From Pirellulales bacterium (GTDB lineage: Bacteria; Planctomycetota; Planctomycetia; Pirellulales; DATAWG01): DNA of 64,000 nt. Numbering within the stretch: the stretch's first letter is position 1; every line of letters begins with the position of its first letter. Of this stretch, positions 1-64,000 are shown in pieces. The notes beneath the pieces are model-generated. The model saw only the letters and a program-made list of their open reading frames with translations. It had not been told where the DNA came from and searched no databases. Location of the stretch: positions 6,577 to 70,576 of the forward strand of contig DASZFO010000380.1 in the NCBI GenBank assembly GCA_035939775.1, in the 5' to 3' direction. A program made the translations under genes and the position numbers.

Positions 1-126
1 GGCCGACAAAGCCGCCGGCCGACCGAGCGTAGATATCCGACTCCCCGCGCTTGATGAGGGCGCGCTCGGCCAGTTATTCCAAATGCTGATACTGACTACC
101 GCGATCGAGCGACGCTTAGCGGGCGT

Positions 127-474
127 TCAAGAGCGCGCGCCATTATCGGGCCGCGGTTGAACGTCGCGCGGGCGGACTTGGATTTCGTCGCCGACCACGC
201 GCGTCTCGAAGCTGTCGATCTTGATCCGCGGGTTGTCGCACCAGGTGCCGTCGGCCACCTTGAATCGCCAAGCGTGCCACGGACAGGTCACGACTCCTTC
301 ATCGACCTCGCCCGCTCCGAGCGAGGCGCCCATGTGCGGGCACAGATCGTCAATGGCGAAATACTCGCCACCGGAGTTGAAAACCGCCACCAGCCGATCG
401 CCGAGCACGACCGTGATGCCTTGGCCTTCCGGGATCGATCCGGTTTTGGCAACGGTGGTGAATTCAGATGACAA
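127..474 (-). CDS. Rieske [2Fe-2S] domain protein (NirD-like small subunit type)
   Basis: 115 aa. Contains the two Rieske ligand boxes, DDLCPHMGASL and VVTCPWHAWRF. The start codon is TTG. Confidence 0.85.
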   Translation of the reverse strand: MSSEFTTVAKTGSIPEGQGITVVLGDRLVAVFNSGGEYFAIDDLCPHMGASLGAGEVDEGVVTCPWHAWRFKVADGTWCDNPRIKIDSFETRVVGDEIQVRPRDVQPRPDNGARS

Positions 475-504
475 GGTGGCCGGGTGACAGGTGACAAGGT
501 GACC
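469..504. promoter_or_regulatory. Array of GGTGAC(A) heptamers / TGACAAGGTG(G/A)CC direct repeat in a divergent promoter region
   Basis: Sequence read directly: gaTGACAAGGTGGCCgGGTGACAGGTGACAAGGTGACCgac. It lies between the Rieske gene (-) and the radical SAM gene (+). Confidence 0.3.
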
Positions 505-593
505 GACGCGGGCGTCATATTCTATTCAGCGATGGTTGCTAGCGGCCAGGGGGCCGTTATCCTCTGTCCTTTGGCCACCGCATTCGGCATACT

Positions 594-2450
594 ATGGTGA
601 TGTTAAATTCACAACTCAAAGAACGCATCACCAGCCGCACCTTGCCGCGCGTGCAGACGCCGGCTCAGTACGTCGGTGGTGAGTTGAACATGGTCCGCAA
701 GGACCATCGCGCCGTGCGCGGCAAGCTCTGTTTGGCGTTTCCCGATACTTATTCGATCGGGATGAGCCATCACGGGCTGCAAGTGCTCTATACGCTGATG
801 AACAATCGGGCCGATTGGGTCTGCGAGCGGGCGTTCACGCCGTGGGACGATATGGAGCGAGCGCTCCGTGAAGCCGGCCTGCCGCTTTACAGCCTCGAGA
901 CGTTCACGCCCCTTTCGGATTTCGACATCTTCGGTTTCACGCTTCAATACGAAATCTGCACGAGCAACATCCTCACGATGCTCGACCTGGGCGGCATCCC
1001 GCTCCGCGGCGCCGAGCGGACGATGGAGCATCCGCTGGTGATCGCCGGCGGGCCCTGCGCCCAGAACCCCGAGCCGCTCGCCCCGTTCATCGATCTGTTT
1101 GTCACGGGTGACGGCGAGCCGAGCTTGCCGCTCTTATGCGACGAGTGGCTGCGATTGAAAGACGAATGCCGTGCAAGTGGCGGCTTCGCTCGTGGCGAGG
1201 CGGGCGCACGGCAGCGAGAAGAGATGTTGGCCCAAATGGCCGCGCGGCTGCCGTTTGCGTATGTGCCGCGTTTTTACGAGCCGGAATACTATGCCGACGG
1301 CCGGCTAGCGGCGCTGAACCGAACGCGGTCCGACGTGCCCGAGACGATCGAGCCTTCGATCATCGGCGATTTCGACGGGACGCCGCTGCCGGCCGCGCCG
1401 ATCGTGCCGTTTGTCGAATGCGTTCATGACCGGATCGCGATCGAGATTATGCGCGGCTGCCCGTGGCAATGCCGCTTTTGCCAGAGCACGGTGATCAAGC
1501 GGCCGCTGCGGGTGCGTGAGGTCGAGACGATCGTCAAGGCAGCGCTTGAGGCGCATCGCAATACGGGCTTCAACGAGGTTTCGCTCCTTTCACTTTCGAC
1601 GAGCGATTATCCGAATTTCGAGCAGCTCATCCGGCGGATGCAGGAAGTGTTCCGGCCGCTGGGGGTGAGCATTTCGGTGCCGAGCCTCCGCGTGAACGAG
1701 ATCTTGAAGAGCGTTGCCGCCCTGATCGGCACCGATCGACATTCGAGCCTCACGCTGGCCCCCGAAGTCGCCCGCGACGACATGCGGGAGCAAATTCGCA
1801 AGAAAATCAAGAACGAGGACCTTTACGAAGGATGCCGCGAGGCGTTTGCCAACGGGTTCGACAAGGTGAAGCTCTATTTCCTCTGCGGGCTGCCGGGAGA
1901 GCGCGAGGTCGATCTCGACGGCATCGTCGACATGGCCGAGACGATCGCCCAGATCGGCCGCGAAGTCCGTGGACGGTTCCCCAAGGTGACGGCGAGCGTT
2001 TCGAACTTCGTACCCAAGGCCCACACTCCCTATCAATGGAACGGGATGCAGACTCGCGAGTATTTCCATTGGGCCCATCAGCACATGCGGCGGCGGCTGA
2101 AGATTCGCAGCGTGCAGTTGAAATGCCATCCGGTCGAGACGAGCTTGCTCGAAGGCTTGCTCAGCCGCGGCGATCGGCGACTGGCCGACGTGGTCGAGCT
2201 GGCCTGGCGACGCGGGGCGCGGCTCGATAGCTGGGCCGAGCGGCTTGATGCGGATTTGTGGTGGAAAGCGCTGGCCGATGTGGGGCAGGGGAGGGCAGGG
2301 ATGGATTTCGCATCGCTCGTGCATCGCGCGTCGCCGATTGGGGATCGCTTGCCCTGGGACCACATCAATGTGAAGAAAGGGCGGACGTATTTGGAGAAAG
2401 AGCAGCTTCGCGCGGTCGTGCAACTCGAGGCGATGGCCGGGGCGGTGTGA
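594..2450 (+). CDS. Radical SAM protein, B12-binding-domain type (TIGR03960-like)
   Basis: 618 aa. N-terminus has YVGGELNMVRKD. The CxxxCxxC cluster motif is RGCPWQCRFCQS. ATG start at 594. Confidence 0.85.
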   Translation: MVMLNSQLKERITSRTLPRVQTPAQYVGGELNMVRKDHRAVRGKLCLAFPDTYSIGMSHHGLQVLYTLMNNRADWVCERAFTPWDDMERALREAGLPLYSLETFTPLSDFDIFGFTLQYEICTSNILTMLDLGGIPLRGAERTMEHPLVIAGGPCAQNPEPLAPFIDLFVTGDGEPSLPLLCDEWLRLKDECRASGGFARGEAGARQREEMLAQMAARLPFAYVPRFYEPEYYADGRLAALNRTRSDVPETIEPSIIGDFDGTPLPAAPIVPFVECVHDRIAIEIMRGCPWQCRFCQSTVIKRPLRVREVETIVKAALEAHRNTGFNEVSLLSLSTSDYPNFEQLIRRMQEVFRPLGVSISVPSLRVNEILKSVAALIGTDRHSSLTLAPEVARDDMREQIRKKIKNEDLYEGCREAFANGFDKVKLYFLCGLPGEREVDLDGIVDMAETIAQIGREVRGRFPKVTASVSNFVPKAHTPYQWNGMQTREYFHWAHQHMRRRLKIRSVQLKCHPVETSLLEGLLSRGDRRLADVVELAWRRGARLDSWAERLDADLWWKALADVGQGRAGMDFASLVHRASPIGDRLPWDHINVKKGRTYLEKEQLRAVVQLEAMAGAV

Positions 2451-2453
2451 GCA

Positions 2454-3293
2454 ATGCCGGCATTTCGCCTTTTGGCCCTCGACATCGACGGTACGCTGAT
2501 CAATAGCCGCGAGGAACTCACGCCGGCCACGCGGGAAGCGATTCGGCGGGCGCGGCAGGCCGAGATTCAAGTGGTGCTCGCCACTGGCCGGCGCTATAGT
2601 CGATCACTCCAATTCGTCGACCGTCTCGAACTCGATCTGCCGCTGGTGACGGCCAGTGGGGCGCTCGTCAAACGGCCACTCGATCATCAGACGCTCTATC
2701 GCGCCGAGTTTCACCCCGCAGCGCTTCGCGGCACGCTCGCGCATTTAATGCGATCCGGTTACGACGCCGTGCTTTATACCGATAGCTATGCCGAAGGGTT
2801 CGATTTCTACTGTCCGCGACTGGAAGTGGAGCAAGCGGAATTGGCGGAGTTTTATCGACTCAATCCGGAATGTGGCCGTGTCCTGCCCGAACTGATGACC
2901 GCGCCTCCCGCCGCCGTTTTCGCCGGCTTCGCAATGGGAACGAAATCGCAAATGCTTCGCGTGGCCGACGAATTGCAGGCCAAGTGGAACGAAGACCTGA
3001 CGATCCACGTGCTCCGTAGCCCGCGATATACGGGCTTCATGTGCGAGATCGCCCCGGCGGGCGTGAGCAAATGGTCTGGCGTGCTGCACGTGGCCGAGCA
3101 AAGCGGAATCGCCCGCGAGGAAATCTGTGCCGTCGGCGATGACGTGAACGACATTCCGATGATCCTCGGCGCCGGCTTAGGCGTGGCGATGGGCAATGCC
3201 TTGGACGAAGTCAAGGCAGCAGCCGACCGAGTGGCGCCGGGGCACGACAGCGATGGGCTGGTGGCCGTGGTCGATTGGCTGCTGTTAGACTAG
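2454..3293 (+). CDS. Cof-type HAD-IIB family hydrolase
   Basis: 279 aa. Motif I is LALDIDGTLI and motif IV is GDDVNDIPM. The gap to the upstream gene is 3 nt. Confidence 0.85.
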   Translation: MPAFRLLALDIDGTLINSREELTPATREAIRRARQAEIQVVLATGRRYSRSLQFVDRLELDLPLVTASGALVKRPLDHQTLYRAEFHPAALRGTLAHLMRSGYDAVLYTDSYAEGFDFYCPRLEVEQAELAEFYRLNPECGRVLPELMTAPPAAVFAGFAMGTKSQMLRVADELQAKWNEDLTIHVLRSPRYTGFMCEIAPAGVSKWSGVLHVAEQSGIAREEICAVGDDVNDIPMILGAGLGVAMGNALDEVKAAADRVAPGHDSDGLVAVVDWLLLD

Positions 3294-3312
3294 AGACAGG
3301 ATAAGTCTCTCA

Positions 3313-5802
3313 ATGGAAATGCGCAAAGCTCATCAACTCTCAGCAGCGGCGCTGTTACTGGCCGCGATAACCGCCACCGCTCGCGCGGCCGACCCGTCGC
3401 TAGCCGATGCGCAGCGACTATTTCTCAGAGGCGCGTACGCCGAGGCTGGTGAGATGTTCGGCCAATTGGCGGAGAAGGAGCCGGCGGCGGTGGTTGGAGC
3501 CGCTCGCTGCCTATCGTCCGTCGGTAAGACGGACGAGGCGGTGACGCTCCTTGAAGCAGCAGCGAAAAAGCGTAACGCAAACGGCGAGATTCATGCCGAG
3601 TTGGCCCGATTGGCCTTGGAGCGAGGGGATTACAGGGAAGCCGAAGATCGGGCGCTCTTCACGATTTGCGGGTGGCCCAATGAGATGCCTGCCGCCGCCC
3701 AAGCGAAATGGACCCTTGCGGAACTGCGTTGTCGCGAAGGTCGGCTCGATGAGGCTCAGAGAATCTACAAGCGGCTCGTGGATTTCCACAATTCTGCGGA
3801 TGAGATCAAGGACCCAGACGCGCTGCGGTACATTGGCTTGTGCGCCGCTCAATACGCCCGCTGGACTCGGCAGAGCGACCAATTCCATTTTCTTGTCAAC
3901 GAACTGTATCCCGACATTCTCAAGCTCGACAAAGACTATTGGCCGGTCCATTACGAGGCGGGGCTGCTCTATTTGGAGAAGTTCAATCAGGCCGACGCTG
4001 CCGCAGAATTCAAAGCGGCGTTGGCGATCAATCCGCAGGCGGCCGAAGTCCACGCCGCCCTCGCCAGCCTCGCTTTGCAGAATTTCGAACTGTCCGAGGC
4101 GCACGCATCGATCAAGCGAGCGCTGGAAATCAATCCGCGGCTCCTCTGGGCGCGGCAGCTTCAGGCCGATGTGCAACTTGCCAATTTCGAGCCGGCGGAA
4201 GCAGTCGAATCACTCAAGGAAACGCTCAAGCTCAATCCGCTCGACGAGCGAACGCTCGGCCGGCTCGCGGCTGCGTACGCCGGAATGGACGGCGTGCCCG
4301 AGAAAGTCGCCGGCACTCGGCTCGGCCGGCTGATCGACGAAGTTTCCACCCACAATCCGCACGCCGGAGAGTTCTTCACGGCGCTGGCCGACGGGCTGGA
4401 TCGACTCAGCCGCTATCCGGACGCCGCCCGTTTCTATCGCGCGGCGATCGAGCACATGCCGCAGCTTGTCGCTCCGCGCGGGCAATTGGGGCTGGTCACC
4501 ATGAGACTCGGCAATGAGATCGAGGCCGACAAGCTGCTCCGCGAATCGTTCGATATCGACCCGTTCAATGTCCGCGTGAGCAACACGCTCAAGGTACTCG
4601 ACGTGCTTGCCGGCTACGCCACGATCGAGACGGACCATTTCGTCATCAAGTTCGACCGCGCTCAGGACGAATTCCTGGCGCACAATGCGGCGAAATACCT
4701 CGAAGGCGAGGTCTATCCGCAGTTGGTCAAGAAATTCGGTTTTCAGCCCGAGGGGAAGTCGCTGTTCGAGATTTTCAGCCGCGCGAAGAATACTAACGGA
4801 CACGGCTGGTTCAGCGCTCGGATGGTCGGCCTGCCGTACATTGGCACGGTCGGGGCCTGCGCCGGGCGAATGGTGGCCATGCAATCGCCGAACGACGGGC
4901 CGCACAAGTTCAATTGGGCGCGTGTGCTGCGGCATGAATTCGTGCACGTCGTGAACCTCCAGCAAACGAACTTCAACATCCCGCATTGGTTCACGGAGGC
5001 CCTGGCGGTGCAGAACGAGGGCTTTCCGCGGCCGCCGCAGTGGGATAGTCTGCTCGTCGATCGGATGGCGAAAGGAAAGCTCTACAACCTCGAAACAATC
5101 GACTCGGGGTTCATTCGTCCGAAATCGAGCGACGACTGGGCGATGGCCTATTGCCAGGCGGAGTTGTATGCCGACTACATGCTCGACCGCTTCGGGCCCG
5201 ACGCACTGGCCAAGATGCTCGCCGGCTATTCCGACAATGTGAACACGCGCACTGCCATCCGCCGTTCGTTCGGATTCGAGCCGGCCGATTTCGAGAAGGG
5301 ATACGTCGAGTATCTGAAAAAGATTGTCGCGGGCATTGGGCAAAGCCGGCGAGGCGTCCAGTCGCTCAAGGCACTCGCGCGGGAGTATCTGAAGGCGGGC
5401 GAAGATCAGAAGCTATTCAACGTGCTCGTCAAGCTGGTGGAATTGGATCCCGACGATTTGCCGATGCGGAAGAAGCTGGCGCAATTGGCTCTCGCGGAGA
5501 AAAACTACGATTCAGCCGCCTGCTGGGCCAAACAAAGCCTGTTTATCGACGTACAAGATGTGGATTCGCACGAGACGCTTGCCGAGGCGCTGCTCGGTCG
5601 GCAAGAATATGCAGCCGCCGTGGAAGAACTCGAAGCGGCGGTCAAGCTGGAGCCGAAGACCCTCAGCCTGCAACTCTCCCTGGCCGACGCATACGTCCGC
5701 GCCGGTCAAACTGAAAAGGGCAGGGGAGCGCTCAACGCGATCCTGGCAGTGGACGCAAACTTTCCCGGCGCCGCCGAAATGTTGGAGAAACTGAAACCGT
5801 GA
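3313..5802 (+). CDS. Secreted TPR-repeat protein with an embedded HExxH (peptidase MA-like) domain
   Basis: 829 aa. Signal-like N-terminus AALLLAAITATARAADP. Multiple TPR-like helices flank the metalloprotease motif LRHEFVHVVN. Confidence 0.7.
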   Translation: MEMRKAHQLSAAALLLAAITATARAADPSLADAQRLFLRGAYAEAGEMFGQLAEKEPAAVVGAARCLSSVGKTDEAVTLLEAAAKKRNANGEIHAELARLALERGDYREAEDRALFTICGWPNEMPAAAQAKWTLAELRCREGRLDEAQRIYKRLVDFHNSADEIKDPDALRYIGLCAAQYARWTRQSDQFHFLVNELYPDILKLDKDYWPVHYEAGLLYLEKFNQADAAAEFKAALAINPQAAEVHAALASLALQNFELSEAHASIKRALEINPRLLWARQLQADVQLANFEPAEAVESLKETLKLNPLDERTLGRLAAAYAGMDGVPEKVAGTRLGRLIDEVSTHNPHAGEFFTALADGLDRLSRYPDAARFYRAAIEHMPQLVAPRGQLGLVTMRLGNEIEADKLLRESFDIDPFNVRVSNTLKVLDVLAGYATIETDHFVIKFDRAQDEFLAHNAAKYLEGEVYPQLVKKFGFQPEGKSLFEIFSRAKNTNGHGWFSARMVGLPYIGTVGACAGRMVAMQSPNDGPHKFNWARVLRHEFVHVVNLQQTNFNIPHWFTEALAVQNEGFPRPPQWDSLLVDRMAKGKLYNLETIDSGFIRPKSSDDWAMAYCQAELYADYMLDRFGPDALAKMLAGYSDNVNTRTAIRRSFGFEPADFEKGYVEYLKKIVAGIGQSRRGVQSLKALAREYLKAGEDQKLFNVLVKLVELDPDDLPMRKKLAQLALAEKNYDSAACWAKQSLFIDVQDVDSHETLAEALLGRQEYAAAVEELEAAVKLEPKTLSLQLSLADAYVRAGQTEKGRGALNAILAVDANFPGAAEMLEKLKP

Positions 5803-6164
5803 GCGGCGCATCATTCGGCGATTCTGCCCCTGGAAGCGCAGCGCGCGGCGACTCGCCGCATGCCTTCACGCTGTCGAGCTTTCAGCAATTGATCCGCGAC
5901 ATGTACCTGAAAAAGGACCTCGCTCGCGGCGTGGACGGCACCTTCATGTGGCTGATCGAAGAGGTCGGCGAGTTGGCCGGGGCACTGCGCAGCGGCACCC
6001 ACGAAGAGCGGCTCGGCGAATTCGCCGACGTGCTCGCCTGGCTGGCCACGATCGCCAATGTCGTCGGAGTCGATCTGAGCGAAGCCGTCGCTCTAAAGTA
6101 CGGCACGGGCTGCCCCGGCTGTGGCCAATTGGTCTGCACCTGCGCCGATGCGGAGAAGCCATGA
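5799..6164 (+). CDS. MazG-like nucleotide pyrophosphohydrolase domain protein
   Basis: 121 aa. Core segments EEVGELAGALR and EFADVLAWLATIANVVGVDL are MazG-like. C-terminal Cys cluster CPGCGQLVCTC. GTGA overlap with the upstream stop. Confidence 0.75.
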   Translation: MSGASFGDSAPGSAARGDSPHAFTLSSFQQLIRDMYLKKDLARGVDGTFMWLIEEVGELAGALRSGTHEERLGEFADVLAWLATIANVVGVDLSEAVALKYGTGCPGCGQLVCTCADAEKP

Positions 6165-6238
6165 ACTCGCCGGTTGTGGCGTCCGTCGGCCAGTAGTGGG
6201 TGAATCTTGTGTGCAGGCCATACCAACGCGTAAATACA

Positions 6239-6520
6239 TTAAGCGGACTTGCCCGGCCCCCATTCATCGCGCCGCACCCCAAAGCTCTCCTCGGCTGAAG
6301 CGTAAGCCTCGGCGAGTGTCTCGTGCCACGTGTCTGCAACATACACGCGGTCGGACGAATAGTAGACCAGCAGATAATTGCCCGCCCCGTCGTCCGTGAT
6401 GTCGAATCCGAACGGCAGTTGCTTGGCCTCGGCATCAGTTGGGTCTGCACCCCGCCAGCCACTATGGGGCCAGCCGGTGATCCTCGTTGGTCGATCCCGA
6501 ATTGACGCGAATACTTTCAT
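6239..6520 (-). CDS. Hypothetical small protein
   Basis: Open frame; likely start is MKVFASIRD. I recognise no motif. The surrounding region looks lower in GC by eye. Confidence 0.4.
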   Translation of the reverse strand: MKVFASIRDRPTRITGWPHSGWRGADPTDAEAKQLPFGFDITDDGAGNYLLVYYSSDRVYVADTWHETLAEAYASAEESFGVRRDEWGPGKSA

Positions 6521-6797
6521 GGCACTTCGGCTGCGGCGGTTAAGGTGCCCCACGGCGTGACGCCGATCAGCAGTGTCGGCAGGCTGAATCGGAAGCGGCT
6601 GGGAGTCATTTTAGGATCCCATACAACTCCGAGCCGCCTGAACACACAGACACTTAAACCTCACCCCCCTCTATAAGACTGCCCGATGGCCGCTTGAGTT
6701 GCTGCGGTCCGTTTTCGCCGGTAGAATTTGAGGGTACTCGTGGTCAATGCGTCTCCGATCCCGTGCCATCCGATTGCGATTCTGAGAGATTCTAGAA

Positions 6798-7022
6798 ATG
6801 ATAACGATCACTTTTCCCGACCGCGAAACTGAGAAGCGTGCGTTGGCGTTCTTGATCGGCCGCTTTTCCGGCCGCGCGAATCGCGCGGGCGACCATTTCG
6901 TGCCCGAGGCGGCGCTGGAAGCGTTAGCCGACCAGAATATCCCATTTACTGTCAAGGGCAAGACAACCTATGAGCAACAGGTGGCGGCGGTACGAGGTGA
7001 TGCTTCCGCTCCGATTCAATGA
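6798..7022 (+). CDS. Hypothetical small protein (74 aa)
   Basis: ATG at 6798. Protein begins MITITFPDRETEKRALAFLIGRF. Its 3' end overlaps the start of the next small frame. Confidence 0.5.
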   Translation: MITITFPDRETEKRALAFLIGRFSGRANRAGDHFVPEAALEALADQNIPFTVKGKTTYEQQVAAVRGDASAPIQ

Positions 7023-7290
7023 CGGCCGCGAAGTGCCGGGCGAATGGTGGGCCGAGGCGTTCATCGAAGTGGTGGAGCATTTCGGGGCCGGCAGTTATGA
7101 AACACAAGTGGTTGAAGGGCGTTGAAGACAAAGCGGCGTGACGTATCGTGACGATTTGACGCGACTTGTGGTGGACGTCCCAGACACCGCCGTGAACCGA
7201 GCCTGGGTTCGTGAGTTCAAAGAGCGGTGGAAGATCCGGCTCGAACAACTCGAACTTTGGGTAGTGAGTTATCGGATTGAAATCGAATGA
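6970..7290 (+). pseudogene. Small conserved-looking gene interrupted by one in-frame TGA at 7123-7125
   Basis: Hand translation gives MSNRWRRYEVMLPLRFNDGREVPGEWWAEAFIEVVEHFGAGSYETQVVEGR-TGA-RQSGVTYRDDLTRLVVDVPDTAVNRAWVREFKERWKIRLEQLELWVVSYRIEIE. The frame stays open and protein-like after the stop. The terminal TGA overlaps the ATG of the next gene (ATGA at 7287-7290). Confidence 0.6.
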
Positions 7291-9551
7291 GTGCGAGACC
7301 GCGAAATGGAAATATGCGCCTCGCTGCTCCACATCTGATGTTCACGTTGTTGGCGGTGACATCGCAAATATCACTTGCGCGAGCCGCCGAGCCCGCGCCG
7401 GCAACGATTGAATCCATTCGCGTCGGATTCGCTGGGCACTACAAAGTCGGCTTTTGGACGCCGATTGAGGTGATCCTCTCGGCTGGCTCTCAGGGCATTC
7501 ATGGCGATCTCGAGGTCGTCGTTCCCGACGGCGATGGGGCGCCGACGCGAGTCGTCGAGCGCGGAGTTTCGCTGAAGGCGGGTGAAAAAAAGGGGACGCG
7601 ACTCTTTATCAAACCCGGTCGGCCGCACGCGCCGATCGTGGTCGCGCTGCGGGCGACTGAATACGGCGCGGCCATAGCCGAGCGGACGTTTTCGGGTGAT
7701 GAAGTGCCGGCGGCGCTCGGGTCGAAGAGCAAATCAGGCGCGGCCAAGCTGATTCTCGAGCTGGGATCACCACTGCAACTGGGCCCCTCGGTCCGCTTTA
7801 GCGAGGAGGGAGACCCCGAGGACACAGCGGTCGTTTATCTCGATGATCCGAACCAATGGCCCGACCGTTGGTTCGCCTACGACGGCGTCGATCTCATCGT
7901 GATGACGACCGGAAAGGCAGGGGTTTTCCATGGGCTTTCCGCGGCAACGCTCGACGCGCTCGGGCGCTGGCTGCGACTGGGAGGGCGGATGCTGATCTCG
8001 GTGGGCGCCAATGGGTCCGATCTGCTGACCACCGGAAAGCCGCTCGCGCGCTTCGCGCCCGGGAAGTTTATCACGACGATCCAACGACGACCGTTCGCCG
8101 CGCTGGAGAATTTCGCCGGCACGTCGGCGCCGTTGGCGGCCGAGGAAGGCGGCGATCACGCAACGATCGACGTTGCAAAGTTGGAAGCCATTCGTGGCGA
8201 AGTCGAGGCTTCGGACGATATTCCCCTCGTGGTGCGATCGGGAGTTGGCTTTGGCTTGTCGACTTTCGTGGCGGTCGATCTCGATGAGCCGCCAATTAGT
8301 CGCTGGAAGGCGCGGTCCGAGTTCCTTGACGCGCTGCTCGGGCGATCGTCGGGCGGCTCGTCGGCGCCGGCGGCACGAGAACCGAGAGGGCAGGGGATGC
8401 AGTACGGTTATGACGATCTAATCGGGCAGCTTCGTGCCGCACTCGATCAGTTTCCCAATGTGCAACTGGTTCCGTTTTGGCTGGTGGCCTCGCTGGCGGT
8501 CGGATATGTGCTTCTGCTCTTCCCGCTCGATTATCTCCTGGGCGTCAAGCTGTTGGGGCGCCATTCGCCCGGCGGCGCGACGTGGCCTTGGATTCGACTA
8601 GGAATCATTGTCGGATCGGTTTCACTTGGCGCTTGCCTGCTTGGATCGCGCTGGAAAGGGGATCGGCCGCACGGCAGCGAAGCGGACGTGCTCGACGTCG
8701 ATGTCGAAACCGGATTGGCTCGCGGCAACAGTTGGCTCAGCGTCTACAGCCCTTCAAGCCAAACCTATTCCCTCGATCTTCGCCCGAGCTGGCCTGGTCC
8801 GCACGGCGAGCCCGTCGAAACACAATTGAGCTGGCTCGGCTTGCCCGGCAACGGGCTGGGCGGAATGAATTCGCCGCCGACGGAGTTGCCGCTGTTCACT
8901 CAGCCGTATCAACTTTCGCCCAGATCCGGCGCCCTCGGGCCGGTGCCACTGGCCACCTGGTCGAGCAAATGCTTTGCCGCCCGCTGGACCTCGCCAGGCA
9001 ATTGGATCGTCACGGGCGATCTTCACGAGAACGCTGATCGGCAGTTAACTGGCACAATTCGGCTGGCCGAGAGTGCCGCCAATCCATTCGAGCTGACCCA
9101 TTGCGTTCTGTTCTACGACCGGTGGGCTTACGTGTTCGATTCGTTTTCCGCCGCCAAGCCGATTGATGTCGAACGGCTCGATCCGCGCACCGCCGAGACC
9201 TACCTCACCGAACGCCACGTCGTCAACGAAAAGGACCAGACCAATCCCTACGATCGCAATAGCTTGGATCGCGCGCGGATCCTTCAAATCATGATGTTCT
9301 ACAAGATGGCTGGAGGGCGGAAGTACGCGGGGCTTTTGAATCGAAATCAGCACGAATTGGATTTCAGCGACGAACTGGCGCTGGGGCGGGCCGTGCTGGT
9401 GGGGTTCGGTCCGCCGGCGGCAGTGCTAAGCGTCGACGGCCAGCCGCTCCCGCACGATTCCTCCGCCGAGCACCTCGCGATCTACCGCTTCCTATTGCCC
9501 GTACAGAAAGTGATGCCGGCGCAGACTCTGGGCGAGCGATTAAATCCGTAA
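7287..9551 (+). CDS. Large signal-peptide protein with two central TM helices, function unknown
   Basis: 754 aa. N-terminal hydrophobic segment LMFTLLAVTSQISLARA. TM segments LVPFWLVASLAVGYVLLLFPL and WIRLGIIVGSVSLGACLLG. No catalytic motif recognised. Confidence 0.6.
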   Translation: MSARPRNGNMRLAAPHLMFTLLAVTSQISLARAAEPAPATIESIRVGFAGHYKVGFWTPIEVILSAGSQGIHGDLEVVVPDGDGAPTRVVERGVSLKAGEKKGTRLFIKPGRPHAPIVVALRATEYGAAIAERTFSGDEVPAALGSKSKSGAAKLILELGSPLQLGPSVRFSEEGDPEDTAVVYLDDPNQWPDRWFAYDGVDLIVMTTGKAGVFHGLSAATLDALGRWLRLGGRMLISVGANGSDLLTTGKPLARFAPGKFITTIQRRPFAALENFAGTSAPLAAEEGGDHATIDVAKLEAIRGEVEASDDIPLVVRSGVGFGLSTFVAVDLDEPPISRWKARSEFLDALLGRSSGGSSAPAAREPRGQGMQYGYDDLIGQLRAALDQFPNVQLVPFWLVASLAVGYVLLLFPLDYLLGVKLLGRHSPGGATWPWIRLGIIVGSVSLGACLLGSRWKGDRPHGSEADVLDVDVETGLARGNSWLSVYSPSSQTYSLDLRPSWPGPHGEPVETQLSWLGLPGNGLGGMNSPPTELPLFTQPYQLSPRSGALGPVPLATWSSKCFAARWTSPGNWIVTGDLHENADRQLTGTIRLAESAANPFELTHCVLFYDRWAYVFDSFSAAKPIDVERLDPRTAETYLTERHVVNEKDQTNPYDRNSLDRARILQIMMFYKMAGGRKYAGLLNRNQHELDFSDELALGRAVLVGFGPPAAVLSVDGQPLPHDSSAEHLAIYRFLLPVQKVMPAQTLGERLNP

Positions 9552-9624
9552 CTGCCGTCCGCGCTCCGCCGGCGCGTCTCGGCTAAACAGACTTGCTCCG
9601 GCCTCCGACCTCCGGCTTCCCCCG

Positions 9625-10551
9625 ATGATTGAAACTCGCGATCTGACGAAAAAATACGGCGAGCTGTTCGCCGTCAAGTCGCTCGACATCAAGCTCGAGC
9701 CGGGGGACGTGTTCGGCTTCATCGGACCCAACGGGGCCGGCAAGACCACGGCGATGAAGATTCTGGCCACGCTCTTGAACCCCACCTGGGGCGAGGCCTA
9801 CATCTGCGGCAACTCGATCTACACGCGGCCGAAAGAGATTCGCCGGCTGATTGGCTTCATGCCCGATTTCTTCGGCGTCTACGACGACATGAAGGTGATC
9901 GAGTATCTGGAGTTCTTTGCCGCCGCCTATCGCATCAGCGGCCCAAAGCGGCGAAAGATTTGCAACGAGGTGCTCGATCTGGTGGGACTGGACTACAAGC
10001 GCGACGCGCTGGCCACGAGTCTCTCGCGCGGCATGACGCAAAGGCTCGGGCTGGCCCGCGTGTTGCTGCATGATCCGCAAGTGCTCCTGCTCGACGAGCC
10101 GGCCAGCGGGCTCGATCCGCGGGTGCGGATCGAGATTCGCCGAGTGATCAAGCACCTCGGTCAGTCGGGCAAGACGATCATGGTCTCCAGCCACATCTTG
10201 CCCGAGCTGGCCGACATGTGCAATAAGATCGGGATCATCGAAAAGGGAGAACTGTTGGTGAACGCGGACGTGGGCGAGGTGATGAAGCTAGTCCGCCGCC
10301 AGGTGGTGCTGCAAATCTCGATCGCGGGCGACCAGCAGCCCGCCGCCCGCTTGCTCGAGCAACATCCGCACGTCCAGCAGATCGAGCTGCGCGACGGCCT
10401 GGTTTCCGTCACTCTTCGCGAAGGAATCACGGACTACAGCGATTTCGCCGGCTTGTTGATCTCCGCCGGGCACAAGCTGACACTCTTGCGCGAAGACGAA
10501 TTGAACCTTGAGACCGCCTTCATGGCGCTTACCAAGGGAATCACGGCCTAG
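9625..10551 (+). CDS. ABC transporter ATP-binding protein
   Basis: 308 aa. Walker A GPNGAGKTT, signature LSRGMTQRL, Walker B LLLDEPASGLD. No adjacent permease gene. Confidence 0.9.
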   Translation: MIETRDLTKKYGELFAVKSLDIKLEPGDVFGFIGPNGAGKTTAMKILATLLNPTWGEAYICGNSIYTRPKEIRRLIGFMPDFFGVYDDMKVIEYLEFFAAAYRISGPKRRKICNEVLDLVGLDYKRDALATSLSRGMTQRLGLARVLLHDPQVLLLDEPASGLDPRVRIEIRRVIKHLGQSGKTIMVSSHILPELADMCNKIGIIEKGELLVNADVGEVMKLVRRQVVLQISIAGDQQPAARLLEQHPHVQQIELRDGLVSVTLREGITDYSDFAGLLISAGHKLTLLREDELNLETAFMALTKGITA

Positions 10552-10670
10552 TTTTGCCCATATCCCCCAATCCGCATACCCCGAACCGTGGGCGATACGC
10601 TAGAATTCGATGTGGAGCGATCGTGGCTCCGAACAGAGGCAAGCGGCCTATTTCTCAAAGGAAACGAACC

Positions 10671-11459
10671 ATGCAGTTACGCTGGATTTTAGGATTTGCA
10701 ATAGCGTTGTCGACGATCGCGGGAGTGACCAAGGCTCAGCAGCCCCAAAGGTCCGGACCAGCCGATACGGCGGCACCTTCTGGCGGCGCGGACAGCACCG
10801 CCCCGAAAACTGGCAAAGAACGTTCCAGTTACGCTGTCGGCATCGATATTGGCCGCGGTCTGAAGGCTCAGGGCCTGGAAGTCGATGCCAATTCGCTGGT
10901 CAGGGGACTCACCGACGCCTTGGGGGGAAGCAAGCCGATGCTCTCCGACAAGGAATTGGCCGCGGCGATGGCCGACCTTCAGAAGACGGCCACCGCGCGG
11001 GCACAAGAAATGATGACAAGGCTGGCCGAGAGGAATAAGAAAGACGGCGATGCCTTTCTCGCCGACAACAAAAAGAAGGAAGGGGTGAAGACGCTCCCCA
11101 GCGGACTTCAGTACAAAGTGGTCAAGGAAGGGAACGGGGCGACGCCGCGAAAGACCGACATCGTCACGACGCATTATCGGGGCACTTTCCTCGACGGCAC
11201 CGAGTTCGACAGCTCCTATCGCCGCAACGAGCCGGCCAAGTTTCCCGTCAATCGCGTAATCAAAGGCTGGACGGAAGCGTTGCAGTTGATGAAGGTCGGA
11301 GATAAGTGGCAGCTATTCATCCCGTCGGATTTGGCCTACGGCGAACAAGGGATGGGCCAAGACATCCCGCCGAATGCCACGCTGATCTTCGACATCGAAT
11401 TGTTGGACGTGAAGCCAGCCGCCGCCAACGGGGAGACATTGCCCGGACAGAACCAATGA
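10671..11459 (+). CDS. FKBP-type peptidyl-prolyl cis-trans isomerase (Mip/FkpA-like, secreted)
   Basis: Internal ATG at 10671 gives the signal peptide MQLRWILGFAIALSTIAGVTKAQQ. FKBP core: YRGTFLDGTEFDSSY..VIKGWTEALQLM..IPPNATLIFDIELLDV. Confidence 0.9.
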   Translation: MQLRWILGFAIALSTIAGVTKAQQPQRSGPADTAAPSGGADSTAPKTGKERSSYAVGIDIGRGLKAQGLEVDANSLVRGLTDALGGSKPMLSDKELAAAMADLQKTATARAQEMMTRLAERNKKDGDAFLADNKKKEGVKTLPSGLQYKVVKEGNGATPRKTDIVTTHYRGTFLDGTEFDSSYRRNEPAKFPVNRVIKGWTEALQLMKVGDKWQLFIPSDLAYGEQGMGQDIPPNATLIFDIELLDVKPAAANGETLPGQNQ

Positions 11460-12757
11460 AAAAAGTAGAAAGTAGACCGCCGATTGACGCTCGCGTGGGC
11501 ATGGCACCCGTGCGTTGGCCTTTCGTTCTTGCCGTCGCGGCTGCCATCGCGTTGCCGCCGAATCTCTCGCGCGCGCAAGTCAAGCCGACGGCCAAGCTTT
11601 CCAAGCAGGGATTGGAGGAAGCCCGTAACCGGATGGTCGATGAGGAGGTGATTGCCGCGGGGGTCAAGGATCCACGCGTAGTGCAGTCGATGCGGGCGAC
11701 GCCGCGGCACGAGTTCGTTACCCAATCGCAATGGCCGCTGGCCTATTACGACATGTCGTTGCCGATCGGCGACGGGCAGACGATCTCGCCCCCCGTGATC
11801 GTGGCCTATATGACCGAGCAGCTCGATCCCCAGCCAAACGACAAAGTGCTTGAAATCGGCACTGGCAGCGGCTATCAGGCGGCGGTGCTCAGCCCGTTGG
11901 TCAAGGACGTCTACTCGATCGAGATAGTCGAGCGACTCGGCAAGCATGCCGAGGCGACGCTCAAGCGGCTCAAATACGCGAACGTTCACACCAAGATCGG
12001 CGACGGCTATCTCGGTTGGCCCGATCAAGCCCCTTTCGACAAGATCATCGTCACTTGCTCTCCGGAAAAGGTGCCGCAGGCGCTAGTCGATCAACTCAAG
12101 GAAGGGGGCCGGATGCTCGTTCCGGTCGGCGAGCGATACGAGCAGGTGCTGTATCTGTTCAAGAAGGAGGAGGGCAAGCTCAAATCAGAAGCGCTGCTTC
12201 CGACGCTCTTTGTTCCGATGACCGGCAAGGCGGAAGATCAGCGGCAGGTGAAGCCCGATCCGCTTCATCCGAAGCTCGTCAACGGCAGCTTCGAGGAAAT
12301 CACGGGAACGGCCGGGGAGCCGGTCGGCTGGTATTACTGCCGGCAAATGAAGGTCGTGACCGACAAAGCCGCCCCCGACGGCCAGCGCTACGTGACTTTC
12401 TCGAACACAGAGCCAGGACGCGGCTGCCGAGCTATGCAAGGTTTTGCGATCGACGGTCGCCAGGTTCGCGAGATCGAGGTTTCGAGCATGGTCCGCGGCA
12501 GAAACATTCGCTATGGACCGTCGCGAGAAAACGATCAGCCGCAGGTATCCGTCACTTATTACGACGAGAATCGCAAAATCCTGGGGCGCGATTTCATCGG
12601 CGATTTCCCCGCCAATTTCGGGTGGCAGAAGAAACAGGCTCGATTCAAGGTGCCGGCCGCGGCGCGCGAGGCGCTCATCCACATCGGCCTCTTAGGGGCG
12701 ACGGGGGAAGTCTCCTACGACGATGTTCAGCTCCACGCGATCAGTAGCGCCAAATGA
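11456..12757 (+). CDS. pcm: Protein-L-isoaspartate O-methyltransferase with N-terminal signal/anchor and an extra C-terminal domain of about 170 aa
   Basis: Start taken at MKKVESRPP (ATGA overlap with the FKBP stop, coordinates from the ORF track). PIMT core: RHEFV..VLEIGTGSGYQAAVL..GGRMLVPVG. The C-terminal segment NGSFEEITG..GWYY.. looks jelly-roll-like. Confidence 0.8.
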   Translation: MKKVESRPPIDARVGMAPVRWPFVLAVAAAIALPPNLSRAQVKPTAKLSKQGLEEARNRMVDEEVIAAGVKDPRVVQSMRATPRHEFVTQSQWPLAYYDMSLPIGDGQTISPPVIVAYMTEQLDPQPNDKVLEIGTGSGYQAAVLSPLVKDVYSIEIVERLGKHAEATLKRLKYANVHTKIGDGYLGWPDQAPFDKIIVTCSPEKVPQALVDQLKEGGRMLVPVGERYEQVLYLFKKEEGKLKSEALLPTLFVPMTGKAEDQRQVKPDPLHPKLVNGSFEEITGTAGEPVGWYYCRQMKVVTDKAAPDGQRYVTFSNTEPGRGCRAMQGFAIDGRQVREIEVSSMVRGRNIRYGPSRENDQPQVSVTYYDENRKILGRDFIGDFPANFGWQKKQARFKVPAAAREALIHIGLLGATGEVSYDDVQLHAISSAK

Positions 12758-12910
12758 AGCGCGCGGGCTGACGAAAGAGGTAGGATGTGTCAAGCGAAGC
12801 GCCGACGCACCGATGTTGACCGCGCAATCGAGCCCACGGTGCCTCTGCGCGGAGGACCGCTTGACACACCCTGACGAAGTGAATTCGCTTCTGACGGTTC
12901 CGTTCATGGT

Positions 12911-14002
12911 TCATTGATATCCGGGCCGCGAGCCGACGTTGACCACTAACCCCAGCCCGAGCGCATTGGCGATCAACCCCGATCCACCATAGCTGATGAG
13001 CGGCAGGGGCAACCCGGTAATTGGAAAAAGTCCAGCGAGCATCCCGGTGTTGACTGCCGCCTGGAACGCGATCATCGCCATCACTCCCACCACGAGGAGC
13101 CGGCCGAACGCTTCTCGTGTCTCTTGCGCGATTGCCAGTCCGCGCCAAACCAATAGAAAGTAGAGCAGGAGAACGATTCCGCAGCCGATGATCCCATATC
13201 GTTCGCCAAGCACGCTGAAGATCGAGTCGGTGTGCGGTTCGGGAACCCGGCGGTCGATCGCTGCGTCGTCCACGTCGGTTTCAATCGCGCTTCCCCGCCA
13301 GCCCCCCAACGCAAACATCCGCTTTGCCTGATGCAGATGATAGCCGGCCGGGGTCGGCGACTGCCGGGGGAGGTTCTGTTCCCAAAGCGCCGTCACCCGC
13401 GACCGCTGATCGCCGCTCATTTGCGACCAGAGCGCAGGAATCGTTGCCACGCCGAGCAAGATAATGGCAACCAGATGCGGCAGCCGCGCACCGGCCGCAA
13501 GCGTCATGGCCAGCAGCACCGGCACGAAGACGAGCGAAGTTCCTAGATCGGGTTCTTTGAGAATCAGCCACAGCGGCACGAGCGTCATCGCCAGCGGCGC
13601 GACCAGACCGCTAAACTGCCGACCCGTGTCGCGATACGCCAAATAGCGCGCCAGCGCCACCACGAACGCGATCTTCGCGAACTCGGATGGCTGGAATCCA
13701 ACGCCGCCGGCGCGAATCCAGCGATGAGCGCCGTTAACCGGCGCGAAAAAGTAAACTGCGGTCAGGAGCAAAAGCATCGTGACGAACCCAGCATAGCTCC
13801 AGCGACTTGCCAGCCGATAGTTCGGGACCGCCACAGCGAACATGACCGTTAGCGCCAGGATTGACCAGACCGTCTGATGGCATACGGTTCCCGGCGCCAC
13901 TTCGGCGATTTCTTCGCAGCGGGCGACCCCAAGCCAGCCGCACGCCATAATCAAGCCAGCCACGAGTGGAATTGCCCACGGGATCCGTCGCCAGGAAACC
14001 AT
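12911..14002 (-). CDS. FtsW/RodA/SpoVE (SEDS) family protein
   Basis: 363 aa polytopic membrane protein. C-terminal SEDS signature LPLISYGGSGLIANALGLGLVVNV. Confidence 0.85.
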   Translation of the reverse strand: MVSWRRIPWAIPLVAGLIMACGWLGVARCEEIAEVAPGTVCHQTVWSILALTVMFAVAVPNYRLASRWSYAGFVTMLLLLTAVYFFAPVNGAHRWIRAGGVGFQPSEFAKIAFVVALARYLAYRDTGRQFSGLVAPLAMTLVPLWLILKEPDLGTSLVFVPVLLAMTLAAGARLPHLVAIILLGVATIPALWSQMSGDQRSRVTALWEQNLPRQSPTPAGYHLHQAKRMFALGGWRGSAIETDVDDAAIDRRVPEPHTDSIFSVLGERYGIIGCGIVLLLYFLLVWRGLAIAQETREAFGRLLVVGVMAMIAFQAAVNTGMLAGLFPITGLPLPLISYGGSGLIANALGLGLVVNVGSRPGYQ

Positions 14003-14273
14003 TGCTAACCAGGGTGTTTGAGCCGTAAATCAAGAAACGATCGCGGCGACCGGTCGTGCGGATTATAGGAGCGCAAGCGAGCGGGCCCAATCGCAATCGC
14101 TTATGACGCTTGAGATTGCGCCGTGCTAGTCAAAGTTTATGTAGAATTTCCAGACTTTCCCTGCGGAAAAAAACCCCCAAACTACTTGAATTAAGAAAAG
14201 TCCTCTGTATCTTTGCTTGTAGGCCCGTGGGACTATGGATTCCGTTTTACCTTTACAGGGGGAGCGAGACACG

Positions 14274-15221
14274 ATGTTGCGACTGAAACTGACAAAGTGG
14301 CTGGTTGGATTTGCGGTATTGGCCGGCACGCTCGCGCTGGGCGCGGGCCGGGCCGATGCTCATCTCCACCATGGAAGTTGGGGATCCTGCGGTTCGTCTG
14401 GCGGAAGCTGGGGATCGCACGGCTCCTGGGGAAGTTGCGGTAGCTGCGGGTACGTAGTGTCGTGCTATTCGAGCGGCGGTAGCTGGGGATCCAGCGGCGG
14501 CAGTTGGGGATCGAGTGGCGGAAGCTGGGGATCAAGCGGCGGTAGTTGGGGATCGAGCGGCGGCAGTTGGGGATCAAGCGGCGGCGTCTATTACTCCGCT
14601 CCGGCCGCTCCAGATTCGGCACCGATGGCTCCCACGCCTCCGATGGGCCCTGGCGCTCCGGTGGCGCCCAAGCCCCCCACTCCTGGCAGCACCTACGCTC
14701 AGCCTGATGCCGGCTATCTCTTGGTAAGTGTTCCCACCGACGCCAAAGTGTTCGTCAACGGCCATGCGACCACTAGCACTGGCGCAGAACGGCAGTATGT
14801 TTCACGCGGGCTGGAAGACGGTCAGCGTTACTCGTATGAAGTGCGAGCCGAGATCATCCGCGATGGCAAGACGGTGACCGAAACGAAGATCGCTCAATTG
14901 ACGGCCGGCGGCATGGCTAACGTGTCGTTCTCATTCGCGGGTGCTCCGCAGACTGCTTCGACCAAAGCCCCGCGGACCGCGCTGAAAGTGAATGTGCCGT
15001 CCGATGCGAAAGTGTTCCTATCGGGCAAGGAGACTAGTTCGACCGGTCCGGTTCGTGAGTTCAGCACGACGGCGCTGGCCGATGGTTCGACTTGGGACAA
15101 CTACACGGTCCGTGTCGTGAGCCAGGGCGAGACTAAGGAACAAACAATCTCGTTGAAGGCCGGCGAAAGCCGCGAATTGAGTTTCGATTTTGGCGCGTCC
15201 GAAGTCGCTTCGGCCCGCTAG
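14274..15221 (+). CDS. Secreted Gly/Ser/Trp-repeat protein with two TIGR03000-like (Planctomycete) domains
   Basis: Signal peptide MLRLKLTKWLVGFAVLAGTLALGAGRADA. SGGSWGS repeats follow. Two units match the pattern xLxVxVPxDAKVFxxGxxTxSTG..R.F..: YLLVSVPTDAKVFVNGHATTSTG and ALKVNVPSDAKVFLSGKETSSTG. Confidence 0.65.
   Translation: MLRLKLTKWLVGFAVLAGTLALGAGRADAHLHHGSWGSCGSSGGSWGSHGSWGSCGSCGYVVSCYSSGGSWGSSGGSWGSSGGSWGSSGGSWGSSGGSWGSSGGVYYSAPAAPDSAPMAPTPPMGPGAPVAPKPPTPGSTYAQPDAGYLLVSVPTDAKVFVNGHATTSTGAERQYVSRGLEDGQRYSYEVRAEIIRDGKTVTETKIAQLTAGGMANVSFSFAGAPQTASTKAPRTALKVNVPSDAKVFLSGKETSSTGPVREFSTTALADGSTWDNYTVRVVSQGETKEQTISLKAGESRELSFDFGASEVASAR
14471..14584 (+). repeat. 21-bp tandem repeat x about 5.4 encoding SGGSWGS
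   Basis: Units read directly: agcggcggtagctggggatcc / agcggcggcagttggggatcg / agtggcggaagctggggatca / agcggcggtagttggggatcg / agcggcggcagttggggatca / agcggcggc. Differences between units are synonymous. Degenerate copies extend upstream from about 14370. Confidence 0.9.
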
Positions 15222-15263
15222 ATTTCGCGAGAGCGACTTCGTAGACAACTTGACAGTTTGGAC

Positions 15264-15298
15264 CACCCTCGCGCAGGATGTCTGCGCGAGGGTGTTTT
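15264..15298 (+). terminator. Rho-independent terminator after the TIGR03000-domain gene
   Basis: Perfect 13-bp stem CACCCTCGCGCAG-gatgt-CTGCGCGAGGGTG followed by TTTT. Confidence 0.85.
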
Positions 15299-15469
15299 CA
15301 TTTGGCGAACATTGAAATGCTGAGGACGCGGACAGCGCTGCGACGATAGCGGACGTCGATCCTCGGCACCATGAAAACCCTTGTGCCGGTTTTGCAGCTT
15401 TCGACAACCATTTGGCCGCGCACAATCCGGGTCATTCGGCGTACCGGCGGCCGTCGATAAAGTGTATTG

Positions 15470-16261
15470 ATGGGGACGCCCTCACCAATCCGATCCCAGC
15501 CAGAAAAGCGTTCGACCACGCAATCGGCGCGCACACAGGATGCGGATCCGTCTCCGGTAGCACGCGATCCCAATGCCAAATCAGGACTGGCGCCACGGGC
15601 CGCCGACGAATCGCTCAAGGCATCGTGGCCGCCCGCGGTGCGCGGCATCGTGAGCGCGCTCGTCCTGTTTCATTTGACGGCCGCGATCGTGGCCGCGTTG
15701 GTCGCGGCGCCTCCCTATAGTGAATTGTCGTTGGAGGCGGCCCGCATCTTTCGCCCCTATGTGAATGCCGCCGACCTAAACCACGGCTATCGCTTTTTTG
15801 CCCCCGATCCGGGTCCGAGCCACCTCGTGCGATATCATCTGGAATTCGCGGATGGATCGAAACGCGACGGCAAGTTTCCCGATCTCGATCAAGAGCGCCC
15901 GCGGCTGCTGTATCACCGCTACTTCATGCTCAGCGAGCACCTTTTCGGCCTCTACGGCGCGTGGCAGCAACTCCTGGAAAACAGTCGAGGGGATGTGCCA
16001 TTGGCAGAGCGCCAAGAGATGAATAAAGCTGCCCGCGATGCAGAAGCGCTTTACCGAGCGTTTGCCAAATCCTACGCCGATGAACTTTTGCGCCGCAACG
16101 GCGCGAAGCGAGTTACGCTGGAACTCGTCGAGCACGTCATCCCACGTCCCGATGACGTGGCCGCGGGACGGCAGCGGCTCGATGACCCGGCGCTCTTTAG
16201 CGTCAAGGACAAGCTGGGGCCATTCAGTGAGGGTGGAGCGCTCGAGGAACTGCAGCCGTGA
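15470..16261 (+). CDS. Hypothetical membrane protein, partner of the HTTM gene
   Basis: ATG at 15470 (the track starts 3 nt earlier at a TTG). One TM helix IVSALVLFHLTAAIVAALVAA. Stop overlaps the next start (GTGA at 16258-16261). Confidence 0.55.
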   Translation: MGTPSPIRSQPEKRSTTQSARTQDADPSPVARDPNAKSGLAPRAADESLKASWPPAVRGIVSALVLFHLTAAIVAALVAAPPYSELSLEAARIFRPYVNAADLNHGYRFFAPDPGPSHLVRYHLEFADGSKRDGKFPDLDQERPRLLYHRYFMLSEHLFGLYGAWQQLLENSRGDVPLAERQEMNKAARDAEALYRAFAKSYADELLRRNGAKRVTLELVEHVIPRPDDVAAGRQRLDDPALFSVKDKLGPFSEGGALEELQP

Positions 16262-17235
16262 AACTGCTCGCCGATTATTTCCGCGACTTATTCCGCGCCA
16301 CGGTCGCCGGCTGGGACCGCTTCTGGTTCATGCCCGCCGATCCGGCCACGCTGGGCCTGATTCGCATCCTCGCCGGAAGCATGCTCTTCTACACGCATCT
16401 GATCTGGTCGCTCGATCTGGAATCGTTTTTTGGCAATCGCGGCTGGTTGTCGCCGGACGTGCTCGGACGGATGCCGGAACGAGTCGGCGCATGGACTTAC
16501 TTCGATTGGATTCATGCGAGCGGCACCCTCTGGACTGCGCACATCGCGGCACTCATGGTGTTCGCAATGTTGACCGTCGGCTTGTTCAGCCGCACGATGT
16601 CAGTGCTTGCCTATCTGATCACCGTCTCGTACGCCAACCGAGTTCCGCTGGCGTGGTTTGGCCTCGACGACATCAATGCGCTGTTGGCGATGTATCTGAT
16701 GGTCGGTCCCAGCGGGGCGGCCTTTTCGCTGGATCGTCTCTGGGCGCGGGGCAGGGCAGGGCCGCCGCTAGCAGTCCAGCCGAGCGTCGGGGCCAACTTG
16801 GCGATTCGGCTGATTCAGATCCACATGTGCATCGTGTATCTGTTTTCGGCAATGGGTAAGCTTACGGGGGAGAGTTGGTGGGCAGGATCGGCGATCTGGC
16901 TCTCGGTTGGGAATCTCGAATATCAGTCGCTCGACATGACATGGCTGGCCGGTCATCTCCTCTTGGTCAATTTCCTGACGCATGCGACCGTCTTTTGGGA
17001 ACTCTCGTATTGTGTGCTCGTCTGGCCGCGGCTGTTGCGGCCGCTGGTGATCGCGATGGCGGTGCCGATCCATCTGGGAATCGCCGTTGCGCTCGGCATG
17101 CCAACCTTCGGCCTGGTGATGCTGATCGGCAACGCCGCCTTTATCTCACCGGCGCTCGTCCGCAAGCTCCTCGATCGCCGAACGGAGCAGGGCAGGGGAG
17201 GGGAGGCGGTTGAATTGGAACCCGTGTCCGCGTGA
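16258..17235 (+). CDS. HTTM-domain (vitamin K-dependent gamma-carboxylase-like) polytopic membrane protein
   Basis: 325 aa. N-terminal ADPATLGLIRILAGSMLFYTHLIW and ..GAAFSLDRLW.. resemble the HTTM fold family. Assignment is from memory of the family pattern. Confidence 0.55.
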   Translation: MKLLADYFRDLFRATVAGWDRFWFMPADPATLGLIRILAGSMLFYTHLIWSLDLESFFGNRGWLSPDVLGRMPERVGAWTYFDWIHASGTLWTAHIAALMVFAMLTVGLFSRTMSVLAYLITVSYANRVPLAWFGLDDINALLAMYLMVGPSGAAFSLDRLWARGRAGPPLAVQPSVGANLAIRLIQIHMCIVYLFSAMGKLTGESWWAGSAIWLSVGNLEYQSLDMTWLAGHLLLVNFLTHATVFWELSYCVLVWPRLLRPLVIAMAVPIHLGIAVALGMPTFGLVMLIGNAAFISPALVRKLLDRRTEQGRGGEAVELEPVSA

Positions 17236-17354
17236 GTCGCGGACTCGACCCCGGAATCGCTTCGGCTTATACTGAAAAACCGTTCGGTTGCAGATACTCT
17301 CACGAATCGAACGGCGTTTTCGGTGGTTGATTAGAGTCATTCAGGGAGCGCACG

Positions 17355-18404
17355 GTGTTTGAATCGATTGCTGTTGTCGGGGCGACCGGGGCGGTCGGGC
17401 GGATCATTCTTAAGCTGCTCGAGGAGCGGAACTTCCCGTTCGAGCGGATCAAGCTACTCGCTTCCGAGCGGTCGGCAGGAAAGACGGTCACGTTCGCTGG
17501 TCGGCCATATAAGGTCGAGGAACTGACGCCCGAGGCTTTTGCCGGCGTCGGCCTGGCCATTGGCAGCACGCCGGATGAGGTCGCTCGCGATTTCGCTCCT
17601 TGGGCCGTCGAGCGCGGCTCGGTCGTGGTGGACGAGAGCGGCTACTGGCGGATGAATCCGGAGGTGCCACTGGTGATTCCAGAAGTGAATCCCGATGCGG
17701 CCTTCGCGCATAAGGGAATCATCGCCAGCCCAAACTGCTCGACGACGCAGATGGTTGTGGCAATCAAGCCGCTGCACGATGCGGCGCGCGTCCGCCGGGT
17801 GGTCGTGAGCACATACCAAGCCACCAGCGGCGCCGGGCTTGGCGGCTGCCGCGACCTCGAATCCGGCACCCGGGCCCATTTGGCCGGCGACGATTACGTT
17901 TGCCAGACATTCGCCCACGATATCGCGTTCAACCTCATTCCGCAGATCGGCTCGTCGAAGCACGAGGGCTACACGTCGGAAGAAATGAAGATGGTCCACG
18001 AGACCCGGAAGATCATCGGGGACGACACGATCCAGATCTGTCCGACGTGCGTGCGCGTGCCCGTGAGCAATTGCCATAGCGAGAGCATCCTGGTCGAGAC
18101 GCAGCGCAAGCTCACGGTCGCCGAGGCCCGCGAGTTGTTCGCGCAAATGCCGGGCATCGTGGTCGTGGACGATCTCGACGCGAAGCGCTACCCGATGCCG
18201 AAGAATTGCGACGGCCGAGACGAGGTCTTCATCGGCCGGATTCGCGAGGATCTGTCGAGTCCCAACGGTCTGGCGTTCTGGTGCGTCAGCGATAACCTTC
18301 GTAAGGGAGCAGCGACGAATGCCGTGCAGATCGCCGAGCTGCTCGTGAGCAAAGGGGCCAGGGACGAGGGGAGAGGCGTGAGGGGCGCGAAAGTCGGCGT
18401 TTAG
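17355..18404 (+). CDS. asd: Aspartate-semialdehyde dehydrogenase
   Basis: GTG start preceded by AGGGAG. NAD-binding motif VGATGAVG. Active-site motif ASPNCSTTQ. The C-terminal tail ARDEGRGVRGAKVGV is encoded by a dispersed repeat. Confidence 0.95.
   Translation: MFESIAVVGATGAVGRIILKLLEERNFPFERIKLLASERSAGKTVTFAGRPYKVEELTPEAFAGVGLAIGSTPDEVARDFAPWAVERGSVVVDESGYWRMNPEVPLVIPEVNPDAAFAHKGIIASPNCSTTQMVVAIKPLHDAARVRRVVVSTYQATSGAGLGGCRDLESGTRAHLAGDDYVCQTFAHDIAFNLIPQIGSSKHEGYTSEEMKMVHETRKIIGDDTIQICPTCVRVPVSNCHSESILVETQRKLTVAEARELFAQMPGIVVVDDLDAKRYPMPKNCDGRDEVFIGRIREDLSSPNGLAFWCVSDNLRKGAATNAVQIAELLVSKGARDEGRGVRGAKVGV
18354..18389 (+). repeat. GGGACGAGGGG-type dispersed repeat copy inside the asd 3' end
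   Basis: Sequence ggggccagggacgaggggagaggcgtgaggggcgcg. It is related to the copies at 19226-19262 and, in reverse complement, 19353-19399. Confidence 0.6.
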
Positions 18405-18460
18405 CTGTGGCTCTGCCATCAAGCGAATCTGTCCATCGGGGCCTGCCGTGCCAGTTTTCG

Positions 18461-19279
18461 ATGCGCACGCTCAAATTGACGATCGCGTACGACGGAACTG
18501 ATTTCCTCGGATGGCAGTTTCAACCGGGCCGGCGCACCGTCCAGCAAACGCTGCAAGACGTGCTCGGCAAGATCACGGGCGAGACAATTTCGGTGGTCGC
18601 CAGCGGCCGGACCGACTCCGGAGTGCATGCCCTCGGGCAAGCGGTCAGTTTTGAGACCGGCAGCCGTTTATCCGATGACGTGCTCGCGCGGGCGTTGAAC
18701 GCGGAGTTGCCGGACGATATGGCCGTGATTGCCGTCGAAAGAGCGCCGTACGATTTCCATGTGATTCGCGATGCCGCGCGAAAGCGATACCGTTACGTGT
18801 TGCAAGATGGACTCGTTGCCGACGTTTTCAGCCGCCGCTACGCCTGGCACGTTTTCCGCCCGCTCGATGCTGGCGTGATGCACCGGGCAGCGCAAGCATT
18901 GGTGGGCCGGCACGATTTCTCAAGCTTCGAGACGAGCGGGTCGGAACGCACGACCACCGTTCGCACGGTTTTCGAACTAACTGTTGCCCGCCAGGCGATT
19001 CAGAGCGGTTGGCGCGGTGGTGCCGGCGCGGATGAAATTCATATCGAGGTGGCGGCGGACGGGTTCCTATACAATATGGTTCGCAACATCGTCGGAACGC
19101 TGGTCGAAGTTGGCCGCGGCGTTCGCGACGAAACCTGGCCCGCCGCGGTCCTCGCCGCGCGCGATCGCCGCGCCGCCGGCCCGACCGCGCCCCCGCAGGG
19201 ATTGTTTCTGGTTAGCGTGGAATTTGAGGGACGAGGGGCGAGGGACGAGGGGAAAGGGGAGGTTGCGATTGAGCCATGA
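18461..19279 (+). CDS. truA: tRNA pseudouridine(38-40) synthase
   Basis: Start at MRTLKLTIAYDGTDFLGWQ. Catalytic motif GRTDSGVHALGQ. The C-terminal tail GRGARDEGKGEVAIEP is repeat-encoded. Confidence 0.9.
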   Translation: MRTLKLTIAYDGTDFLGWQFQPGRRTVQQTLQDVLGKITGETISVVASGRTDSGVHALGQAVSFETGSRLSDDVLARALNAELPDDMAVIAVERAPYDFHVIRDAARKRYRYVLQDGLVADVFSRRYAWHVFRPLDAGVMHRAAQALVGRHDFSSFETSGSERTTTVRTVFELTVARQAIQSGWRGGAGADEIHIEVAADGFLYNMVRNIVGTLVEVGRGVRDETWPAAVLAARDRRAAGPTAPPQGLFLVSVEFEGRGARDEGKGEVAIEP

Positions 19280-19399
19280 CGACAACCTGATCGCCTGGCA
19301 TCCGGAGGCAAAAATGCCGGGGAACTGCACCCACTAAAGGCTGCTCAACGATCGTCCCTCATCACTCGTCCCTCACCCCTCACCGCTCGTCCCGCCCCC
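19226..19399. repeat. Inverted pair of GAGGGACGAGGGG repeats spanning the truA stop and the truA/GT4 spacer
   Basis: Left arm 19226-19262: gagggacgaggggcgagggacgaggggaaaggggagg. Right arm 19353-19399: cgtccctcatcactcgtccctcacccctcaccgctcgtcccgccccc. The right arm contains CTCGTCCCTC, the reverse complement of GAGGGACGAG. Confidence 0.6.
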
Positions 19400-20557
19400 G
19401 TGCGAATCGCCCACGTCATCACGCGAATGATCGTTGGTGGAGCGCAGGAAAACACGCTGCTTTCTTGCGAAGGGAGCATGCGCCGGCACGGGGCCGAGGT
19501 GCTGCTCGTGACGGGACCCGCGCTTGGGCCAGAGGGAAGTTTGCTCGAGCGAGCCAGGGCAGGGGGGGTGCCGCTGGAAATCGTGCCCGAGCTGCGCCGA
19601 TCGATCCGTCCTCGGCTCGATTGGCAAAGTTATTGGAAGATCAAACGATCCCTGAGGGAGTTTCGTGCCGACGTCGTCCATACGCACAGTGCAAAAGGGG
19701 GCATTCTGGGGCGCGCCGCGGCGTCGAAGCTCGGCGTTTCCGCGATCGTGCACACGGTGCACGGCGCGCCGTTTCACTCGTATCAAAACGCCTTGGCTCG
19801 CGAGTTTTCCCGCCGTTGTGAGTGCTGGGCCGCCCGACGATGTCATGCACTGGTCAGCGTGTCGGATGCTATGACCGACCTGATGGTCGAAAATCATATC
19901 GCGCCGCGCGAGAAGTTCACGACGATTTACAGCGGTTTGGAGGTTGAACCGCTTCGAGCCGCCGATTCCAAGCGCGATGCCGTTCGCGCCGAGTTGAGCT
20001 ATTCCTCCGAGCATTTCGTGATCGGAAAGATCGCACGGTTGTTTGACCTCAAGGGACATGAGTTTCTTGTGCGGGCGGCCCCAGCGATCGTCGCGGCCTG
20101 GCCCAACGCGCGGTTTTTGCTAATCGGCGACGGCACCCTCCGCAAGCAGGTTGAATGCCAAGTGGCCGGCGTCGGATTGACGGATCGATTTACGTTTCTC
20201 GGTCTCGCAGCGCCGGAGCGGATTCCCGAATTGATCGCCGCGATGGACGTGGTGGTTCACGCGAGCCTGCGGGAAGGCCTGGCCAGGGCCGTGGTGCAAG
20301 CTCTGCTCGTCGGCCGGCCGGTGGTGAGCTACGATGTCGATGGGGCGCGCGAAGTTGTGATCGACGGCGAGACGGGCTATCTCGTGCCGCCCAAATCGAT
20401 TGACGAATTGGCGCAAGCGGTGAGCCGGCTCGCAGCCGATCCCGCGTTGCGAGCGCAGATGGGGTCGGCGGGGCAGCGGCGCTTCGCCGATCCCTTTCGC
20501 CAAGAGCGGATGGTTGATGAGCTGCACCGGCTCTATGAGCGGCTCTTGGCGCGATAA
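19400..20557 (+). CDS. Glycosyltransferase family 4 (GT-B fold)
   Basis: 385 aa. N-terminus MRIAHVITRMIVGGAQ. C-terminal region EGLARAVVQALLVGRPVV..GETGYLVPP. GTG start. Confidence 0.85.
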   Translation: MRIAHVITRMIVGGAQENTLLSCEGSMRRHGAEVLLVTGPALGPEGSLLERARAGGVPLEIVPELRRSIRPRLDWQSYWKIKRSLREFRADVVHTHSAKGGILGRAAASKLGVSAIVHTVHGAPFHSYQNALAREFSRRCECWAARRCHALVSVSDAMTDLMVENHIAPREKFTTIYSGLEVEPLRAADSKRDAVRAELSYSSEHFVIGKIARLFDLKGHEFLVRAAPAIVAAWPNARFLLIGDGTLRKQVECQVAGVGLTDRFTFLGLAAPERIPELIAAMDVVVHASLREGLARAVVQALLVGRPVVSYDVDGAREVVIDGETGYLVPPKSIDELAQAVSRLAADPALRAQMGSAGQRRFADPFRQERMVDELHRLYERLLAR

Positions 20558-20578
20558 GTACGAAGTACAAAGGACGAA
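20556..20578 (+). repeat. 23-bp repeat AAGTACGAAGTACAAAGGACGAA (left arm of a perfect inverted pair)
   Basis: It overlaps the TAA stop of the GT4 gene (20555-20557). Its exact reverse complement occurs at 21798-21820. Confidence 0.9.
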
Positions 20579-20727
20579 AAGGGAGCTTCCACGTGCCTCG
20601 CGCTTGGTCGCTCGTCGTTCGATGCGTTGGTTGTCGCCCCGCAAGATGCCGATTAAACTGAATCAGCAGTGGAGAATTCGCCGCGATTTACCAAATCCTT
20701 GGCGCAGAGAATCTGAGGCCGCGTGAC

Positions 20728-21585
20728 GTGACGCAACAGGGCAAATATCTCGGGCAATATCGGCTGCTGAATCTGGTCGGCAATGGTCGGCACTGTCAGG
20801 TTTGGGAAGCCATGCACGACGGACGGAACGAACGTTACGCGCTCAAGGTCCTTCACCCCGATTATCGAAACGACGGCGAGCAGCTCAGTCTGATGAAGCA
20901 CGAGTTTGCCGTTGGGAAAGAGATGGATCATCCGCGGGTGGTGCGGATTTTCGAGTTCGACAGCTCCCGGATCGCTCCGTTCCTGGCGATGGAGTTCTTT
21001 GCCTCGGCGACGAACTTGAAGAAGCTGATCGCGCAAGGAGTCGACGTCATCGCCCGCCAGGTCCCCAAGATCATCGAGCAGGCCGCGGAGGGCCTGGCTT
21101 ACTTTCATCAACAGGGCTGGATCCATCGCGACATCAAGCCGAACAACTTCTTGGCCAACCCATCAGCGGACGTGAAGCTCATCGACTACGCGATCGCCGA
21201 GCGCCGCCGTGGCTTGCTCAGCCGCCTGTTCGGCAAATCGAAAATCCAAGGGACTCGCAGCTACATGTCGCCCGAGCAGATTCGCGGCCAACCGCTCGAC
21301 CACCGCACCGACATCTACAGCTTCGGCTGCGTGACGTTTGAGTTGTTGGCCGGCAGGCCGCCCTTCACGGGCAACTCGGAGAACGAGCTGCTCAACAAGC
21401 ATCTGAGGTCCCCGGCGCCCTCCGCCGAAACGTATAATAAATATCTCACCTATGAATGCGTCCAATTGGTGAAGTCGATGCTGGCAAAGAAACCGGATGA
21501 TCGTCCCGCGTCGATGGACGAGGTGCTCGATCACATTCGCGCCTACCGCGTCTACCGCTCGATGCCGGCGGCGCCGAAGGCCTGA
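20728..21585 (+). CDS. Serine/threonine protein kinase (kinase domain only)
   Basis: 285 aa. Motifs YALKVL, HRDIKPNNFL and GTRSYMSPEQ. GTG start. Confidence 0.9.
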   Translation: MTQQGKYLGQYRLLNLVGNGRHCQVWEAMHDGRNERYALKVLHPDYRNDGEQLSLMKHEFAVGKEMDHPRVVRIFEFDSSRIAPFLAMEFFASATNLKKLIAQGVDVIARQVPKIIEQAAEGLAYFHQQGWIHRDIKPNNFLANPSADVKLIDYAIAERRRGLLSRLFGKSKIQGTRSYMSPEQIRGQPLDHRTDIYSFGCVTFELLAGRPPFTGNSENELLNKHLRSPAPSAETYNKYLTYECVQLVKSMLAKKPDDRPASMDEVLDHIRAYRVYRSMPAAPKA

Positions 21586-21589
21586 CGGC

Positions 21590-21820
21590 AAGTACGAAGT
21601 ACGAAAGGGGACGGTGCTGGGCGCCACGATGACGGATTCATCCGGCCGGCGGTGCAATGTAAAGCGTGCTTGCCTTGATGTCGCAATTCAACTAGCCTAT
21701 CCCCTCATAGAGTTGTTTCACAACGATAATAGAAGTCTGTTTTCGTTCTCCCAACCCTGGGATATCTCGGCCGACAGCCACTAGACGACTTTCGCACTTC
21801 GTCCTTTGTACTTCGTACTT
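21590..21820. mobile_element. MITE-like unit: inverted GTACGAAGTAC-type repeats flanking a lower-GC core of about 180 bp
   Basis: Left end 21590-21614 is AAGTACGAAGTACGAAAGGGGACGG. Right end 21798-21820 is ttcgtcctttgtacttcgtactt, the reverse complement of AAGTACGAAGTACAAAGGACGAA. The core has no convincing ORF. Confidence 0.45.
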
Positions 21821-21831
21821 CGAACATTTCC

Positions 21832-22827
21832 GTGTCTTCCGGCCATCGACTTGCGTTTGAACGACCAATCTACGATCTGGAGTCACGGATCGCGGATCTA
21901 GATGCCGCCGCGCGCGAGGATCCCGTCGCGCGCGAGGAGCTGCGCCGTTTGCGGCGCGAATTGGTCGAGTTGACGCGGAAAGTCTTCAGCCACTTGACCC
22001 CTTGGGAAACCGTCGAGGTGGCCCGCCATCCCGATCGGCCGATGACGACCGACTACATCGAATTGGTATTCGATGAGTTCGTCGAGCTGCACGGCGACAA
22101 GGCGTTCGGAGACGATCGGGCGATCCGCACCGGATTCGCCAAGCTCGATCAGTTCAAGGTGATGATCGTTGGACATCAAAAAGGACGGACGGTCAAGGAG
22201 CGGAGTCTCTGCCATTTCGGTTGCGCGCATCCCGAGGGTTATCGCAAAGCGATGGAAAAGATGCGGTTGGCGGCGAAGTTCGGCCGGCCGGTGATTTGTC
22301 TGATCGACACGCCCGGGGCTTATCCCGGTGTCGAAGCGGAAGAGCGAGGGCAATCTCAAGTGATTGCCGACAGCATGTTCCAGATGTCGCGGTTGCCGAC
22401 CCCGATTGTATGCGTCGTGATTGGTGAAGGGGGATCCGGTGGAGCGCTCGGGATCGGGGTGGGCGACAAGGTAGCGGTGCTCGAGCACGCATATTACTCG
22501 GTGATCAGCCCAGAGGGGTGCGCCGGCATCTTATGGAAAAGCCACACCCACAAGGAAGAGGCCGCAAAAGCGTTACGACTGACCTCCCGCGACTTGCTGG
22601 GGTTAGGAGTCGTGGACGACGTGATCGACGAGCCACTCGGCGGCGCGCATCGAGATCATCCGCGAATGGCCGCCCGACTCAAGATGTATCTCATCAAGGC
22701 GCTCCGCGAGTTGACGCCGCGGCCACGCGAGGAACTTTTGGCGGCGCGCTACGAGAAGTTTCGCCAGATGGGAAGCTTCCTTGAGAACGGCGCGCTTCAA
22801 AACGGGGCGGGGGAAACGTCGCCATAG
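21832..22827 (+). CDS. accA: Acetyl-CoA carboxylase carboxyltransferase subunit alpha
   Basis: 331 aa. LAFERPIYDLESRIADL, DTPGAYPGVEAEERGQ and GEGGSGGALGIG are typical of AccA. Confidence 0.95.
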   Translation: MSSGHRLAFERPIYDLESRIADLDAAAREDPVAREELRRLRRELVELTRKVFSHLTPWETVEVARHPDRPMTTDYIELVFDEFVELHGDKAFGDDRAIRTGFAKLDQFKVMIVGHQKGRTVKERSLCHFGCAHPEGYRKAMEKMRLAAKFGRPVICLIDTPGAYPGVEAEERGQSQVIADSMFQMSRLPTPIVCVVIGEGGSGGALGIGVGDKVAVLEHAYYSVISPEGCAGILWKSHTHKEEAAKALRLTSRDLLGLGVVDDVIDEPLGGAHRDHPRMAARLKMYLIKALRELTPRPREELLAARYEKFRQMGSFLENGALQNGAGETSP

Positions 22828-23077
22828 CTCCGCGCCCGGTCGTCTTGCCGCCGAATCGCTCAAGCCGAGCCAGCGGTGACGGAGATCACTTCAACGGCTA
22901 TTGCCACCGGCGCCGCCTAGTCAATCGAATGCGGCGAAACCGCCCCCGAACGTCCGATAATGTCTGTTATGTTCGGTAGCCGGGCCGGTTTTCTTCGGGA
23001 AATAAGCGGTTTTAACCGCGCTCGATCGTCTCGCGACGCTGCCGCTGCGTCGCGCCGCGAGCCTTCGGTCGGCATAT

Positions 23078-23644
23078 TCAACTGCCGCTTCGCGGCGGCA
23101 CAGCGCCCGGCGCATCCGGCGGCTTCGCGCCGTCGGGCTGAAGCTCCGTTTCCAGCCGATTCAAATACGGGTCGAGCACTTTGTGAATCTCGCTCGGGAT
23201 CACCGGATCCGCTCGATTCAGGAGCAGGGCGATGTAATGGCCCGAATTGGATTGGAGCACCGAGTCGCGGCCGGAGGGAATTAGCGTCACGGCGAAAAAT
23301 GTGATCACGACGCAGAACAAGACTCCCTTGCCCGCCCCGACAACAGCGCCGATCTGGTGATCGAATTCCTGCAACCGTAACCGATTGATGAAGCTCTTGA
23401 CGAAGTGGAACATCACCCAAACCACGAGCGAGGTGCCCATGTAGAGCGCAAACATGGCGACAAATCGGTTCAGCGGGGCCTCGGATCCAAACATCGGCGC
23501 CAGCGGCTCGCTGAACCGCAAGGCCAAGAAGTAGCTTGCTACGATCGCGGTGAGCGAAGCCAACTGCCAGGCGAGCCCTTTCCAGGCTCCCCAGAGGGTC
23601 GTGCCGGCGAGCACGAGGATCATGATCAGGTCGTAGGAATCCAT
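23078..23644 (-). CDS. CvpA family membrane protein
   Basis: Start at MDSYDLIMILVLAGTTLWGAWKGLAWQL. About four TM helices in a CvpA-like layout. The 3' end is uncertain. Confidence 0.65.
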   Translation of the reverse strand: MDSYDLIMILVLAGTTLWGAWKGLAWQLASLTAIVASYFLALRFSEPLAPMFGSEAPLNRFVAMFALYMGTSLVVWVMFHFVKSFINRLRLQEFDHQIGAVVGAGKGVLFCVVITFFAVTLIPSGRDSVLQSNSGHYIALLLNRADPVIPSEIHKVLDPYLNRLETELQPDGAKPPDAPGAVPPRSGS

Positions 23645-23881
23645 CGAGGAGCGGGGACGAGGATCATGGGAAGAAAAAACGCGGCGAAAGTATAGCGATC
23701 GCCGCACCAATCATGAAGAGCATTTCGGAATCCACGCAGAATAAAAAGGTGCGGCGAAATGGCGGCCGCCGTCTCCAGCCGTTGCTCTTTTCCGGCATGC
23801 GGGATTCCGTTACAGTCCCGCTCGCCGAAGTCCCTTTTCCTGAAATCCCCGCGATTATCCTCGGAAGGATGGAGCGTATCC

Positions 23882-24595
23882 ATGGCCGGTTTTAAGACGC
23901 ACATCACCACCAGCACGGTTTTGGGCATCGGCTACGGCGCGGCCGCCTATGGGTTTTACCACGTCCCGATCCCGACTTGCGTCTTGGCCGGCGGGCTATG
24001 CAGCGTGGCGGGGATGTTTCCCGATTTGGATAGCGGACCCGGCCGGCCGCTGCGTGAAAGCCTGGCCTTTGCGGCAGCCGTGGTGCCGATGATGCTTTTG
24101 CACCGAATTCAACATCTCGGCTACGCCCCTGAGACGAACATCATGATTGGCGGGGCGATCTATTTGGCGATTCGCTTTGGCGTCGGCTGGTTGCTGCGGC
24201 ATTACACCGTTCACCGGGGCATGTTTCATAGTTTGCCGGCGGCGGCCATCGCGGCCGAGCTGACATTTTTGATCTGCGGGCACGAGCAAGAAGGACTATG
24301 GTTGCGGTTCTTCAACGCCGGGGCGGTGGTGCTAGGCTTCATGTCGCATTTGGTGCTCGACGAAATCTGGAGCATCGAATTCAAGACCGGCATCCCGCGG
24401 TTCAAAAAATCGTTCGGCACGGCGATCAAGCTCTGGAGCGACAGCCTGTGGGGCAATCTGTCGGCGTATGGCAAGCTGGCGATCCTCACTTGGCTCGTGA
24501 TCCAAGACCCGATCTGGAAAGCGCCGCCGCCGAACTCGAACCCGGCCGCGCAAAACCAGATGAGCAGCGTGCGCCCCACGAAGCCGCTTTTTTGA
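23882..24595 (+). CDS. Membrane-bound metal-dependent hydrolase (YdjM/DUF457-like)
   Basis: Start at MAGFKTHITTSTVLG. Polytopic protein with conserved His residues (THIT, HRGMFHS, SHLVLDE). Confidence 0.55.
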   Translation: MAGFKTHITTSTVLGIGYGAAAYGFYHVPIPTCVLAGGLCSVAGMFPDLDSGPGRPLRESLAFAAAVVPMMLLHRIQHLGYAPETNIMIGGAIYLAIRFGVGWLLRHYTVHRGMFHSLPAAAIAAELTFLICGHEQEGLWLRFFNAGAVVLGFMSHLVLDEIWSIEFKTGIPRFKKSFGTAIKLWSDSLWGNLSAYGKLAILTWLVIQDPIWKAPPPNSNPAAQNQMSSVRPTKPLF

Positions 24596-24599
24596 CGAT

Positions 24600-25049
24600 T
24601 CAGAAGAGCTTCTTCGAGTCGAGCAACAACGTGACGGGACCGTCGTTTACTAAAGCGACATCCATGTGCTGACGGAATCGACCCGTCGCAACTCGGATCC
24701 CCTTTGCCGCGACGGCCGCGACGAATTCCAGATAGAGCCGCTCGCCCAATTCGTGATCGGCGGCGGATATGAAGCTTGGCCGGCGGCCTTTGCGGCAATC
24801 GCCCAACAGCGTGAACTGGCTGACGATCAGCATTGCCCCGCCGCTCTCCACGAGCGAGCGATTCATCTTTCCCGCATCGTCGGGAAAGATCCGCAGCTCG
24901 ACGACCTTGTCGGCCAGAAGCTGCGCGTCGTCGCTCGAATCGTCGGCCGCCACGCCAAGCAGTACGACCAGCCCTCGGCCGATCTCTCCGACGACCTCAC
25001 TTGCGACGGTCACCCGCGCCTCGCTGACGCGCTGAACGCAAGCCCGCAT
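24600..25049 (-). CDS. dtd: D-aminoacyl-tRNA deacylase
   Basis: 149 aa. [13 protein letters not shown] and [17 protein letters not shown] are typical of Dtd. Confidence 0.95.
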
Positions 25050-25613
25050 TCACACCTCGAGACCGCGCTCGGCGCGGATGCGTTTCACTTCACTGAGGAT
25101 TTCAGTTATCACTTCGTGATGAGCGCGGATTCGTTGGGCTTCGATGACGAATGTCCAGACGATGAACGCCAGTCCGACGAGCGCGCCGATCAAGTGCGGA
25201 ATCACCCAAGTCTCGGTCCCGGGATGCCCAGTTCCCGGATCGGCGGCGGCGCCCAGCGCGATCACGCCCACGATGGCGAGCATCGCCAGAACCGCCCAGG
25301 GAAAGGTCCGTCGCTTGAGAATCACGCTCTGGCGGAGCAATTCCCGGTCGAGCGAATACGTCTCGACCACCTCCTTGCACCAGCGACTGGTGCCAATGAA
25401 ATAGGTCACTACGATGCTATTCACGAACACCACGGCGAGCGCCGAGGCCAGGCCGAGCATCTTGTGAACGATCGCCAGATTCAGCAATTTCGGAAGCTGC
25501 GGGCTTTGCCGGATCCCAGGTTCGTGCAGGTCGCCGATGTACAGGCCCAATAGCAACGTCACCGCCAGAAGGGCGAGGGTAAACAGAGCGAGCGTGGTGA
25601 AGATTCGTATCAT
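25050..25613 (-). CDS. Hypothetical membrane protein (4-5 TM helices)
   Basis: Internal start MIRIFTTLALFTLALLAVTLLLG at 25613. The upstream part of the track ORF is read-through of a palindromic repeat. Confidence 0.55.
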   Translation of the reverse strand: MIRIFTTLALFTLALLAVTLLLGLYIGDLHEPGIRQSPQLPKLLNLAIVHKMLGLASALAVVFVNSIVVTYFIGTSRWCKEVVETYSLDRELLRQSVILKRRTFPWAVLAMLAIVGVIALGAAADPGTGHPGTETWVIPHLIGALVGLAFIVWTFVIEAQRIRAHHEVITEILSEVKRIRAERGLEV

Positions 25614-25658
25614 GTATTCATAGTTTAGCCCGATCGCGTGCGCGGTACAGGGGAAGCA

Positions 25659-25740
25659 ACGTAGTAGGCACACTCCATGTGCCGTCCGCGGAGCGATACA
25701 ACACCGCAGGCGAACGGCACACGGAGCGTGCCTGCTACGT
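25659..25740. repeat. Imperfect 26-bp inverted repeat (REP-like palindromic element)
   Basis: Left arm 25659-25684: acgtagtaggcacactccatgtgccg. Right arm 25715-25740: cggcacacggagcgtgcctgctacgt. The arms match in 23/26 positions as reverse complements. Each arm also contains its own GGCAC..GTGCC hairpin. Confidence 0.8.
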
Positions 25741-25782
25741 ACGGCGTGGACGGCGCGACGGGCCGTTCGTAGAATCAACTTG

Positions 25783-26826
25783 ATGCAAATCAAGCGACCT
25801 CTGCTTGCAATCACGATGGGCGATCCCGCGGGGGTGGGGCCGGAAACGATCGTCGGCGCTTGGGGCGATCCGCGGGTTCATGAGTGGTGTGACGCGGTTG
25901 TCATCGGGCATCCCGTCGTCTTGCGGCGGGCCGTCGATCTGCTGAGAAGCCGCTGTGAAATCGTGTCCATCGAAGACGTTGCAGACGCACGTTCTTCACC
26001 CGAATGCATGCCCTGTCTTCCGTGCGGATCGACTGCGGCGCTCGACGTTCCTCCGGCGACGATTGATCCGCGCTCTGGCGAAGCCGCCTACGAAGCGGTG
26101 GTTCGGGCGGCGGAATTGGCGCTTGCGCGACGCGTCGGTGGAATCGTGACCGCTCCGCTGCACAAGGCAGCGCTTTGGCAGGCCGGGCATCATTATCCCG
26201 GACATACCGAGTTGCTGGCCGAACTTTGTGGCGTGCACGATTTCGCAATGATGCTCTATCTCGGTCCGGACGAGACAATCCGGGGCCCCGCCGGCCTCGG
26301 CGTCGTGCACGTCACGCTGCACATGGCGCTGCGGGACGTTTTTGCGCATCTGACTCGCGAAGCGATTGTCGCGAAAGCCAATTTGGCGGACAAGGTCACG
26401 CGATTGTTGCGCAGAGCCTACGGGTTAGCCGCGGAGGTATCCCGCATCGGAGTTTGCGCTCTCAATCCTCATGCCGGCGAGGAAGGGCTATTCGGCGATG
26501 AAGAGCGAACGATCATCCGGCCGGCAGTCGAAGATGCGCGGGCCGCGGGCTTAAACATCACGGGGCCGCTGCCGACCGACACGCTGATGGTTCGCGCTCG
26601 CGACGGCGAGTTCGACGCGGTGGTTGCCATGGTTCACGATCAGGGACATATCGCGCTGAAGCTGCTCGGAATGCACCGCGCGGTGAATATCACGCTCGGG
26701 CTGCCCATCGTGCGCACCAGCGTCGCCCACGGCACCGCGTTCGATCTGGCCTGGCAAGGTCGCGCCCAGACGAGCAGCATGGTCGAGGCAATTCGCGTTG
26801 CCGCCGGATTGGCGAGTGCGCGATGA
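25783..26826 (+). CDS. pdxA: 4-hydroxythreonine-4-phosphate dehydrogenase
   Basis: LAITMGDPAGVGPE, PGHTELLAE, NPHAGE, DQGHIALK and TSVAHGTAFD are present. ATG at 25783 (the track starts at a TTG at 25780). Confidence 0.95.
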   Translation: MQIKRPLLAITMGDPAGVGPETIVGAWGDPRVHEWCDAVVIGHPVVLRRAVDLLRSRCEIVSIEDVADARSSPECMPCLPCGSTAALDVPPATIDPRSGEAAYEAVVRAAELALARRVGGIVTAPLHKAALWQAGHHYPGHTELLAELCGVHDFAMMLYLGPDETIRGPAGLGVVHVTLHMALRDVFAHLTREAIVAKANLADKVTRLLRRAYGLAAEVSRIGVCALNPHAGEEGLFGDEERTIIRPAVEDARAAGLNITGPLPTDTLMVRARDGEFDAVVAMVHDQGHIALKLLGMHRAVNITLGLPIVRTSVAHGTAFDLAWQGRAQTSSMVEAIRVAAGLASAR

Positions 26827-26887
26827 TCGTAGCGGATTTCGCAAGAATCTCGGCACCCTTACGGAATTCTTGAGAATTCAGCTACGA
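26827..26887. terminator. Nested hairpin between convergent genes (possible bidirectional terminator)
   Basis: Outer stem TCGTAGC (26827-26833) pairs with GCTACGA (26881-26887). Inner stem is CAAGAAT..ATTCTTG. There is no T-run. Confidence 0.4.
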
Positions 26888-26893
26888 AGGTCA

Positions 26894-27856
26894 TCACTTC
26901 GCGGGCTCGCCCCGCAGCATTTTCAGATACGCGTCAGTCGTATCCGTCGGTTTGAGCCCGTTCGGCTGAGTCAGTCCACTGGGTTGATAGACGAACTCGC
27001 GAGCATCCATCGGCGCATTTAACCGAACATCGAAAAACTCCGTGGTCACGATGGCGCGATATCCTGGAAGGATCCCCCCCTGCCCTTCCACATCCGATTT
27101 GCCGATGCGCCGCAAATACTCGATGCGATAGGGAATCCAGTCGGACTGACCGACATAGAGCACGACATGCTCCGGCAAGTGGGCGGGGAGTTTTTTCCAT
27201 TCGATCGGTCGTCCTGCTTCGATCGCGCCGCGCAACTCAGGCACGGCTGCGGCCAACTGAGCGGGCCGCCATTGGCCGTCGACGACCCACACGAGATGGT
27301 CTCGGAGCTGCGTCTGAGCAGCACGGTCGAATTGAAAGTTTTGCCGTAGTCCCGCGATCATCTTCGAGAGGCCTCCAATCGACATCGGACCTGGCGAGAC
27401 GTTGGATGCTGTTCGACCGTCACTTTGAAGCTGAACCTGAATTCGGTCCAGATCGACCCGGTTCAAACTGCGTCCGGTGGGAAGCTCGCGAAAGGTCCAG
27501 AAGAAGTGACCGTCGCTGATCTCGCGCAGGGTGTACGTTGCGTCGCCGACTTGGCTCTTCAATTCGAATCGCGATAACTGTCGCAGCCCGCTTCCCTGTT
27601 GAAGATAAATCCCCGTGCCTATTACTTGTTGCTCGAACAGATCAACCTGATTGCGGACCTTGGCCGACAGCGATTGGAGCTGATCGATCGTCTGCTCGAC
27701 GCGCTCGACCAGTGCTTCAGCCTCCTGACTCGAGCTTCCGGACTGAGATGCGGAGGCTCCTCCCGATTCCACAACACTCGATGGGGTCTCGGCTTGCGCC
27801 GGCATGACGAGGACCGTGGCGATCGCAAATGAGAAGATAGGGCAACTTATCTTCAT
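26894..27856 (-). CDS. Secreted hypothetical protein (possibly LolA-like fold)
   Basis: 320 aa. Signal peptide MKISCPIFSFAIATVLVMPAQAETP. A coiled-coil-like N-terminal segment follows. The fold guess is weak. Confidence 0.5.
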   Translation of the reverse strand: MKISCPIFSFAIATVLVMPAQAETPSSVVESGGASASQSGSSSQEAEALVERVEQTIDQLQSLSAKVRNQVDLFEQQVIGTGIYLQQGSGLRQLSRFELKSQVGDATYTLREISDGHFFWTFRELPTGRSLNRVDLDRIQVQLQSDGRTASNVSPGPMSIGGLSKMIAGLRQNFQFDRAAQTQLRDHLVWVVDGQWRPAQLAAAVPELRGAIEAGRPIEWKKLPAHLPEHVVLYVGQSDWIPYRIEYLRRIGKSDVEGQGGILPGYRAIVTTEFFDVRLNAPMDAREFVYQPSGLTQPNGLKPTDTTDAYLKMLRGEPAK

Positions 27857-28186
27857 TTTCGGGTTTTGCCGGATTTGCCAAAGAATCCCGTTGTAGCACG
27901 CCGACCAATTACGTCAGAGGCACGCCCCAAGCGCGGAAGGCAAGCGTATAGCTCGCAATTTCCGCGATTAGGCGGTCTTGACCGAACAGTCAGTCCAGCC
28001 TGGAAAGACCCGGCGGCGGGGCATTGTAGGACCGAGGGGAGACTGCGGTCCACACCAATTGTCAACGGTCGCAACCGGCCGCCGCTCGCGGCAGCCGGCA
28101 TACGACGGGCGTCGATTACCAATCTTGCAGTGGGCTTGGGCGACTCGACCCAAGCACTCGCGAGAGTGACTCTGAGGGGGGAAACC

Positions 28187-29380
28187 ATGAGACTTTCGTT
28201 GGATCGTTGGACGCTGCTGCTGGCGTCGGCCGCCGTGGCGACCGGCTGCACGCTGCCCTATGAGTCGCAGCATCAGCATCTGGCCAAGTTTGAGACCACC
28301 GTGCAGCCGGCCACCAAGGTGCTGCCGCCCGCCGCCATGCTGCACCATCCGGGTCCGGGCGTCGATGGCCCAGGGCCGGGTGTGTTTGGCGTCGGCGCGC
28401 CGCCGATGATGTATGGCGGCCAGCCCGACACTTCGCAAATCGGCTTCCGTGGCAACGACGGTATGAAGATCTTCTGGGATGTCGGCGGGCACGGCCTGTT
28501 CGACTCGGAGCCGCTCGTTGAACCGGGCCGTTACAACTTCCCACAAGGGGCCATCTACCGACTCAAGCTGACGAACATTCCAGGCCGCCCTGGCGTGGAA
28601 CTCTATCCCACGCTGGAACTCGCCCTGGCGACCCCGCGGACGGAAGCGTTCCTCGCGCACAATTTCATCCCCTTCGAGTTGACCGCTGAAGACTTCGAGC
28701 AAGTGCTCTCCGGCAACTTCGTGACCAAGGTGATCTATCTCCCCGACGCCGAGCACCAAGAAGCGGTGTTGGCGGGAGCGGAAACCTTGGTGAGCACGCG
28801 GCTTGAGCCGGGCAAAGACCCGATCATGGAAGCCGAACGACGCGGCTCGATCATGGCGATCATCCGCATCGGCAACAAGGATTTGCAAGCTCCGGGCGCC
28901 GAAGGCGGCAATGGCATCATCCAAACCGGATTCCATAGCCCGCTGCTTGGCACGACCGGCAACTGCGGTCCGGAAGGCTGCGGCGGCGGAGTGCCGGGCG
29001 GTTATCAAGTAGCCGGGGGGATGCCCCCAGGATTTGTGGCCGGCGTCACCTCACCGCTCTATGGAATGCCGATCACGGGCACGCCAATCGGACTGGCTGG
29101 CCCGCCGCACGTGCCGCTTGGCGTGCCGGCCGGTTTGCAGGAACACATCATTGCGAACCACACGCACATGTCGATTCCCGACACGACCAAGAGAGTCAAG
29201 ATCGATGTCAAGCAAGAACCGGGCTTGTCGTATCCGAACCCGGTTCACCACGTAGTCATCGTCGAGGCGACGCACACGCCGCCGGTCGAGTATCACCAGC
29301 CGCTGGTGGACCACCACCAGGAGGCGCCGGGCGTTCCCGACAATTGCGACAACTGCGGCAACTGCGGTCCCGGACACTAA
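28187..29380 (+). CDS. Lipoprotein of unknown function, gene 1 of a 3-gene envelope operon
   Basis: ATG at 28187 follows GAGGGGGG. Lipobox LLLASAAVATGC. Gly/Pro-rich segments. C-terminal Cys cluster DNCDNCGNCGPGH. Shares a domain with the next gene. Confidence 0.65.
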   Translation: MRLSLDRWTLLLASAAVATGCTLPYESQHQHLAKFETTVQPATKVLPPAAMLHHPGPGVDGPGPGVFGVGAPPMMYGGQPDTSQIGFRGNDGMKIFWDVGGHGLFDSEPLVEPGRYNFPQGAIYRLKLTNIPGRPGVELYPTLELALATPRTEAFLAHNFIPFELTAEDFEQVLSGNFVTKVIYLPDAEHQEAVLAGAETLVSTRLEPGKDPIMEAERRGSIMAIIRIGNKDLQAPGAEGGNGIIQTGFHSPLLGTTGNCGPEGCGGGVPGGYQVAGGMPPGFVAGVTSPLYGMPITGTPIGLAGPPHVPLGVPAGLQEHIIANHTHMSIPDTTKRVKIDVKQEPGLSYPNPVHHVVIVEATHTPPVEYHQPLVDHHQEAPGVPDNCDNCGNCGPGH

Positions 29381-29571
29381 GGAGCGCAGCCAGTCGCAAA
29401 CGGAAACGCAGAACAGCGATCTCAAGCCCAGGGGCGACAACCCCTGGGCTTGACCGCTGTGCAGAGAAGCGGCGAGCGGCACGTGACAGTCGATAGCGGC
29501 GCGACCCGCTGAATTAGTCCTATCCTTCGTACTTCGGACTTCATACTTTGTACTTCGCGCTTATCACGACA

Positions 29572-30312
29572 ATGGTCGACATGCACCGCAGCCGAGCGAA
29601 TTGCCCGGAGGTCTTCCGACCGCAAACTGCCGGCAAGTGGCTTGCTCTGGTGATCGCGGTGTGGGCTCACAGCTCGATTCTACTGGCCCAGCAACCGCCG
29701 GTTCACTACGAACATGCAGGAGCGCTGCCACCGGGAGCGATTGGCAGCCGGCAGCTTGAGCGAGGCGGACCATTGCCGGGATATTTTCAGCCGGTTGAGA
29801 TCGAGGCGCCCGCGGGCGCCTCGGTCTCAATGGCCGTGGACGATCAATTCAGCCCGCCAGCCGCTGCCCCGCTGAAAGCCGGTATGCTGATCGGCTCGGT
29901 CTATCGGCTGCGCGTGATGGGGATTCCGCGACACGAAGGGGTCGAGGTGTTCCCGACGATCGAAGTCGTCAATCGTCTTTATCCTCCGCCGGGACAGGAA
30001 GTGCGATTCCCCGTGCCGGTCGAAGTGACGCTCGAGGATCTGGAATTGGCAATGGACGGACATTTCGTCACGCGGATCGTCTATTTGGAGGATCCGAAGC
30101 TGGCACTGCCCGCCGCCGCCGACAAGGAGCATCAAAACTGGTTCGAGGTCGGACCGCACGACGATCCGCTGGCCGTGGCCGACCGCTTGGGCCGGCCGAT
30201 GGCCATTCTCCGAATCGGCGGCCGCGTGCCAACCGATCCCGATCGACCAGGAGGCGAATTCATGTACCACTCCCCTCCCCTGCTCATGCTTTCGGGTCAC
30301 CAATCGCAATGA
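29572..30312 (+). CDS. Secreted protein paralogous to the core of gene 1
   Basis: Hydrophobic segment WLALVIAVWAHSSILLAQQ. The segment GSVYRLRVMGIPRHEGVEVFPTIEVV..VEVTLEDLELAMDGHFVTRIVYLEDP aligns to GAIYRLKLTNIPGRPGVELYPTLELA..FELTAEDFEQVLSGNFVTKVIYLPDA of gene 1. The start is uncertain (29548, 29572 or 29581). Confidence 0.6.
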   Translation: MVDMHRSRANCPEVFRPQTAGKWLALVIAVWAHSSILLAQQPPVHYEHAGALPPGAIGSRQLERGGPLPGYFQPVEIEAPAGASVSMAVDDQFSPPAAAPLKAGMLIGSVYRLRVMGIPRHEGVEVFPTIEVVNRLYPPPGQEVRFPVPVEVTLEDLELAMDGHFVTRIVYLEDPKLALPAAADKEHQNWFEVGPHDDPLAVADRLGRPMAILRIGGRVPTDPDRPGGEFMYHSPPLLMLSGHQSQ

Positions 30313-31547
30313 AGCTGCGCCGCTTCCAAATTGTGATCGCCCTGCTCTGCCTCGCGGGTTGCCAGGCGCCGCAGTCGCACGGACCGATTCCGACGGGCGC
30401 TGGCGATGCGATGGCTGTCGGCGCTCCGTTGCCCGTCGGTCCCAAATTCGCCGCTGGCGCGCCGAAGTCGCAGCTCCAGCCGCAGCAGCCGGGATTGCCG
30501 ACCACCGCCTTCACCGGCTATCCGGGGGACGGTTATACTCAGCCCGGCAATGTGCCCGAATTCATGCAACAGGCGGGCGATTGCACGCCATTGCCCACTG
30601 CGACGTTCGGCCCTTGGCGTCCGCCCGGAATCGGCGGCACTTGGCCGCCCGATGAATACATCTGCGATGGCGGCGGCTCGCCGCAAACCGTCGTTCGCTC
30701 CGATTGGCGGATCGAGGGACTCAAGCCCGAAGAGACGATCGCCCACTTCGACACGATCGACGGCCGGACCGTGGTCGAGCCGACGAACAAGGTTTGCCTC
30801 TACGCTCCGCGATTCGCCGCGGTTCGCAAAGTCGATACTCCGTTCGACGGCCACCAGCTCGAAGAGGCCAGCGGCATCGCGATCCGCGAAGGGTTGCACC
30901 AAGCCAATGAGGCGAATCTCGCTCGATCCGCCATGCAGCCGCTCGAACCAATCGGGGCGATCGAAGACAAACAGAGCATCGCGCTGGTGAAGCAGCAGCC
31001 AGGCATCGACCTCTCGAATCGGATCGGCGCCGGCGCCGTTCAAGATCGCGTCAGGCCGTATGAAGATTTTCTGTACATCCGTTCGGGCGTGATGCAAGAT
31101 GAAGAAAAGCCGGTCCTCGCCCAGCGAATTCAAGCGGCCATCACATGGACGAGCGACCGAGGCGTGCAGGTCACGCTGAGCGGTCGTCGGGCAACGCCCG
31201 TCATTGGCGATCAGCGGGCGAGCGCCGTCTATGAAGTCGATGTGCCCAATCATCCGCGGCTGCAAATCTGCAAGATCGCCTCGACCGACAACGCCCAGCC
31301 GGGCGAAACGGTCGATTTCACGATCCGCTTCGACAACGTCGGCGATCAGAAGATGGGGAACGTCACGATCGTCGACAATCTCACCACGCGGCTGGAATAC
31401 GTGCCCGACTCGGAGCAAAGCTCGGCTAAGACCACATTCTCGACGCAGCCAAACGAAGTCGGCTCGCTCGTCCTGCGCTGGGAAATCACCGACCCACTCG
31501 CCCCCGGCCAAGGCGGCGTTATTCGCTTCCAGTGCAAGGTGCGGTAG
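30309..31547 (+). CDS. Lipoprotein with C-terminal DUF11 (conserved repeat) domain
   Basis: Lipobox VIALLCLAGCQ. ATGA overlap with the upstream stop. C-terminal segment PGETVDFTIRFDNVGDQKMGNVTIVDNLTTRLEYVPDS is DUF11/TIGR01451-like. Confidence 0.7.
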   Translation: MKLRRFQIVIALLCLAGCQAPQSHGPIPTGAGDAMAVGAPLPVGPKFAAGAPKSQLQPQQPGLPTTAFTGYPGDGYTQPGNVPEFMQQAGDCTPLPTATFGPWRPPGIGGTWPPDEYICDGGGSPQTVVRSDWRIEGLKPEETIAHFDTIDGRTVVEPTNKVCLYAPRFAAVRKVDTPFDGHQLEEASGIAIREGLHQANEANLARSAMQPLEPIGAIEDKQSIALVKQQPGIDLSNRIGAGAVQDRVRPYEDFLYIRSGVMQDEEKPVLAQRIQAAITWTSDRGVQVTLSGRRATPVIGDQRASAVYEVDVPNHPRLQICKIASTDNAQPGETVDFTIRFDNVGDQKMGNVTIVDNLTTRLEYVPDSEQSSAKTTFSTQPNEVGSLVLRWEITDPLAPGQGGVIRFQCKVR

Positions 31548-31614
31548 CGCCAGGACCATCCGAATCGCGATCCGCCTCCGAGCAGTTCTTCCGTGCTTCG
31601 TTGCGTATATTAGA

Positions 31615-32190
31615 ATGACGCGTATGGAGCGTGCGAACTACAAGCGATTCTATGCTTTGTTATTCAAGCCAATTGCAGACCGGCTCGGTCCACTTGACAC
31701 CGAGACGCTGATGGCGATCCTCGGATTCGACTTCGGCGGACCGGTAAGCCTTTGCACCGTCGGGCATTCACGCGAGCGGTTTGTCACATACGTTTCGTGC
31801 GAATTAGCAGTGCGTGATGGCCAACAGTCGGGCAAAACGGGTCCGTACGAGGTGATGATGACTTGCGACGATGAGGACTGGGCGAGAAGGATCCTAACAC
31901 GAGTTGGACGCATGTCGTTTAATAGCCTGTTCGAGCATGGCCACAGCATCGACCTTGGCGAGATTGTCGGAGCCGAGTGCCCAATGCAGGGATTGGTCGT
32001 CGAAGAGTATGCCCGTGTTCCGATTGACGGTCGAGCCTACGGCATCCTTCGTATTCACGGGGTGACTCGCCCTGAGTTAGAATTTGCAATGATGTTTGGC
32101 ACGAATCGGTTGCTTGACTGCGTTAAGCGAGGAGGAGTGTATCCGCGAACAAGCATTCACCGGAGGGAGTCTGTCGAGACCGGAGTTTAA
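31615..32190 (+). CDS. SUFU-like (suppressor-of-fused family) protein, immunity-protein type
   Basis: Start at MTRMERANYKRFY. The C-terminal pattern IHGVTRPELEFAMMFGTNRLLDCVKRGGVYPRTSIHRRESV resembles bacterial SUFU-family proteins. Assignment is from memory. Confidence 0.55.
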   Translation: MTRMERANYKRFYALLFKPIADRLGPLDTETLMAILGFDFGGPVSLCTVGHSRERFVTYVSCELAVRDGQQSGKTGPYEVMMTCDDEDWARRILTRVGRMSFNSLFEHGHSIDLGEIVGAECPMQGLVVEEYARVPIDGRAYGILRIHGVTRPELEFAMMFGTNRLLDCVKRGGVYPRTSIHRRESVETGV

Positions 32191-32199
32191 TCGAACCTC

Positions 32200-32616
32200 G
32201 TGGAAAGAATTCTGGCGATTTCGCATATGGGTACAACATTGTCGGCCATTGAGCGGGTTCGACGGGCACTTGTATCTCCGACCCGTGGGGTCATCGGGAT
32301 CGCCGACGACTTGGTGGTTTCGGCGTCGGAGCTAGGCCTTGGAATCGAATGGCGCGAAGGACATTGCCGTCTCCGGTGGGGCGAGCCCGATTCGAAGGTA
32401 ACCGCCAGGATGTACCTTCCGAAATCGGTCTTCCGTGCTGTGCTGGCGCGCATCGCAGCCCTTTGCAACGAGCGATACCCAAACTCTGTTTCGTCGTACG
32501 GTGGCTCCGGAACATTTTCGACGGGCGCTAGAGCCGAAATCGTGTATCAGGTTACGTTCTCAAACACGCCTGCGGACCAGAGATTGGAACTTAAGCGTGA
32601 ATCCCACGCTTCGTGA
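32200..32616 (+). CDS. Hypothetical protein (138 aa)
   Basis: Open frame with a GTG start 9 nt after the SUFU-like stop. No motif recognised. Confidence 0.4.
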   Translation: MERILAISHMGTTLSAIERVRRALVSPTRGVIGIADDLVVSASELGLGIEWREGHCRLRWGEPDSKVTARMYLPKSVFRAVLARIAALCNERYPNSVSSYGGSGTFSTGARAEIVYQVTFSNTPADQRLELKRESHAS

Positions 32617-32623
32617 ATCTTGT

Positions 32624-33280
32624 ATGCACTCCTGGATTCGCCGGCCCTTTGTTGTGGTCTCCTTGGTCGCGATTTCCTCGCTGGGGATAGTTAAGGCGGC
32701 GGACAAGGCTGGCGATTCCTCGCGGAAATACGCCGATGGCCCGATCGTGCCGGGGGATTTCAAGGCTGCGGTGCCTGATCCGACGCCCGTCAAGGATGGC
32801 GTCAAGTTGCGGGCGATGACGCATACGGACATCCGATATTCGACCCGTTATCGCTGGGACGAATCGAACCCTGGAATGGTCTCGGCCTGGCTCACGCGGT
32901 TCGATTGCTACGCGGCGCTCGTTTGCGACAAATGCTGGATCAAGGAGCCGATGGACTTGCGGCTCATTGACCACGAGCAGGGGCATTTCGACATCACTGA
33001 GATCAACGCCCGGCGAGCCCAGAAGAAATTCGATCAGTTGATCGCCGAGAAGGGTCTAGTCGGCCACGGCCACGAAGAAGCGTCGGCCGTCGCTGATCTC
33101 AACAGGCAAGTTGACGACCAAATGCAGCAGGTCTTCGACAAGGAACGCGACGAGCAAATCGAATACGATCGCGTCACCAATCACGGCCGGAACCATTCCG
33201 CTCAAGCCGAGCAGCGCCAAATTCAACTCGATCGACTTAGAGAACTCGACGCGAAGGATTTGAACACGACCGACATGTGA
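32624..33280 (+). CDS. DUF922-like secreted putative Zn-metalloprotease
   Basis: Signal segment MHSWIRRPFVVVSLVAISSLGIVKAAD. The motif LIDHEQGHFDITE contains an HExxH. Confidence 0.6.
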   Translation: MHSWIRRPFVVVSLVAISSLGIVKAADKAGDSSRKYADGPIVPGDFKAAVPDPTPVKDGVKLRAMTHTDIRYSTRYRWDESNPGMVSAWLTRFDCYAALVCDKCWIKEPMDLRLIDHEQGHFDITEINARRAQKKFDQLIAEKGLVGHGHEEASAVADLNRQVDDQMQQVFDKERDEQIEYDRVTNHGRNHSAQAEQRQIQLDRLRELDAKDLNTTDM

Positions 33281-33315
33281 AATAGAGAATCCAAAATCGA
33301 AAATCAAAATCCGTA

Positions 33316-33331
33316 CTCCCCTGCCCTGCCC
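33316..33331 (+). repeat. CTCCCCTGCCCTGCCC 16-mer (copy 1), just downstream of the calpain-like gene
   Basis: An exact match occurs at 34837-34852. It belongs to a recurrent GGGCAGGG/CCCTGCCC motif family. Confidence 0.8.
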
Positions 33332-33334
33332 TTC

Positions 33335-34699
33335 TCAGTTTCCTCGCACCGTCTGCTCGCCGGTCGTTCGATTCGGTACGTTCTTGGGCGACGTGGCCAT
33401 GCGTGCGGGATTCTTCGCTAGACCCGCAGCAACGGCTCCTCCCTTGACCGGAACGTGGTCGATCGAGCCGAAGTCGGCCCAGAAATCTTGCCAGCTCACG
33501 CTGAACGTGCCGTACTTGATATTCTTGTTGTTCCCGCGCAGCCCCCAGGGATTGTAGAGCGTCACCTGCTCGCTCGCCGGATCGTAGCCGACGATCACGT
33601 AGCTATGATGCGGCACCAAGGAATCGGGAACTTCGTTTTTGGAATTCGCCAGTTCCAGTTCTCCTTTGGCCAGGGAGGCAATCGTGTTTAACCCGTCGCG
33701 TGAAGCGGCCACACCGGTCAATAGCGGCAGCGTGGTCGTGCTCTTGCCGCCGCGGCCGATCTCTGCGAACGAATTGACTCCGGCGGTGCCCTTGGTGGTT
33801 AACCAACCGGATTCATTCAACTGGGCCAGCGCCTTCTCCGCCAGAGCTAGCCAGAGGACATTTTTGGCGTTGGCGGCCAAATCACCGCGATTCTCGTAGA
33901 CAAAACGCCCCTTCTCGTCTACCGGCAGGAAGCGATCGACGGTCAAGAAGACCGGTTTGCCTTCGCGATAAAACCGGACGGTGAAGGTGCCGTCGCGATT
34001 GTCGCCAAACATGCGTTGAATCTGTTCGGGATTCCGCAGCGCGACTTCGCCCAAGGCCGCCAGGAAAAAGCAGTCGCCGAGATCACCCTGATGCAGGTCC
34101 GACAACTTCGGCGCGCCGTCGAACAGTACGCCGGCCGTCCGCTGATAATGGAATTTGGAATCAATCTGCGGGCGGTCGGCGCCGAAGAACCATTTTTGCA
34201 CCAGGGCTTCGAGATGCTTTCCGCTGCTGCCCGGCTCGAGATCGCCGAGCGGCTGTCCCTGGAAACGGGCATTCGCCGGATCGGCGAGAACCACTTTTCG
34301 CGCGAGATCGGCGACAAATGGGGGCATCCCGAGGAGCTTGGCGTTTTCGGCCAGAGCGCGCAGCGTTTGAAATTGATCGTCGTCAATCCGATCGCCCTCG
34401 GCCGCCGAGTGAAAGATCGCGATCATGTCCGAGCGGGTAAGATGATGGTGGTCGGCGAATCGCGCGGCCGCCAGATCGCGCAAGTCCGGATCGGAGAGAT
34501 GCCGTTCGAACCATTCTGGCGACAAGCTCGTTGCCGGTGGCGCGGACGGCGTCTGGCCGCGAGTTGCTGACCGTCGCGTCGGAACACCACTCGGCGAGGC
34601 ATCGGCCGCGAATGCAACGCGGCCGATGCCGGTCAGAGCGACCATGACCGCGAAGTTAAGCAAAGTTTTGACTGTCGAGTTGATGGTAGGCCAGGTCAT
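33335..34699 (-). CDS. Calpain-family (peptidase C2-like) cysteine protease, secreted
   Basis: Start at MTWPTINSTVKTLLNFAVMVALTGIGRVAFA. Catalytic Cys box QGDLGDCFFLAALGEVA. His in HHSYVIVGY. Asn in LYNPWG. Confidence 0.75.
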   Translation of the reverse strand: MTWPTINSTVKTLLNFAVMVALTGIGRVAFAADASPSGVPTRRSATRGQTPSAPPATSLSPEWFERHLSDPDLRDLAAARFADHHHLTRSDMIAIFHSAAEGDRIDDDQFQTLRALAENAKLLGMPPFVADLARKVVLADPANARFQGQPLGDLEPGSSGKHLEALVQKWFFGADRPQIDSKFHYQRTAGVLFDGAPKLSDLHQGDLGDCFFLAALGEVALRNPEQIQRMFGDNRDGTFTVRFYREGKPVFLTVDRFLPVDEKGRFVYENRGDLAANAKNVLWLALAEKALAQLNESGWLTTKGTAGVNSFAEIGRGGKSTTTLPLLTGVAASRDGLNTIASLAKGELELANSKNEVPDSLVPHHSYVIVGYDPASEQVTLYNPWGLRGNNKNIKYGTFSVSWQDFWADFGSIDHVPVKGGAVAAGLAKNPARMATSPKNVPNRTTGEQTVRGN

Positions 34700-34836
34700 G
34701 GCATGTCCTTGCGCTCGCGGTGATCTTGGTTCAGCCTTAATGAGCGCAGATTCCGCGGCTTTGTTACGCGGAAGCGATTTGCCTTGACCCGATTCGCACG
34801 GTCGCGGTACAGTTCCGGCCGGGAGGTCGTACTTTG

Positions 34837-34852
34837 CTCCCCTGCCCTGCCC
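34837..34852 (+). repeat. CTCCCCTGCCCTGCCC 16-mer (copy 2), in the calpain / phosphohexomutase-like divergent spacer
   Basis: Exact match to 33316-33331. Both copies are preceded by CGTACT. Confidence 0.8.
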
Positions 34853-34873
34853 GCGCTTTAGGTTGCTTTGCCA

Positions 34874-36091
34874 ATGGATCTCGAAACGGTTTACCGATGC
34901 CCGGGTGAAGCGTATGACATCAGCCGCTGGGTCCATCTCGGTCGCCTGGCCAGCTTCTATCCGGCTTGCGGCGACTGCCCACATCGCGGCGACACGGCAA
35001 CCTTGTCGGCTCGCCGCATCAGGATGTTGACCGTCGTTCAGCGGCAGGCCGGCAGGGCGAACCCGCCTTTCCACGCCGAGGGCATCTCAGGCGTTTATTT
35101 GAACGAGGTCGGACCCGAACTTGCTCGCCGCGTCGGGCAAGCTCTGGGGACGTACCTCTCGCACTACGATTCGGACACTGCGCCGCGCGTCGTTTTAGCC
35201 AATGATGGCCGCCCATCGACGATCGAACTCGCGACCACCGCCGCGGACGGCCTGCGCTGGACGGGTTGCTCGGTGGCCGACCTCGGCGCCGCGACGGCCC
35301 CTTGCTTGGCGCTCGCCGCCGAGCGGCAAGAGGCGGACGGCGCGCTGCTCATTGGGAACCCCGGAGGCAAACAACAAGAAGTCGGGCTGACGCTCTGGGG
35401 GCGATGCGGCGAACCGCTTTCCGCGCCGGGAGAGTTGGATTCCGTCCGTCGCCTGGTCGACTCCCCTGCCCCGCGGCCACGGCGAGCTTTTGGCGGCATC
35501 GAGCAGATTATTGCGGGCGACAGCTACTTGGCGCAGCTCGAAACGCATTATCACGCGTTGCGGCCACTGCGGTTTTTCGTCGATACGACGTCATTCGCGC
35601 TCGTCGAATATATCAAGCGATTGACGAGCAAGGTCGCGCTGAAGATTCACTTCGAGTCACGGATTCTCCAACGGCTCCGCCCTGGCGAGGCGCATTTCGG
35701 CATTTGGATCGACGGCGACGGCGAACGCTGCCGCATCGTCGACGAGCGAGGAGAACCGGTATCTGTCGAGGCGCTCGTAGTACTTTTTGCTCGCGAGTCT
35801 CTCGCCGCACGGCAGAGTGTGAAGATCGTGCTGTCTGAGTCGATCAGCCAACTCGCGCCGACGTTGAACCGCCTGGGAGTTGAGACCTTCACGGCCGCTT
35901 CCAACCGGCAGGCGATTTACAACGCGGTGGTTCAGCATCAGCCCGACCTCGCGGCGGATGAGCATGGCCGGATCTGGTTCGCGGGCCAGTCAAACTGCGC
36001 CGATGCGCTCAAAGTGCTCACGCTGCTTCTGACGCTCCTGAGCCGCAGCGATCAGCCATTGTCGGAGCACATCGCTTCGGAGATACTCTGA
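34874..36091 (+). CDS. Phosphohexomutase-like protein with a degenerate active-site loop and an N-terminal Cys-rich motif
   Basis: N-terminal CPGEAY..FYPACGDCPH. PGM/PMM-like blocks: FHAEGISGVY, VLANDGRPST and ADLGAATAPCLALA. The position of the TASHNP phosphoserine loop reads LLIGNPGGKQ, with no Ser or His. Confidence 0.5.
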   Translation: MDLETVYRCPGEAYDISRWVHLGRLASFYPACGDCPHRGDTATLSARRIRMLTVVQRQAGRANPPFHAEGISGVYLNEVGPELARRVGQALGTYLSHYDSDTAPRVVLANDGRPSTIELATTAADGLRWTGCSVADLGAATAPCLALAAERQEADGALLIGNPGGKQQEVGLTLWGRCGEPLSAPGELDSVRRLVDSPAPRPRRAFGGIEQIIAGDSYLAQLETHYHALRPLRFFVDTTSFALVEYIKRLTSKVALKIHFESRILQRLRPGEAHFGIWIDGDGERCRIVDERGEPVSVEALVVLFARESLAARQSVKIVLSESISQLAPTLNRLGVETFTAASNRQAIYNAVVQHQPDLAADEHGRIWFAGQSNCADALKVLTLLLTLLSRSDQPLSEHIASEIL

Positions 36092-36110
36092 GTTCGAGCA
36101 CTGGTCTCCT

Positions 36111-37274
36111 ATGCAGCGCCTCACAAGCGAGGCGGCTAACGATCTCTCGCCATTTCCCCTGGCGCCTATGCAACGTTCATGGATCGCAAACCGGACCGCC
36201 TTGTTCGACAGCTCGGGCATCCGCAAGGTCTTCGAGTTGGCGGCCAAGATGCGCAATCCAATCAATCTATCGATCGGCCAGCCCGATTTCGATGTGCCGG
36301 AAGCCGCGCGGCAAGCGGCAATCGAGGCCATCGGGAGCGGCAAGAACGGTTATGCGATCACACAAGGAATGCCCGTGCTCCGCGAGAAGCTGCAAGCCCA
36401 GGTCGACGCCGAATACGACCATGCGGACCGTAAGCTGTTCGTTAGTAGCGGAACCAGCGGCGGGCTGGTGTTGGCGATGCTGGCGCTCGTGAATCCCGGC
36501 GACGAAGTGATCGTATTCGATCCGTATTTCGTGATGTACGAGCCGCTGGTGAAGTTGGTCGATGCCGTGCCGGTCGTGATCGACACGTATCCGCACTTCC
36601 ACATCGATCTGGATCGCGTGCAAAGTGCAATTACTAAGCGCACCAAGCTGATTCTTTTCAACAGCCCGGCCAATCCGACCGGCGTCGTGGCGGATGAGGC
36701 GGAAATTCGCGGGCTGGCGGAATTGGCAGCGAAGGCAGACGTGGCGCTTGTAAGCGACGAAATCTACCGGATGTTTTGCTACGACCGGCCCTTCGTTTCG
36801 CCCGCTCGTTTCAATTCGAGGACGCTGGTGCTCGACGGTTTTTCCAAGTCCTATGGCATGACCGGCTGGCGGTTAGGTTTTGTTCATGGCCCGGCCGAAT
36901 TGGTCGAGGAGATGATCAAGCTGCAGCAGTATTCGTTCGTCTGCGCCCCGCAGCCATTTCAATGGGCAGGCGCTGCGGCCCTCGATATCGACATGCGACC
37001 GCACGTCGAGGAATATCGGCGCAAGCGCGATCGAATCGTCGCCGGACTGCGCGAGCATTACGAATTGGAAACGCCCGGCGGGGCCTTTTATGCGTTTCCG
37101 AAAGTTCCTCGCGGAACCGCCTGCGAGTTCGTCGCTCGGGCAATCGAGAACGAGCTGCTCATCATCCCCGGCAACATTTTCAGTCGCCGCGACACGCACT
37201 TCCGCATTTCTTACGCAGCGACAGAGGAGACGATCGAGCGCGGGATCGATGTACTGCGGAAATTGGCAGGATAA
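36111..37274 (+). CDS. Pyridoxal-phosphate-dependent aminotransferase (class I, aspartate aminotransferase-like)
   Basis: 387 aa. Contains NLSIGQPDF. The PLP-lysine motif is GFSKSYGMTGWRLG. Confidence 0.9.
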   Translation: MQRLTSEAANDLSPFPLAPMQRSWIANRTALFDSSGIRKVFELAAKMRNPINLSIGQPDFDVPEAARQAAIEAIGSGKNGYAITQGMPVLREKLQAQVDAEYDHADRKLFVSSGTSGGLVLAMLALVNPGDEVIVFDPYFVMYEPLVKLVDAVPVVIDTYPHFHIDLDRVQSAITKRTKLILFNSPANPTGVVADEAEIRGLAELAAKADVALVSDEIYRMFCYDRPFVSPARFNSRTLVLDGFSKSYGMTGWRLGFVHGPAELVEEMIKLQQYSFVCAPQPFQWAGAAALDIDMRPHVEEYRRKRDRIVAGLREHYELETPGGAFYAFPKVPRGTACEFVARAIENELLIIPGNIFSRRDTHFRISYAATEETIERGIDVLRKLAG

Positions 37275-37317
37275 TGCGCCAAACTCATTCGAAGAACTGT
37301 CGGACTGGAAACGCCGC

Positions 37318-37350
37318 GAGCCCGCGACCGGGCTTGCCGATCGCGGGCTC
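37318..37350. terminator. Strong hairpin between convergent aminotransferase and clpX genes
   Basis: Perfect 10-bp stem GAGCCCGCGA-ccgggcttgccga-TCGCGGGCTC. A second, weaker CCCGCG/CGCGGG hairpin lies at about 37374-37400. Confidence 0.6.
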
Positions 37351-37407
37351 GATAGGAGAGAGCGCGAACTCAACCCCCGCGGCCGTTTCTGGGCGCGGGC
37401 TTGAACG

Positions 37408-38691
37408 TTACGCGCTTTTGTTCTTGGCTTCCACGATCGGGAACGCTCGCTCGCGCCCCAATACGTTCGCCTCGCTGATGAGGTACGAGGCGCCGGAATT
37501 CTCGGGCAGATCGAACATGATGTCCAGCATCACCTCTTCAATGATCGACCGCAGACCCCGTGCGCCTGTTTCCTTTTCTTGGGCTCTTTTGGCAATTGCC
37601 CGAAGTCCCTCTTCGGTGAACTGCAAATCGGCCCCTTCCATGGCGAACAACTTCTGGTATTGCTTGACCAAGGCGTTCTTCGGCTCGCGGAGCACGCGAA
37701 CTAAAGCCTCGCTGTCCAGCGGCTTGAGGGCCGAAATGACCGGCAGCCGCCCGACCAGCTCGGGAATCAGGCCGAATTCGAGAATGTCGTCCGAATCGAC
37801 TTGAGGCAACAATTCCGAAACGTCCGCGTCGCCGCGCATGCCGCTCTGCTGACCGAAACCGATCGTCCGCTTGCCGAGCCGCTTGGCGATGATTTTCTCG
37901 ATCCCGACGAATGTCCCGCCGCAGATGAACAAGATGTTGGTCGTGTCCATCTGAATATACTGCTGCTCCGGATGCTTGCGGCCCCCTTGCGGCGGCACGT
38001 TGGCCACCGTGCCTTCGAGCATCTTGAGCAGCGCCTGTTGCACTCCTTCGCCGGAAACATCGCGTGTGATCGAGACGTTCTGGCTCGTCTTGCCGATCTT
38101 GTCGATCTCGTCGATGTAGAGCACGCCGCGCTGCGCCGACTCGAGGTCGAAATCGGCCGCGTGCAAGAGCTTCAGCAGCAGATTCTCGACATCTTCGCCC
38201 ACATAGCCCGCCTCGGTCAGCGTCGTCGCGTCGCCGATCGCGAAGGGCACAGTGAGAATCTTGGCCAACGTCCGGGCCAAGAGCGTCTTGCCGCAGCCCG
38301 TCGGACCAAGGAGCATGATGTTCGACTTATCGACCTCGATATCCGAGCCTTCGGCGCCGAGCGTCAGCCGCTTGTAGTGGCTGTGCACGGCCACCGCGAG
38401 CACTTTCTTGGCGTGCTCCTGGCCGATCACGTATTCGTCGAGATGCGCAACGATCTCACGAGGCGAGGGGATGCGCGTGAAGAGCTGTTTGCTCGTGCCG
38501 CGCCGCCTCCGCTCCTGATCCAGAATCGATTGACACAGCTCGATGCATTCACCGCAGATATATACGTCGCCGGGGCCTTCGACCAACGGCCCGACGTCGC
38601 GATAACTCTTTCGGCAGAAAGAACAAAAAGCGTTCTTTTTGGTCGTTCCGCCGCCGCGCCGGCCAAGATTAACGTCCCTACCGGAGGGCAT
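37408..38691 (-). CDS. clpX: ATP-dependent Clp protease ATP-binding subunit ClpX
   Basis: 427 aa. Zinc ribbon [16 protein letters not shown]. Walker [12 protein letters not shown]. No clpP gene next to it in this window. Confidence 0.97.
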
Positions 38692-38867
38692 GCCAGGTCC
38701 TTTCTAATTCGCCCAAATCCGCGCTGCAATCTCAACACACGCGGCGTGGGCCATCGATCCAAAAGTAGTCGCTCGAGTGGCTAGAACCACCGTCGGTCTT
38801 TGCTTTTGCCAGGGGCGCATCCTTGTCCGCACTCGCATCGAGCCGCATCAAAAACGCTTTCTTCCTC

Positions 38868-39125
38868 TTAACCCTTGTCGCTAGTATCCTTTAACTCGTC
38901 ATGGAGCCGCTGGGCTAACAGCGTCTTTATAGTTCGGAATTCCTCGTCGCTCAGCCCACCTTGCGAGTGCATTTCGCGGAATTTAGTCAGCAGGTTGCTG
39001 GCTGGTGGTTGATCCTCCTCCGCACGACCGCGAAACCTTCCCAGCAGATAAACCGCCAAGGCGATTAACAACGCAAGAACCGTACACCATACCAAAGCCG
39101 CCGCGATATGATGCCAGTCGACCAT
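38868..39125 (-). CDS. Small membrane protein with a SHOCT-like C-terminal helix
   Basis: Start at MVDWHHIAAALVWCTVLALLIALAVYLLG. C-terminal segment GGLSDEEFRTIKTLLAQRL. Confidence 0.5.
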   Translation of the reverse strand: MVDWHHIAAALVWCTVLALLIALAVYLLGRFRGRAEEDQPPASNLLTKFREMHSQGGLSDEEFRTIKTLLAQRLHDELKDTSDKG

Positions 39126-39475
39126 CGTCCTAGCCGCCCCGCTCAGGCCGCGTTGCAGGCTCACCCTCACAAACGGTCGCCTGGCCCATGCGACTCTATC
39201 CACGCCGCTTCGAACAGTCCATTATGCCTCTGTCCGGTGGGAGAGTCCATGATTTACCAATCGCGAATTCTGACGACTTGGCTGCAACTTGGCAGTTGGG
39301 GCAACGCAAGCAAACTGGCAATTGATTGGCGAGAGTGTGCTCGCCCGCAGACTACGCCCAGATTCTCCACTCGCTGTCAGCAAATTCCCCTGCTCAAGCG
39401 GCTCGTTCAGCAATTCCGATACGTTGATTACGGTCGCACTCTCTGAAGGATCGATCAGCGGCCGAAGGGGGGGAA

Positions 39476-41248
39476 ATGCGGAAGTTTCGGATCATATTGC
39501 TGCCGCTTTGCGCTCTGGCGATGTTCATGTCGCGGCCGGCTTTTCCAGCGCTGAACGGTATCGGGCAGACGAACGATTCTCCGGCGCCGATGATCACCCG
39601 TATCACCCGGCAAACGTCGTTCTCGGTCCCGTTTATTCCGCCGAACGATCAGGATGCAGTTGAGATTCGGCTGTTTGTTTCCAGCGATGGCGGCGCCAGT
39701 TGGCAGTTGGTCGACAGAGTCGGACCACAGCAGAAAAGCTTCACCTTTCGCGCTCCGCACGACGGTGAGTATTGGTTTCTAATCCAAACGGTTGACCGCC
39801 AAGGACGCCTGAAACCGGAAGATATGCGGGCACCTAGACTACGGGTGATCGTCGATACGATGCCGCCGCGACTGGAACTCGCGGCGGCGCGCTCACCATC
39901 GGGCGAAATCGTGGTTCGTTGGCAGGCGGTCGATCCGCTGTTGAAGGCCGACAGTCTCAGGATGGAATATCAAATCGCCGGCGAAAACGGCTGGCGTTCG
40001 GTTCAATTCCAATCGCTGCGCGACGACCCCAGCCGCAGCACCGCTACCGGCGACGTCGCCTGGCGACCTGCGGGCCCCGGCGCCGTCATTTTGCGCGGCG
40101 AGATTTCAGATCGGGCCGGCAATACGGCGGTCACGCAGGCAACTGTGGCAGACGGACCGCCGGCCGCGGAGGGTCCGGCACTCGGAGCGCCGGCTGGTCG
40201 GCCCACGGCCACGGAGCCGCCCCGTGCCTCGCCGCAAACCAGCGAACGGCATGATCTAACGGCCGGACGAAAATCGCCGCGGCGCCCGGCGGCGAGTTCG
40301 AATTCCGGCTCGGCGATGGCCGATTCGTCCGGCGGTGCGGCTTGGCCTGCGGATCAAGTGGCCTCGCGTCCACTTCAGACTTCTGCCCTTCACGCCAGAC
40401 AAAGTGACGAAGACGCTCGCGGCGGAGAATTCATCCCGACCGGCCAATCCGTATGTGCGCAGGCGACGCCGCCGGCAACCACCGAGCCAGTCGAGAGCCG
40501 TGTCAATCCACCGATCACGGAGCATGTGGTGGCTCCGCCGGCGTCGGGCAATATCTTCACTCAGGGGCTGCCGCCCGGCGAACGACCATACATGGTCAAC
40601 TCGCGGAAATTCGCGCTCGAATACGAAGTCGAGTCGGTCGGCCCCGCTGGAATCGCAAAGGTCGAGATTTGGGGCACGCGCGACGGCGGCCGGACGTGGG
40701 ACAGTTATGATGTCAGTGAGCCAAACGGCGAAGGGCCGGTCCGCGTGAGCGTCGAGGGAGAAGGGCTGTACGGATTCCGAATCACCGTGCAAGATCGAAA
40801 CGGATTCGGCGGCCGACCCCCGCGAAGCGGTGATGTACCCGAGCTGTGGGTCGGGGTCGATCTCACCAAGCCCATCGCCAAGCTGACGGGCATCGACCTC
40901 GGCGCCGGCGAACACAGCGGAGAGCTGGTCATCCGCTGGGACGCGAGCGATGCACTGCTGGCGGCGCGCCCCGTTACGCTCTCGTTCAGCGAGCGGCCCG
41001 ATGGCCCCTGGTCGACGATCGCCGCCGGACTGGAAAATACGGGTGTCTTTAACTGGCGATTCGACAATCGCGTGCCCGACCGCATCTATCTGCGGTTAGA
41101 GGTTCGCGACGAAGCGGGCAATGTCGGCGAATTCCAAACGCCCGATTCCATCTCGATCACCCCAAACCGGCCTCAAGGCCGTCTCCGTAGCGTCCGCCCG
41201 ATGGAAGACGAAGCATCGCGCGTGCAGGTCTACCATTTCTATCAGTAG
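39476..41248 (+). CDS. Secreted protein with Asp-box (BNR-like) motifs and a disordered Pro/Ala/Ser-rich middle
   Basis: Signal peptide MRKFRIILLPLCALAMFMS. Asp-boxes SSDGGASW and TRDGGRTW. ATG is preceded by GAAGGGGGGG. Confidence 0.6.
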   Translation: MRKFRIILLPLCALAMFMSRPAFPALNGIGQTNDSPAPMITRITRQTSFSVPFIPPNDQDAVEIRLFVSSDGGASWQLVDRVGPQQKSFTFRAPHDGEYWFLIQTVDRQGRLKPEDMRAPRLRVIVDTMPPRLELAAARSPSGEIVVRWQAVDPLLKADSLRMEYQIAGENGWRSVQFQSLRDDPSRSTATGDVAWRPAGPGAVILRGEISDRAGNTAVTQATVADGPPAAEGPALGAPAGRPTATEPPRASPQTSERHDLTAGRKSPRRPAASSNSGSAMADSSGGAAWPADQVASRPLQTSALHARQSDEDARGGEFIPTGQSVCAQATPPATTEPVESRVNPPITEHVVAPPASGNIFTQGLPPGERPYMVNSRKFALEYEVESVGPAGIAKVEIWGTRDGGRTWDSYDVSEPNGEGPVRVSVEGEGLYGFRITVQDRNGFGGRPPRSGDVPELWVGVDLTKPIAKLTGIDLGAGEHSGELVIRWDASDALLAARPVTLSFSERPDGPWSTIAAGLENTGVFNWRFDNRVPDRIYLRLEVRDEAGNVGEFQTPDSISITPNRPQGRLRSVRPMEDEASRVQVYHFYQ

Positions 41249-41394
41249 GCGATCGCCTGCCGACTGACCCCATCCCCTCCCCTGCCCTGGTCCGATATAC
41301 TTGGCGCATGGGGTTGTGAGCTTGGCTAATTTCCGGACGCCGCCGGGGAGCGCACCACAGAGACGGCGCCACCGCTTGGACGCCGCGTGTTTCA

Positions 41395-42594
41395 ATGGCC
41401 AAATCGAAGGCTGCATCCGGACGCGAAGCGATCGCCGCGCTCGACTATTTGGCTCACGCGGCGGACTATCCGCCGCGGGCGGTATGCGTGCTGTTTGGCG
41501 ACGAGCCGTTCTTGAAGAGCGAGGTTTTGGGTGCGCTCAGGTCGGTCGTCCTATCTGACGACCAGGCAGAGTTTTCCTCGCGCACGTTCGCGGGCGACGA
41601 AACGGAGCCGCGATCCGTGTTCGATGAATTGGCCACCGTAGCGCTCTTTGGCAGCGTCCGGCGTTTCGTGGTCGTTGCGGAAGCGGATGATTTCGTGAGC
41701 GCCAATCGGCCAGTGCTTGAGGATTACGCCGCCAAACCTTGCGCGACTGGTGTGCTCGTGCTCGACGTAAAGACATGGCCAAGCAACACGCGGCTCTTCA
41801 AGCAATTGGCCGAAACCGGTCTGCAGATCGACTGCAAAGCGCCGGCCGACGCGGCATTGCTCCCCTGGCTCCGCGACCGCGCCGAACGACAGTATCATGC
41901 GGCTTTCGCACGCGGAGCGGCGGAGCGTTTGCTCGAAATCGTCGGCCCTCAAATGGGGCGCCTCGATCAAGAAACGGCGAAACTCTCGCTTCTATCGGCG
42001 GCCCCTGCGCTGCCCTCCCCTGCCCCTCCCTCGGCTTCTCGGGTTCCCGACGCCCGTCCGGTGCCCCCTCGATCCACGAACCCTCCGCCGATCACCGTGC
42101 AACTGATCGAGGACGCAGTCGGCGGCTGGCGGGCAAAAACGGCTTGGGAGATGATCGACGCCGCAGCGGCCGGCGATGCCCGTGAGGCGCTCATCCAACT
42201 CGACCGCTTGATTCTGGCCGGCGAGAGCCCGGTGGCCCTGATGGGGCAAATCGCCTGGAGATTCCGGCAGCTTGCCGCCGCCGCGCGGATCGCCATGCAA
42301 GCCCAAGCCGTGGGTCAACGTGCTAATTTGCGTCACGCGCTCGAGCAGGTCGGCGTAAAGACCTGGCAAGGAGCCATGGACAAAGCCGAGGCAAATATGC
42401 GGCAGCTCGGCGCCCGCCGCGCCGGGCAGCTTTATCACTGGCTGTTGGAGGCCGACCTCGCGCTCAAGGGATCCAGTTCCTCCGGCGACCGCGCCCGCCT
42501 CGTCCTCGAACAGCTATTTGTCCGCATGTCGCGGCAACTCGCCCCGGCCCAGCCTGGTGCGCATCCTCGAACACCGGCGTCTAGAATTGGATGA
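41395..42594 (+). CDS. holA: DNA polymerase III subunit delta
   Basis: 399 aa. The N-terminal segment [16 protein letters not shown] and overall helical C-terminal layout are HolA-like. Contains a Pro-rich insert at about 41990-42075. Confidence 0.7.
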
Positions 42595-42607
42595 TAATAG
42601 AAGCAGC

Positions 42608-44035
42608 ATGTCGCACGAGTTCTATGAGAATCCGCTGACCAATCGCTACGCCTCGCGCGAGATGAGTGCGCTGTGGGGCTCCGAGCGCAAGTTTCGCACC
42701 TGGCGGCGGCTTTGGGTCTGGCTGGCCGAGGCCGAGGCCGAACTCGGGCTGGATATTTCCGCGCTGCAGATCGAGCAACTTCGCTCGCATATCGACGCGA
42801 TCGACTTCGCCGCGGCCGACCGTTACGAGCGCAAGCTCCGCCATGACGTGATGGCCCATGTGCATGCCTTCGGCGATCAATGCCCAGAAGCGCGGCGAAT
42901 CATTCATCTTGGCGCCACGAGCTGCTATGTCACCGACAACACCGATTTGATGTTGATGCGCGACGGGTTGAAGCTGCTGGCCGGCCGCTTGGCTTCGACG
43001 ATCGATCAACTCGCGGCGTTCGCCGAATCGCATCGTACCCTGCCCTGCCTCGGCTTCACGCATTTGCAGCCGGCGCAGCCGACAACAGTCGGCAAGCGGG
43101 CCTGTTTATGGGCCTACGACCTCGCGCTCGACCTCTCGGAAATCGAGCGCCGGATCGACGAACTCAAGGCCCGCGGCGTGAAAGGCACCACCGGCACGCA
43201 GGCCAGCTTCTTGCAGCTCTTCGGCGGCGACCACGAGAAGGTCCGCCAACTGGACGAACTCGTGGCGCGAAAAATGGGCTTCGATGCAACGTACCCGGTC
43301 ACAGGACAAACGTACTCGCGCAAGGTGGATTCACAAGTGCTCGCGGCGCTCTCCGGGATCGCCCAGAGCGCGCACAAGATGGCAACCGACCTGCGACTCT
43401 TGGCCAATCGCAAGGAATTGGAGGAGCCCTTTGAGGAAGAGCAAATCGGCTCCTCCGCAATGGCCTACAAACGAAATCCGATGCGAGCCGAGCGCATCTG
43501 CGGGCTGGCCCGATTCGTGATGAGCCTCGAATCGAGCACCGCCGCCACGGCATCGACGCAATGGCTTGAGCGCACGCTCGACGACAGCGCGAATCGCCGG
43601 CTCGTGCTTCCGCAGTCCTTCCTGGCCGTCGATGCTCTGCTGTTGCTTTACCAGAACATCGCGTCCGGCCTGGTCGTATATCCGCAGGTCATTGCTCGCA
43701 ATCTGGCCGAGGAGCTGCCATTCATGGCGACGGAGATGATCTTGATGGCGGGCGTGGCCGCTGGAGGGGATCGGCAGGATCTGCACGAGCGAATCCGCCG
43801 GCACAGCCAAGCCGCCGCCGCACAAGTGAAAACGCAGGGCGCAAGGAATGATTTGCTCGAACGGCTCGCCGACGATCCGGCTTTCGCGGCCGTCGATCTC
43901 AAGCGAGCCGTCAACAGCGCGCACTTCATCGGCCGCGCGCCTGAGCAGGTGGATGAATTCCTTGCCGAAATCGTCGCCCCCATCCGACGCCGCTACTCGG
44001 ATTCGCTTGGCACAGCCGCCGAAGTGAACGTTTAG
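42608..44035 (+). CDS. purB: Adenylosuccinate lyase
   Basis: Start at [23 protein letters not shown]. Contains [16 protein letters not shown] and the signature [11 protein letters not shown]. Confidence 0.95.
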
Positions 44036-44100
44036 CCGTGAGCGGCGTGCCAGACGCCCGTCCTTGCGAGTCCCGAGCCCCGAATCCCCTGCCCAGGGGC

Positions 44101-44601
44101 CTAAACCAGTTCCAATCGCCGCATCTTCTGCCGTGCCTGGCGGCACTCCGCGCAAATCCCGGTGATGATGAGGCGATGGCCGACGACGCGGAACTGGTGC
44201 TCGCGCGCCACCGCGTCACGAATGCGCTGCACGTCTTCGCTGGCGAATTCGATCAGCTTATGACACTGCTGGCAGTAGAGATGATCGTGCTGCGGATAGC
44301 CGTAGTCGTGCTCATAGACGGCCCGGCCGGCGAGGTCCATTTTCCTGAGCAATCCCGCTTCGACCATTTCGGCGAGCGTGCGATAGACGGTCGGCCGGCT
44401 CACCTTGCGATGATCGACCACCTTGGCCAGATCGACGAGCAATTGGTCGGCATCGAAATGCTCGTGCCGCAACGAGACCTGCTCGACGATGATCCGCCGC
44501 TGCACGGTGATCCGCTTGCCGCGACTTTGCAGAAACTCGGCAAACCGTTCGAGCGGCTTGAGCGCCACCTCAACGGTGCCCAATGAGAAGTCTTGCGACA
44601 T
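44101..44601 (-). CDS. Fur family transcriptional regulator
   Basis: Start at MSQDFSLG. Winged-helix segment VSRPTVYRTLAEMVEAGLL. Metal-site residues HDHLYCQQCHKLIEF..GICAEC. Confidence 0.8.
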   Translation of the reverse strand: MSQDFSLGTVEVALKPLERFAEFLQSRGKRITVQRRIIVEQVSLRHEHFDADQLLVDLAKVVDHRKVSRPTVYRTLAEMVEAGLLRKMDLAGRAVYEHDYGYPQHDHLYCQQCHKLIEFASEDVQRIRDAVAREHQFRVVGHRLIITGICAECRQARQKMRRLELV

Positions 44602-44626
44602 TTGCTCTGACCCGGAAAAAGGACCG

Positions 44627-44645
44627 AGAATTACCACTGAATTCT
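44627..44645. promoter_or_regulatory. Perfect 6-7-6 palindrome AGAATT-accactg-AATTCT upstream of the Fur-family gene
   Basis: Located 26-44 nt upstream of the fur-like start codon (44601, minus strand). Candidate operator; it is not the classical Fur box. Confidence 0.3.
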
Positions 44646-45003
44646 AGATCATCCCGCGACGGTAACAAGTGTTGCTCAACCTCCGCGGCCGGGCTTCAGC
44701 GTGCCGAAACAGACCCATTGAGACAACGAGGGACCACCGGGCAGGGCTTTTGCTTTTTTCACAAAGGGAGACTTGCGCAGGTGCAAGCATCGCTATCCCC
44801 GGTCCACCAACAAACGACTTGCGCTGATTTCAGGTCTATCACCGCCCACGCAAATTGAAACAATCAAAAGCCCTGGACCACCGGGAGGCCCGATAGACCG
44901 AGCGAGCAAGCCACGTTATACTCGATCGAGTTGGACGATCCCCAAGCCGCCTGCACCAACCGCTTTTTTTGGTGCCGGCCGGATGGCGATCATCGACCTC
45001 CCC

Positions 45004-45076
45004 GCGGGCGTAGCTCAGTTGGCAGAGCGCTAGCTTCCCAAGCTGGATGTCGAGGGTTCGAGTCCCTTCGCCCGCT
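45004..45076 (+). tRNA. tRNA-Gly (anticodon CCC)
   Basis: Hand-folded cloverleaf of 73 nt. Acceptor stem GCGGGCG/CGCCCGC, D stem GCTC/GAGC, anticodon stem CTAGC/GCTGG with loop TTCCCAA, T stem GAGGG/CCCTT with loop TTCGAGT, discriminator T. Confidence 0.9.
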
Positions 45077-45687
45077 CTTTCTCAATGCATAACCGTTTCT
45101 GGTTTTGCCAAACGCAGCTTTGTCACCCGTTCGTCGGGTCTTGCGCTGTGATCCGCTCATTCAAACCGCGAATCAGTTCCTCCCTGAACGAGATTATTGC
45201 CGCGTAGCTCAGCCGGCGATGCCATCGGCAACTTCAATGACCCGCGGCACTTGCGGGATTATCGCCGCGCGCCTGCTCGCCGAAAAACGCTCCGGCCCGG
45301 ACGGCCTTTTTAAAAATCTCAATAATCCCTAAAAAACTCAATCAAAATCGTTGCAGGGGATGGAGCTTTGTGGCACACTGCGACAACGCGCCTCGCGAAG
45401 CGGGACGCGTGCGCGGGTCGGCGTTTTTTGTCGTGCCCGGGGGCGGAATTCCAGGTCGGCTCGTGTTTCCCGCTCGGCAGCTTGCTTTGAGCGCCGGCCC
45501 TAACTATTGTATTTGAGACCTCTTATCTATTGCTTTTCGCTCCCGGTTTGGGAGTTGCGGAGACAGCGGCCGCCGGTTCTTGCAGAGAGACGCCGGCCCG
45601 GCGCGTGCGCGGTTTTGCGGAGAGAGCGGTTAGTTGACGCAAACTTTTTCGCCCACCAGATTCATTTCCGGTCAGGAGCCTTTGGCT

Positions 45688-48600
45688 ATGTGCGGACCTT
45701 CCCTCGACAGGCGTCCCGATTCTAATCCCGGGCTTTCCACACCAAATGACGGGTGTGGCAAGTTGAATGCGCCTTGGTCGTCACGGACCCATTGCCGGGC
45801 GTCGCGCTTTTTGCCGCGGGCGACCGACCGCGGGCGTTTTCCGCGGGTTTTGGCCGTCGCTGCAATCCTCGTATTGCTCGGCGCTGCGACCGCGCAGGCC
45901 GCCAGCCAGATTTGGAACGGCAACGGCGCTGACAACAACTGGTCGACCACCGGCAACTGGGTTGGGGGCGCAGCACCGGGCTCGACTACCGTCGTGAATA
46001 ATCCCGACGTGGCCACTTTCAATGGCACCGGAACCTTCTCCAACTCGACGGTCAACATCAATTCCACCACGCAGAACATCGGCGGCATCACTTTCGACAC
46101 GGCCGCCGCTCCGGCGTACATCATCGGTGCCAACGGGTTTAACTCCGGAAACACGCTGCTCTTGACCTCCGGCGGCACGATCCAGATGACGAGTACGGTC
46201 GGCGCGGTCACGGAGACGATCAACTCTCCCATCAATATCGAGGGGAGTTACACGTTTACGGATAACTCGGCGAATCCGTCGGCATTGCTGCTATTCAGCG
46301 GCAACGTCGCCATGGCCAGCGCTGTGACGACCAACTCGGCGCTAACGGTCAACGGGGCCGGCAATACCCTAATGATGGGAGTGATTTCCAACGGCGGTAA
46401 CGGGACCGCGACTCTCGCCGTGACGAAGTCCGGGACTGGCACTCTGGCCCTGCTGGGAACGAATACGTATACGGGCGGCACGGCGATTAACGGCGGCACG
46501 CTAACCCTTGGCAGCGGCGGCGCCCTCGGCACTACCGGCACGATCAGCTTCGGCGGGGGGACCCTGCAATACTCGATCGCCAACCAAACCGACTACTCCG
46601 GCCGCTTCAGCACGTTGGCAAACCAAGCGATTAGCGTCGACACCAACAGCCAGAATGTGACCTTCGCCACCGCGCTCACCAGCACCGGCGGCAGTCTTAC
46701 CAAAATCGGCGCCGGCACGTTGACTCTTTCCGCGGCGAACACCTATTCCGGCGGCACCACGGTTTCAGGCGGCGTCCTCCAGGGGACGACCGTCACGCTG
46801 CAGGGCGGCATCACCGATAACGCCAACGTTACGTTCAATCAGAGCATCACAGGGACCTATGCCGGCGCTATTACTGGTTCCGGTGGGGTGACGGTCAACG
46901 GCAGCGGCGTCGTAACTTTTTCGGGCGCGAGCAGCTACGTCGGCCCGACCACGGTAACAAACGGCGGCACTCTCAATATCACCGGCAGCTTGACCGGTAG
47001 CGCCCTGGTGCTCGCCAACGGGGCTTTCAACGGCGCCAACGCCACCGGCACTCAAACCATGAGCGGCTGGACCGTCAACTCCGGCGCGTCCACGATCGGT
47101 GAGACGGCCGCCGGCGCCCTCGCGCTGGGCACTGCCGCGCGCAACGTCGGCGGCACGGTGAATTTCACTCCGCCCGCCGGCGGCGGCAGCATCAGCACGA
47201 CCTCGACCGGCAGCAACGGCATCCTCGGCGGTTGGGCCACTTGGGGTGGCACCGATTGGGCCGTCGGCGGCGGCACGATCGGACCTTTGGCGCCTGCATC
47301 CTACACACCCGACACCTGGAGCGCCGGCAATAACACCACGGTGACGCTGGCAACCAATTCGCCGTACAACAACGTGACGACCAACAGCCTGCAGTTCGCT
47401 GCCGCGGCGGCCGACACCGTCAGCCTCAGTGGAACGAACGTCATCACCTCGGGCGGCATTCTGGTCAGCTCCGCCGTCGCGAACAATGCCACAGCCATCA
47501 CCGGCGGGAGCTTGACCAGCGGAAACGGCACAGACCTGATCGTCAATCAGTTCGACACGTCCAGCTCATTCACAATTTCCTCGAATATCGTCGACAACGG
47601 CACCCCGACCGGCCTGACGTTGGGTGGGGCGAGCGGCGGCACGGTGATTCTCAACGGGGTGAACACTTATTCGGGTGGCACCATGGTCGCCGCCGGCGCC
47701 GGCACGCTCCAAGGCACCACGTCCGGCCTCCAGGGCAACATCACCGATAACGCCAAGCTGGTATTCAACAACCCGGCAGGCCCGACCGGAACGTACTCGG
47801 GCGTCATCTCCGGCAAGGGAACTGTTACGGTTAATACCACTGGCACCGTGGCCTTCTCGGGCGCCAATACGTACACCGGCGTGACAACCGCAGCGGGCGG
47901 CGTATTGGAACTCACGAGCCTCACGGCTTTGCCCGGCGGCATCGCCAACTCCGGCGGAGTCAGTGGGCTGACCGTGAACGGCGGCGTAATCGGTCTCGGG
48001 CTCCCCACCGCCAATTTATTTGGCCGTTCGCTTGGCGCCGGCGCCAATCAGGTGCAGTTCACCGGCAACTCGGGCTTCGCCGGATACGCTCCTGGCGCGG
48101 TGGTCAACATCGGCGCCTCGATCAGCAACACCGGCGGGACGGCGATTACCTGGTCTGCTGCGCCAACTGGCAGTTGGATTCCAAACGGCAGCACGTTGAC
48201 CCTGGGGGCTGCGGATGCGACAAGCACGATCGTGTTACAGAACGCATTTGCTTTCGGCACCGCCAGACAAACAATCAACGTGATCCATGGCGCTGGGATT
48301 CCCGCGGGAGTTCCTGACGCGATTATGAGCGGCGCTTTGAGTGCCACGAACCAGGCAGGCGGCGCAGGGATTACACTCACTGGCAACGGCACCCTGCAGT
48401 TGGTCGGTACCGCCGACAACCCCTCTTTCACCGCCATCGTCAATAGCGGTGCAACCCTCATTTTGGCCAAGACCAGCCCGGGCGTACACTCGCTCGGCGG
48501 ATCGGGTGCCGGGTTCGTCGTATTGACGATCAACAGCGGTGGCACGGTGCAATTGGGGAACATTGTTGGCGCATTGCCGATCGGCGGCGCCGGTGGCGAC

Positions 48601-51600
48601 CAAATCTTTAACGGCGGCACCGATGGCGGTGTTAATAACAGCGGCACCTTGGATCTCAACGGGACGAGCGAAGCGATCAACAATCTCTTAGGCGCTAGCA
48701 CCGGGGTCGTCACCAACACACTGGCAGGCACGACCAGCGTCCTGACCGTAGGCACTTCGGTCAGCCCTGGTTCGGTTTCGAATTACGCAGGCGTGATCCA
48801 GAACGGCGGCGCGACGAAGATCGCCGGCCTCACGGTCGGGGCCGCCTCGCTCACGCTTTCCGGAGCCAACACCTACACCGGCTTGACCACGGTCTCCAAT
48901 GCCAATCTGACGGTTACTGGCAGCTTGACTGGCACTGGATTGGTGATCGGAAACGGAGCGTTCACCGTCAATAGCGCCGCCGCCACAACCATGAATAACT
49001 GGTTGGTCGGTTCCGGCGAAGCCGTCATCAACAACAACGGCGCGGGAAACTTGGCCCTCGGATCGCTTTTCGGTCGCCTCACCGGAGGCACTGTGAATTT
49101 CACCGTTCCCGGTGCGGGCGGCGGCAGCATCAGCACCACTTCCACGGGTAGCAACGGCATCCTCGCCGGATTCGCGACCATCGGCGGCACGGATTGGGCG
49201 GTCGGCGGCGGCACAATCACGGCCCTGAACGCACCCGGTGGCACGGTTTGGGTCGACGGCACGACAAACCTAAATCTGAACGGCAACAGCAGCGCCGGTC
49301 CCGGCGCTAGCGTCAACAGCCTGCTCTTTAGCACGGCCAATTCTTACACGGTGACGCTGACAGGCGCTAACTCGATCACCAGTGGCGGCATCCTGGTCAG
49401 CTCGGTCGTGGGCGCGAACGCCAGCGCGATCACCGGCGGCAGCCTCACCAGTGGAAACGGCGGGGACCTGATCGTCAATCAATTCAATGCTGCCGGTTCG
49501 CTCACGATTTCCTCGGCAATCGTCAACAACGGCGTCACGCCCATCGGCTTGACGGTAAATGGACCGAGCGCTACGGCCGGCATGGTGGTCCTAGGCGCCA
49601 CGAACACCTACACCGGCCCGACTTTTGTCAACGGCGGCGCGATCCAAACCACGGCGGTCGGCGGCCTGCCGCGCACCACGGACGTGACGCTCAACGGCGC
49701 GCTCGACTTGGCTGGAAATGCGCAAACCATCGCTGCGCTCACCGGCGGCTTCGGCTCCCTCACCGGCGCCACGAGCGGGACGGTCACCAATTCCGGCGCC
49801 GCGACCGTGTTGACGTTCGGCGGCGGCGGCCTGAATCTTTCGACGACCTTCGGCGGCACAATCAAGAACGGCGCCGGCACGCTCGGTGTGACAATGCAGG
49901 GCTATGGCACTCAGACGCTCAACGGCGCCAACACCTACACCGGTCCGACGACCGTCAACGCCGGGGTGCTCTCGGTCCCCGGCGGAGACATCAGTGCGTC
50001 GAGCGCTTTGGTGCTCGGCGGTGGAACGTATAGCGACAGCGGCACCCAAACCGTGGCTGGCTGGAAGGTCAACGCGGCCGGCTCGACGATTACGAATACA
50101 ACAGGTTCGACGACTCTCACCCTTGGCGCCCTGGCGTCGCGGGCCGTCGGCGGCACGGTCAACTTCGGCTCCTCGACCGCCAATCCGGGCGGCACGATCA
50201 ATACCAGCACCGCCAGCGTCAACGGCATTTTGGGCGGCTGGGCCACGTTCGGCGGCAGCAATTGGGCCAACAGCGGCACGGGCGGCGGCAATATCGCCGC
50301 GGCGGCGCTCACCAACGGATCGGCCTTCACTTCCGCGACGGTGAACTACAACGTCAACGCCACCGCCACCGCCGGCGGCCTGACAGCGAACTCCATGATT
50401 ATCAACAACGGCGGCAACGCCGTCACCCTCAGCTTGGCCTCCGGGACGACGACATTTACGTCCGGCGGCATTCTGATGACCAACAATACCGGAAACAATC
50501 TTCAGACCATTCAAAATAACTCATTGACCTCCGGGAACGGCACCGACCTGATCGTCATCAACAACGACACCAACAACGGCACGAACGACGCGTTGCTGAT
50601 CAATTCACAAATCACCGGCACGATCGGTCTGACGAAATCCGGTCCCGGCGCTGTAGTCCTTGGCAGCGGATCCAACAATTTCAGTGGAGTAACCACGGTC
50701 AACACGGGTGTCCTCCAGTACAACGTCGCCGGAGCCGTAGGTCTCACTTCCGGCATCGCGATCAACTATGGCGGCACGGTAATCCCCGGGTCGGGATTTA
50801 GCGGGACGCCCCCCACTTACACGCCGCTGGCCACGTTGAGCCCATTGATCACTGCGTCCTCGACCGGCACGATCGCCCTGGCGATTAACGACGGCGAGAA
50901 TTTCACGCCGACTGCGCCCATTTTCCTCGGGGCCGCCACGAATGTTGTGTATTCCGGGACGTTGGGCGCTGTGAATGGCGCTTACCGTTTTGGGGGAGGC
51001 GGCTTGGGCACGCTCACCGTCACCGGCCCGCTTACCGGGGCCAACAGCGTGATCGTGGCCGGGAATCCCACGTCGCAGACGAACGCGAACGGCACCGGCG
51101 TGGTCAACGGCCTGATCACCAACACGACCGTCGGAAACTCGGGCGGGATCGTCGGTCTCTACAATCAAAACACTTATAGCGGCGGCACGTTGGTACAGGG
51201 TGGATTCTCAGTCGCGCAGGCCGTCTTGACGGCCGACGTGAGTTCGATCGTTTCCGGGGGCGCGCTGGTCAGCGGCCCGATCGGAACCGGCACGCTCACT
51301 TTGAACGGCAGCGGATTTCAGGATGGCAGCATGCCGATCACTTTGGCCAACTCCGTCGTGATCAATGGCACTACCACTCTCGGCAGCGCCGGCAACGGCA
51401 CGTTGACGTTCTCAAGCGCCGGCTTGACGACCCCATCCACGATCGCGCTGGAAGCCAACTCGACATTGACCGTCAACAACATCTCCACCACGTTCGCCGA
51501 ATCGGTCACCGGCGCGGCGACGCTGACGAAGAGCGGCATCGGCAATCTGGTTCTCTCGGGCACCAACACGTACAGCGGCGGGACCATTGTCAACGGAACG

Positions 51601-54600
51601 CTCGGATTTGGCACGTTGGAATTCCTCTCGCCGGCTTCGATCGCCGGCAGCGGCGCGAATGTCACGGTCAATGCCGGCGCCGCCGTGGCCGCCGGCCCGA
51701 TCTACGGCAACCTGCAATCGACTTTCTTCAATCGCATTCTCTACAACTCGGCCGGCACGATCGCGCTATCCGGCAGCAGCATCGACAACTACGACTGGAG
51801 TTCCAGCGGCGCGAATTTCATAACGGCCGGCTTGGGCGCGCTTTACGGCAACAACGTCACCTACGCCGGATCGCTCACTCCCAACGGGGTCTATCGTTTG
51901 GGTGGCGGCGGCGGCACGCTCAATTTCGCGGCGCCCTTGACCGGCGCGAGCAGCGTCACCCTGTTCAACGACAATATGGCGGGCACTGTCGTGCTCGGTG
52001 GAGAAAACACGTACAGTGGCGGCACCACCGTCAACGGCACAATCGCCGCGTCATGGTTCAGCCCAGGTCTGGCCAGCCAAACGGTCGGCAAGTTTGCCAG
52101 CGTCCTGCAGGTCAACTCGAGTTCGGCGGTGAGCGGCGGGGGCCTGCAAAGCGGTCCCGTGGGAACCGGCCCGATCGTCTTCAATAATTCGCCGGCCGTG
52201 AGCGATAACGGCGCCAACATCACGCTGGCCAATTCGTTGGTCCTCAACGCGTTCAATACGCTCAGCCTCCAATTCATGAACAACCCGTCGGCGTTCACGA
52301 GCGCCGGCAACGGCAGCTTGATTCTCGATGGCGGCCCAGGGACCACGATTTCGTTTGGCTCGCTCGCCGCCGCCCAATCGATCGCCGTCAACAACACCAC
52401 GATCATCAAAGACCCAATCGTTGGAACGTTGAGTATGGCCAATGCGGCGGGCAACCCGTACGTCACGATCGGCGGCACCGGCACGTTGATATTGGCCGCG
52501 CAGAGCACCTACTCGTTCTCCGGCACCAACAACGGCACCAACGTGAACTTCGGCACGCTCCTCTTGGCCGGGCCCTCGCTACGGTTTGCCGTTGGCTCGA
52601 CGGTTGCCGGAACGTTCGGCAGCCAAACGTTGGTCAGCGGTCCCGTCGGGACCGGGGCCTTGTCCATCAACGGCGCCGGCAACACTGGGTCGTTCCTCCA
52701 GGACAACGGCACTAACATCACGCTCGCCAATTCGGTGGTCATGAACCTGGCCAATCCGGTTAACTTCGACAGCACCGGCGCCGGCAGTCTCACCTTCGAC
52801 GGCACCGGCTTGAGCGCCCCTGCCTTTTTCAGCCTGCTCAACAACAACGTCACTTTAATCACGGATAACACCACCACGATCAACGATCGAATCATCGGCA
52901 CCGGCACGGGCGCGATTCTAACGGTCGGCAACAACAACAATAAGTATCCCTATGGCACTCTGGTTTTGAACCAACCGGCGAACGCCAGCATCACGATTCC
53001 GGGTTCGAATTTCAGCGGTGGCACGGTGCTCAACTTCGGCACTCTGGTGGTCGGGGCCAGCACGATCGTCTCGGGATCCGCGCCGATTCAGTCACTAGTG
53101 AGCGGCCCGCTCGGCACCGGCACGCTGACCTTGTCGATCAACTCTCCGATCCTGGAGGATAACGGCACGAACATCACGTTGGCCAACAACGTGTCGATCA
53201 ACGCCGGCCAAGGCGGCTTCATCATCGGCAGCACCGGCAACGGCAGCATCACCTTCGACGGCACCGGGCTGACCAGCAAGGCCACTCTCAATATGACGGG
53301 GAGTGCGACCACGACCGCGGTGAGTTGGATCGTAAACAACACGGTTACGGTCAATGATCGAATCACCGGCACGCAGTCAATCATCATGGGGGGCAACGGC
53401 AAGTTGATCCTCGGCGCGCCGCCGGCTGCCAATTCCTACTTCAATGCAATCGCCGAAGCGGGAGTGCTCCAGCTCAATGCACTTAGTTCGTTCGGCAATG
53501 GCACGGTCAGCCTCGGAGGCGTGAGCGCGACTCCGCTGAGCCTTGCCGATTTCGGCGGCACGCTGGCGGCCGGCCCGGCTTACACCAATCTGCAGGTTTC
53601 GTTCTTTAATCACATCAGCAACACGTCGGCCGGCACCATTGCGATCACGGCCAATAGTTCGGAGGCTTTCAATTGGTCGAGCAGCGGCGGATCGAATTTC
53701 GTTGCCGCCAGCCTCGGCGCCGTCGGCGGCACGTTGGCCAGCCCGGTTGTCTATAGCGGCGCGTTGACTCCCAACGGCACGACCTATCGCCTGGGTGGCG
53801 GCGGCGGCGCCCTGTCGATCACTGGGGCACTGAGCAGCGCCGACAGCCTGGTCGTTGGCGGCGGCGGCTCCGGCGGCGCCGTGATCATCAACAACGGCAG
53901 CGCGTTCACCGGCGTCACCACCGTCAGCGCCGGGACGCTGCAATTGAACACGGCGCCCGGCGTTCCCGCGAACTTCCCCGGCATCATCACCGTCGGCTCC
54001 GGCGCCGCGGTCTCCGCGGGCGCAAGTTATGGATCGATCACGACGAATCTTCTACCGCTGCTCAACGTCAGCTCGACCGGCGCGATCGCCTTGAGCGGCA
54101 GCAGCTCCGAGAGCTTGAGCTTTAGCGGCGTCCCGTCGATGAGCCTCGGCGCCGAAGCGACCACGAGCGTGACCTACTCCGGCACGCTCACGCCCGCCAA
54201 TTCAACCTATCTCTTGGGTGGCGGCGGCGGCACGCTGACCGTCTCCAGCAACCTGACTGGCGCGAATAGCCTGGTTATCGGCGGCAACGGCGCCGCCGGG
54301 ACGGTGATTCCCACCGGAACCAATACATTCAGCGGCGGGGCCACGCTGAGCGGCGGCAAGCTCCAATTGAGCGCCGGCACCGTAAGCGGAACCACAATTA
54401 CCAGCGGCCCGGTCGGCACCGGAACACTCACCCTGGCCAATGGAATCCTCCAGGACAACGGCTCTGGGATCACGCTTGCCAACTCGGTTGCGCTCGTGGG
54501 AAGCACGACGCTAACCAGCGCCGGCGGCGGCAGCTTGACCTTCGACGGCACTGGCTTGACATCCCCGGCTACCTTCACCATCGCGAGCAACCCTGTCCTT

Positions 54601-57600
54601 ACCGTGGCCAACACGACCACGATCAACGATGTGATTTCGGGCAGTTCGGGCTTTACCAAGGCGGGGAGCGGCACATTGGTATTGGGGGGCACGAATATTT
54701 ACACCGGCCCGACCAACATCCTGGGGGGAACCGTTCGCGCCACGGCGGCCGGCGCGCTGCCTGGCGGCACCACGGTGAATCTGAGCCTGGCTGGCACCCT
54801 GGACTTGAACGGCAACGCCCTCGGCTTCGATCAGTTGACCGGCGCTGGAACCGTCACGAACGGCGGCGCGGCTACTACTTTGACGTTGGGCGGCAGCGGC
54901 GGATCGAACAACTTCGCGGGCACGATCCAAAACGGCACGGGAGCCGTGGCGTTGACCAAGAGTGGAGCCGGCACCCTCACCCTGAGTGGCGCGAATACCT
55001 TTAGCGGCGGGACAACGCTCAGCGGCGGCACGCTGCGAGTTGGCAGCGGCAATGCCGCCGGCACATTGCTGGGCGCCGCCCCCGGCACCGTGCTCAGCAA
55101 TGCGACCGGCACGACCACGATTGCCAGCGGCCCATTTGGCACCGGCGCCCTGACGCTCGGCAGCGGAACGACCTTGCAAGACAGTGGTTTCGCCACGGCT
55201 TTGGCCAATCCAGTTTCGCTGGGCACGAGCGGCGGAACGTTCACATTCTCCAGCCCCAGCGCGTTGGCTGCCTTCGCCAGTCCCAATAGCGGCAGCCTGA
55301 CTTTTGACGGCACCGCCTTGGGCACGAAGGCCACTGTCAATCTCACGGGCGCCACGATCCTGACGGTGAACAACGCGTTGACGATCAATGACCAAATCAC
55401 CGGCGCGTCCGCGCTGACGATGTCGGGCAGCGGAACCTTGGTTCTGGCCAACACGAGCGGCCTGGCCAACGGCTACACCACCATGAACGTCACTTCGGGC
55501 GTGGTGCAATACAACGGGATGTCGTCCGTCGGCAGCGGCCTAGTCACCATTGGCAGTGGTGGCGCCGTGGCCGTCGGTCCAGGAATCGGCGTTTCTGGGG
55601 GCGCGACGACGACAGGAACACCCATCTCGTCGATGCTTTCATCCATCGCCACGGGCTCGTCCGGAACCATCGCGTTGACTGAGAGCGATAGCGAGAGCGT
55701 CAGTTTTGCTAGTTACCCGAGTCTCAGCCTGGGCACGACCGCCAACGTAGTTTTCTCCGGCTCGATTACCCCGGCCGGTTCAACGTATCTGTTGGGCGGC
55801 GGCGGGGGCACGCTCACGGTCGCCGGTGGCGTTCTGAGCGGCGGCAATGGTCTGACGGTCGGCGGCGCCGGCGGCGGAACCGTGGTCTTGAGTGGAAGCG
55901 ATAGCTACAGCGGCCTGACGACGGTCAACGCTGGCGTGTTGCAACTGGGTGTGGTCGGGGCCAACGGCAGCAACAATATCACCGTCAATGCGGGCGGCGC
56001 CGTTGCGGCCGGTCCCGGCTATAACGCGTCCAGCGCCACGCCGGTTTCCAGTTTGCTCTCGTTGATCACGACCGGATCGCAAGGCACTTTGGCCCTGGCC
56101 TCCAGCACGAGCGAGAACCTCAACTTCAGCAGCTATTCCGGCTTGAGCCTCGGCGCCGCGGCCGGCCCCGGCGTAGCCTACAGCGGGACGCTCACACCCA
56201 ACGGCAGCACGTATCGCTTGGGTGGCGGCGGCGGCACGCTCAACTTCGCTAGCCCCTTGACCGGCAGCAATGCGCTCGTCGTCGGGAGCGGTTCCGGCGG
56301 GTCTGTGATCCTCAGCAACGCAACGGCCACTCCGAACAACTACAGCAATGGCACCATCGTCGCCAAGGGCAATTTGGCCGTCGGACCCACCAGCAGCGTT
56401 TTCGGCAGCGGCCAGGTGCAGGTGAACAACGGCGCCACGCTGACGCTGCTTGCCCCGATCGCCCCGGTGGCGACCACCGGCTACACCCAGGACGTGATTT
56501 GGGGGCCAGGCGAGGCCAGTCCGCAATCGGGCACGACCGCCGGATTTGGCGACGGCCAGAACGCCTTGTACCAGAAGGGAATGCCCGGCTCTCAGGCCGT
56601 CGGCAACATCGGCTTGCCCGCCACACGGTCCTTTGTCAGCCTTGGCAATCCCAATGCCGTCTTCCAATTGCAGCCATACAACGCCAAGAACGACTTGGCA
56701 CTGGGATCGGGCGGAATTGCGAATAACGCGGACAATCGGCAGAATACCACCCCGACCGGCACGTTGACCTTGGCCAACCCCGGCAGCTATTCGAGCATCG
56801 CGATCTTGAACGGAACCAGCAACGGCAACAACTGGTTCAGCGCCACGCTGAATTTCAGCAATGGCACGAGCTTCACCCAACAAGGGCTGTTCGCCGGCGA
56901 CTGGTTCACGCCGTCCAACTACAACGCCCCAGTCAATGGCGTCAATCCGATCTACACCATCGCTTACAGCGGGGCTGGCTATGTGACGATGGGGAACAAC
57001 AACGGGACATTCCTCGGCGGCGGAGCTTCGAATACGAACGGCTCCCAAAATGCAGGCGGCGGACCGAACTTCGCGTTGCCTCGAACGACCCTCTACGAGA
57101 CCGATGTCCAAGTGCCGCTGGCCGACCAGAACTTGACGCTCACCTCGGTCACCATCACCCACACGGGAAGCTTCACGGGCGCGAACAACGGCAGCGGAAC
57201 CGATGCAAATGCCGGCGCCGGTCCGAATGGCCATATGAATATCATGGGCCTCAGCGGCACATTGACGGGATCGATCACCTCCGGCTCGGTTAGCTACTCA
57301 AACGACGTCAGCATCCCGGCGAGTGCCACTTCGACGATCGACTTGCAGAACGCCGAAGGGGCCACGTTCTCCGGCCAGTTGCTTATGGGCAACAACGCGA
57401 CGCTGAACGTCACCAACTCCACCGGCGCGGTCTCCGACGGTCAACTTCCCTCTGGCGGGCAACCGTTCAATCTGACTCTTGGCTCGGGCACCGTGCAAGT
57501 CCCCGCGACGAGCACGTTCAACGTCTCGTCGGGCGCGGCGGGCGGCTTGGTCAACCTGACGCTCGGCCAGTTGAATGCCGCGTCGTCCGGCGCCGTGTTG

Positions 57601-60600
57601 AACTTCACCGGTTCTGGGACCGTCACGTTGGGTGCCGGCACAAGCGGCCTTTCCGGGGCCCAAGTGAACATCAGCAACGGCGGCACGCTGATCGACAATT
57701 CCCAGAACGGGCTCGGCAGCACCGCCGCGGTGAACATTGCGACTGGGGCCACGCTCGCCGTGGCCGACGGCGGAAGTCAAACGGTCAGCATGCTCGCTGG
57801 TAGCGGCGCCGTGCGGCTGGGGACTGGCGCCGCGCTGATCGTCGGCAGCTCGGACAATATGTCCAACGCGGTGACGGTCGGGTTGACGGGCAATGGCGCG
57901 GTGGGCAACGGCGGAAACGGCACGTTGACCCTGAACGGCGGCAATTTCGCCAACACCACGATCAACTCGAACGTCAACTCGCCCGCCCCCGGCGTGGTGT
58001 CGGGCAACACGACGGCCCTGGGTGGAACGGTGACGTTCAGCGGCGGCGTCTTGAAAATGCTTCCCGCGCCCGGCTCCGCTTCCATGTCGGGATTCGGCAA
58101 CAATTGGGGCATCGCCCCGACGGGCGGCACGACGCAAACTTCGACGCAATCGAACGGCTGGACGATCACCGACAATCCGCAAAACATCGCCTTTAGTAAC
58201 GGCTACTTGACTTCCATTCCGAACTTTAATCTAAGCACCAATCCGTATACCGTCTTTCCATCGGTAAATGTTCTTCAATTGACCGACGGGGGGACCGCTA
58301 ACGAAGCCCGCAGCGCGTTCTATTCCACTCCGGTTCCCTATGCCAGCGGCAGCAGTGGTTTCTCGGCATCGTTCACCTACACTCCGGGGCTCACCAAGGG
58401 GGGCAACGGCGTCGCTCTGGTACTGCAGAACGATCCGCGCGGCGCCGCCGCGCTGGTTGCCGCGGGTTCGGGCACGCCGGTCGGTTTGGGACTCGGCTAT
58501 CAGGGTATTACGAATAGCGTCGCGATCGAATTGAATATCTGGAATGGCGCTCTTGGTGGCGTTGGCACCGCACTCGGAATCAATGGCACCGTTCCCGGCA
58601 CGATTGCCGCCAGCAACGGGCTGACTTATACGCCGGTCAAGTGGCTCAACGACGGCGATCCGATCAATGTCAGCGTCAGTTATAGCCCCACGGCGCAAAC
58701 GCTCACCGAGACGGTGACCGATTCTCTCGTCCCGGCCAATACGTTTAGCACCGTGTATACCGGCGTGAATCTGGCCTCGGTGTTGAACGGCCCGTCGGCT
58801 TACGTCGGCTTTACCGGCGCCAGCCAGAATTCGCAATCGCAGCAGCTCATTAGCAATTTCTCCTACTCGCTTTCCGGTGGCGCGGCCGGCAACTATGCCA
58901 CTAACGTGGCCGTGACCGGCAGCGGCGGAACAATGGATCTGGCGGCCACCGTGGCGACGCCCAACTTCACGATGGGCGGATTGACCACCAACTTTGGCGG
59001 GGCATTGACGATTTCCGCGCAGACCGCCCCAGGCACTCTGAACTACGGAGTGACCTTCAAGGGATCGTCGGCGCTGCCGGGCAACGTTACGTTGAACGTC
59101 TATCACGCTGGCGCGCTCAATGGCGGCGGCACCGACGGCACCGGCACGGGCCTTGGCACCGTGACCATCGCCGGGCAGATCACCGGAAGCGGCGGGATTA
59201 CCAACAACGGACCGGGCATCGTCCAGCTCACCGCGCTGAATCGAAATACGGGTGGCGTTGGCGCTGCGGGAGGCACGATCGTGGCGGGCGCCGTAGGGGC
59301 TCTCGGCTCCGGAACTGTCACCCTGGGTGGCGGCACGCTGCAGTTGAAGACCGCGCAGCCCTACGCTTCGGCCCAGCTCGCGAACTTGACGCCGGTCGCC
59401 CTCACCGGATGGAACCAGGATTCGATCCTGGCGGCCAATCAAGCGACCCCGGCCACGATCGTTCCCCTCATGGCCGCGTTCGACGGCGGCGGGCCGTCCC
59501 ACGCCGCTGGCAGCGTGCTGTTCGAACATGGCGCTGTTGGTTCCGGCGGCACGGGAGGACTCCCGGCTGCGCCGTCGCCAGGGGCGCCGGCATCGTTTAC
59601 CAGCCTCGCCAATTCGAACGTCACCTTCCAATTCCAGCCCTACTCGACAGCCAGTGGCGGCCTGGTTAACAACGACCTGCAGTTGAATAGCTCGACCACG
59701 ACCGCCAAGCTGACGCTGACCACCCCGGCTCAGTTTGATTCGATCAGTGTGCTGCACGGGACCGGCAACGGGCCGGGCGGCTTCAACATGATCTTGAACT
59801 TCGCCAATGCCCCCAGCCTCACGGTCGGCAGCGCTGCGCCCGACTGGTTTAGCAACCCGAACTTTGCGATCAACGCGAGCTACCGCTACACCACCGGCGC
59901 AAATCCTCTCTATAACGCAGGCCCGGCCAATCCGAACCTCCTGGAATCCGACTATACGCTGCCGGCCGCCTACCAAGGCGCCACGCTCCAGTCGATCACG
60001 TTCAATGCAGTCGCCGCCGGCGAGATAAATATCATGGCCGTCAGCGGAACCACGCTGACCACGTCCAACCTAAACGCCACCAATGTCACGGCGAGTTCCA
60101 CGATCGACGTGACCGGGACTGCCTCGTCCGCCTTGACCGGCACGATGACGATGGGCAACTTCAACGCCGTGCCGATCACGCTTTCGGTCACCGGCGGAAG
60201 CACCGCCGCGAACCAGAACTATACTCTGAATCTCGCTACCGGCGCGGCGTCGACCGTGTCGTTGACGGGCAGCAACACGCAGTATGTCTTCAACGTGTCT
60301 AGCAACGGTTCCGGCATCGGCGCGCTGGTTCTTGGCCCGTTGAACGACCTCGGCACCGCTCGCAATCTCGCGTTCAATGGCACCACCAACACGACCACGA
60401 CTCTCGGCACGGTTGCGACCAGCCTCGTCCAGGGGACCACGGTCAGCATCGGCAGCAACGCGAATCTCGTTTCCAGCGCGGCCGGCACGAACTTGGTCAA
60501 CGGCTCGCTCGGCCGTTATGCCCAAGTGACCGTGGCCAGCGGGGGCACGCTCACCGTCGGCGCGAATCAGACGATCAGCTCGTTGAGCGGCTCGGGCAGT

Positions 60601-63600
60601 GTTGCGCTCGGCAGCAACACCCTGTCGATCGGCAACGATGATAACCTGTCATCTACTTTCTCGGGTGTGATCAGCGGCGCCGGCTCGATCAACGTCGGCA
60701 TTCCGCTGTCGAGCGGCTCGTTGACTTTGTCGGGCGGCACCAACAACAGCTATCTGGGCAGCACCACGGTCAGCGGCGGCACGCTGAACTTGCAAACCAC
60801 GGGGTCGAACAACATCCCCAGCTCCGCAGCGATCAACGTGTTGGGGGGCACGCTCAACGTCACCGGGGTAACCGGCAGCGGCGGGTTCACCGTGGCCAGC
60901 GGCCAAACGCTTCAGGGCGCCACCGCGCTGGGCAGCGGCCCAGGGGGAACGGTCGTCGGTAGCGTCACCGTCGGCTCGAGCGGCCACATCGGCGGCTGGA
61001 GCATTTCGCCGAAATCGAGCCCCTCGATAACCCTTAACGTCACCGGCGCCGGTCCTTCGCTGACTCTTCCCACGGGTTCCATCAGCGACTTCACGCTCGA
61101 TGGATCGCTGGCAAACAACACCGCCGGGCTGATCGCGACGACGAGCGGCAGCGGAACGAGTCTTAGCGTCAGCGGGGCCAACACGGTCAACGTCACCAAT
61201 GGCAGTACGCTGCCCACCGTCAATAGCACGTATGAGTTGTATAGCTATAACGGCACGCTGACCAACACGGGCAACGGCACGAATGCGCTGTCGTTTACCG
61301 GCGGCGGTAGCATGACATTGGGCAACCTGCCGCAAAACGCTCTGTATCAGTATTCATTGAGCAATGTCACGTCGGGCACAACTCATTTCATCGACTTGAC
61401 GGTGAAGCCGGTCGCCTTGACCTGGAGCAATTTGTCGGGAGACATGGCTTGGAATACCACGAGCATCAACTGGGTCGACTTGAACAACAACAACGTGGCG
61501 TTTGCGAACACCAAGCAAGTGATCTTCGGGGATGTCTACGGCGCCGGAAATACGCCGCTGTCGAACCCGCAGACCGTCATCGTGCAAGCTGCCGGCGTCC
61601 AGCCAGGCAGCGGATTGACTGGCGTCACGTTCGGCAACAACCTCGTGAACTACACCATCCAGAACCAGAGCGGGACGATCGGAATCGCCGGTGCCACCGG
61701 AATCCAGCTCGTCGGCGACGGTGCTGCCGGCGGCCAGGTGACGCTCGATTCCCCCAACAGCTTTAGCGGCCCGGTATCGGTCAAGTTCGGCCAGCTCAAT
61801 CTGGGTGATGGAACCGCGTCGGCGAACGCCGGAAACGCTCTGGGCGCCTCGTCGGGCGTTACGGTCGGCACGGGCACTAGCCTGAATTTGAATTCCGTGT
61901 CCGGTTCGCACGTCACGTTCGGCAACAGCACGTCGTCTGGCACGATTCCGCTGGCAATCAGTGGCATCGGCACCGGGTTGCCGAGCGTCGCGGGCGCTCT
62001 GAACAGCCAGAGCGGCATCAACACCTACACCGGCCCGATCACCATTGCCGGCGGTGCGGCGACGATCGGTTCGACTTCGATTGCGGCGACCGACGGACTG
62101 ATTCTCAGCGGTCAGATTAACAATGCGAGCAATACGTCGCCCGCCAGCATCACATTCCAAGGGGCGGGAAGTTCGGCCGCGAATGGGGCGATCGTTGATC
62201 TTGCCACTGGCGTCAATGCCCTGTCGATCGTCGTCGCCGGTCCCGGCGACGCCACGCTCGGCGGCCCAAACACATACCACGGCACCACGACCGTCAGCTC
62301 CGGCCTGCTCATCCTCGCCTCGCAGAATGCCTTGGGCAACACGACCGGCGGATTGACGATCGGCGGCGCAGTCGGCCTGGTGCTCAACAATAGCGGCCCG
62401 ACCGGGCTCAAGGCTACGGGCGGGGCGGGGATCCCGCTCTCGCTCTCCGGCACCGGCACGGGAGCTACAATTCCTGGCACGTCGGTCAATTCCAATGGCG
62501 CGCTGACGGACGTTGGCGTCAGTGGTTATGGCGGTCCGATCAGCCTTCCGACCGATGCGACGATCGCCACCACCGGCCTTACCGACGTGCTGACGCTTAG
62601 CGGCGCGGTGACGATCGGCACCAATGCCAATCCGCAGACGTTGACGTTCGTCGGTCCCGGCGGCACGGTTGTCAACGGCGCTATTGGCGACGGCGGCGTC
62701 AGCGCCGCGGGCTCGATTGCCGTTAACGGCGGAGCCGGCGGGATCGTGACGTTCGCTGGAGCGAATACCTATCTGGGAACCACCACGGTGAACTCCGGCG
62801 CGCTCGCTCTGCAAAGCGCCACGGCGCTGGGCAACACGTCTGGCACCGTCACTGTCAACTCCGGCGGCGCGCTGGTTTTGACGAACAACACGAACAACAG
62901 CGCCACCACGTTTGGCCTGACTGCCGCCAATTCATCCCCGATTCCGCTCAGTCTTGCCGGCGGCGGGGCTACCGGCAATACGGCAGCCAACGGGGGAACC
63001 GGAGCGTTGACCGCGGCCGGCACCGGAACCAATGCAAGTGTGACTTGGGCGAGCCCGATCACGATCAATTCGGGCGCGTCGATTGCCGCGGCCGCCGCGA
63101 ACAACGTGCTGAATCTTTCCGCCCTCGTCAACAGCACCGGGGCAACGACAACCTTGAACGGCCCAGGGACCATCAATGTCAATGGCGGGCTTAATATTAG
63201 CACCTCCGGTGCGCTCGTAGTCCCTGCCGTGAACGGCGGCGGAACGTATACGATCGGCAATGGCCAGCCAATTAGCGACGGTGGCACCAGCGGCACGGTT
63301 TCAATGTCCGGCAGCGGCACGTTGAACCTGGCCACGTCGAATTTCTATGCCGGCGGCACGACGGTGGCGGGCGGCCTTACGGTGGCAAGCACTACGTTCT
63401 CGCTCGGCACCGGGCCCGTAACACTCGGCGGCGGGACCCTGCGGCTCTCCCCGACGAGTCCCGTGGTCAGCGGCTTTGGCGGCGGGGTGGGCGCAACCAG
63501 CCCCGGTTGGTCGGTCAATAATGCCAACGCCAACTTCACCGTCCAGCCCTTCCCGATCGCCAACGTATTGCAACTGACCGATGCCGGCGCTAACACGACC

Positions 63601-64000
63601 AGCGGCACGGCTCGCAGTGCATGGTATAACGCCTCGACCGTGCCGATCGCCAACGGTTTCACGGTATCGTTTACTTATCAGTCAGCCGGGGGCGCCGATG
63701 GCGGCTCGTTCATGCTTCAAAACGACGCTCGCGGCGTGAGTGCCTTGGGTGGAACCGGCGGCGCGAAAGGCGCTTCCGGCATCACACCCAGCGCGGAACT
63801 GGTATGGAACATCTACACCGGGGGTGCGGGCAACATTGTGGGAACGGCGCTCGACACGAACGGAACTTTGACCGCCGATACGGCCTTTACGCCGACGACG
63901 CCTGTCAGTATCAACTCGAACCACCCGATCAATGTCGTCTTGTCATACAACCCCACGACGAACGTCGTCACGGAGACGTTGACGGACACGAACAATAACA
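45688..64000 (+). CDS. Giant secreted beta-strand-repeat protein (autotransporter-associated PATR-like repeats plus lectin-like domains), 3' partial, more than 6,100 codons
   Basis: Every 60-nt listing line starts in this frame. I translated 45661-64000 codon by codon and found no stop. ATG at 45688 lies 9 nt after AGGAG (45674-45678). Signal-like segment VLAVAAILVLLGAATAQA-AS. Dozens of GxGTLxLxGxNTYxGxTxVxxGTL units. Absent from the ORF track because it has no stop in the window. Alternative TTG starts at 45763 and 45811. Confidence 0.9.
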   Translation, partial: MCGPSLDRRPDSNPGLSTPNDGCGKLNAPWSSRTHCRASRFLPRATDRGRFPRVLAVAAILVLLGAATAQAASQIWNGNGADNNWSTTGNWVGGAAPGSTTVVNNPDVATFNGTGTFSNSTVNINSTTQNIGGITFDTAAAPAYIIGANGFNSGNTLLLTSGGTIQMTSTVGAVTETINSPINIEGSYTFTDNSANPSALLLFSGNVAMASAVTTNSALTVNGAGNTLMMGVISNGGNGTATLAVTKSGTGTLALLGTNTYTGGTAINGGTLTLGSGGALGTTGTISFGGGTLQYSIANQTDYSGRFSTLANQAISVDTNSQNVTFATALTSTGGSLTKIGAGTLTLSAANTYSGGTTVSGGVLQGTTVTLQGGITDNANVTFNQSITGTYAGAITGSGGVTVNGSGVVTFSGASSYVGPTTVTNGGTLNITGSLTGSALVLANGAFNGANATGTQTMSGWTVNSGASTIGETAAGALALGTAARNVGGTVNFTPPAGGGSISTTSTGSNGILGGWATWGGTDWAVGGGTIGPLAPASYTPDTWSAGNNTTVTLATNSPYNNVTTNSLQFAAAAADTVSLSGTNVITSGGILVSSAVANNATAITGGSLTSGNGTDLIVNQFDTSSSFTISSNIVDNGTPTGLTLGGASGGTVILNGVNTYSGGTMVAAGAGTLQGTTSGLQGNITDNAKLVFNNPAGPTGTYSGVISGKGTVTVNTTGTVAFSGANTYTGVTTAAGGVLELTSLTALPGGIANSGGVSGLTVNGGVIGLGLPTANLFGRSLGAGANQVQFTGNSGFAGYAPGAVVNIGASISNTGGTAITWSAAPTGSWIPNGSTLTLGAADATSTIVLQNAFAFGTARQTINVIHGAGIPAGVPDAIMSGALSATNQAGGAGITLTGNGTLQLVGTADNPSFTAIVNSGATLILAKTSPGVHSLGGSGAGFVVLTINSGGTVQLGNIVGALPIGGAGGDQIFNGGTDGGVNNSGTLDLNGTSEAINNLLGASTGVVTNTLAGTTSVLTVGTSVSPGSVSNYAGVIQNGGATKIAGLTVGAASLTLSGANTYTGLTTVSNANLTVTGSLTGTGLVIGNGAFTVNSAAATTMNNWLVGSGEAVINNNGAGNLALGSLFGRLTGGTVNFTVPGAGGGSISTTSTGSNGILAGFATIGGTDWAVGGGTITALNAPGGTVWVDGTTNLNLNGNSSAGPGASVNSLLFSTANSYTVTLTGANSITSGGILVSSVVGANASAITGGSLTSGNGGDLIVNQFNAAGSLTISSAIVNNGVTPIGLTVNGPSATAGMVVLGATNTYTGPTFVNGGAIQTTAVGGLPRTTDVTLNGALDLAGNAQTIAALTGGFGSLTGATSGTVTNSGAATVLTFGGGGLNLSTTFGGTIKNGAGTLGVTMQGYGTQTLNGANTYTGPTTVNAGVLSVPGGDISASSALVLGGGTYSDSGTQTVAGWKVNAAGSTITNTTGSTTLTLGALASRAVGGTVNFGSSTANPGGTINTSTASVNGILGGWATFGGSNWANSGTGGGNIAAAALTNGSAFTSATVNYNVNATATAGGLTANSMIINNGGNAVTLSLASGTTTFTSGGILMTNNTGNNLQTIQNNSLTSGNGTDLIVINNDTNNGTNDALLINSQITGTIGLTKSGPGAVVLGSGSNNFSGVTTVNTGVLQYNVAGAVGLTSGIAINYGGTVIPGSGFSGTPPTYTPLATLSPLITASSTGTIALAINDGENFTPTAPIFLGAATNVVYSGTLGAVNGAYRFGGGGLGTLTVTGPLTGANSVIVAGNPTSQTNANGTGVVNGLITNTTVGNSGGIVGLYNQNTYSGGTLVQGGFSVAQAVLTADVSSIVSGGALVSGPIGTGTLTLNGSGFQDGSMPITLANSVVINGTTTLGSAGNGTLTFSSAGLTTPSTIALEANSTLTVNNISTTFAESVTGAATLTKSGIGNLVLSGTNTYSGGTIVNGTLGFGTLEFLSPASIAGSGANVTVNAGAAVAAGPIYGNLQSTFFNRILYNSAGTIALSGSSIDNYDWSSSGANFITAGLGALYGNNVTYAGSLTPNGVYRLGGGGGTLNFAAPLTGASSVTLFNDNMAGTVVLGGENTYSGGTTVNGTIAASWFSPGLASQTVGKFASVLQVNSSSAVSGGGLQSGPVGTGPIVFNNSPAVSDNGANITLANSLVLNAFNTLSLQFMNNPSAFTSAGNGSLILDGGPGTTISFGSLAAAQSIAVNNTTIIKDPIVGTLSMANAAGNPYVTIGGTGTLILAAQSTYSFSGTNNGTNVNFGTLLLAGPSLRFAVGSTVAGTFGSQTLVSGPVGTGALSINGAGNTGSFLQDNGTNITLANSVVMNLANPVNFDSTGAGSLTFDGTGLSAPAFFSLLNNNVTLITDNTTTINDRIIGTGTGAILTVGNNNNKYPYGTLVLNQPANASITIPGSNFSGGTVLNFGTLVVGASTIVSGSAPIQSLVSGPLGTGTLTLSINSPILEDNGTNITLANNVSINAGQGGFIIGSTGNGSITFDGTGLTSKATLNMTGSATTTAVSWIVNNTVTVNDRITGTQSIIMGGNGKLILGAPPAANSYFNAIAEAGVLQLNALSSFGNGTVSLGGVSATPLSLADFGGTLAAGPAYTNLQVSFFNHISNTSAGTIAITANSSEAFNWSSSGGSNFVAASLGAVGGTLASPVVYSGALTPNGTTYRLGGGGGALSITGALSSADSLVVGGGGSGGAVIINNGSAFTGVTTVSAGTLQLNTAPGVPANFPGIITVGSGAAVSAGASYGSITTNLLPLLNVSSTGAIALSGSSSESLSFSGVPSMSLGAEATTSVTYSGTLTPANSTYLLGGGGGTLTVSSNLTGANSLVIGGNGAAGTVIPTGTNTFSGGATLSGGKLQLSAGTVSGTTITSGPVGTGTLTLANGILQDNGSGITLANSVALVGSTTLTSAGGGSLTFDGTGLTSPATFTIASNPVLTVANTTTINDVISGSSGFTKAGSGTLVLGGTNIYTGPTNILGGTVRATAAGALPGGTTVNLSLAGTLDLNGNALGFDQLTGAGTVTNGGAATTLTLGGSGGSNNFAGTIQNGTGAVALTKSGAGTLTLSGANTFSGGTTLSGGTLRVGSGNAAGTLLGAAPGTVLSNATGTTTIASGPFGTGALTLGSGTTLQDSGFATALANPVSLGTSGGTFTFSSPSALAAFASPNSGSLTFDGTALGTKATVNLTGATILTVNNALTINDQITGASALTMSGSGTLVLANTSGLANGYTTMNVTSGVVQYNGMSSVGSGLVTIGSGGAVAVGPGIGVSGGATTTGTPISSMLSSIATGSSGTIALTESDSESVSFASYPSLSLGTTANVVFSGSITPAGSTYLLGGGGGTLTVAGGVLSGGNGLTVGGAGGGTVVLSGSDSYSGLTTVNAGVLQLGVVGANGSNNITVNAGGAVAAGPGYNASSATPVSSLLSLITTGSQGTLALASSTSENLNFSSYSGLSLGAAAGPGVAYSGTLTPNGSTYRLGGGGGTLNFASPLTGSNALVVGSGSGGSVILSNATATPNNYSNGTIVAKGNLAVGPTSSVFGSGQVQVNNGATLTLLAPIAPVATTGYTQDVIWGPGEASPQSGTTAGFGDGQNALYQKGMPGSQAVGNIGLPATRSFVSLGNPNAVFQLQPYNAKNDLALGSGGIANNADNRQNTTPTGTLTLANPGSYSSIAILNGTSNGNNWFSATLNFSNGTSFTQQGLFAGDWFTPSNYNAPVNGVNPIYTIAYSGAGYVTMGNNNGTFLGGGASNTNGSQNAGGGPNFALPRTTLYETDVQVPLADQNLTLTSVTITHTGSFTGANNGSGTDANAGAGPNGHMNIMGLSGTLTGSITSGSVSYSNDVSIPASATSTIDLQNAEGATFSGQLLMGNNATLNVTNSTGAVSDGQLPSGGQPFNLTLGSGTVQVPATSTFNVSSGAAGGLVNLTLGQLNAASSGAVLNFTGSGTVTLGAGTSGLSGAQVNISNGGTLIDNSQNGLGSTAAVNIATGATLAVADGGSQTVSMLAGSGAVRLGTGAALIVGSSDNMSNAVTVGLTGNGAVGNGGNGTLTLNGGNFANTTINSNVNSPAPGVVSGNTTALGGTVTFSGGVLKMLPAPGSASMSGFGNNWGIAPTGGTTQTSTQSNGWTITDNPQNIAFSNGYLTSIPNFNLSTNPYTVFPSVNVLQLTDGGTANEARSAFYSTPVPYASGSSGFSASFTYTPGLTKGGNGVALVLQNDPRGAAALVAAGSGTPVGLGLGYQGITNSVAIELNIWNGALGGVGTALGINGTVPGTIAASNGLTYTPVKWLNDGDPINVSVSYSPTAQTLTETVTDSLVPANTFSTVYTGVNLASVLNGPSAYVGFTGASQNSQSQQLISNFSYSLSGGAAGNYATNVAVTGSGGTMDLAATVATPNFTMGGLTTNFGGALTISAQTAPGTLNYGVTFKGSSALPGNVTLNVYHAGALNGGGTDGTGTGLGTVTIAGQITGSGGITNNGPGIVQLTALNRNTGGVGAAGGTIVAGAVGALGSGTVTLGGGTLQLKTAQPYASAQLANLTPVALTGWNQDSILAANQATPATIVPLMAAFDGGGPSHAAGSVLFEHGAVGSGGTGGLPAAPSPGAPASFTSLANSNVTFQFQPYSTASGGLVNNDLQLNSSTTTAKLTLTTPAQFDSISVLHGTGNGPGGFNMILNFANAPSLTVGSAAPDWFSNPNFAINASYRYTTGANPLYNAGPANPNLLESDYTLPAAYQGATLQSITFNAVAAGEINIMAVSGTTLTTSNLNATNVTASSTIDVTGTASSALTGTMTMGNFNAVPITLSVTGGSTAANQNYTLNLATGAASTVSLTGSNTQYVFNVSSNGSGIGALVLGPLNDLGTARNLAFNGTTNTTTTLGTVATSLVQGTTVSIGSNANLVSSAAGTNLVNGSLGRYAQVTVASGGTLTVGANQTISSLSGSGSVALGSNTLSIGNDDNLSSTFSGVISGAGSINVGIPLSSGSLTLSGGTNNSYLGSTTVSGGTLNLQTTGSNNIPSSAAINVLGGTLNVTGVTGSGGFTVASGQTLQGATALGSGPGGTVVGSVTVGSSGHIGGWSISPKSSPSITLNVTGAGPSLTLPTGSISDFTLDGSLANNTAGLIATTSGSGTSLSVSGANTVNVTNGSTLPTVNSTYELYSYNGTLTNTGNGTNALSFTGGGSMTLGNLPQNALYQYSLSNVTSGTTHFIDLTVKPVALTWSNLSGDMAWNTTSINWVDLNNNNVAFANTKQVIFGDVYGAGNTPLSNPQTVIVQAAGVQPGSGLTGVTFGNNLVNYTIQNQSGTIGIAGATGIQLVGDGAAGGQVTLDSPNSFSGPVSVKFGQLNLGDGTASANAGNALGASSGVTVGTGTSLNLNSVSGSHVTFGNSTSSGTIPLAISGIGTGLPSVAGALNSQSGINTYTGPITIAGGAATIGSTSIAATDGLILSGQINNASNTSPASITFQGAGSSAANGAIVDLATGVNALSIVVAGPGDATLGGPNTYHGTTTVSSGLLILASQNALGNTTGGLTIGGAVGLVLNNSGPTGLKATGGAGIPLSLSGTGTGATIPGTSVNSNGALTDVGVSGYGGPISLPTDATIATTGLTDVLTLSGAVTIGTNANPQTLTFVGPGGTVVNGAIGDGGVSAAGSIAVNGGAGGIVTFAGANTYLGTTTVNSGALALQSATALGNTSGTVTVNSGGALVLTNNTNNSATTFGLTAANSSPIPLSLAGGGATGNTAANGGTGALTAAGTGTNASVTWASPITINSGASIAAAAANNVLNLSALVNSTGATTTLNGPGTINVNGGLNISTSGALVVPAVNGGGTYTIGNGQPISDGGTSGTVSMSGSGTLNLATSNFYAGGTTVAGGLTVASTTFSLGTGPVTLGGGTLRLSPTSPVVSGFGGGVGATSPGWSVNNANANFTVQPFPIANVLQLTDAGANTTSGTARSAWYNASTVPIANGFTVSFTYQSAGGADGGSFMLQNDARGVSALGGTGGAKGASGITPSAELVWNIYTGGAGNIVGTALDTNGTLTADTAFTPTTPVSINSNHPINVVLSYNPTTNVVTETLTDTNNN
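58261..58872 (+). other. L-type (legume-like) lectin domain 1 inside the giant protein
   Basis: NVLQLTDGGTANEARSAFY..GNGVALVLQNDPRG..GLGYQGITNSVAIELNIWN..AYVGFTGASQNSQSQQLISNFSYS follows the concanavalin-like L-lectin pattern. Confidence 0.7.
63541..64000 (+). other. L-type lectin-like domain 2 inside the giant protein (truncated by the window end)
   Basis: NVLQLTDAGANTTSGTARSAWYN..DGGSFMLQNDARGVSALGG..ELVWNIYTGG..INVVLSYNPTTNVVTETLTD is parallel to domain 1. Confidence 0.65.

Follow-up and report, generated by a model that had tools for sequence, protein, structure and literature searches.

Several described systems resemble the two-gene cassette considered here, whose genes are referred to as A and B. 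One is the pseudogene that arises by nonsense mutation. B likewise has an early stop created by one transition, a full-length orthologue and hundreds of homologues, and its allele is fixed in the sampled population and annotated only as a short hypothetical ORF. It differs from such pseudogenes in that secondary decay is so far absent and that its family is unusually constrained. Another is the natural leakiness of UGA to tRNA-Trp. The stop in B is likewise a UGA in place of an ancestral Trp, so that leakage would give wild-type protein; unlike that system, it stands in a TGA-A context with neither a stimulatory element nor a sign of elevated read-through, and it is not conserved among relatives. 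Type II toxin-antitoxin (TA) modules, like A and B, are two small, overlapping and co-oriented genes that stand alone, are patchily distributed and occur in variable contexts. The second gene, B, is often knocked out, but its excess of knockouts over A loses significance when the size of the nonsense target is considered. A and B match no TA or defence model and their conservation far exceeds that of typical TA pairs, the cassette has no match in plasmid and phage collections, and no DNA-binding fold is predicted for A, whose AF2 model is a small alpha/beta domain (pLDDT 74) with no significant structural match. Finally, B shares its predicted beta-alpha-beta-beta-alpha-beta fold with the group formed by PII (GlnB/GlnK), CutA1 and phage SAM lyase, whereas sequence or profile similarity to this group is absent and B is known here as a monomer model.

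The window, which is the whole 64,000-nucleotide stretch analyzed here, belongs to a 94-kb contig of a metagenome-assembled genome (MAG) from a soil Pirellulales population, an NCBI third-party annotation (locus tags VGY55_25225 and VGY55_25230). We consider it likely, at roughly three chances in four, that it carries a young nonsense loss-of-function allele of B, in which Trp52 has become an opal codon by ordinary pseudogenization and with no programmed read-through. Gene A (6798..7022, plus strand), the NCBI hypothetical protein VGY55_25225, encodes 74 amino acids, is intact and comes first in the cassette. The plus-strand frame of B runs from 6970 to 7290 and contains a single stop, the TGA at 7123..7125, as a direct reading of the window confirms; it splits the gene into a 5' part (6970..7125), which comprises codons 1-51 and the premature TGA, and a 3' remnant (7126..7290) of codons 53-106. 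The 3' remnant is still open for 54 further codons up to the natural stop at 7288-7290, is conserved and has no second lesion. The natural stop of B and the ATG at 7287 of the 754-aa gene share the ATGA junction at 7287..7290 on the plus strand. An earlier note on this DNA had described the TGA, the open codons beyond it and the ATGA overlap, all of which are present as it described them. It had also allowed B to start at 6970 or at ATG 7000, with an overlap between A and B of 23-53 nt. The start is at 6970 and not at 7000, because the family N-terminus (M1, W5, R6, R7) is conserved, and the shorter overlap falls with the later start. The 53-nt overlap (6970..7022, plus strand) places the ATG of B within Tyr58-Glu59 of A (TATGAG) and the TGA of A within Asn17-Asp18 of B (AATGAT).

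The conceptual read-through product of B has 106 amino acids. Public annotation does not reflect this, as both NCBI and JGI call the truncated gene as a 41-aa ORF from ATG 7000 and leave the disruption unflagged; the NCBI entry is HEV2973295.1, hypothetical protein VGY55_25230. The gene caller of Logan takes the true start at 6970 and reports a 51-aa ORF. The low GC content that the earlier note had attributed to this islet is real, and modest: the cassette has a GC fraction of 0.570 against a window mean of 0.616, which is the 6.6th percentile of equal-sized windows.

A search over 5.8 billion protein clusters with the conceptual read-through product matched 733 database proteins. Among the 120 matches listed, nearly all are exactly 106 aa long and are covered to about 100% (E=1e-61 to 1e-47). 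Because full-length 106-aa proteins match at 100% coverage, the frame that stays open past the TGA reflects homology and not chance. Homologues that span both halves therefore exist, and none of those listed ends naturally at codon 52. In an alignment of 23 homologues, 46-47 of the 106 columns are invariant, and codon 52 is Trp in all 23, within the motif EG(H/R)WR. This is the motif that the earlier note had given, EG(H/R)W(R), and the Trp aligns with the TGA exactly where it was expected. None of the 23 close homologues has Cys or Sec at this position, and an exhaustive profile search shows that most remote relatives of B also retain Trp52. No intact allele more than 95% identical to the B of the window is present among the 5.8 billion protein clusters searched. 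Two residues set the window lineage apart. Codon 27 (7048..7050, plus strand) is TGG, a window-lineage-specific L27W change at a conserved column where the family has Leu or Ile. Codon 51 (7120..7122, plus strand), which adjoins the stop, is CGT for Arg where most homologues have His, and this H51R change is specific to the window.

P0001, which at 95% identity is the closest homologue, is encoded on L001, a JGI contig of 18 kb from a sister species. The window and L001 share the gene order TPR-peptidase, MazG-like, 93-aa gene, A, B, 754-aa gene and ABC ATPase, with a nucleotide identity of about 88% in the flanks. The overlap between A and B is identical in sequence in both, and L001 has the same ATGA junction. 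The orthologous codons read CGT TGA AGA in the window and CAT TGG AGA in L001. Since L001 has TGG, the stop is a single G-to-A transition at 7125 that took place in the window lineage after the split, as the earlier proposal of a one-base change from TGG to TGA had it. A GC3-based survey of the window for stop-split ORF pairs was of no use, as the high GC content of this DNA yields over 100 such pairs by chance; the orthologue comparison with L001 was used instead. In the syntenic 15 kb, a comparison of about 4,400 codons from 13 orthologous genes shows an in-frame stop in B alone and no frameshift.

Differences in gene content and conservation between the two lineages extend beyond B. Two genes of L001 have no tblastn match in the window and are gene-content differences between these close lineages: 3906-4211 (101 aa) and 11853-13079 (408 aa), the latter with a faint DUF3466 match. 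At 83% amino acid identity, where most local pairs reach 89-97%, the 754-aa gene (window 7287-9551) ranks among the least conserved. Pfam and NCBIfam offer no match to it, and the JGI gene caller starts it nine codons later (745 aa). Upstream of the cassette, a 37-nt intergenic stretch at 6650-6686 (ACACTTAAACCTCACCCCCCTCTATAAGACTGCCCGA) has one mismatch to L001, while the remainder of the spacer in front of A has diverged far more. This stretch is a candidate element that could regulate A and B or the divergent 93-aa gene. No sigma-70 consensus is found in 6450-7400.

A single-base difference in a metagenome-assembled genome may be a sequencing or assembly error, with TGG as the true codon. 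This was one of the options of the earlier note. An exact-sequence look-up with protein A and the 51-aa fragment found four further contigs (L002-L005), which come from the assemblies JGI 3300037421, JGI 3300037490, Logan SRR12659389 and Logan SRR12659369. All four carry the TGA, and over 2.5-6.2 kb their identity to the window is 99.9-100%. The two JGI and two Logan (SRA run) assemblies may go back to as few as two samples from a single study, and the window genome may have been built from the same reads. L002 and L003 differ from the window elsewhere by one and three SNPs, respectively, and hence are not copies of one consensus. Because the TGA recurs in these four assemblies, which cover two samples or more, a random base-call or assembly error is excluded; compared with L001, the surrounding 15 kb also shows no further stop and no frameshift. 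An error of either kind thus has a very slim chance of accounting for the codon. Within the strain population sampled, no allele other than the TGA is seen.

Programmed recoding, either as selenocysteine insertion or as a lineage-wide reassignment of UGA, has the in-frame TGA itself in its favor and nothing else. The homologues have Trp at this position and not Cys or Sec. TGA ends five of seven neighboring genes (A, B, TPR-peptidase, MazG-like and FKBP) and is a normal terminator in this genome; the TGA-A context of the premature stop recurs at two of the nearby gene ends. No stimulatory or SECIS-like structure is found, since the segment 7117-7190 folds at -22.1 kcal/mol, with z=0.02 against shuffled sequences. 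There is no Rfam match in 5500-8000, and the window contains no suppressor tRNA, its sole tRNA being a tRNA-Gly(CCC). Nor does the family share a stop at this codon: 133 of 147 full-length copies are free of stops, and codon 52 is a stop in five of the 147, which represent four lineages including that of the window. Given the Trp of the homologues, the TGG of L001, the normal use of TGA as a terminator and the lack of an RNA structure, recoding is unsupported, and we regard it as almost certainly wrong. The programmed read-through that the earlier note had listed as an option has no support. Among the options raised in the earlier note, a very recent pseudogene is the best supported, on the grounds of a real stop, a TGG orthologue and the lack of a second lesion.

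The likely consequences of the stop depend on the fold of B. The AF2 model, built from a 30-sequence alignment, has a pLDDT of 80 and a pTM of 0.72. Trp52 lies at the end of beta2, directly before a low-confidence loop (residues 52-57). A Foldseek search of the PDB with this model gave matches at E=4e-5 to 1e-3 with a probability of 1.00 and TM-scores of 0.53-0.66. The matches include a phage SAM lyase (6zm9, E=4e-5), the type III CRISPR-associated SAM-AMP lyase 9gab, CutA1 (2zfh) and GlnK (4rx6). B is thus predicted to adopt a ferredoxin-like fold of the PII/CutA/SAM-lyase type, a likeness of fold only. Homology to SAM lyases was considered and set aside, as hhalign gives none (the B profile matches the T3 SAM lyase with a probability of 0.4%). 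The best hit of a PDB profile search is an unrelated HPt domain (E=0.57), and sequence searches of Pfam, NCBIfam, PADLOC, PHROG and the PDB gave no match above threshold. The Pfam family DUF3574 (PF12098) was rejected at 14.2 bits (E=0.041), where the gathering threshold is 25 bits. Remote relatives of B form the C-terminal domains of proteins of 158-484 aa (P0142, P0148, P0184, P0200, P0267 and P0139). The N-terminal regions of these B-domain proteins are low-complexity tandem repeats (e.g., MDLNTGVVADMFGNVGLGYQS), and the proteins have no Pfam assignment.

The change of the TGG of Trp52 to an opal TGA, by G to A at 7125 in the window's Pirellulales lineage after its split from the L001 lineage, would make ribosomes end at 7123-7125 and release a fragment of 51 aa. 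On the AF2 model this fragment would comprise beta1-alpha1-beta2 only and would lack the beta3-alpha2-beta4 half of the predicted ferredoxin-like, PII/CutA-type fold. B would then be null or severely reduced while A stays intact. Full-length B, if any is made, would come solely from ordinary passive leakage at a low level, in which tRNA-Trp reads UGA as a near-cognate codon and puts back the wild-type Trp; such leakage may occur. Ribosomes that stop at 7125 would also no longer reach the ATGA site, and translational coupling to the 754-aa gene may be lost. We infer the loss of function, the loss of coupling and the recency of the mutation from these features.

The position of the stop between beta2 and beta3, at the low-confidence loop 52-57, is also compatible with a split protein, in which translation stops at 7125 and restarts at the GTG at 7138, and the two beta-alpha-beta halves reassemble. 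The GTG is in frame 12 nt past the stop and opens a listed ORF (7138..7290, plus strand) that would encode a speculative 50-aa restart product of codons 57-106. Nonsense codons of the family, described below, do lean toward codons 46-65. However, that clustering is marginal after scan correction, no Shine-Dalgarno-like sequence precedes 7138, and a start-capable codon 57 occurs in only 21% of intact copies. In the other copies with a stop at W52, the first in-frame start lies no earlier than codon 64, within beta3. Re-initiation after the stop was rejected for want of a consistent restart codon, and a functional split protein is very improbable. The 50-aa restart product is absent from the protein collection.

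If nonsense loss is the correct reading, the mutation is probably young, as no further lesion has accumulated in the 3' half, which still appears constrained. Nei-Gojobori omega against L001 is 0.07 upstream of the stop (codons 1-51) and 0.15 downstream of it (codons 53-106), with a value of 0.14 for gene A. Downstream of the stop there are seven synonymous and four non-synonymous differences from L001 and no second lesion, while by our own estimate about 11 non-synonymous differences are expected if the 3' half had been neutral over the whole window branch. The few changes in the 3' half mean that the stop is young relative to the divergence of about 12%, or that the 3' half is still under selection. 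At an omega of 0.15, neither relaxed selection nor further decay is detected in codons 53-106. A young mutation would leave the 3' half intact, but so would continuing selection for a read-through protein. In the family as a whole, relaxed selection on copies with stops was also considered and rejected, because rare residues are not in excess there (1.85, compared with 2.47 for intact copies). This result, too, agrees with either account. The comparison between L136 and L139, which share one stop and have no downstream differences, is without power for this purpose.

Constraint on the downstream half is part of the case for a tolerated or selected leaky stop, in which tRNA-Trp decodes UGA in a few ribosomes and supplies a trace of wild-type B. 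Such a stop would be favored if B at full dose is costly, for example because it is toxin-like. The residue replaced is Trp, so that near-cognate read-through restores the wild-type residue, and W52 was changed to a stop independently in the window, in L037, in L043 and in the L136/L139 lineage. About 8% of copies carry one nonsense codon and are otherwise pristine. The leakiest TGA context in E. coli is TGA-C, which is the context in L037 and L043. The context in the window, however, is the TGA-A that also ends two neighboring genes, and there is no stimulatory structure. Other copies use TAG and TAA as well, at Gln, Arg, Lys and Tyr codons where read-through would not give the wild-type residue, and the recurrence at W52 is not significant without the discovery case. 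On balance, a leaky stop that is maintained for its leakage seems unlikely.

The stops in other copies of B were surveyed in 160 other loci. These are the best 80 retrieved of the 345 cassette loci in GTDB (one genome per species) and the best 80 of the at least 509 in JGI metagenomes. Stops occur in an otherwise intact B in 13 of the 160 (8%), at nine codons and with all three stop codons. W52 is replaced by TGA in L037 and L043 and by TAG in L136 and L139, which represent one lineage. Q46 is replaced by TAG in L071, L128 and L158. TGA replaces R20 in L055, R60 in L100 and R65 in L162, and TAG replaces W79 in L073 and K84 in L155. L163 carries two stops in one copy, with TAA at both Y59 and Q78. 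Twelve of the 14 stops outside the window are GC-to-AT transitions. Because each stop-bearing copy is nearer to an intact relative than to another stop-bearing copy, the stops have independent origins, except for the shared stop of L136 and L139. Nonsense codons at many positions and of three types disfavor recoding specific to one site. Nonsense loss is a common fate of B and of the cassette, and it is not tied to one site. Other lesions are also seen. In L152, a T-to-G change turns codon 58 of A from TAT to TAG, which truncates A at Tyr58 and destroys the ATG of B. L114 is a decayed cassette with a 1-nt deletion at the A/B junction and several rare substitutions, and L146 has a 1-nt deletion in A and an intact B.

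The stop patterns were tested against a one-step nonsense target model. The nonsense events include four at W52 and three at Q46, and 10 of 14 fall in codons 46-65. They may be read as a sign that the opal codon is a recurrent, selected attenuation of a costly and possibly toxin-like or nucleotide-targeting B, in which leaky decoding or the N-terminal half would keep residual function while A is retained. The recurrence at W52 has P=0.003-0.03 with the window included and about 0.08 without it (our estimate from target weights), and W52 as a mutational or selective hotspot was rejected as unproven. The clustering in codons 46-65 has a nominal P of about 7e-5 and a scan-statistic P of 0.01-0.13, so that it amounts to a hint once scan-corrected. 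Stops are found in B at 13 of 161 loci and in A at 2 of 155 (Fisher P=0.006). The nonsense target of B is 2.2-2.5-fold larger than that of A, and the normalized P is 0.11-0.35; an excess of B knockouts as a sign of a toxin was set aside as not established, since it is not significant after this normalization. Selected attenuation is quite doubtful, and ordinary nonsense loss remains our preferred account of the TGA.

The TGA itself is a minor matter, a strain-level knockout that public databases list as a hypothetical protein of 41 aa. More interest attaches to the cassette, which is strongly conserved, uncharacterized, present in more than 10 phyla and frequently interrupted by single nonsense codons. 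It has no assignment in Pfam, NCBIfam, PADLOC or PHROG. Gene A has 2959 homologues with a mean column identity of 91%. Copies of B share a mean amino acid identity of 0.77, whereas identity at their shared four-fold degenerate sites is only 0.36 and synonymous sites are saturated, which points to an old divergence under very strong purifying selection. The A-to-B offset is 172 nt in all 67 metagenome loci scored, and the GTDB loci have the same spacing. Cassettes are patchily distributed over Planctomycetota, Acidobacteriota, Nitrospirota, Nitrospinota, Latescibacterota, Methylomirabilota, Armatimonadota, Chloroflexota, Gemmatimonadota, Ignavibacteriota and Entotheonella, among others. Their neighbors vary by locus and sometimes include PemK or HicB-like genes. 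No promoter or terminator consensus and no conserved flank was found; the one common feature is a GGAGG-like ribosome-binding site in front of A. A search of the literature for the sequence motifs of the family found no paper. Such a combination, extreme constraint where the gene is present and clean knockouts that are frequent, would be expected if the function were accessory and costly under some conditions. The allele of the window, null for B by our reading and intact for A, would offer a natural genetic contrast to the intact sister lineage.

Two further features of the window were observed. An antisense ORF of 126 aa on the minus strand (6952-7332) crosses all of B without a stop. A conserved antisense gene over B was rejected, as no more than 70 of 147 homologues keep the corresponding frame open; an antisense gene is thus not the cause of the conservation of B, and the ORF is probably a chance product of composition. 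At about 46000-63500, the minus strand has a long series of adjoining open segments whose GC3 is very high (0.75-0.91), which suggests one or more very large genes, or an unusual composition.

Follow-up and report, generated by a model that had tools for sequence, protein, structure and literature searches.

An exact inverted repeat of 23 nt surrounds a protein kinase gene in the DNA of a Pirellulales bacterium, and it raises the question of whether the gene is the cargo of a mobile element or whether the repeats belong to the gene boundaries at which they lie. The analysis was performed on a window of 64,000 nt (the whole stretch of DNA under study) and on related loci. The sequence AAGTACGAAGTACAAAGGACGAA is found at 20556–20578 on the forward strand and, as its exact reverse complement, at 21798–21820; two matches were obtained in none of 100 shuffles. 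In agreement with the preliminary description, the 23-mers enclose a single gene, for a stand-alone Ser/Thr protein kinase of 285 amino acid residues with a Pkinase domain only (20728–21585, forward strand). Besides it, the pair encloses only the 246-nt spacer between this gene and accA. The analysis by TRF revealed that the 23-mer consists of 3.3 units of a tandem heptamer (period 7), which had been overlooked. The chance estimate given earlier for the pair (1e-5 to 1e-4) holds against random sequence but not for two arrays of one repeat family. The probability that two same-family arrays share the same order of three units is ~0.03.

Arrays of the AAGTACG type were found at four sites in the 64 kb, with 12 matches of the 13-mer core against 0.27 expected; metagenome loci with such arrays numbered at least 120. 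The first array (A1; AAGTACG AAGTACA AAGGACG AA; 3.3 copies at period 7) occupies 20556–20578 on the forward strand and forms the left arm of the 23-mer pair; it begins on the final base of the TAA stop codon (20555–20557) of the GT gene. When this site was aligned with the closest relative, L004, a contig of 2.3 kb (94%), a degenerate sequence (CTCGCGC TTGGTCG CTCGTCG TTCGATG) was revealed at 20598–20625 on the reverse strand as the remnant of a reverse partner local to A1. The counterpart of this remnant in L004 is still recognizable (CATACTTTGCGGTTCGTACTTCGAC), and the array at the GT stop is longer there than in the window by 28 nt (4 × 7, four units). No significant fold is left at the site of A1 and the remnant in the window (z = +0.9). 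The second array (A2; AAGTACG AAGTACG AAAGGGG ACGG; TRF, 2.3 copies) is located on the forward strand at 21590–21614, 4 nt past the kinase stop. It had been described as a near-identical third copy of the 23-mer, which is correct over 16 nt (21590–21605, AAGTACGAAGTACGAA), beyond which the sequence diverges. The third array (A3), a reverse array of ~5 units of the CTTCGTA type (TRF, 4.6 copies) at 21791–21827, is pyrimidine-rich on the forward strand, contains the right arm of the 23-mer pair and has A2 as its proximal partner. It ends 4–10 nt before the GTG (21832) of accA, the gene for acetyl-CoA carboxylase carboxyltransferase alpha (21832–22827, forward strand), and the alignment placed it in register with the pyrimidine-rich pre-accA arrays of L205, L002, L206 and L001. 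The degenerate reverse copy reported further downstream was confirmed as a fourth array (A4), a reverse array of the AAGTACG/AAGGACG family with ~5–6 units, pyrimidine-rich on the forward strand. TRF delimited 4.7 units at 29525–29557, the 13-mer matches span 29522–29562, and the array stops 10 nt short of the ATG (29572) of a forward-strand gene. All four arrays lie at gene ends; the two that follow stop codons are rich in purines, and the two that precede start codons are rich in pyrimidines.

Several unrelated heptamer units coexist in this one 64-kb window, and close relatives have other units in their place. A second unit family (GAGGGAC GAGGGGC GAGGGAC GAGGGGA and onward; TRF) forms a forward array at the 3' end of truA (19226–19258, forward strand), and the reverse partner of this array (CGTCCCT CATCACT CGTCCCT CACCCCT CACCGCT CGTCCCG CCCCC; 19353–19399, reverse strand) adjoins the GTG start (19400) of the GT gene. 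Together they close the truA–GT spacer (stem z = −3.2), and the GAGGGAC family is also present at the orthologous site in L206. The same placement rule was observed for a third unit, which forms a pyrimidine-rich array (CTCCGGC CTCCGAC CTCCG; 9596–9614, forward strand) 11 nt upstream of an ATG (9625). In the spacer of two convergent genes (33284–33334), AATCCAA AATCGAA AATCAAA follows the forward-strand stop and CCCTGCC CTGCCCT, which is GGGCAGG on the reverse strand, follows the reverse-strand stop; read in the sense of the gene it follows, each repeat is rich in purines.

The arrays are direct tandem heptamers, in which neither self-complementarity nor a REP palindrome (20–40 nt with a GTAG/CGTC head) was detected. 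The AAGTACG and AAGGACG units have no GGG and do not form the pattern of a G-quadruplex (at least four tracts of at least three G); the neighbouring GAGGGAC family (19226) contains GGG. No Rho-independent terminator was predicted at any array, the four sites predicted in 19150–22000 lying elsewhere at chance level, and a consensus promoter scan gave nothing at the arrays. As shown by the search against Rfam 15, the window contains only a tRNA-Gly at gathering score, and 19100–22000 gave at E ≤ 1 only a sub-threshold snoRNA.

A census of heptamer arrays was performed with TRF (scores of at least 36 and at least 42) on 1.3 Mb of related loci, in which genes were called by a crude ORF/GC3 heuristic and the source genome was represented by its 64 kb. 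Period 7 is strongly over-represented, also relative to other non-triplet periods, with a strong bias to non-coding DNA near ORF ends. At a score of at least 42, the census gave 38 period-7 arrays, of which 30 were intergenic or at gene boundaries, and shuffled sequence gave 0.0. At the same score, 2–7 arrays were found for each of the periods 5, 8, 10 and 11. The tally at a score of 28 is inflated by chance two-copy 7-mers (98 of 160 expected from shuffles). The distance to a gene boundary was at most 40 nt in 36 of 53 arrays, and 17 of the 53 lay within 5 nt of a start or stop codon. After stops, 14 arrays were purine-rich and 6 pyrimidine-rich; before starts, the numbers were 2 and 12 (Fisher p = 0.002). 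When other phyla were included, the polarity was weaker (78 vs 34). A reverse-complement partner was observed for 16 of 95 arrays, about one in six, compared with 2–3 in reversed or complemented controls, and the purine arm came first in all 12 non-redundant inverted pairs from Planctomycetes. Moreover, TTGGTCA-type arrays adjoin AAGGACA arrays in the metagenome loci L091, L112 and L177.

We consider it likely that both 23-mers are arrays of a heptanucleotide SSR (AAGTACG, with the variants AAGTACA and AAGGACG), which is one of several families of boundary heptamers in the Pirellulales lineage. The arrays adjoin stops and starts, are purine-rich after the former and pyrimidine-rich before the latter, and change length in 7-nt steps. 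Because the polarity after stops is opposite to that before starts, neighbouring arrays of one family are automatically inverted. The stop-proximal and start-proximal arrays of one spacer tend to share their unit, and the stem closes the whole spacer. The kinase gene lies between two array-bearing spacers, and the exact 23-nt identity is shared by A1 at the GT stop and A3 at the accA start. In orthologous kinase–accA spacers, the same architecture is built from other units, namely GGAGGTC/CTCCGAC in L205 and GGGGTCG/CTGACCC in L002.

The pairing of the arms was analyzed at the level of whole spacers. The stem closing the kinase–accA spacer gave z = −2.5 in the window, z = −6.0 in L205 and z = −2.4 in L002. 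Complementarity of the spacer ends at −30 kcal/mol or below was observed in 21.0% of the real pairs vs 13.9% of the permuted pairs (p = 7e-4), and the comparison of self with cross complementarity over all 57 spacers was marginal (p = 0.055). A self/cross duplex matrix was used in place of a formal covariation count, since tandem arrays can be aligned in more than one register and any alignment would be fitted to the structure. In this matrix, which holds only about two independent states, the arm duplexes were best within one genome.

Between the two arms of the kinase–accA spacer lies a block of the form TTGCCT-17 nt-TAGCCT (21670–21698, forward strand), identified by alignment. It is kept as CTTGCCA-N17-TTAGCCTA at the same site in L205, L002 and L001, and is therefore conserved in four genomes including the window. 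This conservation suggests a promoter, and conservation is the ground for the suggestion, since the consensus scan left TTGCCT-N17-TAGCCT unflagged. The arrays may have originated by replication slippage, and their likeness may be maintained either through templated copying from one array to another or through selection for complementary arms. The most probable consequence would be that transcription units are punctuated in a REP-like manner. On read-through transcripts, the purine-rich arm would pair with the pyrimidine-rich one and bury the initiation region of the downstream gene, and transcripts from the promoter-like block between the arms would carry only the unpaired pyrimidine-rich leader.

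It is possible, if rather unlikely, that the arrays are functionless by-products, that is, slippage-prone SSRs tolerated outside coding sequence, whose pairs and polarity result from mutational or template-switch mechanics. Their patchy distribution among relatives, the fast turnover of units and the indels in unit steps are consistent with this, and tests in Xanthomonas and Nostoc gave no function (PMC4692102). The pre-accA array is limited to the clade with at least 73% kinase identity and to two independent cases, and it is not ancient across the order; any function is therefore dispensable. The signature of an RNA helix is also absent, given that the 118 inverted pairs contained 58 sense vs 59 antisense G·U-compatible mismatches, and their arm mismatches comprised 297 transitions vs 281 transversions. 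However, the tight seating of the arrays at stops and starts argues against a mere by-product, as does the retention of the accA-leader array through unit replacement in 4–5 genomes. The strand polarity, which recurs in three phyla, is not predicted by simple tolerance.

A role of the single arrays as putative ssRNA platforms is unlikely; here pyrimidine-rich heptamers would recruit OB-fold proteins (S1/CSP, with a footprint of ~7 nt) for SD-independent initiation, and the pairs would be incidental. The pyrimidine-rich arrays end 0–12 nt from start codons, at the position of an SD sequence, with no SD visible, and the binding of S1, CSP or CsrA has been proposed for TAACTGA heptamers near starts (MacGregor 2015, PMC4679880). 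In divergent gene pairs (L074, L078 and L068), the two arms lie in separate transcripts, so that pairing cannot be the general function. Each of the two mRNAs there has the pyrimidine-rich arm in its leader, an arrangement that such a platform would fit. However, the platform leaves unexplained both the purine-rich arrays after stops and the unit common to both arms within a genome.

The boundary-heptamer reading and the platform could be joined, which we regard as speculative and distinctly doubtful. A sequence-independent format (a 7-nt period, a position flush to stops and starts, and the order purine then pyrimidine), and not any sequence or G-quadruplex, would be common to Planctomycetota, Xanthomonas and cyanobacteria, and would act as a general insulator of adjacent transcription units with a leader read by OB-fold proteins. 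In transcripts from the gene's own promoter, S1 or CSP, with its 7-nt footprint, would bind the pyrimidine-rich leader and allow SD-independent initiation; in read-through RNA, the post-stop purine array would pair with the leader and silence it. The helix of 23 bp, of RNase III size, around the kinase cistron would be the special case of the window.

Such a long-range helix as the primary explanation is very unlikely. According to this, 20556–20578 would pair with 21798–21820 in GT–kinase–accA read-through RNA and serve as a site of RNase III-type processing or of regulation, with the kinase cistron looped out. RNase III needs a minimum of ~20 bp, which 23 bp exceeds. When 20540–21845 was folded, the reverse array was paired with the distal forward array (−42.4 kcal/mol, vs −35.6 kcal/mol with the proximal one), with 22.5 expected base pairs for the distal and 0 for the proximal partner. 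However, co-transcriptional folding would prefer the proximal partner, and the G·U bias is absent overall. Relatives do not conserve the kinase-enclosing layout: a matching array behind the GT stop is missing from L205 and L002, and in L004 the array at the GT stop has a local partner and the accA-leader array is absent.

The kinase–accA locus itself is fixed. Full-length orthologues of the kinase occur throughout Pirellulales (4791 matches), and accA lies directly 3' of it in 79 of the 79 Pirellulales/Planctomycetia loci with downstream room (45–94% identity); the GT gene is upstream in 52 of 83 loci. The wider order asd-truA-GT-kinase-accA-cvpA-ydjM-dtd-pdxA is also conserved. The kinase is an ancient neighbour of accA and a conserved core gene, not cargo. 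A MITE of ~231 bp between kinase and accA (21590–21820), with heptamer arrays as termini, is highly improbable. Its size, its lower GC and the inverted arrays at its ends would be compatible, and in L004 the whole segment is missing with the kinase kept, so that the spacer measures 24 nt. However, the interior block is shared by L205, L002 and L001, whose arrays are built from different units, so that the long spacer represents the ancestral state and its absence from L004 a derived deletion. The interior (21606–21790) is single-copy in the window and the related loci, a plasmid search with the spacer segment gave no match, and no target-site duplication was found at the flanks of 21590–21820 (CCTGACGGC and CGAACATT). 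The duplication was equally absent from the flanks of the 23-mer pair (GGCGCGAT and CGAACATT), and no transposase was found among the genes neighbouring the kinase. That the 23-bp repeats are transposon ends, with the kinase mobilized in trans in a TIR-bounded non-autonomous cassette as first proposed, can be dismissed with hardly a doubt: the exact inverted pair around one gene is its sole supporting feature, whereas the supposed TIRs are tandem heptamers found at many intergenic sites (21590, 29522 and the metagenome loci), the enclosed gene is in essence free of presence/absence polymorphism, and in L205 and L002 arrays of other units bracket the spacer only, with the kinase outside.

A false lead is thus removed, and the exact 23-bp inverted repeat is what a repeat family would ordinarily produce. 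The heptamer-repeat phenomenon is extended to Planctomycetota. Heptamer repeats between genes have been on record since 1990 (STRR), and as of two papers from 2015 (PMC4692102, PMC4679880) no function had been established. The unit found here is incapable of forming a G-quadruplex, so the rules of placement and polarity known from Xanthomonas and Nostoc hold independently of sequence, and the arms bracketing a spacer change their unit together between relatives. The explanations are therefore narrowed to those based on period, polarity and complementarity. The read-through insulator with a putative promoter between the arms is offered as a concrete model.

The alternative named in the preliminary description, REP-like elements at operon boundaries, was apt as to position and probable role but not as to structure. 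As far as the account in PMC3733652 describes them, REP/BIME elements are likewise dispersed, intergenic and located at operon boundaries, with stem-loops possible in read-through RNA, and are thought to stabilize or punctuate transcripts. Each REP unit forms an imperfect palindrome, has a conserved GTAG/CGTC head and is linked to RAYT transposases, whereas the arrays described here are tandem heptamers with neither self-complementarity nor a conserved head.

The arrays resemble the short tandemly repeated repetitive (STRR) heptanucleotides of cyanobacteria in being tandem heptamers in non-coding DNA, here with four sites in 64 kb. The STRR units are reportedly CCCCAGT, TTGGTCA and CAACAGT, the second of which is the type that adjoins AAGGACA arrays in the metagenome loci L091, L112 and L177, and to our knowledge the polarity rule at boundaries is not part of the STRR description. 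As summarized at second hand (Mazel et al. 1990, via PMC4692102), STRR are tandem heptanucleotides dispersed outside coding sequence, each genome holding many copies. They were defined by a few fixed units in heterocystous cyanobacteria, whereas the unit here is lineage-specific and variable.

Marine Beggiatoaceae, cyanobacteria and Bacteroidetes carry direct repeats of TAACTGA in 2–6 copies (MacGregor 2015, PMC4679880). These repeats are overwhelmingly intergenic, end a few nt before starts at the SD position, and differ between strains by 7-nt-step indels (PMC4679880), and it was noted in the same work that CspB binds heptamer repeats with one protein per unit. Tandem heptamers in intergenic DNA just before starts, with indels in 7-nt steps, are common to both systems. 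Unlike the arrays here, TAACTGA is a single fixed unit across phyla, with one inverted repeat in 170 sets and no complementary class near stop codons (PMC4679880).

A close likeness in rules was found with the G-rich heptamer SSRs that lie between genes as (GGGAATC)n in Xanthomonas and as (GGGGA(C/T)T)n in Nostoc and have 2 to >10 units (Rehm 2015, PMC4692102). These are 89–93% intergenic and lie 0–50 bp from an ORF. In arrays after stops, the purine/G-rich strand is the coding one, and in arrays before starts it is the non-coding one; in Xcc, 70 convergent inverted pairs were counted (PMC4692102). The arrays occur at the same gene pairs in related species, with variable length and sequence (PMC4692102). 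The period, placement, polarity, convergent pairs and length variation are all present in the arrays described here. In contrast to the Xanthomonas and Nostoc repeats, AAGTACG has no G-runs, so that neither a G-quadruplex nor an i-motif is possible, several unrelated units occur in one 64-kb window and are replaced between close relatives, the phylum is Planctomycetota, and the arms often bracket an entire spacer of 100–200 nt.

The 23-mer at 20556–20578 (AAGTACGAAGTACAAAGGACGAA) was the exact reverse complement of 21798–21820, as the preliminary description had reported, and the pair enclosed only a 285-aa Pkinase-domain gene (20728–21585) and the 246-nt spacer between this gene and accA, the acetyl-CoA carboxylase alpha gene downstream of it. 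The third copy reported after the kinase stop was found as a direct copy starting 4 nt 3′ of the stop, but it was exact over 16 nt only (21590–21605) and diverged after that; the degenerate reverse copy was present at 29522–29562. The 23-mer was not a unique terminal sequence: it is a heptamer repeated in tandem 3.3 times (AAGTACG AAGTACA AAGGACG AA). Period 7 was assigned by Tandem Repeats Finder (TRF) to all four array sites in the window, and a 13-mer core, with up to two mismatches, occurred at 12 overlapping positions at these sites, against 0.27 expected. Two matches of the 23-mer were seen in 0 of 100 dinucleotide-preserving shuffles, and the original chance estimate of ∼1e-5 to 1e-4 holds against random sequence, but given that both sites are arrays of one family with few unit variants, the probability of the same three-unit order at both is ∼0.03. 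The agreement in order is still noteworthy and would fit copying from one array to another. Likeness between 20546–20578 and 29540–29572 ran 10 nt past the array into the flank (TTGGCGCGAT versus TTGTCGTGAT, 8/10), which could reflect copying of array plus flank, or chance.

Each of the four AAGTACG-family arrays in the window was intergenic and abutted a gene end. The forward (+) arrays overlapped the stop codon of the upstream glycosyltransferase (GT) gene (20556) and followed the kinase stop (21590), while the reverse (−) arrays ended 4–10 nt 5′ of the accA GTG at 21832 (21791–21827) and 10 nt 5′ of the ATG at 29572 (29522–29562). In the sense of the neighboring gene, these arrays were purine-rich after stops and pyrimidine-rich before starts. 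The same rule was obeyed, with unrelated units, by a GAGGGAC-type array at the truA 3′ end (19226–19258) that pairs with CCCTCAC-type arrays extending up to the GT start (19353–19399), by a CTCCGAC-type array 11 nt 5′ of the ATG at 9625, and by AATCGAA-type and GGGCAGG-type arrays (33281–33334) after both stops of a convergent gene pair; gene calls were heuristic. G-rich/C-rich heptamer-like arrays (AGGGCAG/GGGGAGG family) were also observed near other gene ends, at 17183–17210 and 41267–41294, and at 42001–42032 and 44066–44100. Two arrays of this family, 24 kb apart, are 89% complementary over 28 nt; here too, a long-range ‘inverted repeat’ is explained simply by a shared repeat family. Elsewhere in the window, a 328-aa ORF (14235–15221) carries a signal-like segment at its N terminus and contains (GGSWGSS)n repeats encoded by a 21-nt DNA repeat (14469–14585); it gave only a weak CARDB match and was not picked up by the GC3-based gene call. 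A giant ORF (45634–64000; >6100 aa, running off the window) starts after a tRNA-Gly(CCC) (45004–45077), is full of PATR autotransporter-type repeats and is the source of most direct-repeat families in the window.

Across 1.3 Mb of related loci, 38 period-7 arrays reached a TRF score ≥42, 30 of them intergenic or at gene ends, against 0.0 in block shuffles; periods 5, 8, 10, and 11 gave 2–7 arrays each. Period 14, a double heptamer of two alternating variants, gave 17 arrays at this score (10/17 intergenic) versus 4.6 in shuffles. The tally at score 28 was mostly chance (98 of 160 rows expected from shuffles) and was not relied on. At score ≥36, the nearest called gene boundary was no more than 40 nt away for 36 of 53 arrays and no more than 5 nt away for 17 of them. 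After stops, 14 arrays were purine-rich and 6 pyrimidine-rich, versus 2 and 12, respectively, before starts (Fisher p = 0.002). The units themselves were hypervariable across genomes (AAGGATG, GGAAGTC, ATTGCGG, AATGAGG, CATTCCA, and others).

A reverse-complement partner at most 400 nt away was found for 16 of 95 period-7 arrays, compared with 2–3 for reversed or complemented control queries and 0–6 for other periods. In all 12 non-redundant Planctomycetes pairs, the purine-rich arm was 5′ and the pyrimidine-rich arm 3′. An inverted repeat is identical when read on either strand, and therefore the polarity belongs to the pair itself, which places purines after a stop and pyrimidines before a start whatever the orientation of the flanking genes. 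With metagenome loci added, the purine-first bias was 78 to 34 among the matches listed. Arm mismatches in 118 inverted pairs comprised 281 transversions versus 297 transitions, and these pairs showed no sign of selection for an RNA helix (G·U-compatible mismatches, 58 on the sense versus 59 on the antisense strand). In divergent gene pairs (loci L074, L078, and L068), the two arms lay in separate transcripts. Given these last two results, the per-arm polarity rule looks primary; the complementarity could arise from DNA-level homogenisation, selection on pairing, or both.

In predicted folds of the window, one long stem formed by two arrays closed the entire kinase–accA spacer (z = −2.5), and an array–array stem closed the whole truA–GT spacer (z = −3.2). 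The GT–kinase spacer had no closing stem (z = +0.9); its reverse partner was degenerate in the window and still recognisable in the closest relative, L004 (94% kinase identity). The orthologous kinase–accA spacers of relatives showed the same architecture with different units, replaced on both arms: in L205 (76%; z = −6.0), the stop was followed by GGAGGTC GGAAGTC... and CTCCGAC ×5 abutted the ATG, and in L002 (75%; z = −2.4), units were GGGGTCG-type 3′ of the stop and CTGACCC-type 5′ of the ATG; TTCGACC-type units preceded the ATG in L206 (73%). Upstream of the accA start, the pyrimidine-rich arrays aligned in register across relatives. Arm duplexes were strongest within a genome, with −35.6 kcal/mol for the window itself versus −17 to −22 kcal/mol with L205, L002, and L206, and −53.7 kcal/mol for L205 with itself. 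This matching provides moderate co-variation evidence, amounting to about two independent states since L002 and L205 cross-pair. Over 553 spacers, the two ends were more complementary to each other than permuted pairs, with 21.0% versus 13.9% at ≤−30 kcal/mol (p = 7e-4). Between the arms, a CTTGCCA-N17-TTAGCCTA block was common to the window (21670–21698), L205 (∼1533–1562), L002 (∼6948–6977), and L001 (∼6903–6931). Judged by its conservation, it is plausibly the accA promoter, with a non-canonical −10 (TAGCCT); a sigma-70 consensus scan did not flag it. In the predicted read-through transcript 20540–21845, the reverse array pairs with the distal forward array in a 23-bp helix of −42.4 kcal/mol versus −35.6 kcal/mol for the proximal one (22.5 expected base pairs), and such long-range pairing is thus physically plausible. 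The kinase-enclosing arrangement is nevertheless regarded as incidental because it is missing in L205, L002, and L004.

Array length changed in unit steps: the window and L004 differed by a 28-nt (4 × 7) indel inside the GT-stop array, as expected from slippage. In L004, the kinase stop was separated from the accA ATG by only 24 nt (AAGTACAGAGAACGAATCC; L004 1410–1440), with neither the promoter-like block nor the reverse array. Because the long spacer is present in L205, L002, and L001, all of them more distant, a derived loss of the stretch bounded by the inverted arrays is the simplest account of the short one; what varies is thus the spacer and not the kinase. After such a deletion, accA of L004 would rely on read-through from the kinase gene. 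Upstream of accA, arrays were found only in the clade with ≥73% kinase identity and in two independent Thermoguttaceae cases (L039 and L083), and all were pyrimidine-rich in sense. Other kinds of boundary repeat were observed at the GT end, where the window carries a heptamer array: in L001, three tandem copies of a ∼62-nt unit with two hairpins each (5737–5890; CTTCACGCTCCGCGTGAAG, CCTCACGCGGAGCGTGAGG), and in L002, a REP-like hairpin formed by a 22-nt near-perfect palindrome pair (5808–5905; CACACTAGCCCGAAGCGCTAGC ... GCTAGCGCTTCGGGCTAGTGT) with its left arm over the GT stop codon. GT and accA of L001 were called as split ORFs, which suggests assembly frameshifts.

We propose that the arrays are born by slippage and are kept alike either through templated copying or because complementarity is selected for. 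The purine arm would, in read-through RNA, pair with the pyrimidine leader and mask the downstream initiation region, and RNAs started at the putative promoter between the arms would keep the leader unpaired; the net role would be that of a REP-like insulator or punctuation. The REP-like boundary elements offered earlier as a fallback were roughly right. The chief alternative is that the arrays are functionless. A second is that each arm alone serves as a protein-binding platform; for TAACTGA heptamers, which end a few nt before start codons, binding of S1, CSP, or CsrA has been proposed, and CspB binds one heptamer per protein (MacGregor, 2015; PMC4679880).

The kinase is not mobile. Its homologs numbered 4791 at E ≤ 1e-20, with same-size full-length orthologs throughout Pirellulales, and the order asd-truA-GT-kinase-accA-cvpA-ydjM-dtd-pdxA was identical on contigs with 73–94% kinase orthologs. 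Among 86 loci (45–100% kinase identity), accA was directly 3′ of the kinase on the same strand in 79 of the 79 with room, and GT directly 5′ in 52 of 83. The preliminary description's reading of the kinase as cargo of a TIR-bounded cassette is therefore refuted by this conserved order, by the lack of a target-site duplication beside either candidate element, by a spacer interior that was single-copy in all DNA examined, and by the absence, already noted there, of a transposase among the neighboring genes. Many intergenic sites with no presence/absence polymorphism of the gene, named there as arguing against mobility, are essentially what was found. So strict a pairing of a stand-alone 285-aa Ser/Thr kinase with accA, across 79 related loci at 45–94% identity, hints that the kinase and acetyl-CoA carboxylase may be functionally linked.

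A metagenome scan with AAGKACRAAGKACRAAGKAC yielded at least 120 loci on contigs of 31–71% GC; among the matches listed, many showed the array, a short loop, and then its reverse complement, and some adjoined classical cyanobacterial TTGGTCA-type repeats. In L091, L112, L177, L098, L111, and L176 (∼47–51% GC), AAGGACA-type arrays stood beside arrays of the classical cyanobacterial STRR2 unit (TTGGTCA/TGACCAA type), and the pyrimidine-rich arm was often first, unlike in the Planctomycetes loci. Rfam held no family for the arrays, and a literature search returned no paper linking heptamer repeats with Planctomycetes. In Xanthomonas campestris, 186 (GGGAATC)n arrays are 89–93% intergenic and 0–50 bp from ORFs, the G-rich copies being in coding-strand sense when they follow a stop and on the opposite strand when they precede a start, with 70 convergent inverted pairs; related species carry arrays of variable length and sequence between the same genes, and GGGGA(C/T)T arrays of Nostoc resemble them (Rehm et al., 2015; PMC4692102). 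As cited in that paper, heptamer over-representation and the polymerase-slippage idea go back to Mrázek (2007) and Calothrix heptanucleotides to Mazel (1990), and the authors conclude that array function is still to be elucidated. The present arrays share every defining feature of the Xanthomonas/Nostoc kind that could be tested; the AAGTACG family departs only from the G-quadruplex subclass of Rehm et al., as no G-quadruplex is possible with this unit. Functionally unexplained repeats of this kind were known before, and the arrays add a new member in a new phylum.

Follow-up and report, generated by a model that had tools for sequence, protein, structure and literature searches.

The question raised by this locus is what three adjacent planctomycete genes encode and whether their products act together in the cell envelope. 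The window, i.e. the whole stretch of 64,000 nucleotides that was analysed, derives from a Pirellulales bacterium and carries on its plus strand the genes g1 (28187-29380), g2 (29572-30312) and g3 (30309-31547). All three open reading frames lie where an earlier note had placed them. That note had read them as an uncharacterised, lineage-specific envelope operon, and the reading was favoured both by the gene order in relatives and by the searches for a known family. Judged from the sequences, there is about an even chance that the triad is a vertically inherited, Planctomycetia-restricted operon for a putative heteromeric cell-envelope complex, most likely with a structural role. No further copy of the triad was found within the 64-kb window.

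Conservation of the gene order was investigated in loci drawn from a genome scan with two patterns, the g1 motif HPGPGV(D/G)GPGPGV and GTPIGL[PA]GP; a g1 relative was encoded by at least 429 stretches of species-representative genomes. The order g1-g2-g3 on one strand was kept in all 68 related loci having enough downstream DNA, so that the lack of synteny named in the earlier note as grounds for refutation was not observed. More than 2,000 homologues were obtained for each protein (g1, at least 4,604, with g2-type paralogues included; g2, 2,027; g3, 2,448), all of them unnamed and all from Pirellulales or Planctomycetia. The lineage carrying the triad comprises at least the Pirellulales and a second, more divergent group of Planctomycetia, and identity between distant genomes is 55-65% for g2 and 50-60% for g1. 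When g1, g2 and g3, together with 42, 53 and 56 of their respective orthologues, were compared with Pfam and NCBIfam, only DUF11-type matches were obtained, all on g3; no enzyme or transporter family was matched, as had been claimed. Searches of the PDB by sequence and profile gave no match for g1 and g2, and only 9IFR for g3. No paper describing g1-g3 was found in the literature on crateriform structures, OmcB/DUF11, planctomycete envelope chemistry and tethering. The triad matches no characterised system.

The first gene, g1 (28187..29380, plus strand), encodes a lipoprotein of 397 aa for which neither Pfam and NCBIfam nor the PDB gave a match. Its N-terminus reads MRLSLDRWTLLLASAAVATGC, and the signal peptide with its lipobox VATGC spans 28187..28249. 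The ATGC lipobox reported earlier is well conserved: of 42 orthologues, at least 90% have G20 and C21, and Cys21 is present in 41. From N- to C-terminus, the protein consists of a tether, a domain shared with g2 (here called domain X), a variable Gly/Cys spacer, an invariant Pro/Gly segment and a Cys-containing tail; much of it was modelled with low confidence. Its Gly/Pro-rich character could be quantified as 14% Gly and 11% Pro. The motif HPGPGV(D/G)GPGPGV (28346..28384) is located in the linker after the lipid anchor; its core PGPGV-GPGPG is invariant, i.e. P55-G65 do not vary save for position 60, which is D or G. The Pro/Gly segment, AGVT.P.YGMP..GTPIGL(P/A)GPPH.PLG.PAGLQ.H (29036..29146), has invariant columns among positions 286-320, GTPIGL and many other positions there being without variation. 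In the acidic C-terminal tail, DNCDNCGNCGPGH (29339..29377), C387 is found in 40 of 42 orthologues (95%) and C393 in 28 of 42, the remaining tail being variable. The protein has six cysteines (range among orthologues 3-17), most of them in variable regions. The spacer between g1 and g2 contains a stem-loop at 29424..29451 (plus strand) with a perfect 11-bp inverted repeat, AAGCCCAGGGG/CCCCTGGGCTT, and 13 pairs in the RNA fold. It is not followed by a T tract and occurs once in the window, compared with none expected by chance; it might act as a partial terminator or contribute to mRNA stability.

The second gene, g2 (29572..30312, plus strand), encodes a secreted protein of 246 aa in which domain X is preceded by a signal peptide and an invariant N-terminal motif. 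Translation probably starts with the ATG at 29572 (MVDMHR...), in agreement with database protein P0001 and with orthologue N-termini. Secretion had been proposed earlier, and a signal peptide was indeed found and a lipobox was absent. A conserved signal-peptidase-I-like site (xLxA followed by Q) lies four residues ahead of the invariant VHYxH, with which the motif VHYxHxGxxPPGAIGxxQLxRGGPLPGYFQP (29701..29796) begins; invariant residues in this motif are H42, H45, G52, G55, L59, P64, L65, Q70 and P71. No conserved cysteine was found in g2. The AlphaFold2 model has a mean pLDDT of 76.8, with a core above 90.

Comparison of g1 and g2 by BLASTP revealed 33% identity over 154 aa (E 8e-20), far beyond chance. 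The shared domain described in the earlier note is therefore real, although its length is about 155 aa and not about 130 aa. Together with the joint alignment, the comparison located the g1 copy at aa 80-236 (28424..28894) and, with the model, the g2 copy at aa 66-219 counted from 29581 (29776..30237), both on the plus strand. With the orthologues aligned, the copies are collinear over about 155 aa and the two families share 20 invariant columns, among them R46, E59, E65, D132 and R148. In the g2 model, the domain forms a beta-sandwich of about eight strands with two helices. The earlier note had been unable to name it, and neither Pfam and NCBIfam nor the sequences and folds of the PDB yielded a match; the Foldseek search of the g2 model against PDB folds gave no significant match. 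Its best candidate, the VHL beta domain (E 0.03), was rejected with TM-scores below 0.3. A possible third copy in g3, based on a weak BLASTP alignment, was likewise rejected, since the profile-profile probability was 0.2%. A profile of the g1 copy found 1,939 clusters at 50% identity, and the domain is also present in unrelated multi-copy proteins. Domain X is a general module, not specific to a g1-g3 complex.

The third gene, g3 (30309..31547, plus strand), encodes a lipoprotein of 412 aa. The LAGC lipobox assigned to it earlier was retrieved, orthologues having LAGC or LCSC; the cysteine is present in 47 of 56 orthologues, the rest being mostly truncated at the N-terminus. A variable spacer is followed by a Pro/aromatic motif, a small beta domain, a conserved, poorly modelled region and a C-terminal CLIPPER-like domain; about 140 residues were modelled with low confidence. 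The conserved motif PLP..GPW.PPGI..PWP.DEY..DGG and the small beta domain (aa 95-175; 30591..30833, plus strand) contain the invariant residues W103, P105, W112, P113, E116, D120, G121, Y165, P167, R168 and F169. Residues 120-160 have a pLDDT of 91-96, and the small beta domain has no match in Pfam.

The DUF11 domain announced for the C-terminus of g3 proved to be present. DUF11 is named CLIPPER in current Pfam. Residues 318-411 match PF01345 with 34.0 bits (cutoff 24.6) over profile positions 2-84 of 114, and TIGR01451 with 42 bits (cutoff 24, E 7e-11); the DUF11 match was obtained in 56 of 56 aligned orthologues. The domain (31242..31547, plus strand) was modelled as a compact, seven-stranded, Ig-like form with a pLDDT of 87-98, a beta-sandwich of the CnaA-like type seen in 9IFR. 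Its best PDB match in Foldseek was the CLIPPER structure 9ifr, with a probability of 1.00, a target-normalised TM-score of 0.56 and an rmsd of 3.5 Å over 96 columns, but an E of only 5e-3; the g3 family profile matched 9ifr_A with E 1.5e-4. In the alignment, the invariant K322 occupies the place of the isopeptide Lys of 9IFR, and D356, which at least 90% of orthologues share, that of the Asp in the conserved DUF11 motif. No Asn partner for an isopeptide bond was found, the protein stopping short of its position; many DUF11 domains have no isopeptide bond (PMC12617251). Although its last 100 or so residues are thus above the Pfam threshold, g3 has a single C-terminal copy, whereas adhesins carry tandem repeats in a long stalk. 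It also differs from CLIPPER domains in a near-invariant cysteine, C409, which lies in the last strand and is kept in 98% of orthologues; g3 has seven cysteines in total. The sequence ...C[RKV]VR ends the protein in 55 of 56 orthologues, and the last residue is Arg in all 56.

All three products leave the cytoplasm, because they carry two conserved lipoprotein signals and one conserved signal-peptidase-I signal. The stop codon of g2 and the start codon of g3 overlap by 4 nt in the sequence ATGA (30309..30312, plus strand), exactly where translational coupling had been noted before. By a simple start-codon rule, the same overlap was observed in 34 of 68 related loci. Fusions of g2 and g3 were found in four loci (L046, L047, L060 and L076) and in nine of the best 120 g3 matches; in a 7.08-Mb contig, the fusion is a 684-aa gene following g1. 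Their occurrence in several lineages argues that g2 and g3 work as one unit. In the fusions, g3 has no lipid anchor of its own, suggesting that attachment to g2 can replace that anchor. The fusions, the 4-nt overlap and the paralogy of g1 and g2 lead us to infer that the three products probably form a complex. In such a complex, g2 would bind g3, and g1 would pair with g2 via the two copies of domain X, as is common for duplicated subunits. In all three proteins, the invariant linear motifs rich in Pro and Gly might serve as extended docking peptides, either within the complex or to another envelope partner, and g1 C387 and g3 C409 could cross-link the subunits. The whole would be a lipid-anchored periplasmic scaffold which stabilises or spaces the outer membrane. 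A structural role is suggested because catalytic and transport motifs are absent and conservation is housekeeping-like; 'structural' is thus reached by elimination, and no peptidoglycan-binding or membrane-insertion domain was found in g1-g3.

Upstream of g1 and divergent from it lies up320 (26894..27856, minus strand), a gene for a secreted, weakly LolA-like protein of 320 aa whose signal peptide ends in AQA, followed by E. Among the 68 loci whose upstream sequence was long enough, 55 have a homologue as the next gene in divergent orientation (59 of 81 overall) and 13 do not; up320 is a frequent neighbour, not a universal one. Like LolA, the protein is secreted and soluble. A profile of 13 orthologues matched the LolA structure 2w7q_A with a borderline E of 1e-3, and nine of the ten best matches were LolA structures with the same residue order. 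However, it is longer than LolA (320 aa vs about 200 aa), and no Pfam or NCBIfam family, LolA included, was matched at E up to 1. In the proposed complex, this neighbour might carry both lipoproteins across the periplasm. An unbiased neighbour search yielded no further conserved partner besides up320 and loosely linked housekeeping genes.

Other functions of the triad would also agree with part of these results. In a published survey, Planctomycetes had none of the four outer-membrane tethers described so far, i.e. Lpp, Pal, OmpA and OmpM, and a novel system was suggested (bioRxiv 10.1101/2021.05.31.446380). The triad might be this missing tether, with its anchors in the outer membrane and the complex bound or covalently linked to peptidoglycan, and so take the place that Lpp, Pal or OmpA have in other bacteria with two membranes. 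It is lineage-restricted, it is lipoprotein-based like Lpp and Pal, and it shows the housekeeping-like conservation of the abundant tethers; the conserved end of g3 suggests that a free C-terminus matters. However, OmpA_C, LysM, SPOR, SLH and Lpp families were not detected in g1-g3 and 151 aligned members at E up to 1, the final Arg of g3 is not the cross-linking Lys of Lpp, and the C-terminus of g1 varies. We consider a tether unlikely, and marginally more so the version in which the triad, perhaps with the LolA-like neighbour, is the lineage-specific outer membrane-to-cell wall attachment system of Planctomycetes; such a role is speculative. By analogy with the chlamydial outer membrane complex, in which the small Cys-rich lipoprotein OmcA and the DUF11-containing OmcB are encoded together, the triad could also form a disulfide-cross-linked protein layer. 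Planctomycete envelopes have classically been described as Pro- and cystine-rich, which such a layer would fit, and Chlamydiae and Planctomycetes belong to one superphylum. The DUF11 domain of g3, the Pro/Gly richness and the Cys-containing tail of g1, and the nearly invariant C387 and C409 point in the same direction. On the other hand, only DUF11-type families and no chlamydial OMP family in Pfam matched, g3 has one DUF11 copy and cysteines are far fewer than in OmcA/OmcB, those of g1 lie mostly in variable regions, g2 has none that is conserved, and the triad has one subunit more as well as a shared domain that is novel. A layer of this kind is somewhat less probable still than a tether.

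A trafficking function, with up320 as the carrier and g1-g3 as an outer-membrane acceptor replacing LolB, would account for two lipoproteins in an operon beside a conserved, divergent LolA-like gene; LolB is, to our knowledge, confined to Beta- and Gammaproteobacteria. As the similarity to LolA is weak, up320 is missing from 13 of 68 loci, g1-g3 show no similarity to the LolA/LolB fold and the adjacency is explained equally well with g1 and g3 as cargo, a machinery for lipoproteins or lipids is very unlikely. The same low probability is given to a part in surface appendages or adhesion, for example the base of fibres or of pit-like crateriform structures, or a holdfast adhesin. CLIPPER/DUF11 domains are typical of fibrillar adhesin stalks (PMC12617251), and it is not known which proteins make up crateriform structures (PMC12673574), but the copy in g3 is single, C-terminal and truncated, and the searches revealed neither a pilin or secretin nor an adhesive head domain. 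In one locus (L001), ATPase and platform genes of type II/IV secretion are situated about 3 kb downstream; a link to them was rejected, as their proximity to the triad is conserved neither in the window nor elsewhere among the loci. Finally, three independent envelope proteins might be adjacent by shared ancestry alone, without joint function. Nearby, the synteny of pdxA, YdjM and the D-aminoacyl-tRNA deacylase gene is partly kept, indicating that gene order persists in this group through vertical inheritance. The triad, kept in 68 of 68 loci, nevertheless far exceeds its flanks, where no gene is kept in more than 37 of 81 loci, and the genes immediately downstream (SUFU-like, DUF922 and calpain-like) are not conserved. 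Translational coupling and repeated fusion of g2 with g3 would be unexpected for unrelated genes, and independence is the least probable of these explanations.

Planctomycetes have an unusual, double-membraned envelope whose protein architecture is largely unknown. For this envelope, the operon provides a testable candidate set of two lipoproteins and a periplasmic partner, with 50-65% identity and a linkage that extends to fusion of g2 and g3. Should the tether reading be true, it would supply a system to a phylum in which the search for Lpp, Pal, OmpA and OmpM tethers was negative. Whatever the role of the operon, domain X represents a new family comprising about 1,900 sequence clusters, for which neither a Pfam entry nor a solved structure exists. 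The operon is of value because the evidence for its conservation and linkage is strong, and planctomycetes amenable to genetics offer a way to study its conserved genes.

The three genes that the earlier note had read as an envelope lipoprotein operon were recovered on the forward strand in the ORF list and by direct translation. The first gene, g1 (28187-29380), encodes a lipoprotein of 397 aa with the N-terminus MRLSLDRWTLLLASAAVATGC, the C-terminus DNCDNCGNCGPGH and a content of 11% Pro and 14% Gly. It is followed by g2 (29572-30312), encoding a secreted protein of 246 aa (MVDMHR...), and by g3 (30309-31547), encoding a lipoprotein of 412 aa with the N-terminus MKLRRFQIVIALLCLAGC. The ATG at 29572 is most likely the start of g2, since 246 aa is the length of an identical database protein (P0001) and the orthologues start alike. 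Translation also confirmed the proposed coupling of g2 and g3, the stop codon of g2 overlapping the start codon of g3 in the sequence ATGA (30309-30312). Export signals were predicted for all three products and lipoprotein signals for g1 and g3. These assignments, already made in the note, held among orthologues; i.e. the lipobox Cys was kept in 41 of 42 g1 and 47 of 56 g3 sequences, and g2 showed a conserved xLxA|Q signal-peptidase-like site. Two antisense ORFs on the reverse strand, at 27968-29008 (346 aa, over g1) and 30297-31559 (420 aa, over g3), were not taken as genes, because sequence of high G+C content (62-64%) yields such artefacts; they look conserved in related loci solely because the sense genes are conserved.

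Pairwise alignment of g1 and g2 revealed 33% identity across 154 residues (E 8e-20), and the two proteins are paralogous. The common domain, here termed domain X, had thus been noticed correctly, but its size had been put at about 130 aa, whereas the joint orthologue alignment showed it to be collinear over approximately 155 residues. Twenty of its columns were invariant in both families, the charged ones including R46, E59, E65, D132 and R148. AlphaFold2 modelled residues 68-170 of the g2 copy with pLDDT >90 and predicted a beta-sandwich of about eight strands and two helices. The domain, which the note had been unable to name, could not be assigned to a known family: neither single proteins nor sets of 42 and 53 orthologues matched PDB sequence profiles, Pfam or NCBIfam, and a Foldseek search of the PDB with the g2 model gave no significant fold match. 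The best candidate of that search, the VHL beta domain, was rejected as not significant (E 0.03, TM-scores ≤0.28). When the domain X profile was run against 1.84 billion representative proteins, 1,939 clusters were matched at E ≤1e-3 and 807 at E ≤1e-30, some of them holding several copies in other settings. In protein P0371 (1,316 aa) at least four copies come after a set of TPR repeats, P0370 combines DUF4145 and a transmembrane helix with two copies, and P0369 and P0387 contain two or three; Pfam recognised domain X in none of the four. The occurrence of such multi-copy proteins outside the operon, together with the blindness of Pfam to the domain, indicates that domain X is an undescribed, reusable extracytoplasmic module extending beyond g1-g2-g3.

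A copy of domain X in g3 was ruled out by a profile-profile test. The C-terminal DUF11 domain predicted for g3 was found instead, residues 318-411 matching Pfam PF01345 above threshold and TIGR01451 at 7e-11; DUF11 has since been renamed 'CLIPPER' in Pfam (PMC12617251). AlphaFold2 confidence in g3 was limited to a small beta domain (residues ~112-168) and the C-terminal domain (312-412), and the approximately 140 residues between them were conserved and poorly modelled. The best PDB fold match was the CLIPPER crystal structure 9IFR (probability 1.00, target-normalised TM-score 0.56), and the g3 family profile also retrieved 9ifr_A at 1.5e-4. The invariant K322 of g3 is aligned to the isopeptide Lys of 9IFR, and D356 to the Asp of the motif conserved in DUF11, but g3 stops short of the position of the Asn partner. 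Fifty-five of 56 orthologues end in C[RKV]VR, the exception ending in TIVR, and C409 was conserved at 98%.

Database searches yielded 2,027 homologues of g2, 2,448 of g3 and at least 4,604 of g1, the last number being a lower bound that takes in g2-type paralogues. They were named only 'hypothetical protein', 'DUF11 domain-containing' or 'TIGR01451 repeat protein' and came from assemblies of Pirellulales, Thermoguttaceae, Planctomycetia or Planctomycetota, among them a Pirellulales metagenome-assembled genome matching the window (locus tags VGY55_25335, VGY55_25345). Identity across distant genomes was 55-65% for g2 and 50-60% for g1, which is strong by the standards of envelope proteins. Orthologue alignments further showed long linear motifs that were invariant and lay beyond the folded parts of all three proteins. 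In g1 these were HPGPGV(D/G)GPGPGV, with an invariant PGPGV-GPGPG core, and AGVT.P.YGMP..GTPIGL(P/A)GPPH.PLG.PAGLQ; in g3 the motif was PLP..GPW.PPGI..PWP.DEY..DGG. The g2 motif, VHYxHxGxxPPGAIGxxQLxRGGPLPGYFQP, begins four residues past the signal-peptidase-like site. Its two invariant histidines (VHYxH; VHYEH at 29701-29715 in the window) are 6 and 9 residues away from the N-terminus predicted for the mature protein and could form a metal-binding or docking motif in a region of low model confidence.

When one genome was scanned for each GTDB species, g1 relatives proved to be encoded in at least 429 stretches; 80 loci were fetched. Synteny across relatives had been named as a test in the earlier note, and g1, g2 and g3 were consecutive on a single strand in all 68 loci in which the sequence continues for at least ~2 kb past g1; the loci without g3 all end too early. 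The g2 stop and the g3 start overlapped by 4 nt in 34 of the 68, and g1 and g2 overlapped in a few loci. Together, g2 and g3 formed a single ORF in four loci (L046, L047, L060 and L076), g2::g3 fusions of 650-720 aa made up 9 of the best 120 g3 matches, and on a 7.08-Mb contig g1 was followed by a 684-aa gene. The lipoprotein signal of g3 was lost in 4/4 fused ORFs read. Of the available evidence, these 'Rosetta-stone' fusions argue most strongly that g2 and g3 function as a single physical unit. By divergence, the loci fell into two classes with g2 identities of 53-66% and 35-47%, the latter including assemblies under the names Planctomycetaceae or Planctomicrobium. Besides Pirellulales, the triad is therefore present in at least one further group of Planctomycetia. 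The triad was also carried by seven loci labelled Chitinophagaceae, Chitinophaga, Spirochaetota, Phycisphaerales or Kuenenia (L006, L009, L024, L034, L050, L061 and L082). Most of these seven loci had the same planctomycete-type neighbours (up320 and pdxA), and the labels are probably naming or binning errors. The reading of the operon as lineage-specific, made in the earlier note, is supported.

The only other well-conserved neighbour was up320, a secreted protein of 320 aa encoded divergently on the reverse strand (26894-27856), with a homologue in 55 of the 68 loci having room for it. It matched nothing in Pfam or NCBIfam; a profile of 13 orthologues hit the LolA crystal structure of P. aeruginosa best (E 1e-3), and LolA made up nine of the top ten matches, aligned in the same order. 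With moderate confidence up320 is regarded as LolA-like, and it may represent, in diverged form, the carrier that takes lipoproteins across the periplasm in this lineage. Housekeeping genes such as pdxA were adjacent less often (37/81 loci or fewer). Just downstream of g3 lie genes for a SUFU-like protein (31624-32190; PF05076, E 1.4e-6), a DUF922 protein with an HEQGH motif (32435-33280) and, on the reverse strand, a bacterial calpain-type cysteine peptidase domain protein with a long N-terminal extension (33335-35074; PF00648 Peptidase_C2 in the precomputed annotation of the identical contig). None of the three was found conserved beside the triad in related loci, and, with the SUFU-like and DUF922 genes not conserved there, this region looks like a variable insertion point. 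The g1-g2 spacer contains a perfect stem-loop (29424-29451), 44 nt past the g1 stop, with the sequence AAGCCCAGGGG-CGACAA-CCCCTGGGCTT. This 11-bp inverted repeat, with 13 pairs in the RNA fold, lacks a T tract and occurs once in the window. It might be a partial terminator cutting read-through into g2-g3 or a stabiliser of the g1 transcript, and could set the ratio of g1 to g2/g3.

We give about an even chance to the reading that g1, g2 and g3 form a structural, lipid-anchored heteromeric envelope complex. In such a complex g2 would bind g3, g1 would pair with g2 via the two copies of domain X, and the invariant Pro/Gly-rich peptides would serve for docking in an extended form; transport of the lipoproteins g1 and g3 may fall to the LolA-like neighbour. 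No catalytic or transporter signature was found in the three proteins, in agreement with the note. A role in tethering the outer membrane is attractive given the work of Witwinowski and colleagues, who found Planctomycetes to have no detectable Lpp, Pal, OmpA or OmpM system and suggested one that is still to be recognised (bioRxiv 10.1101/2021.05.31.446380), but g1-g3 showed neither a peptidoglycan-binding domain nor an Lpp-type terminal Lys, and we consider this role improbable. The DUF11 domain of g3 and the conserved cysteines would fit a disulfide-linked layer resembling the chlamydial OmcA/OmcB complex, against which stand the low cysteine content and the fact that no family match was obtained. 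Readings as trafficking machinery or as an appendage have little support.

The one described family represented in the triad, CLIPPER, covers just the C-terminal 100 residues of g3, where it stands in an atypical single-copy context; nothing described matched g1, g2 or the N-terminal 300 residues of g3. No known system shares this composition, and the function of the triad is hypothetical. Lineage-specific conserved operons are common; the linkage of g1, g2 and g3 is exceptionally strong. The triad belongs to a phylum whose envelope still raises questions and, through domain X, founds a large new family of domains.
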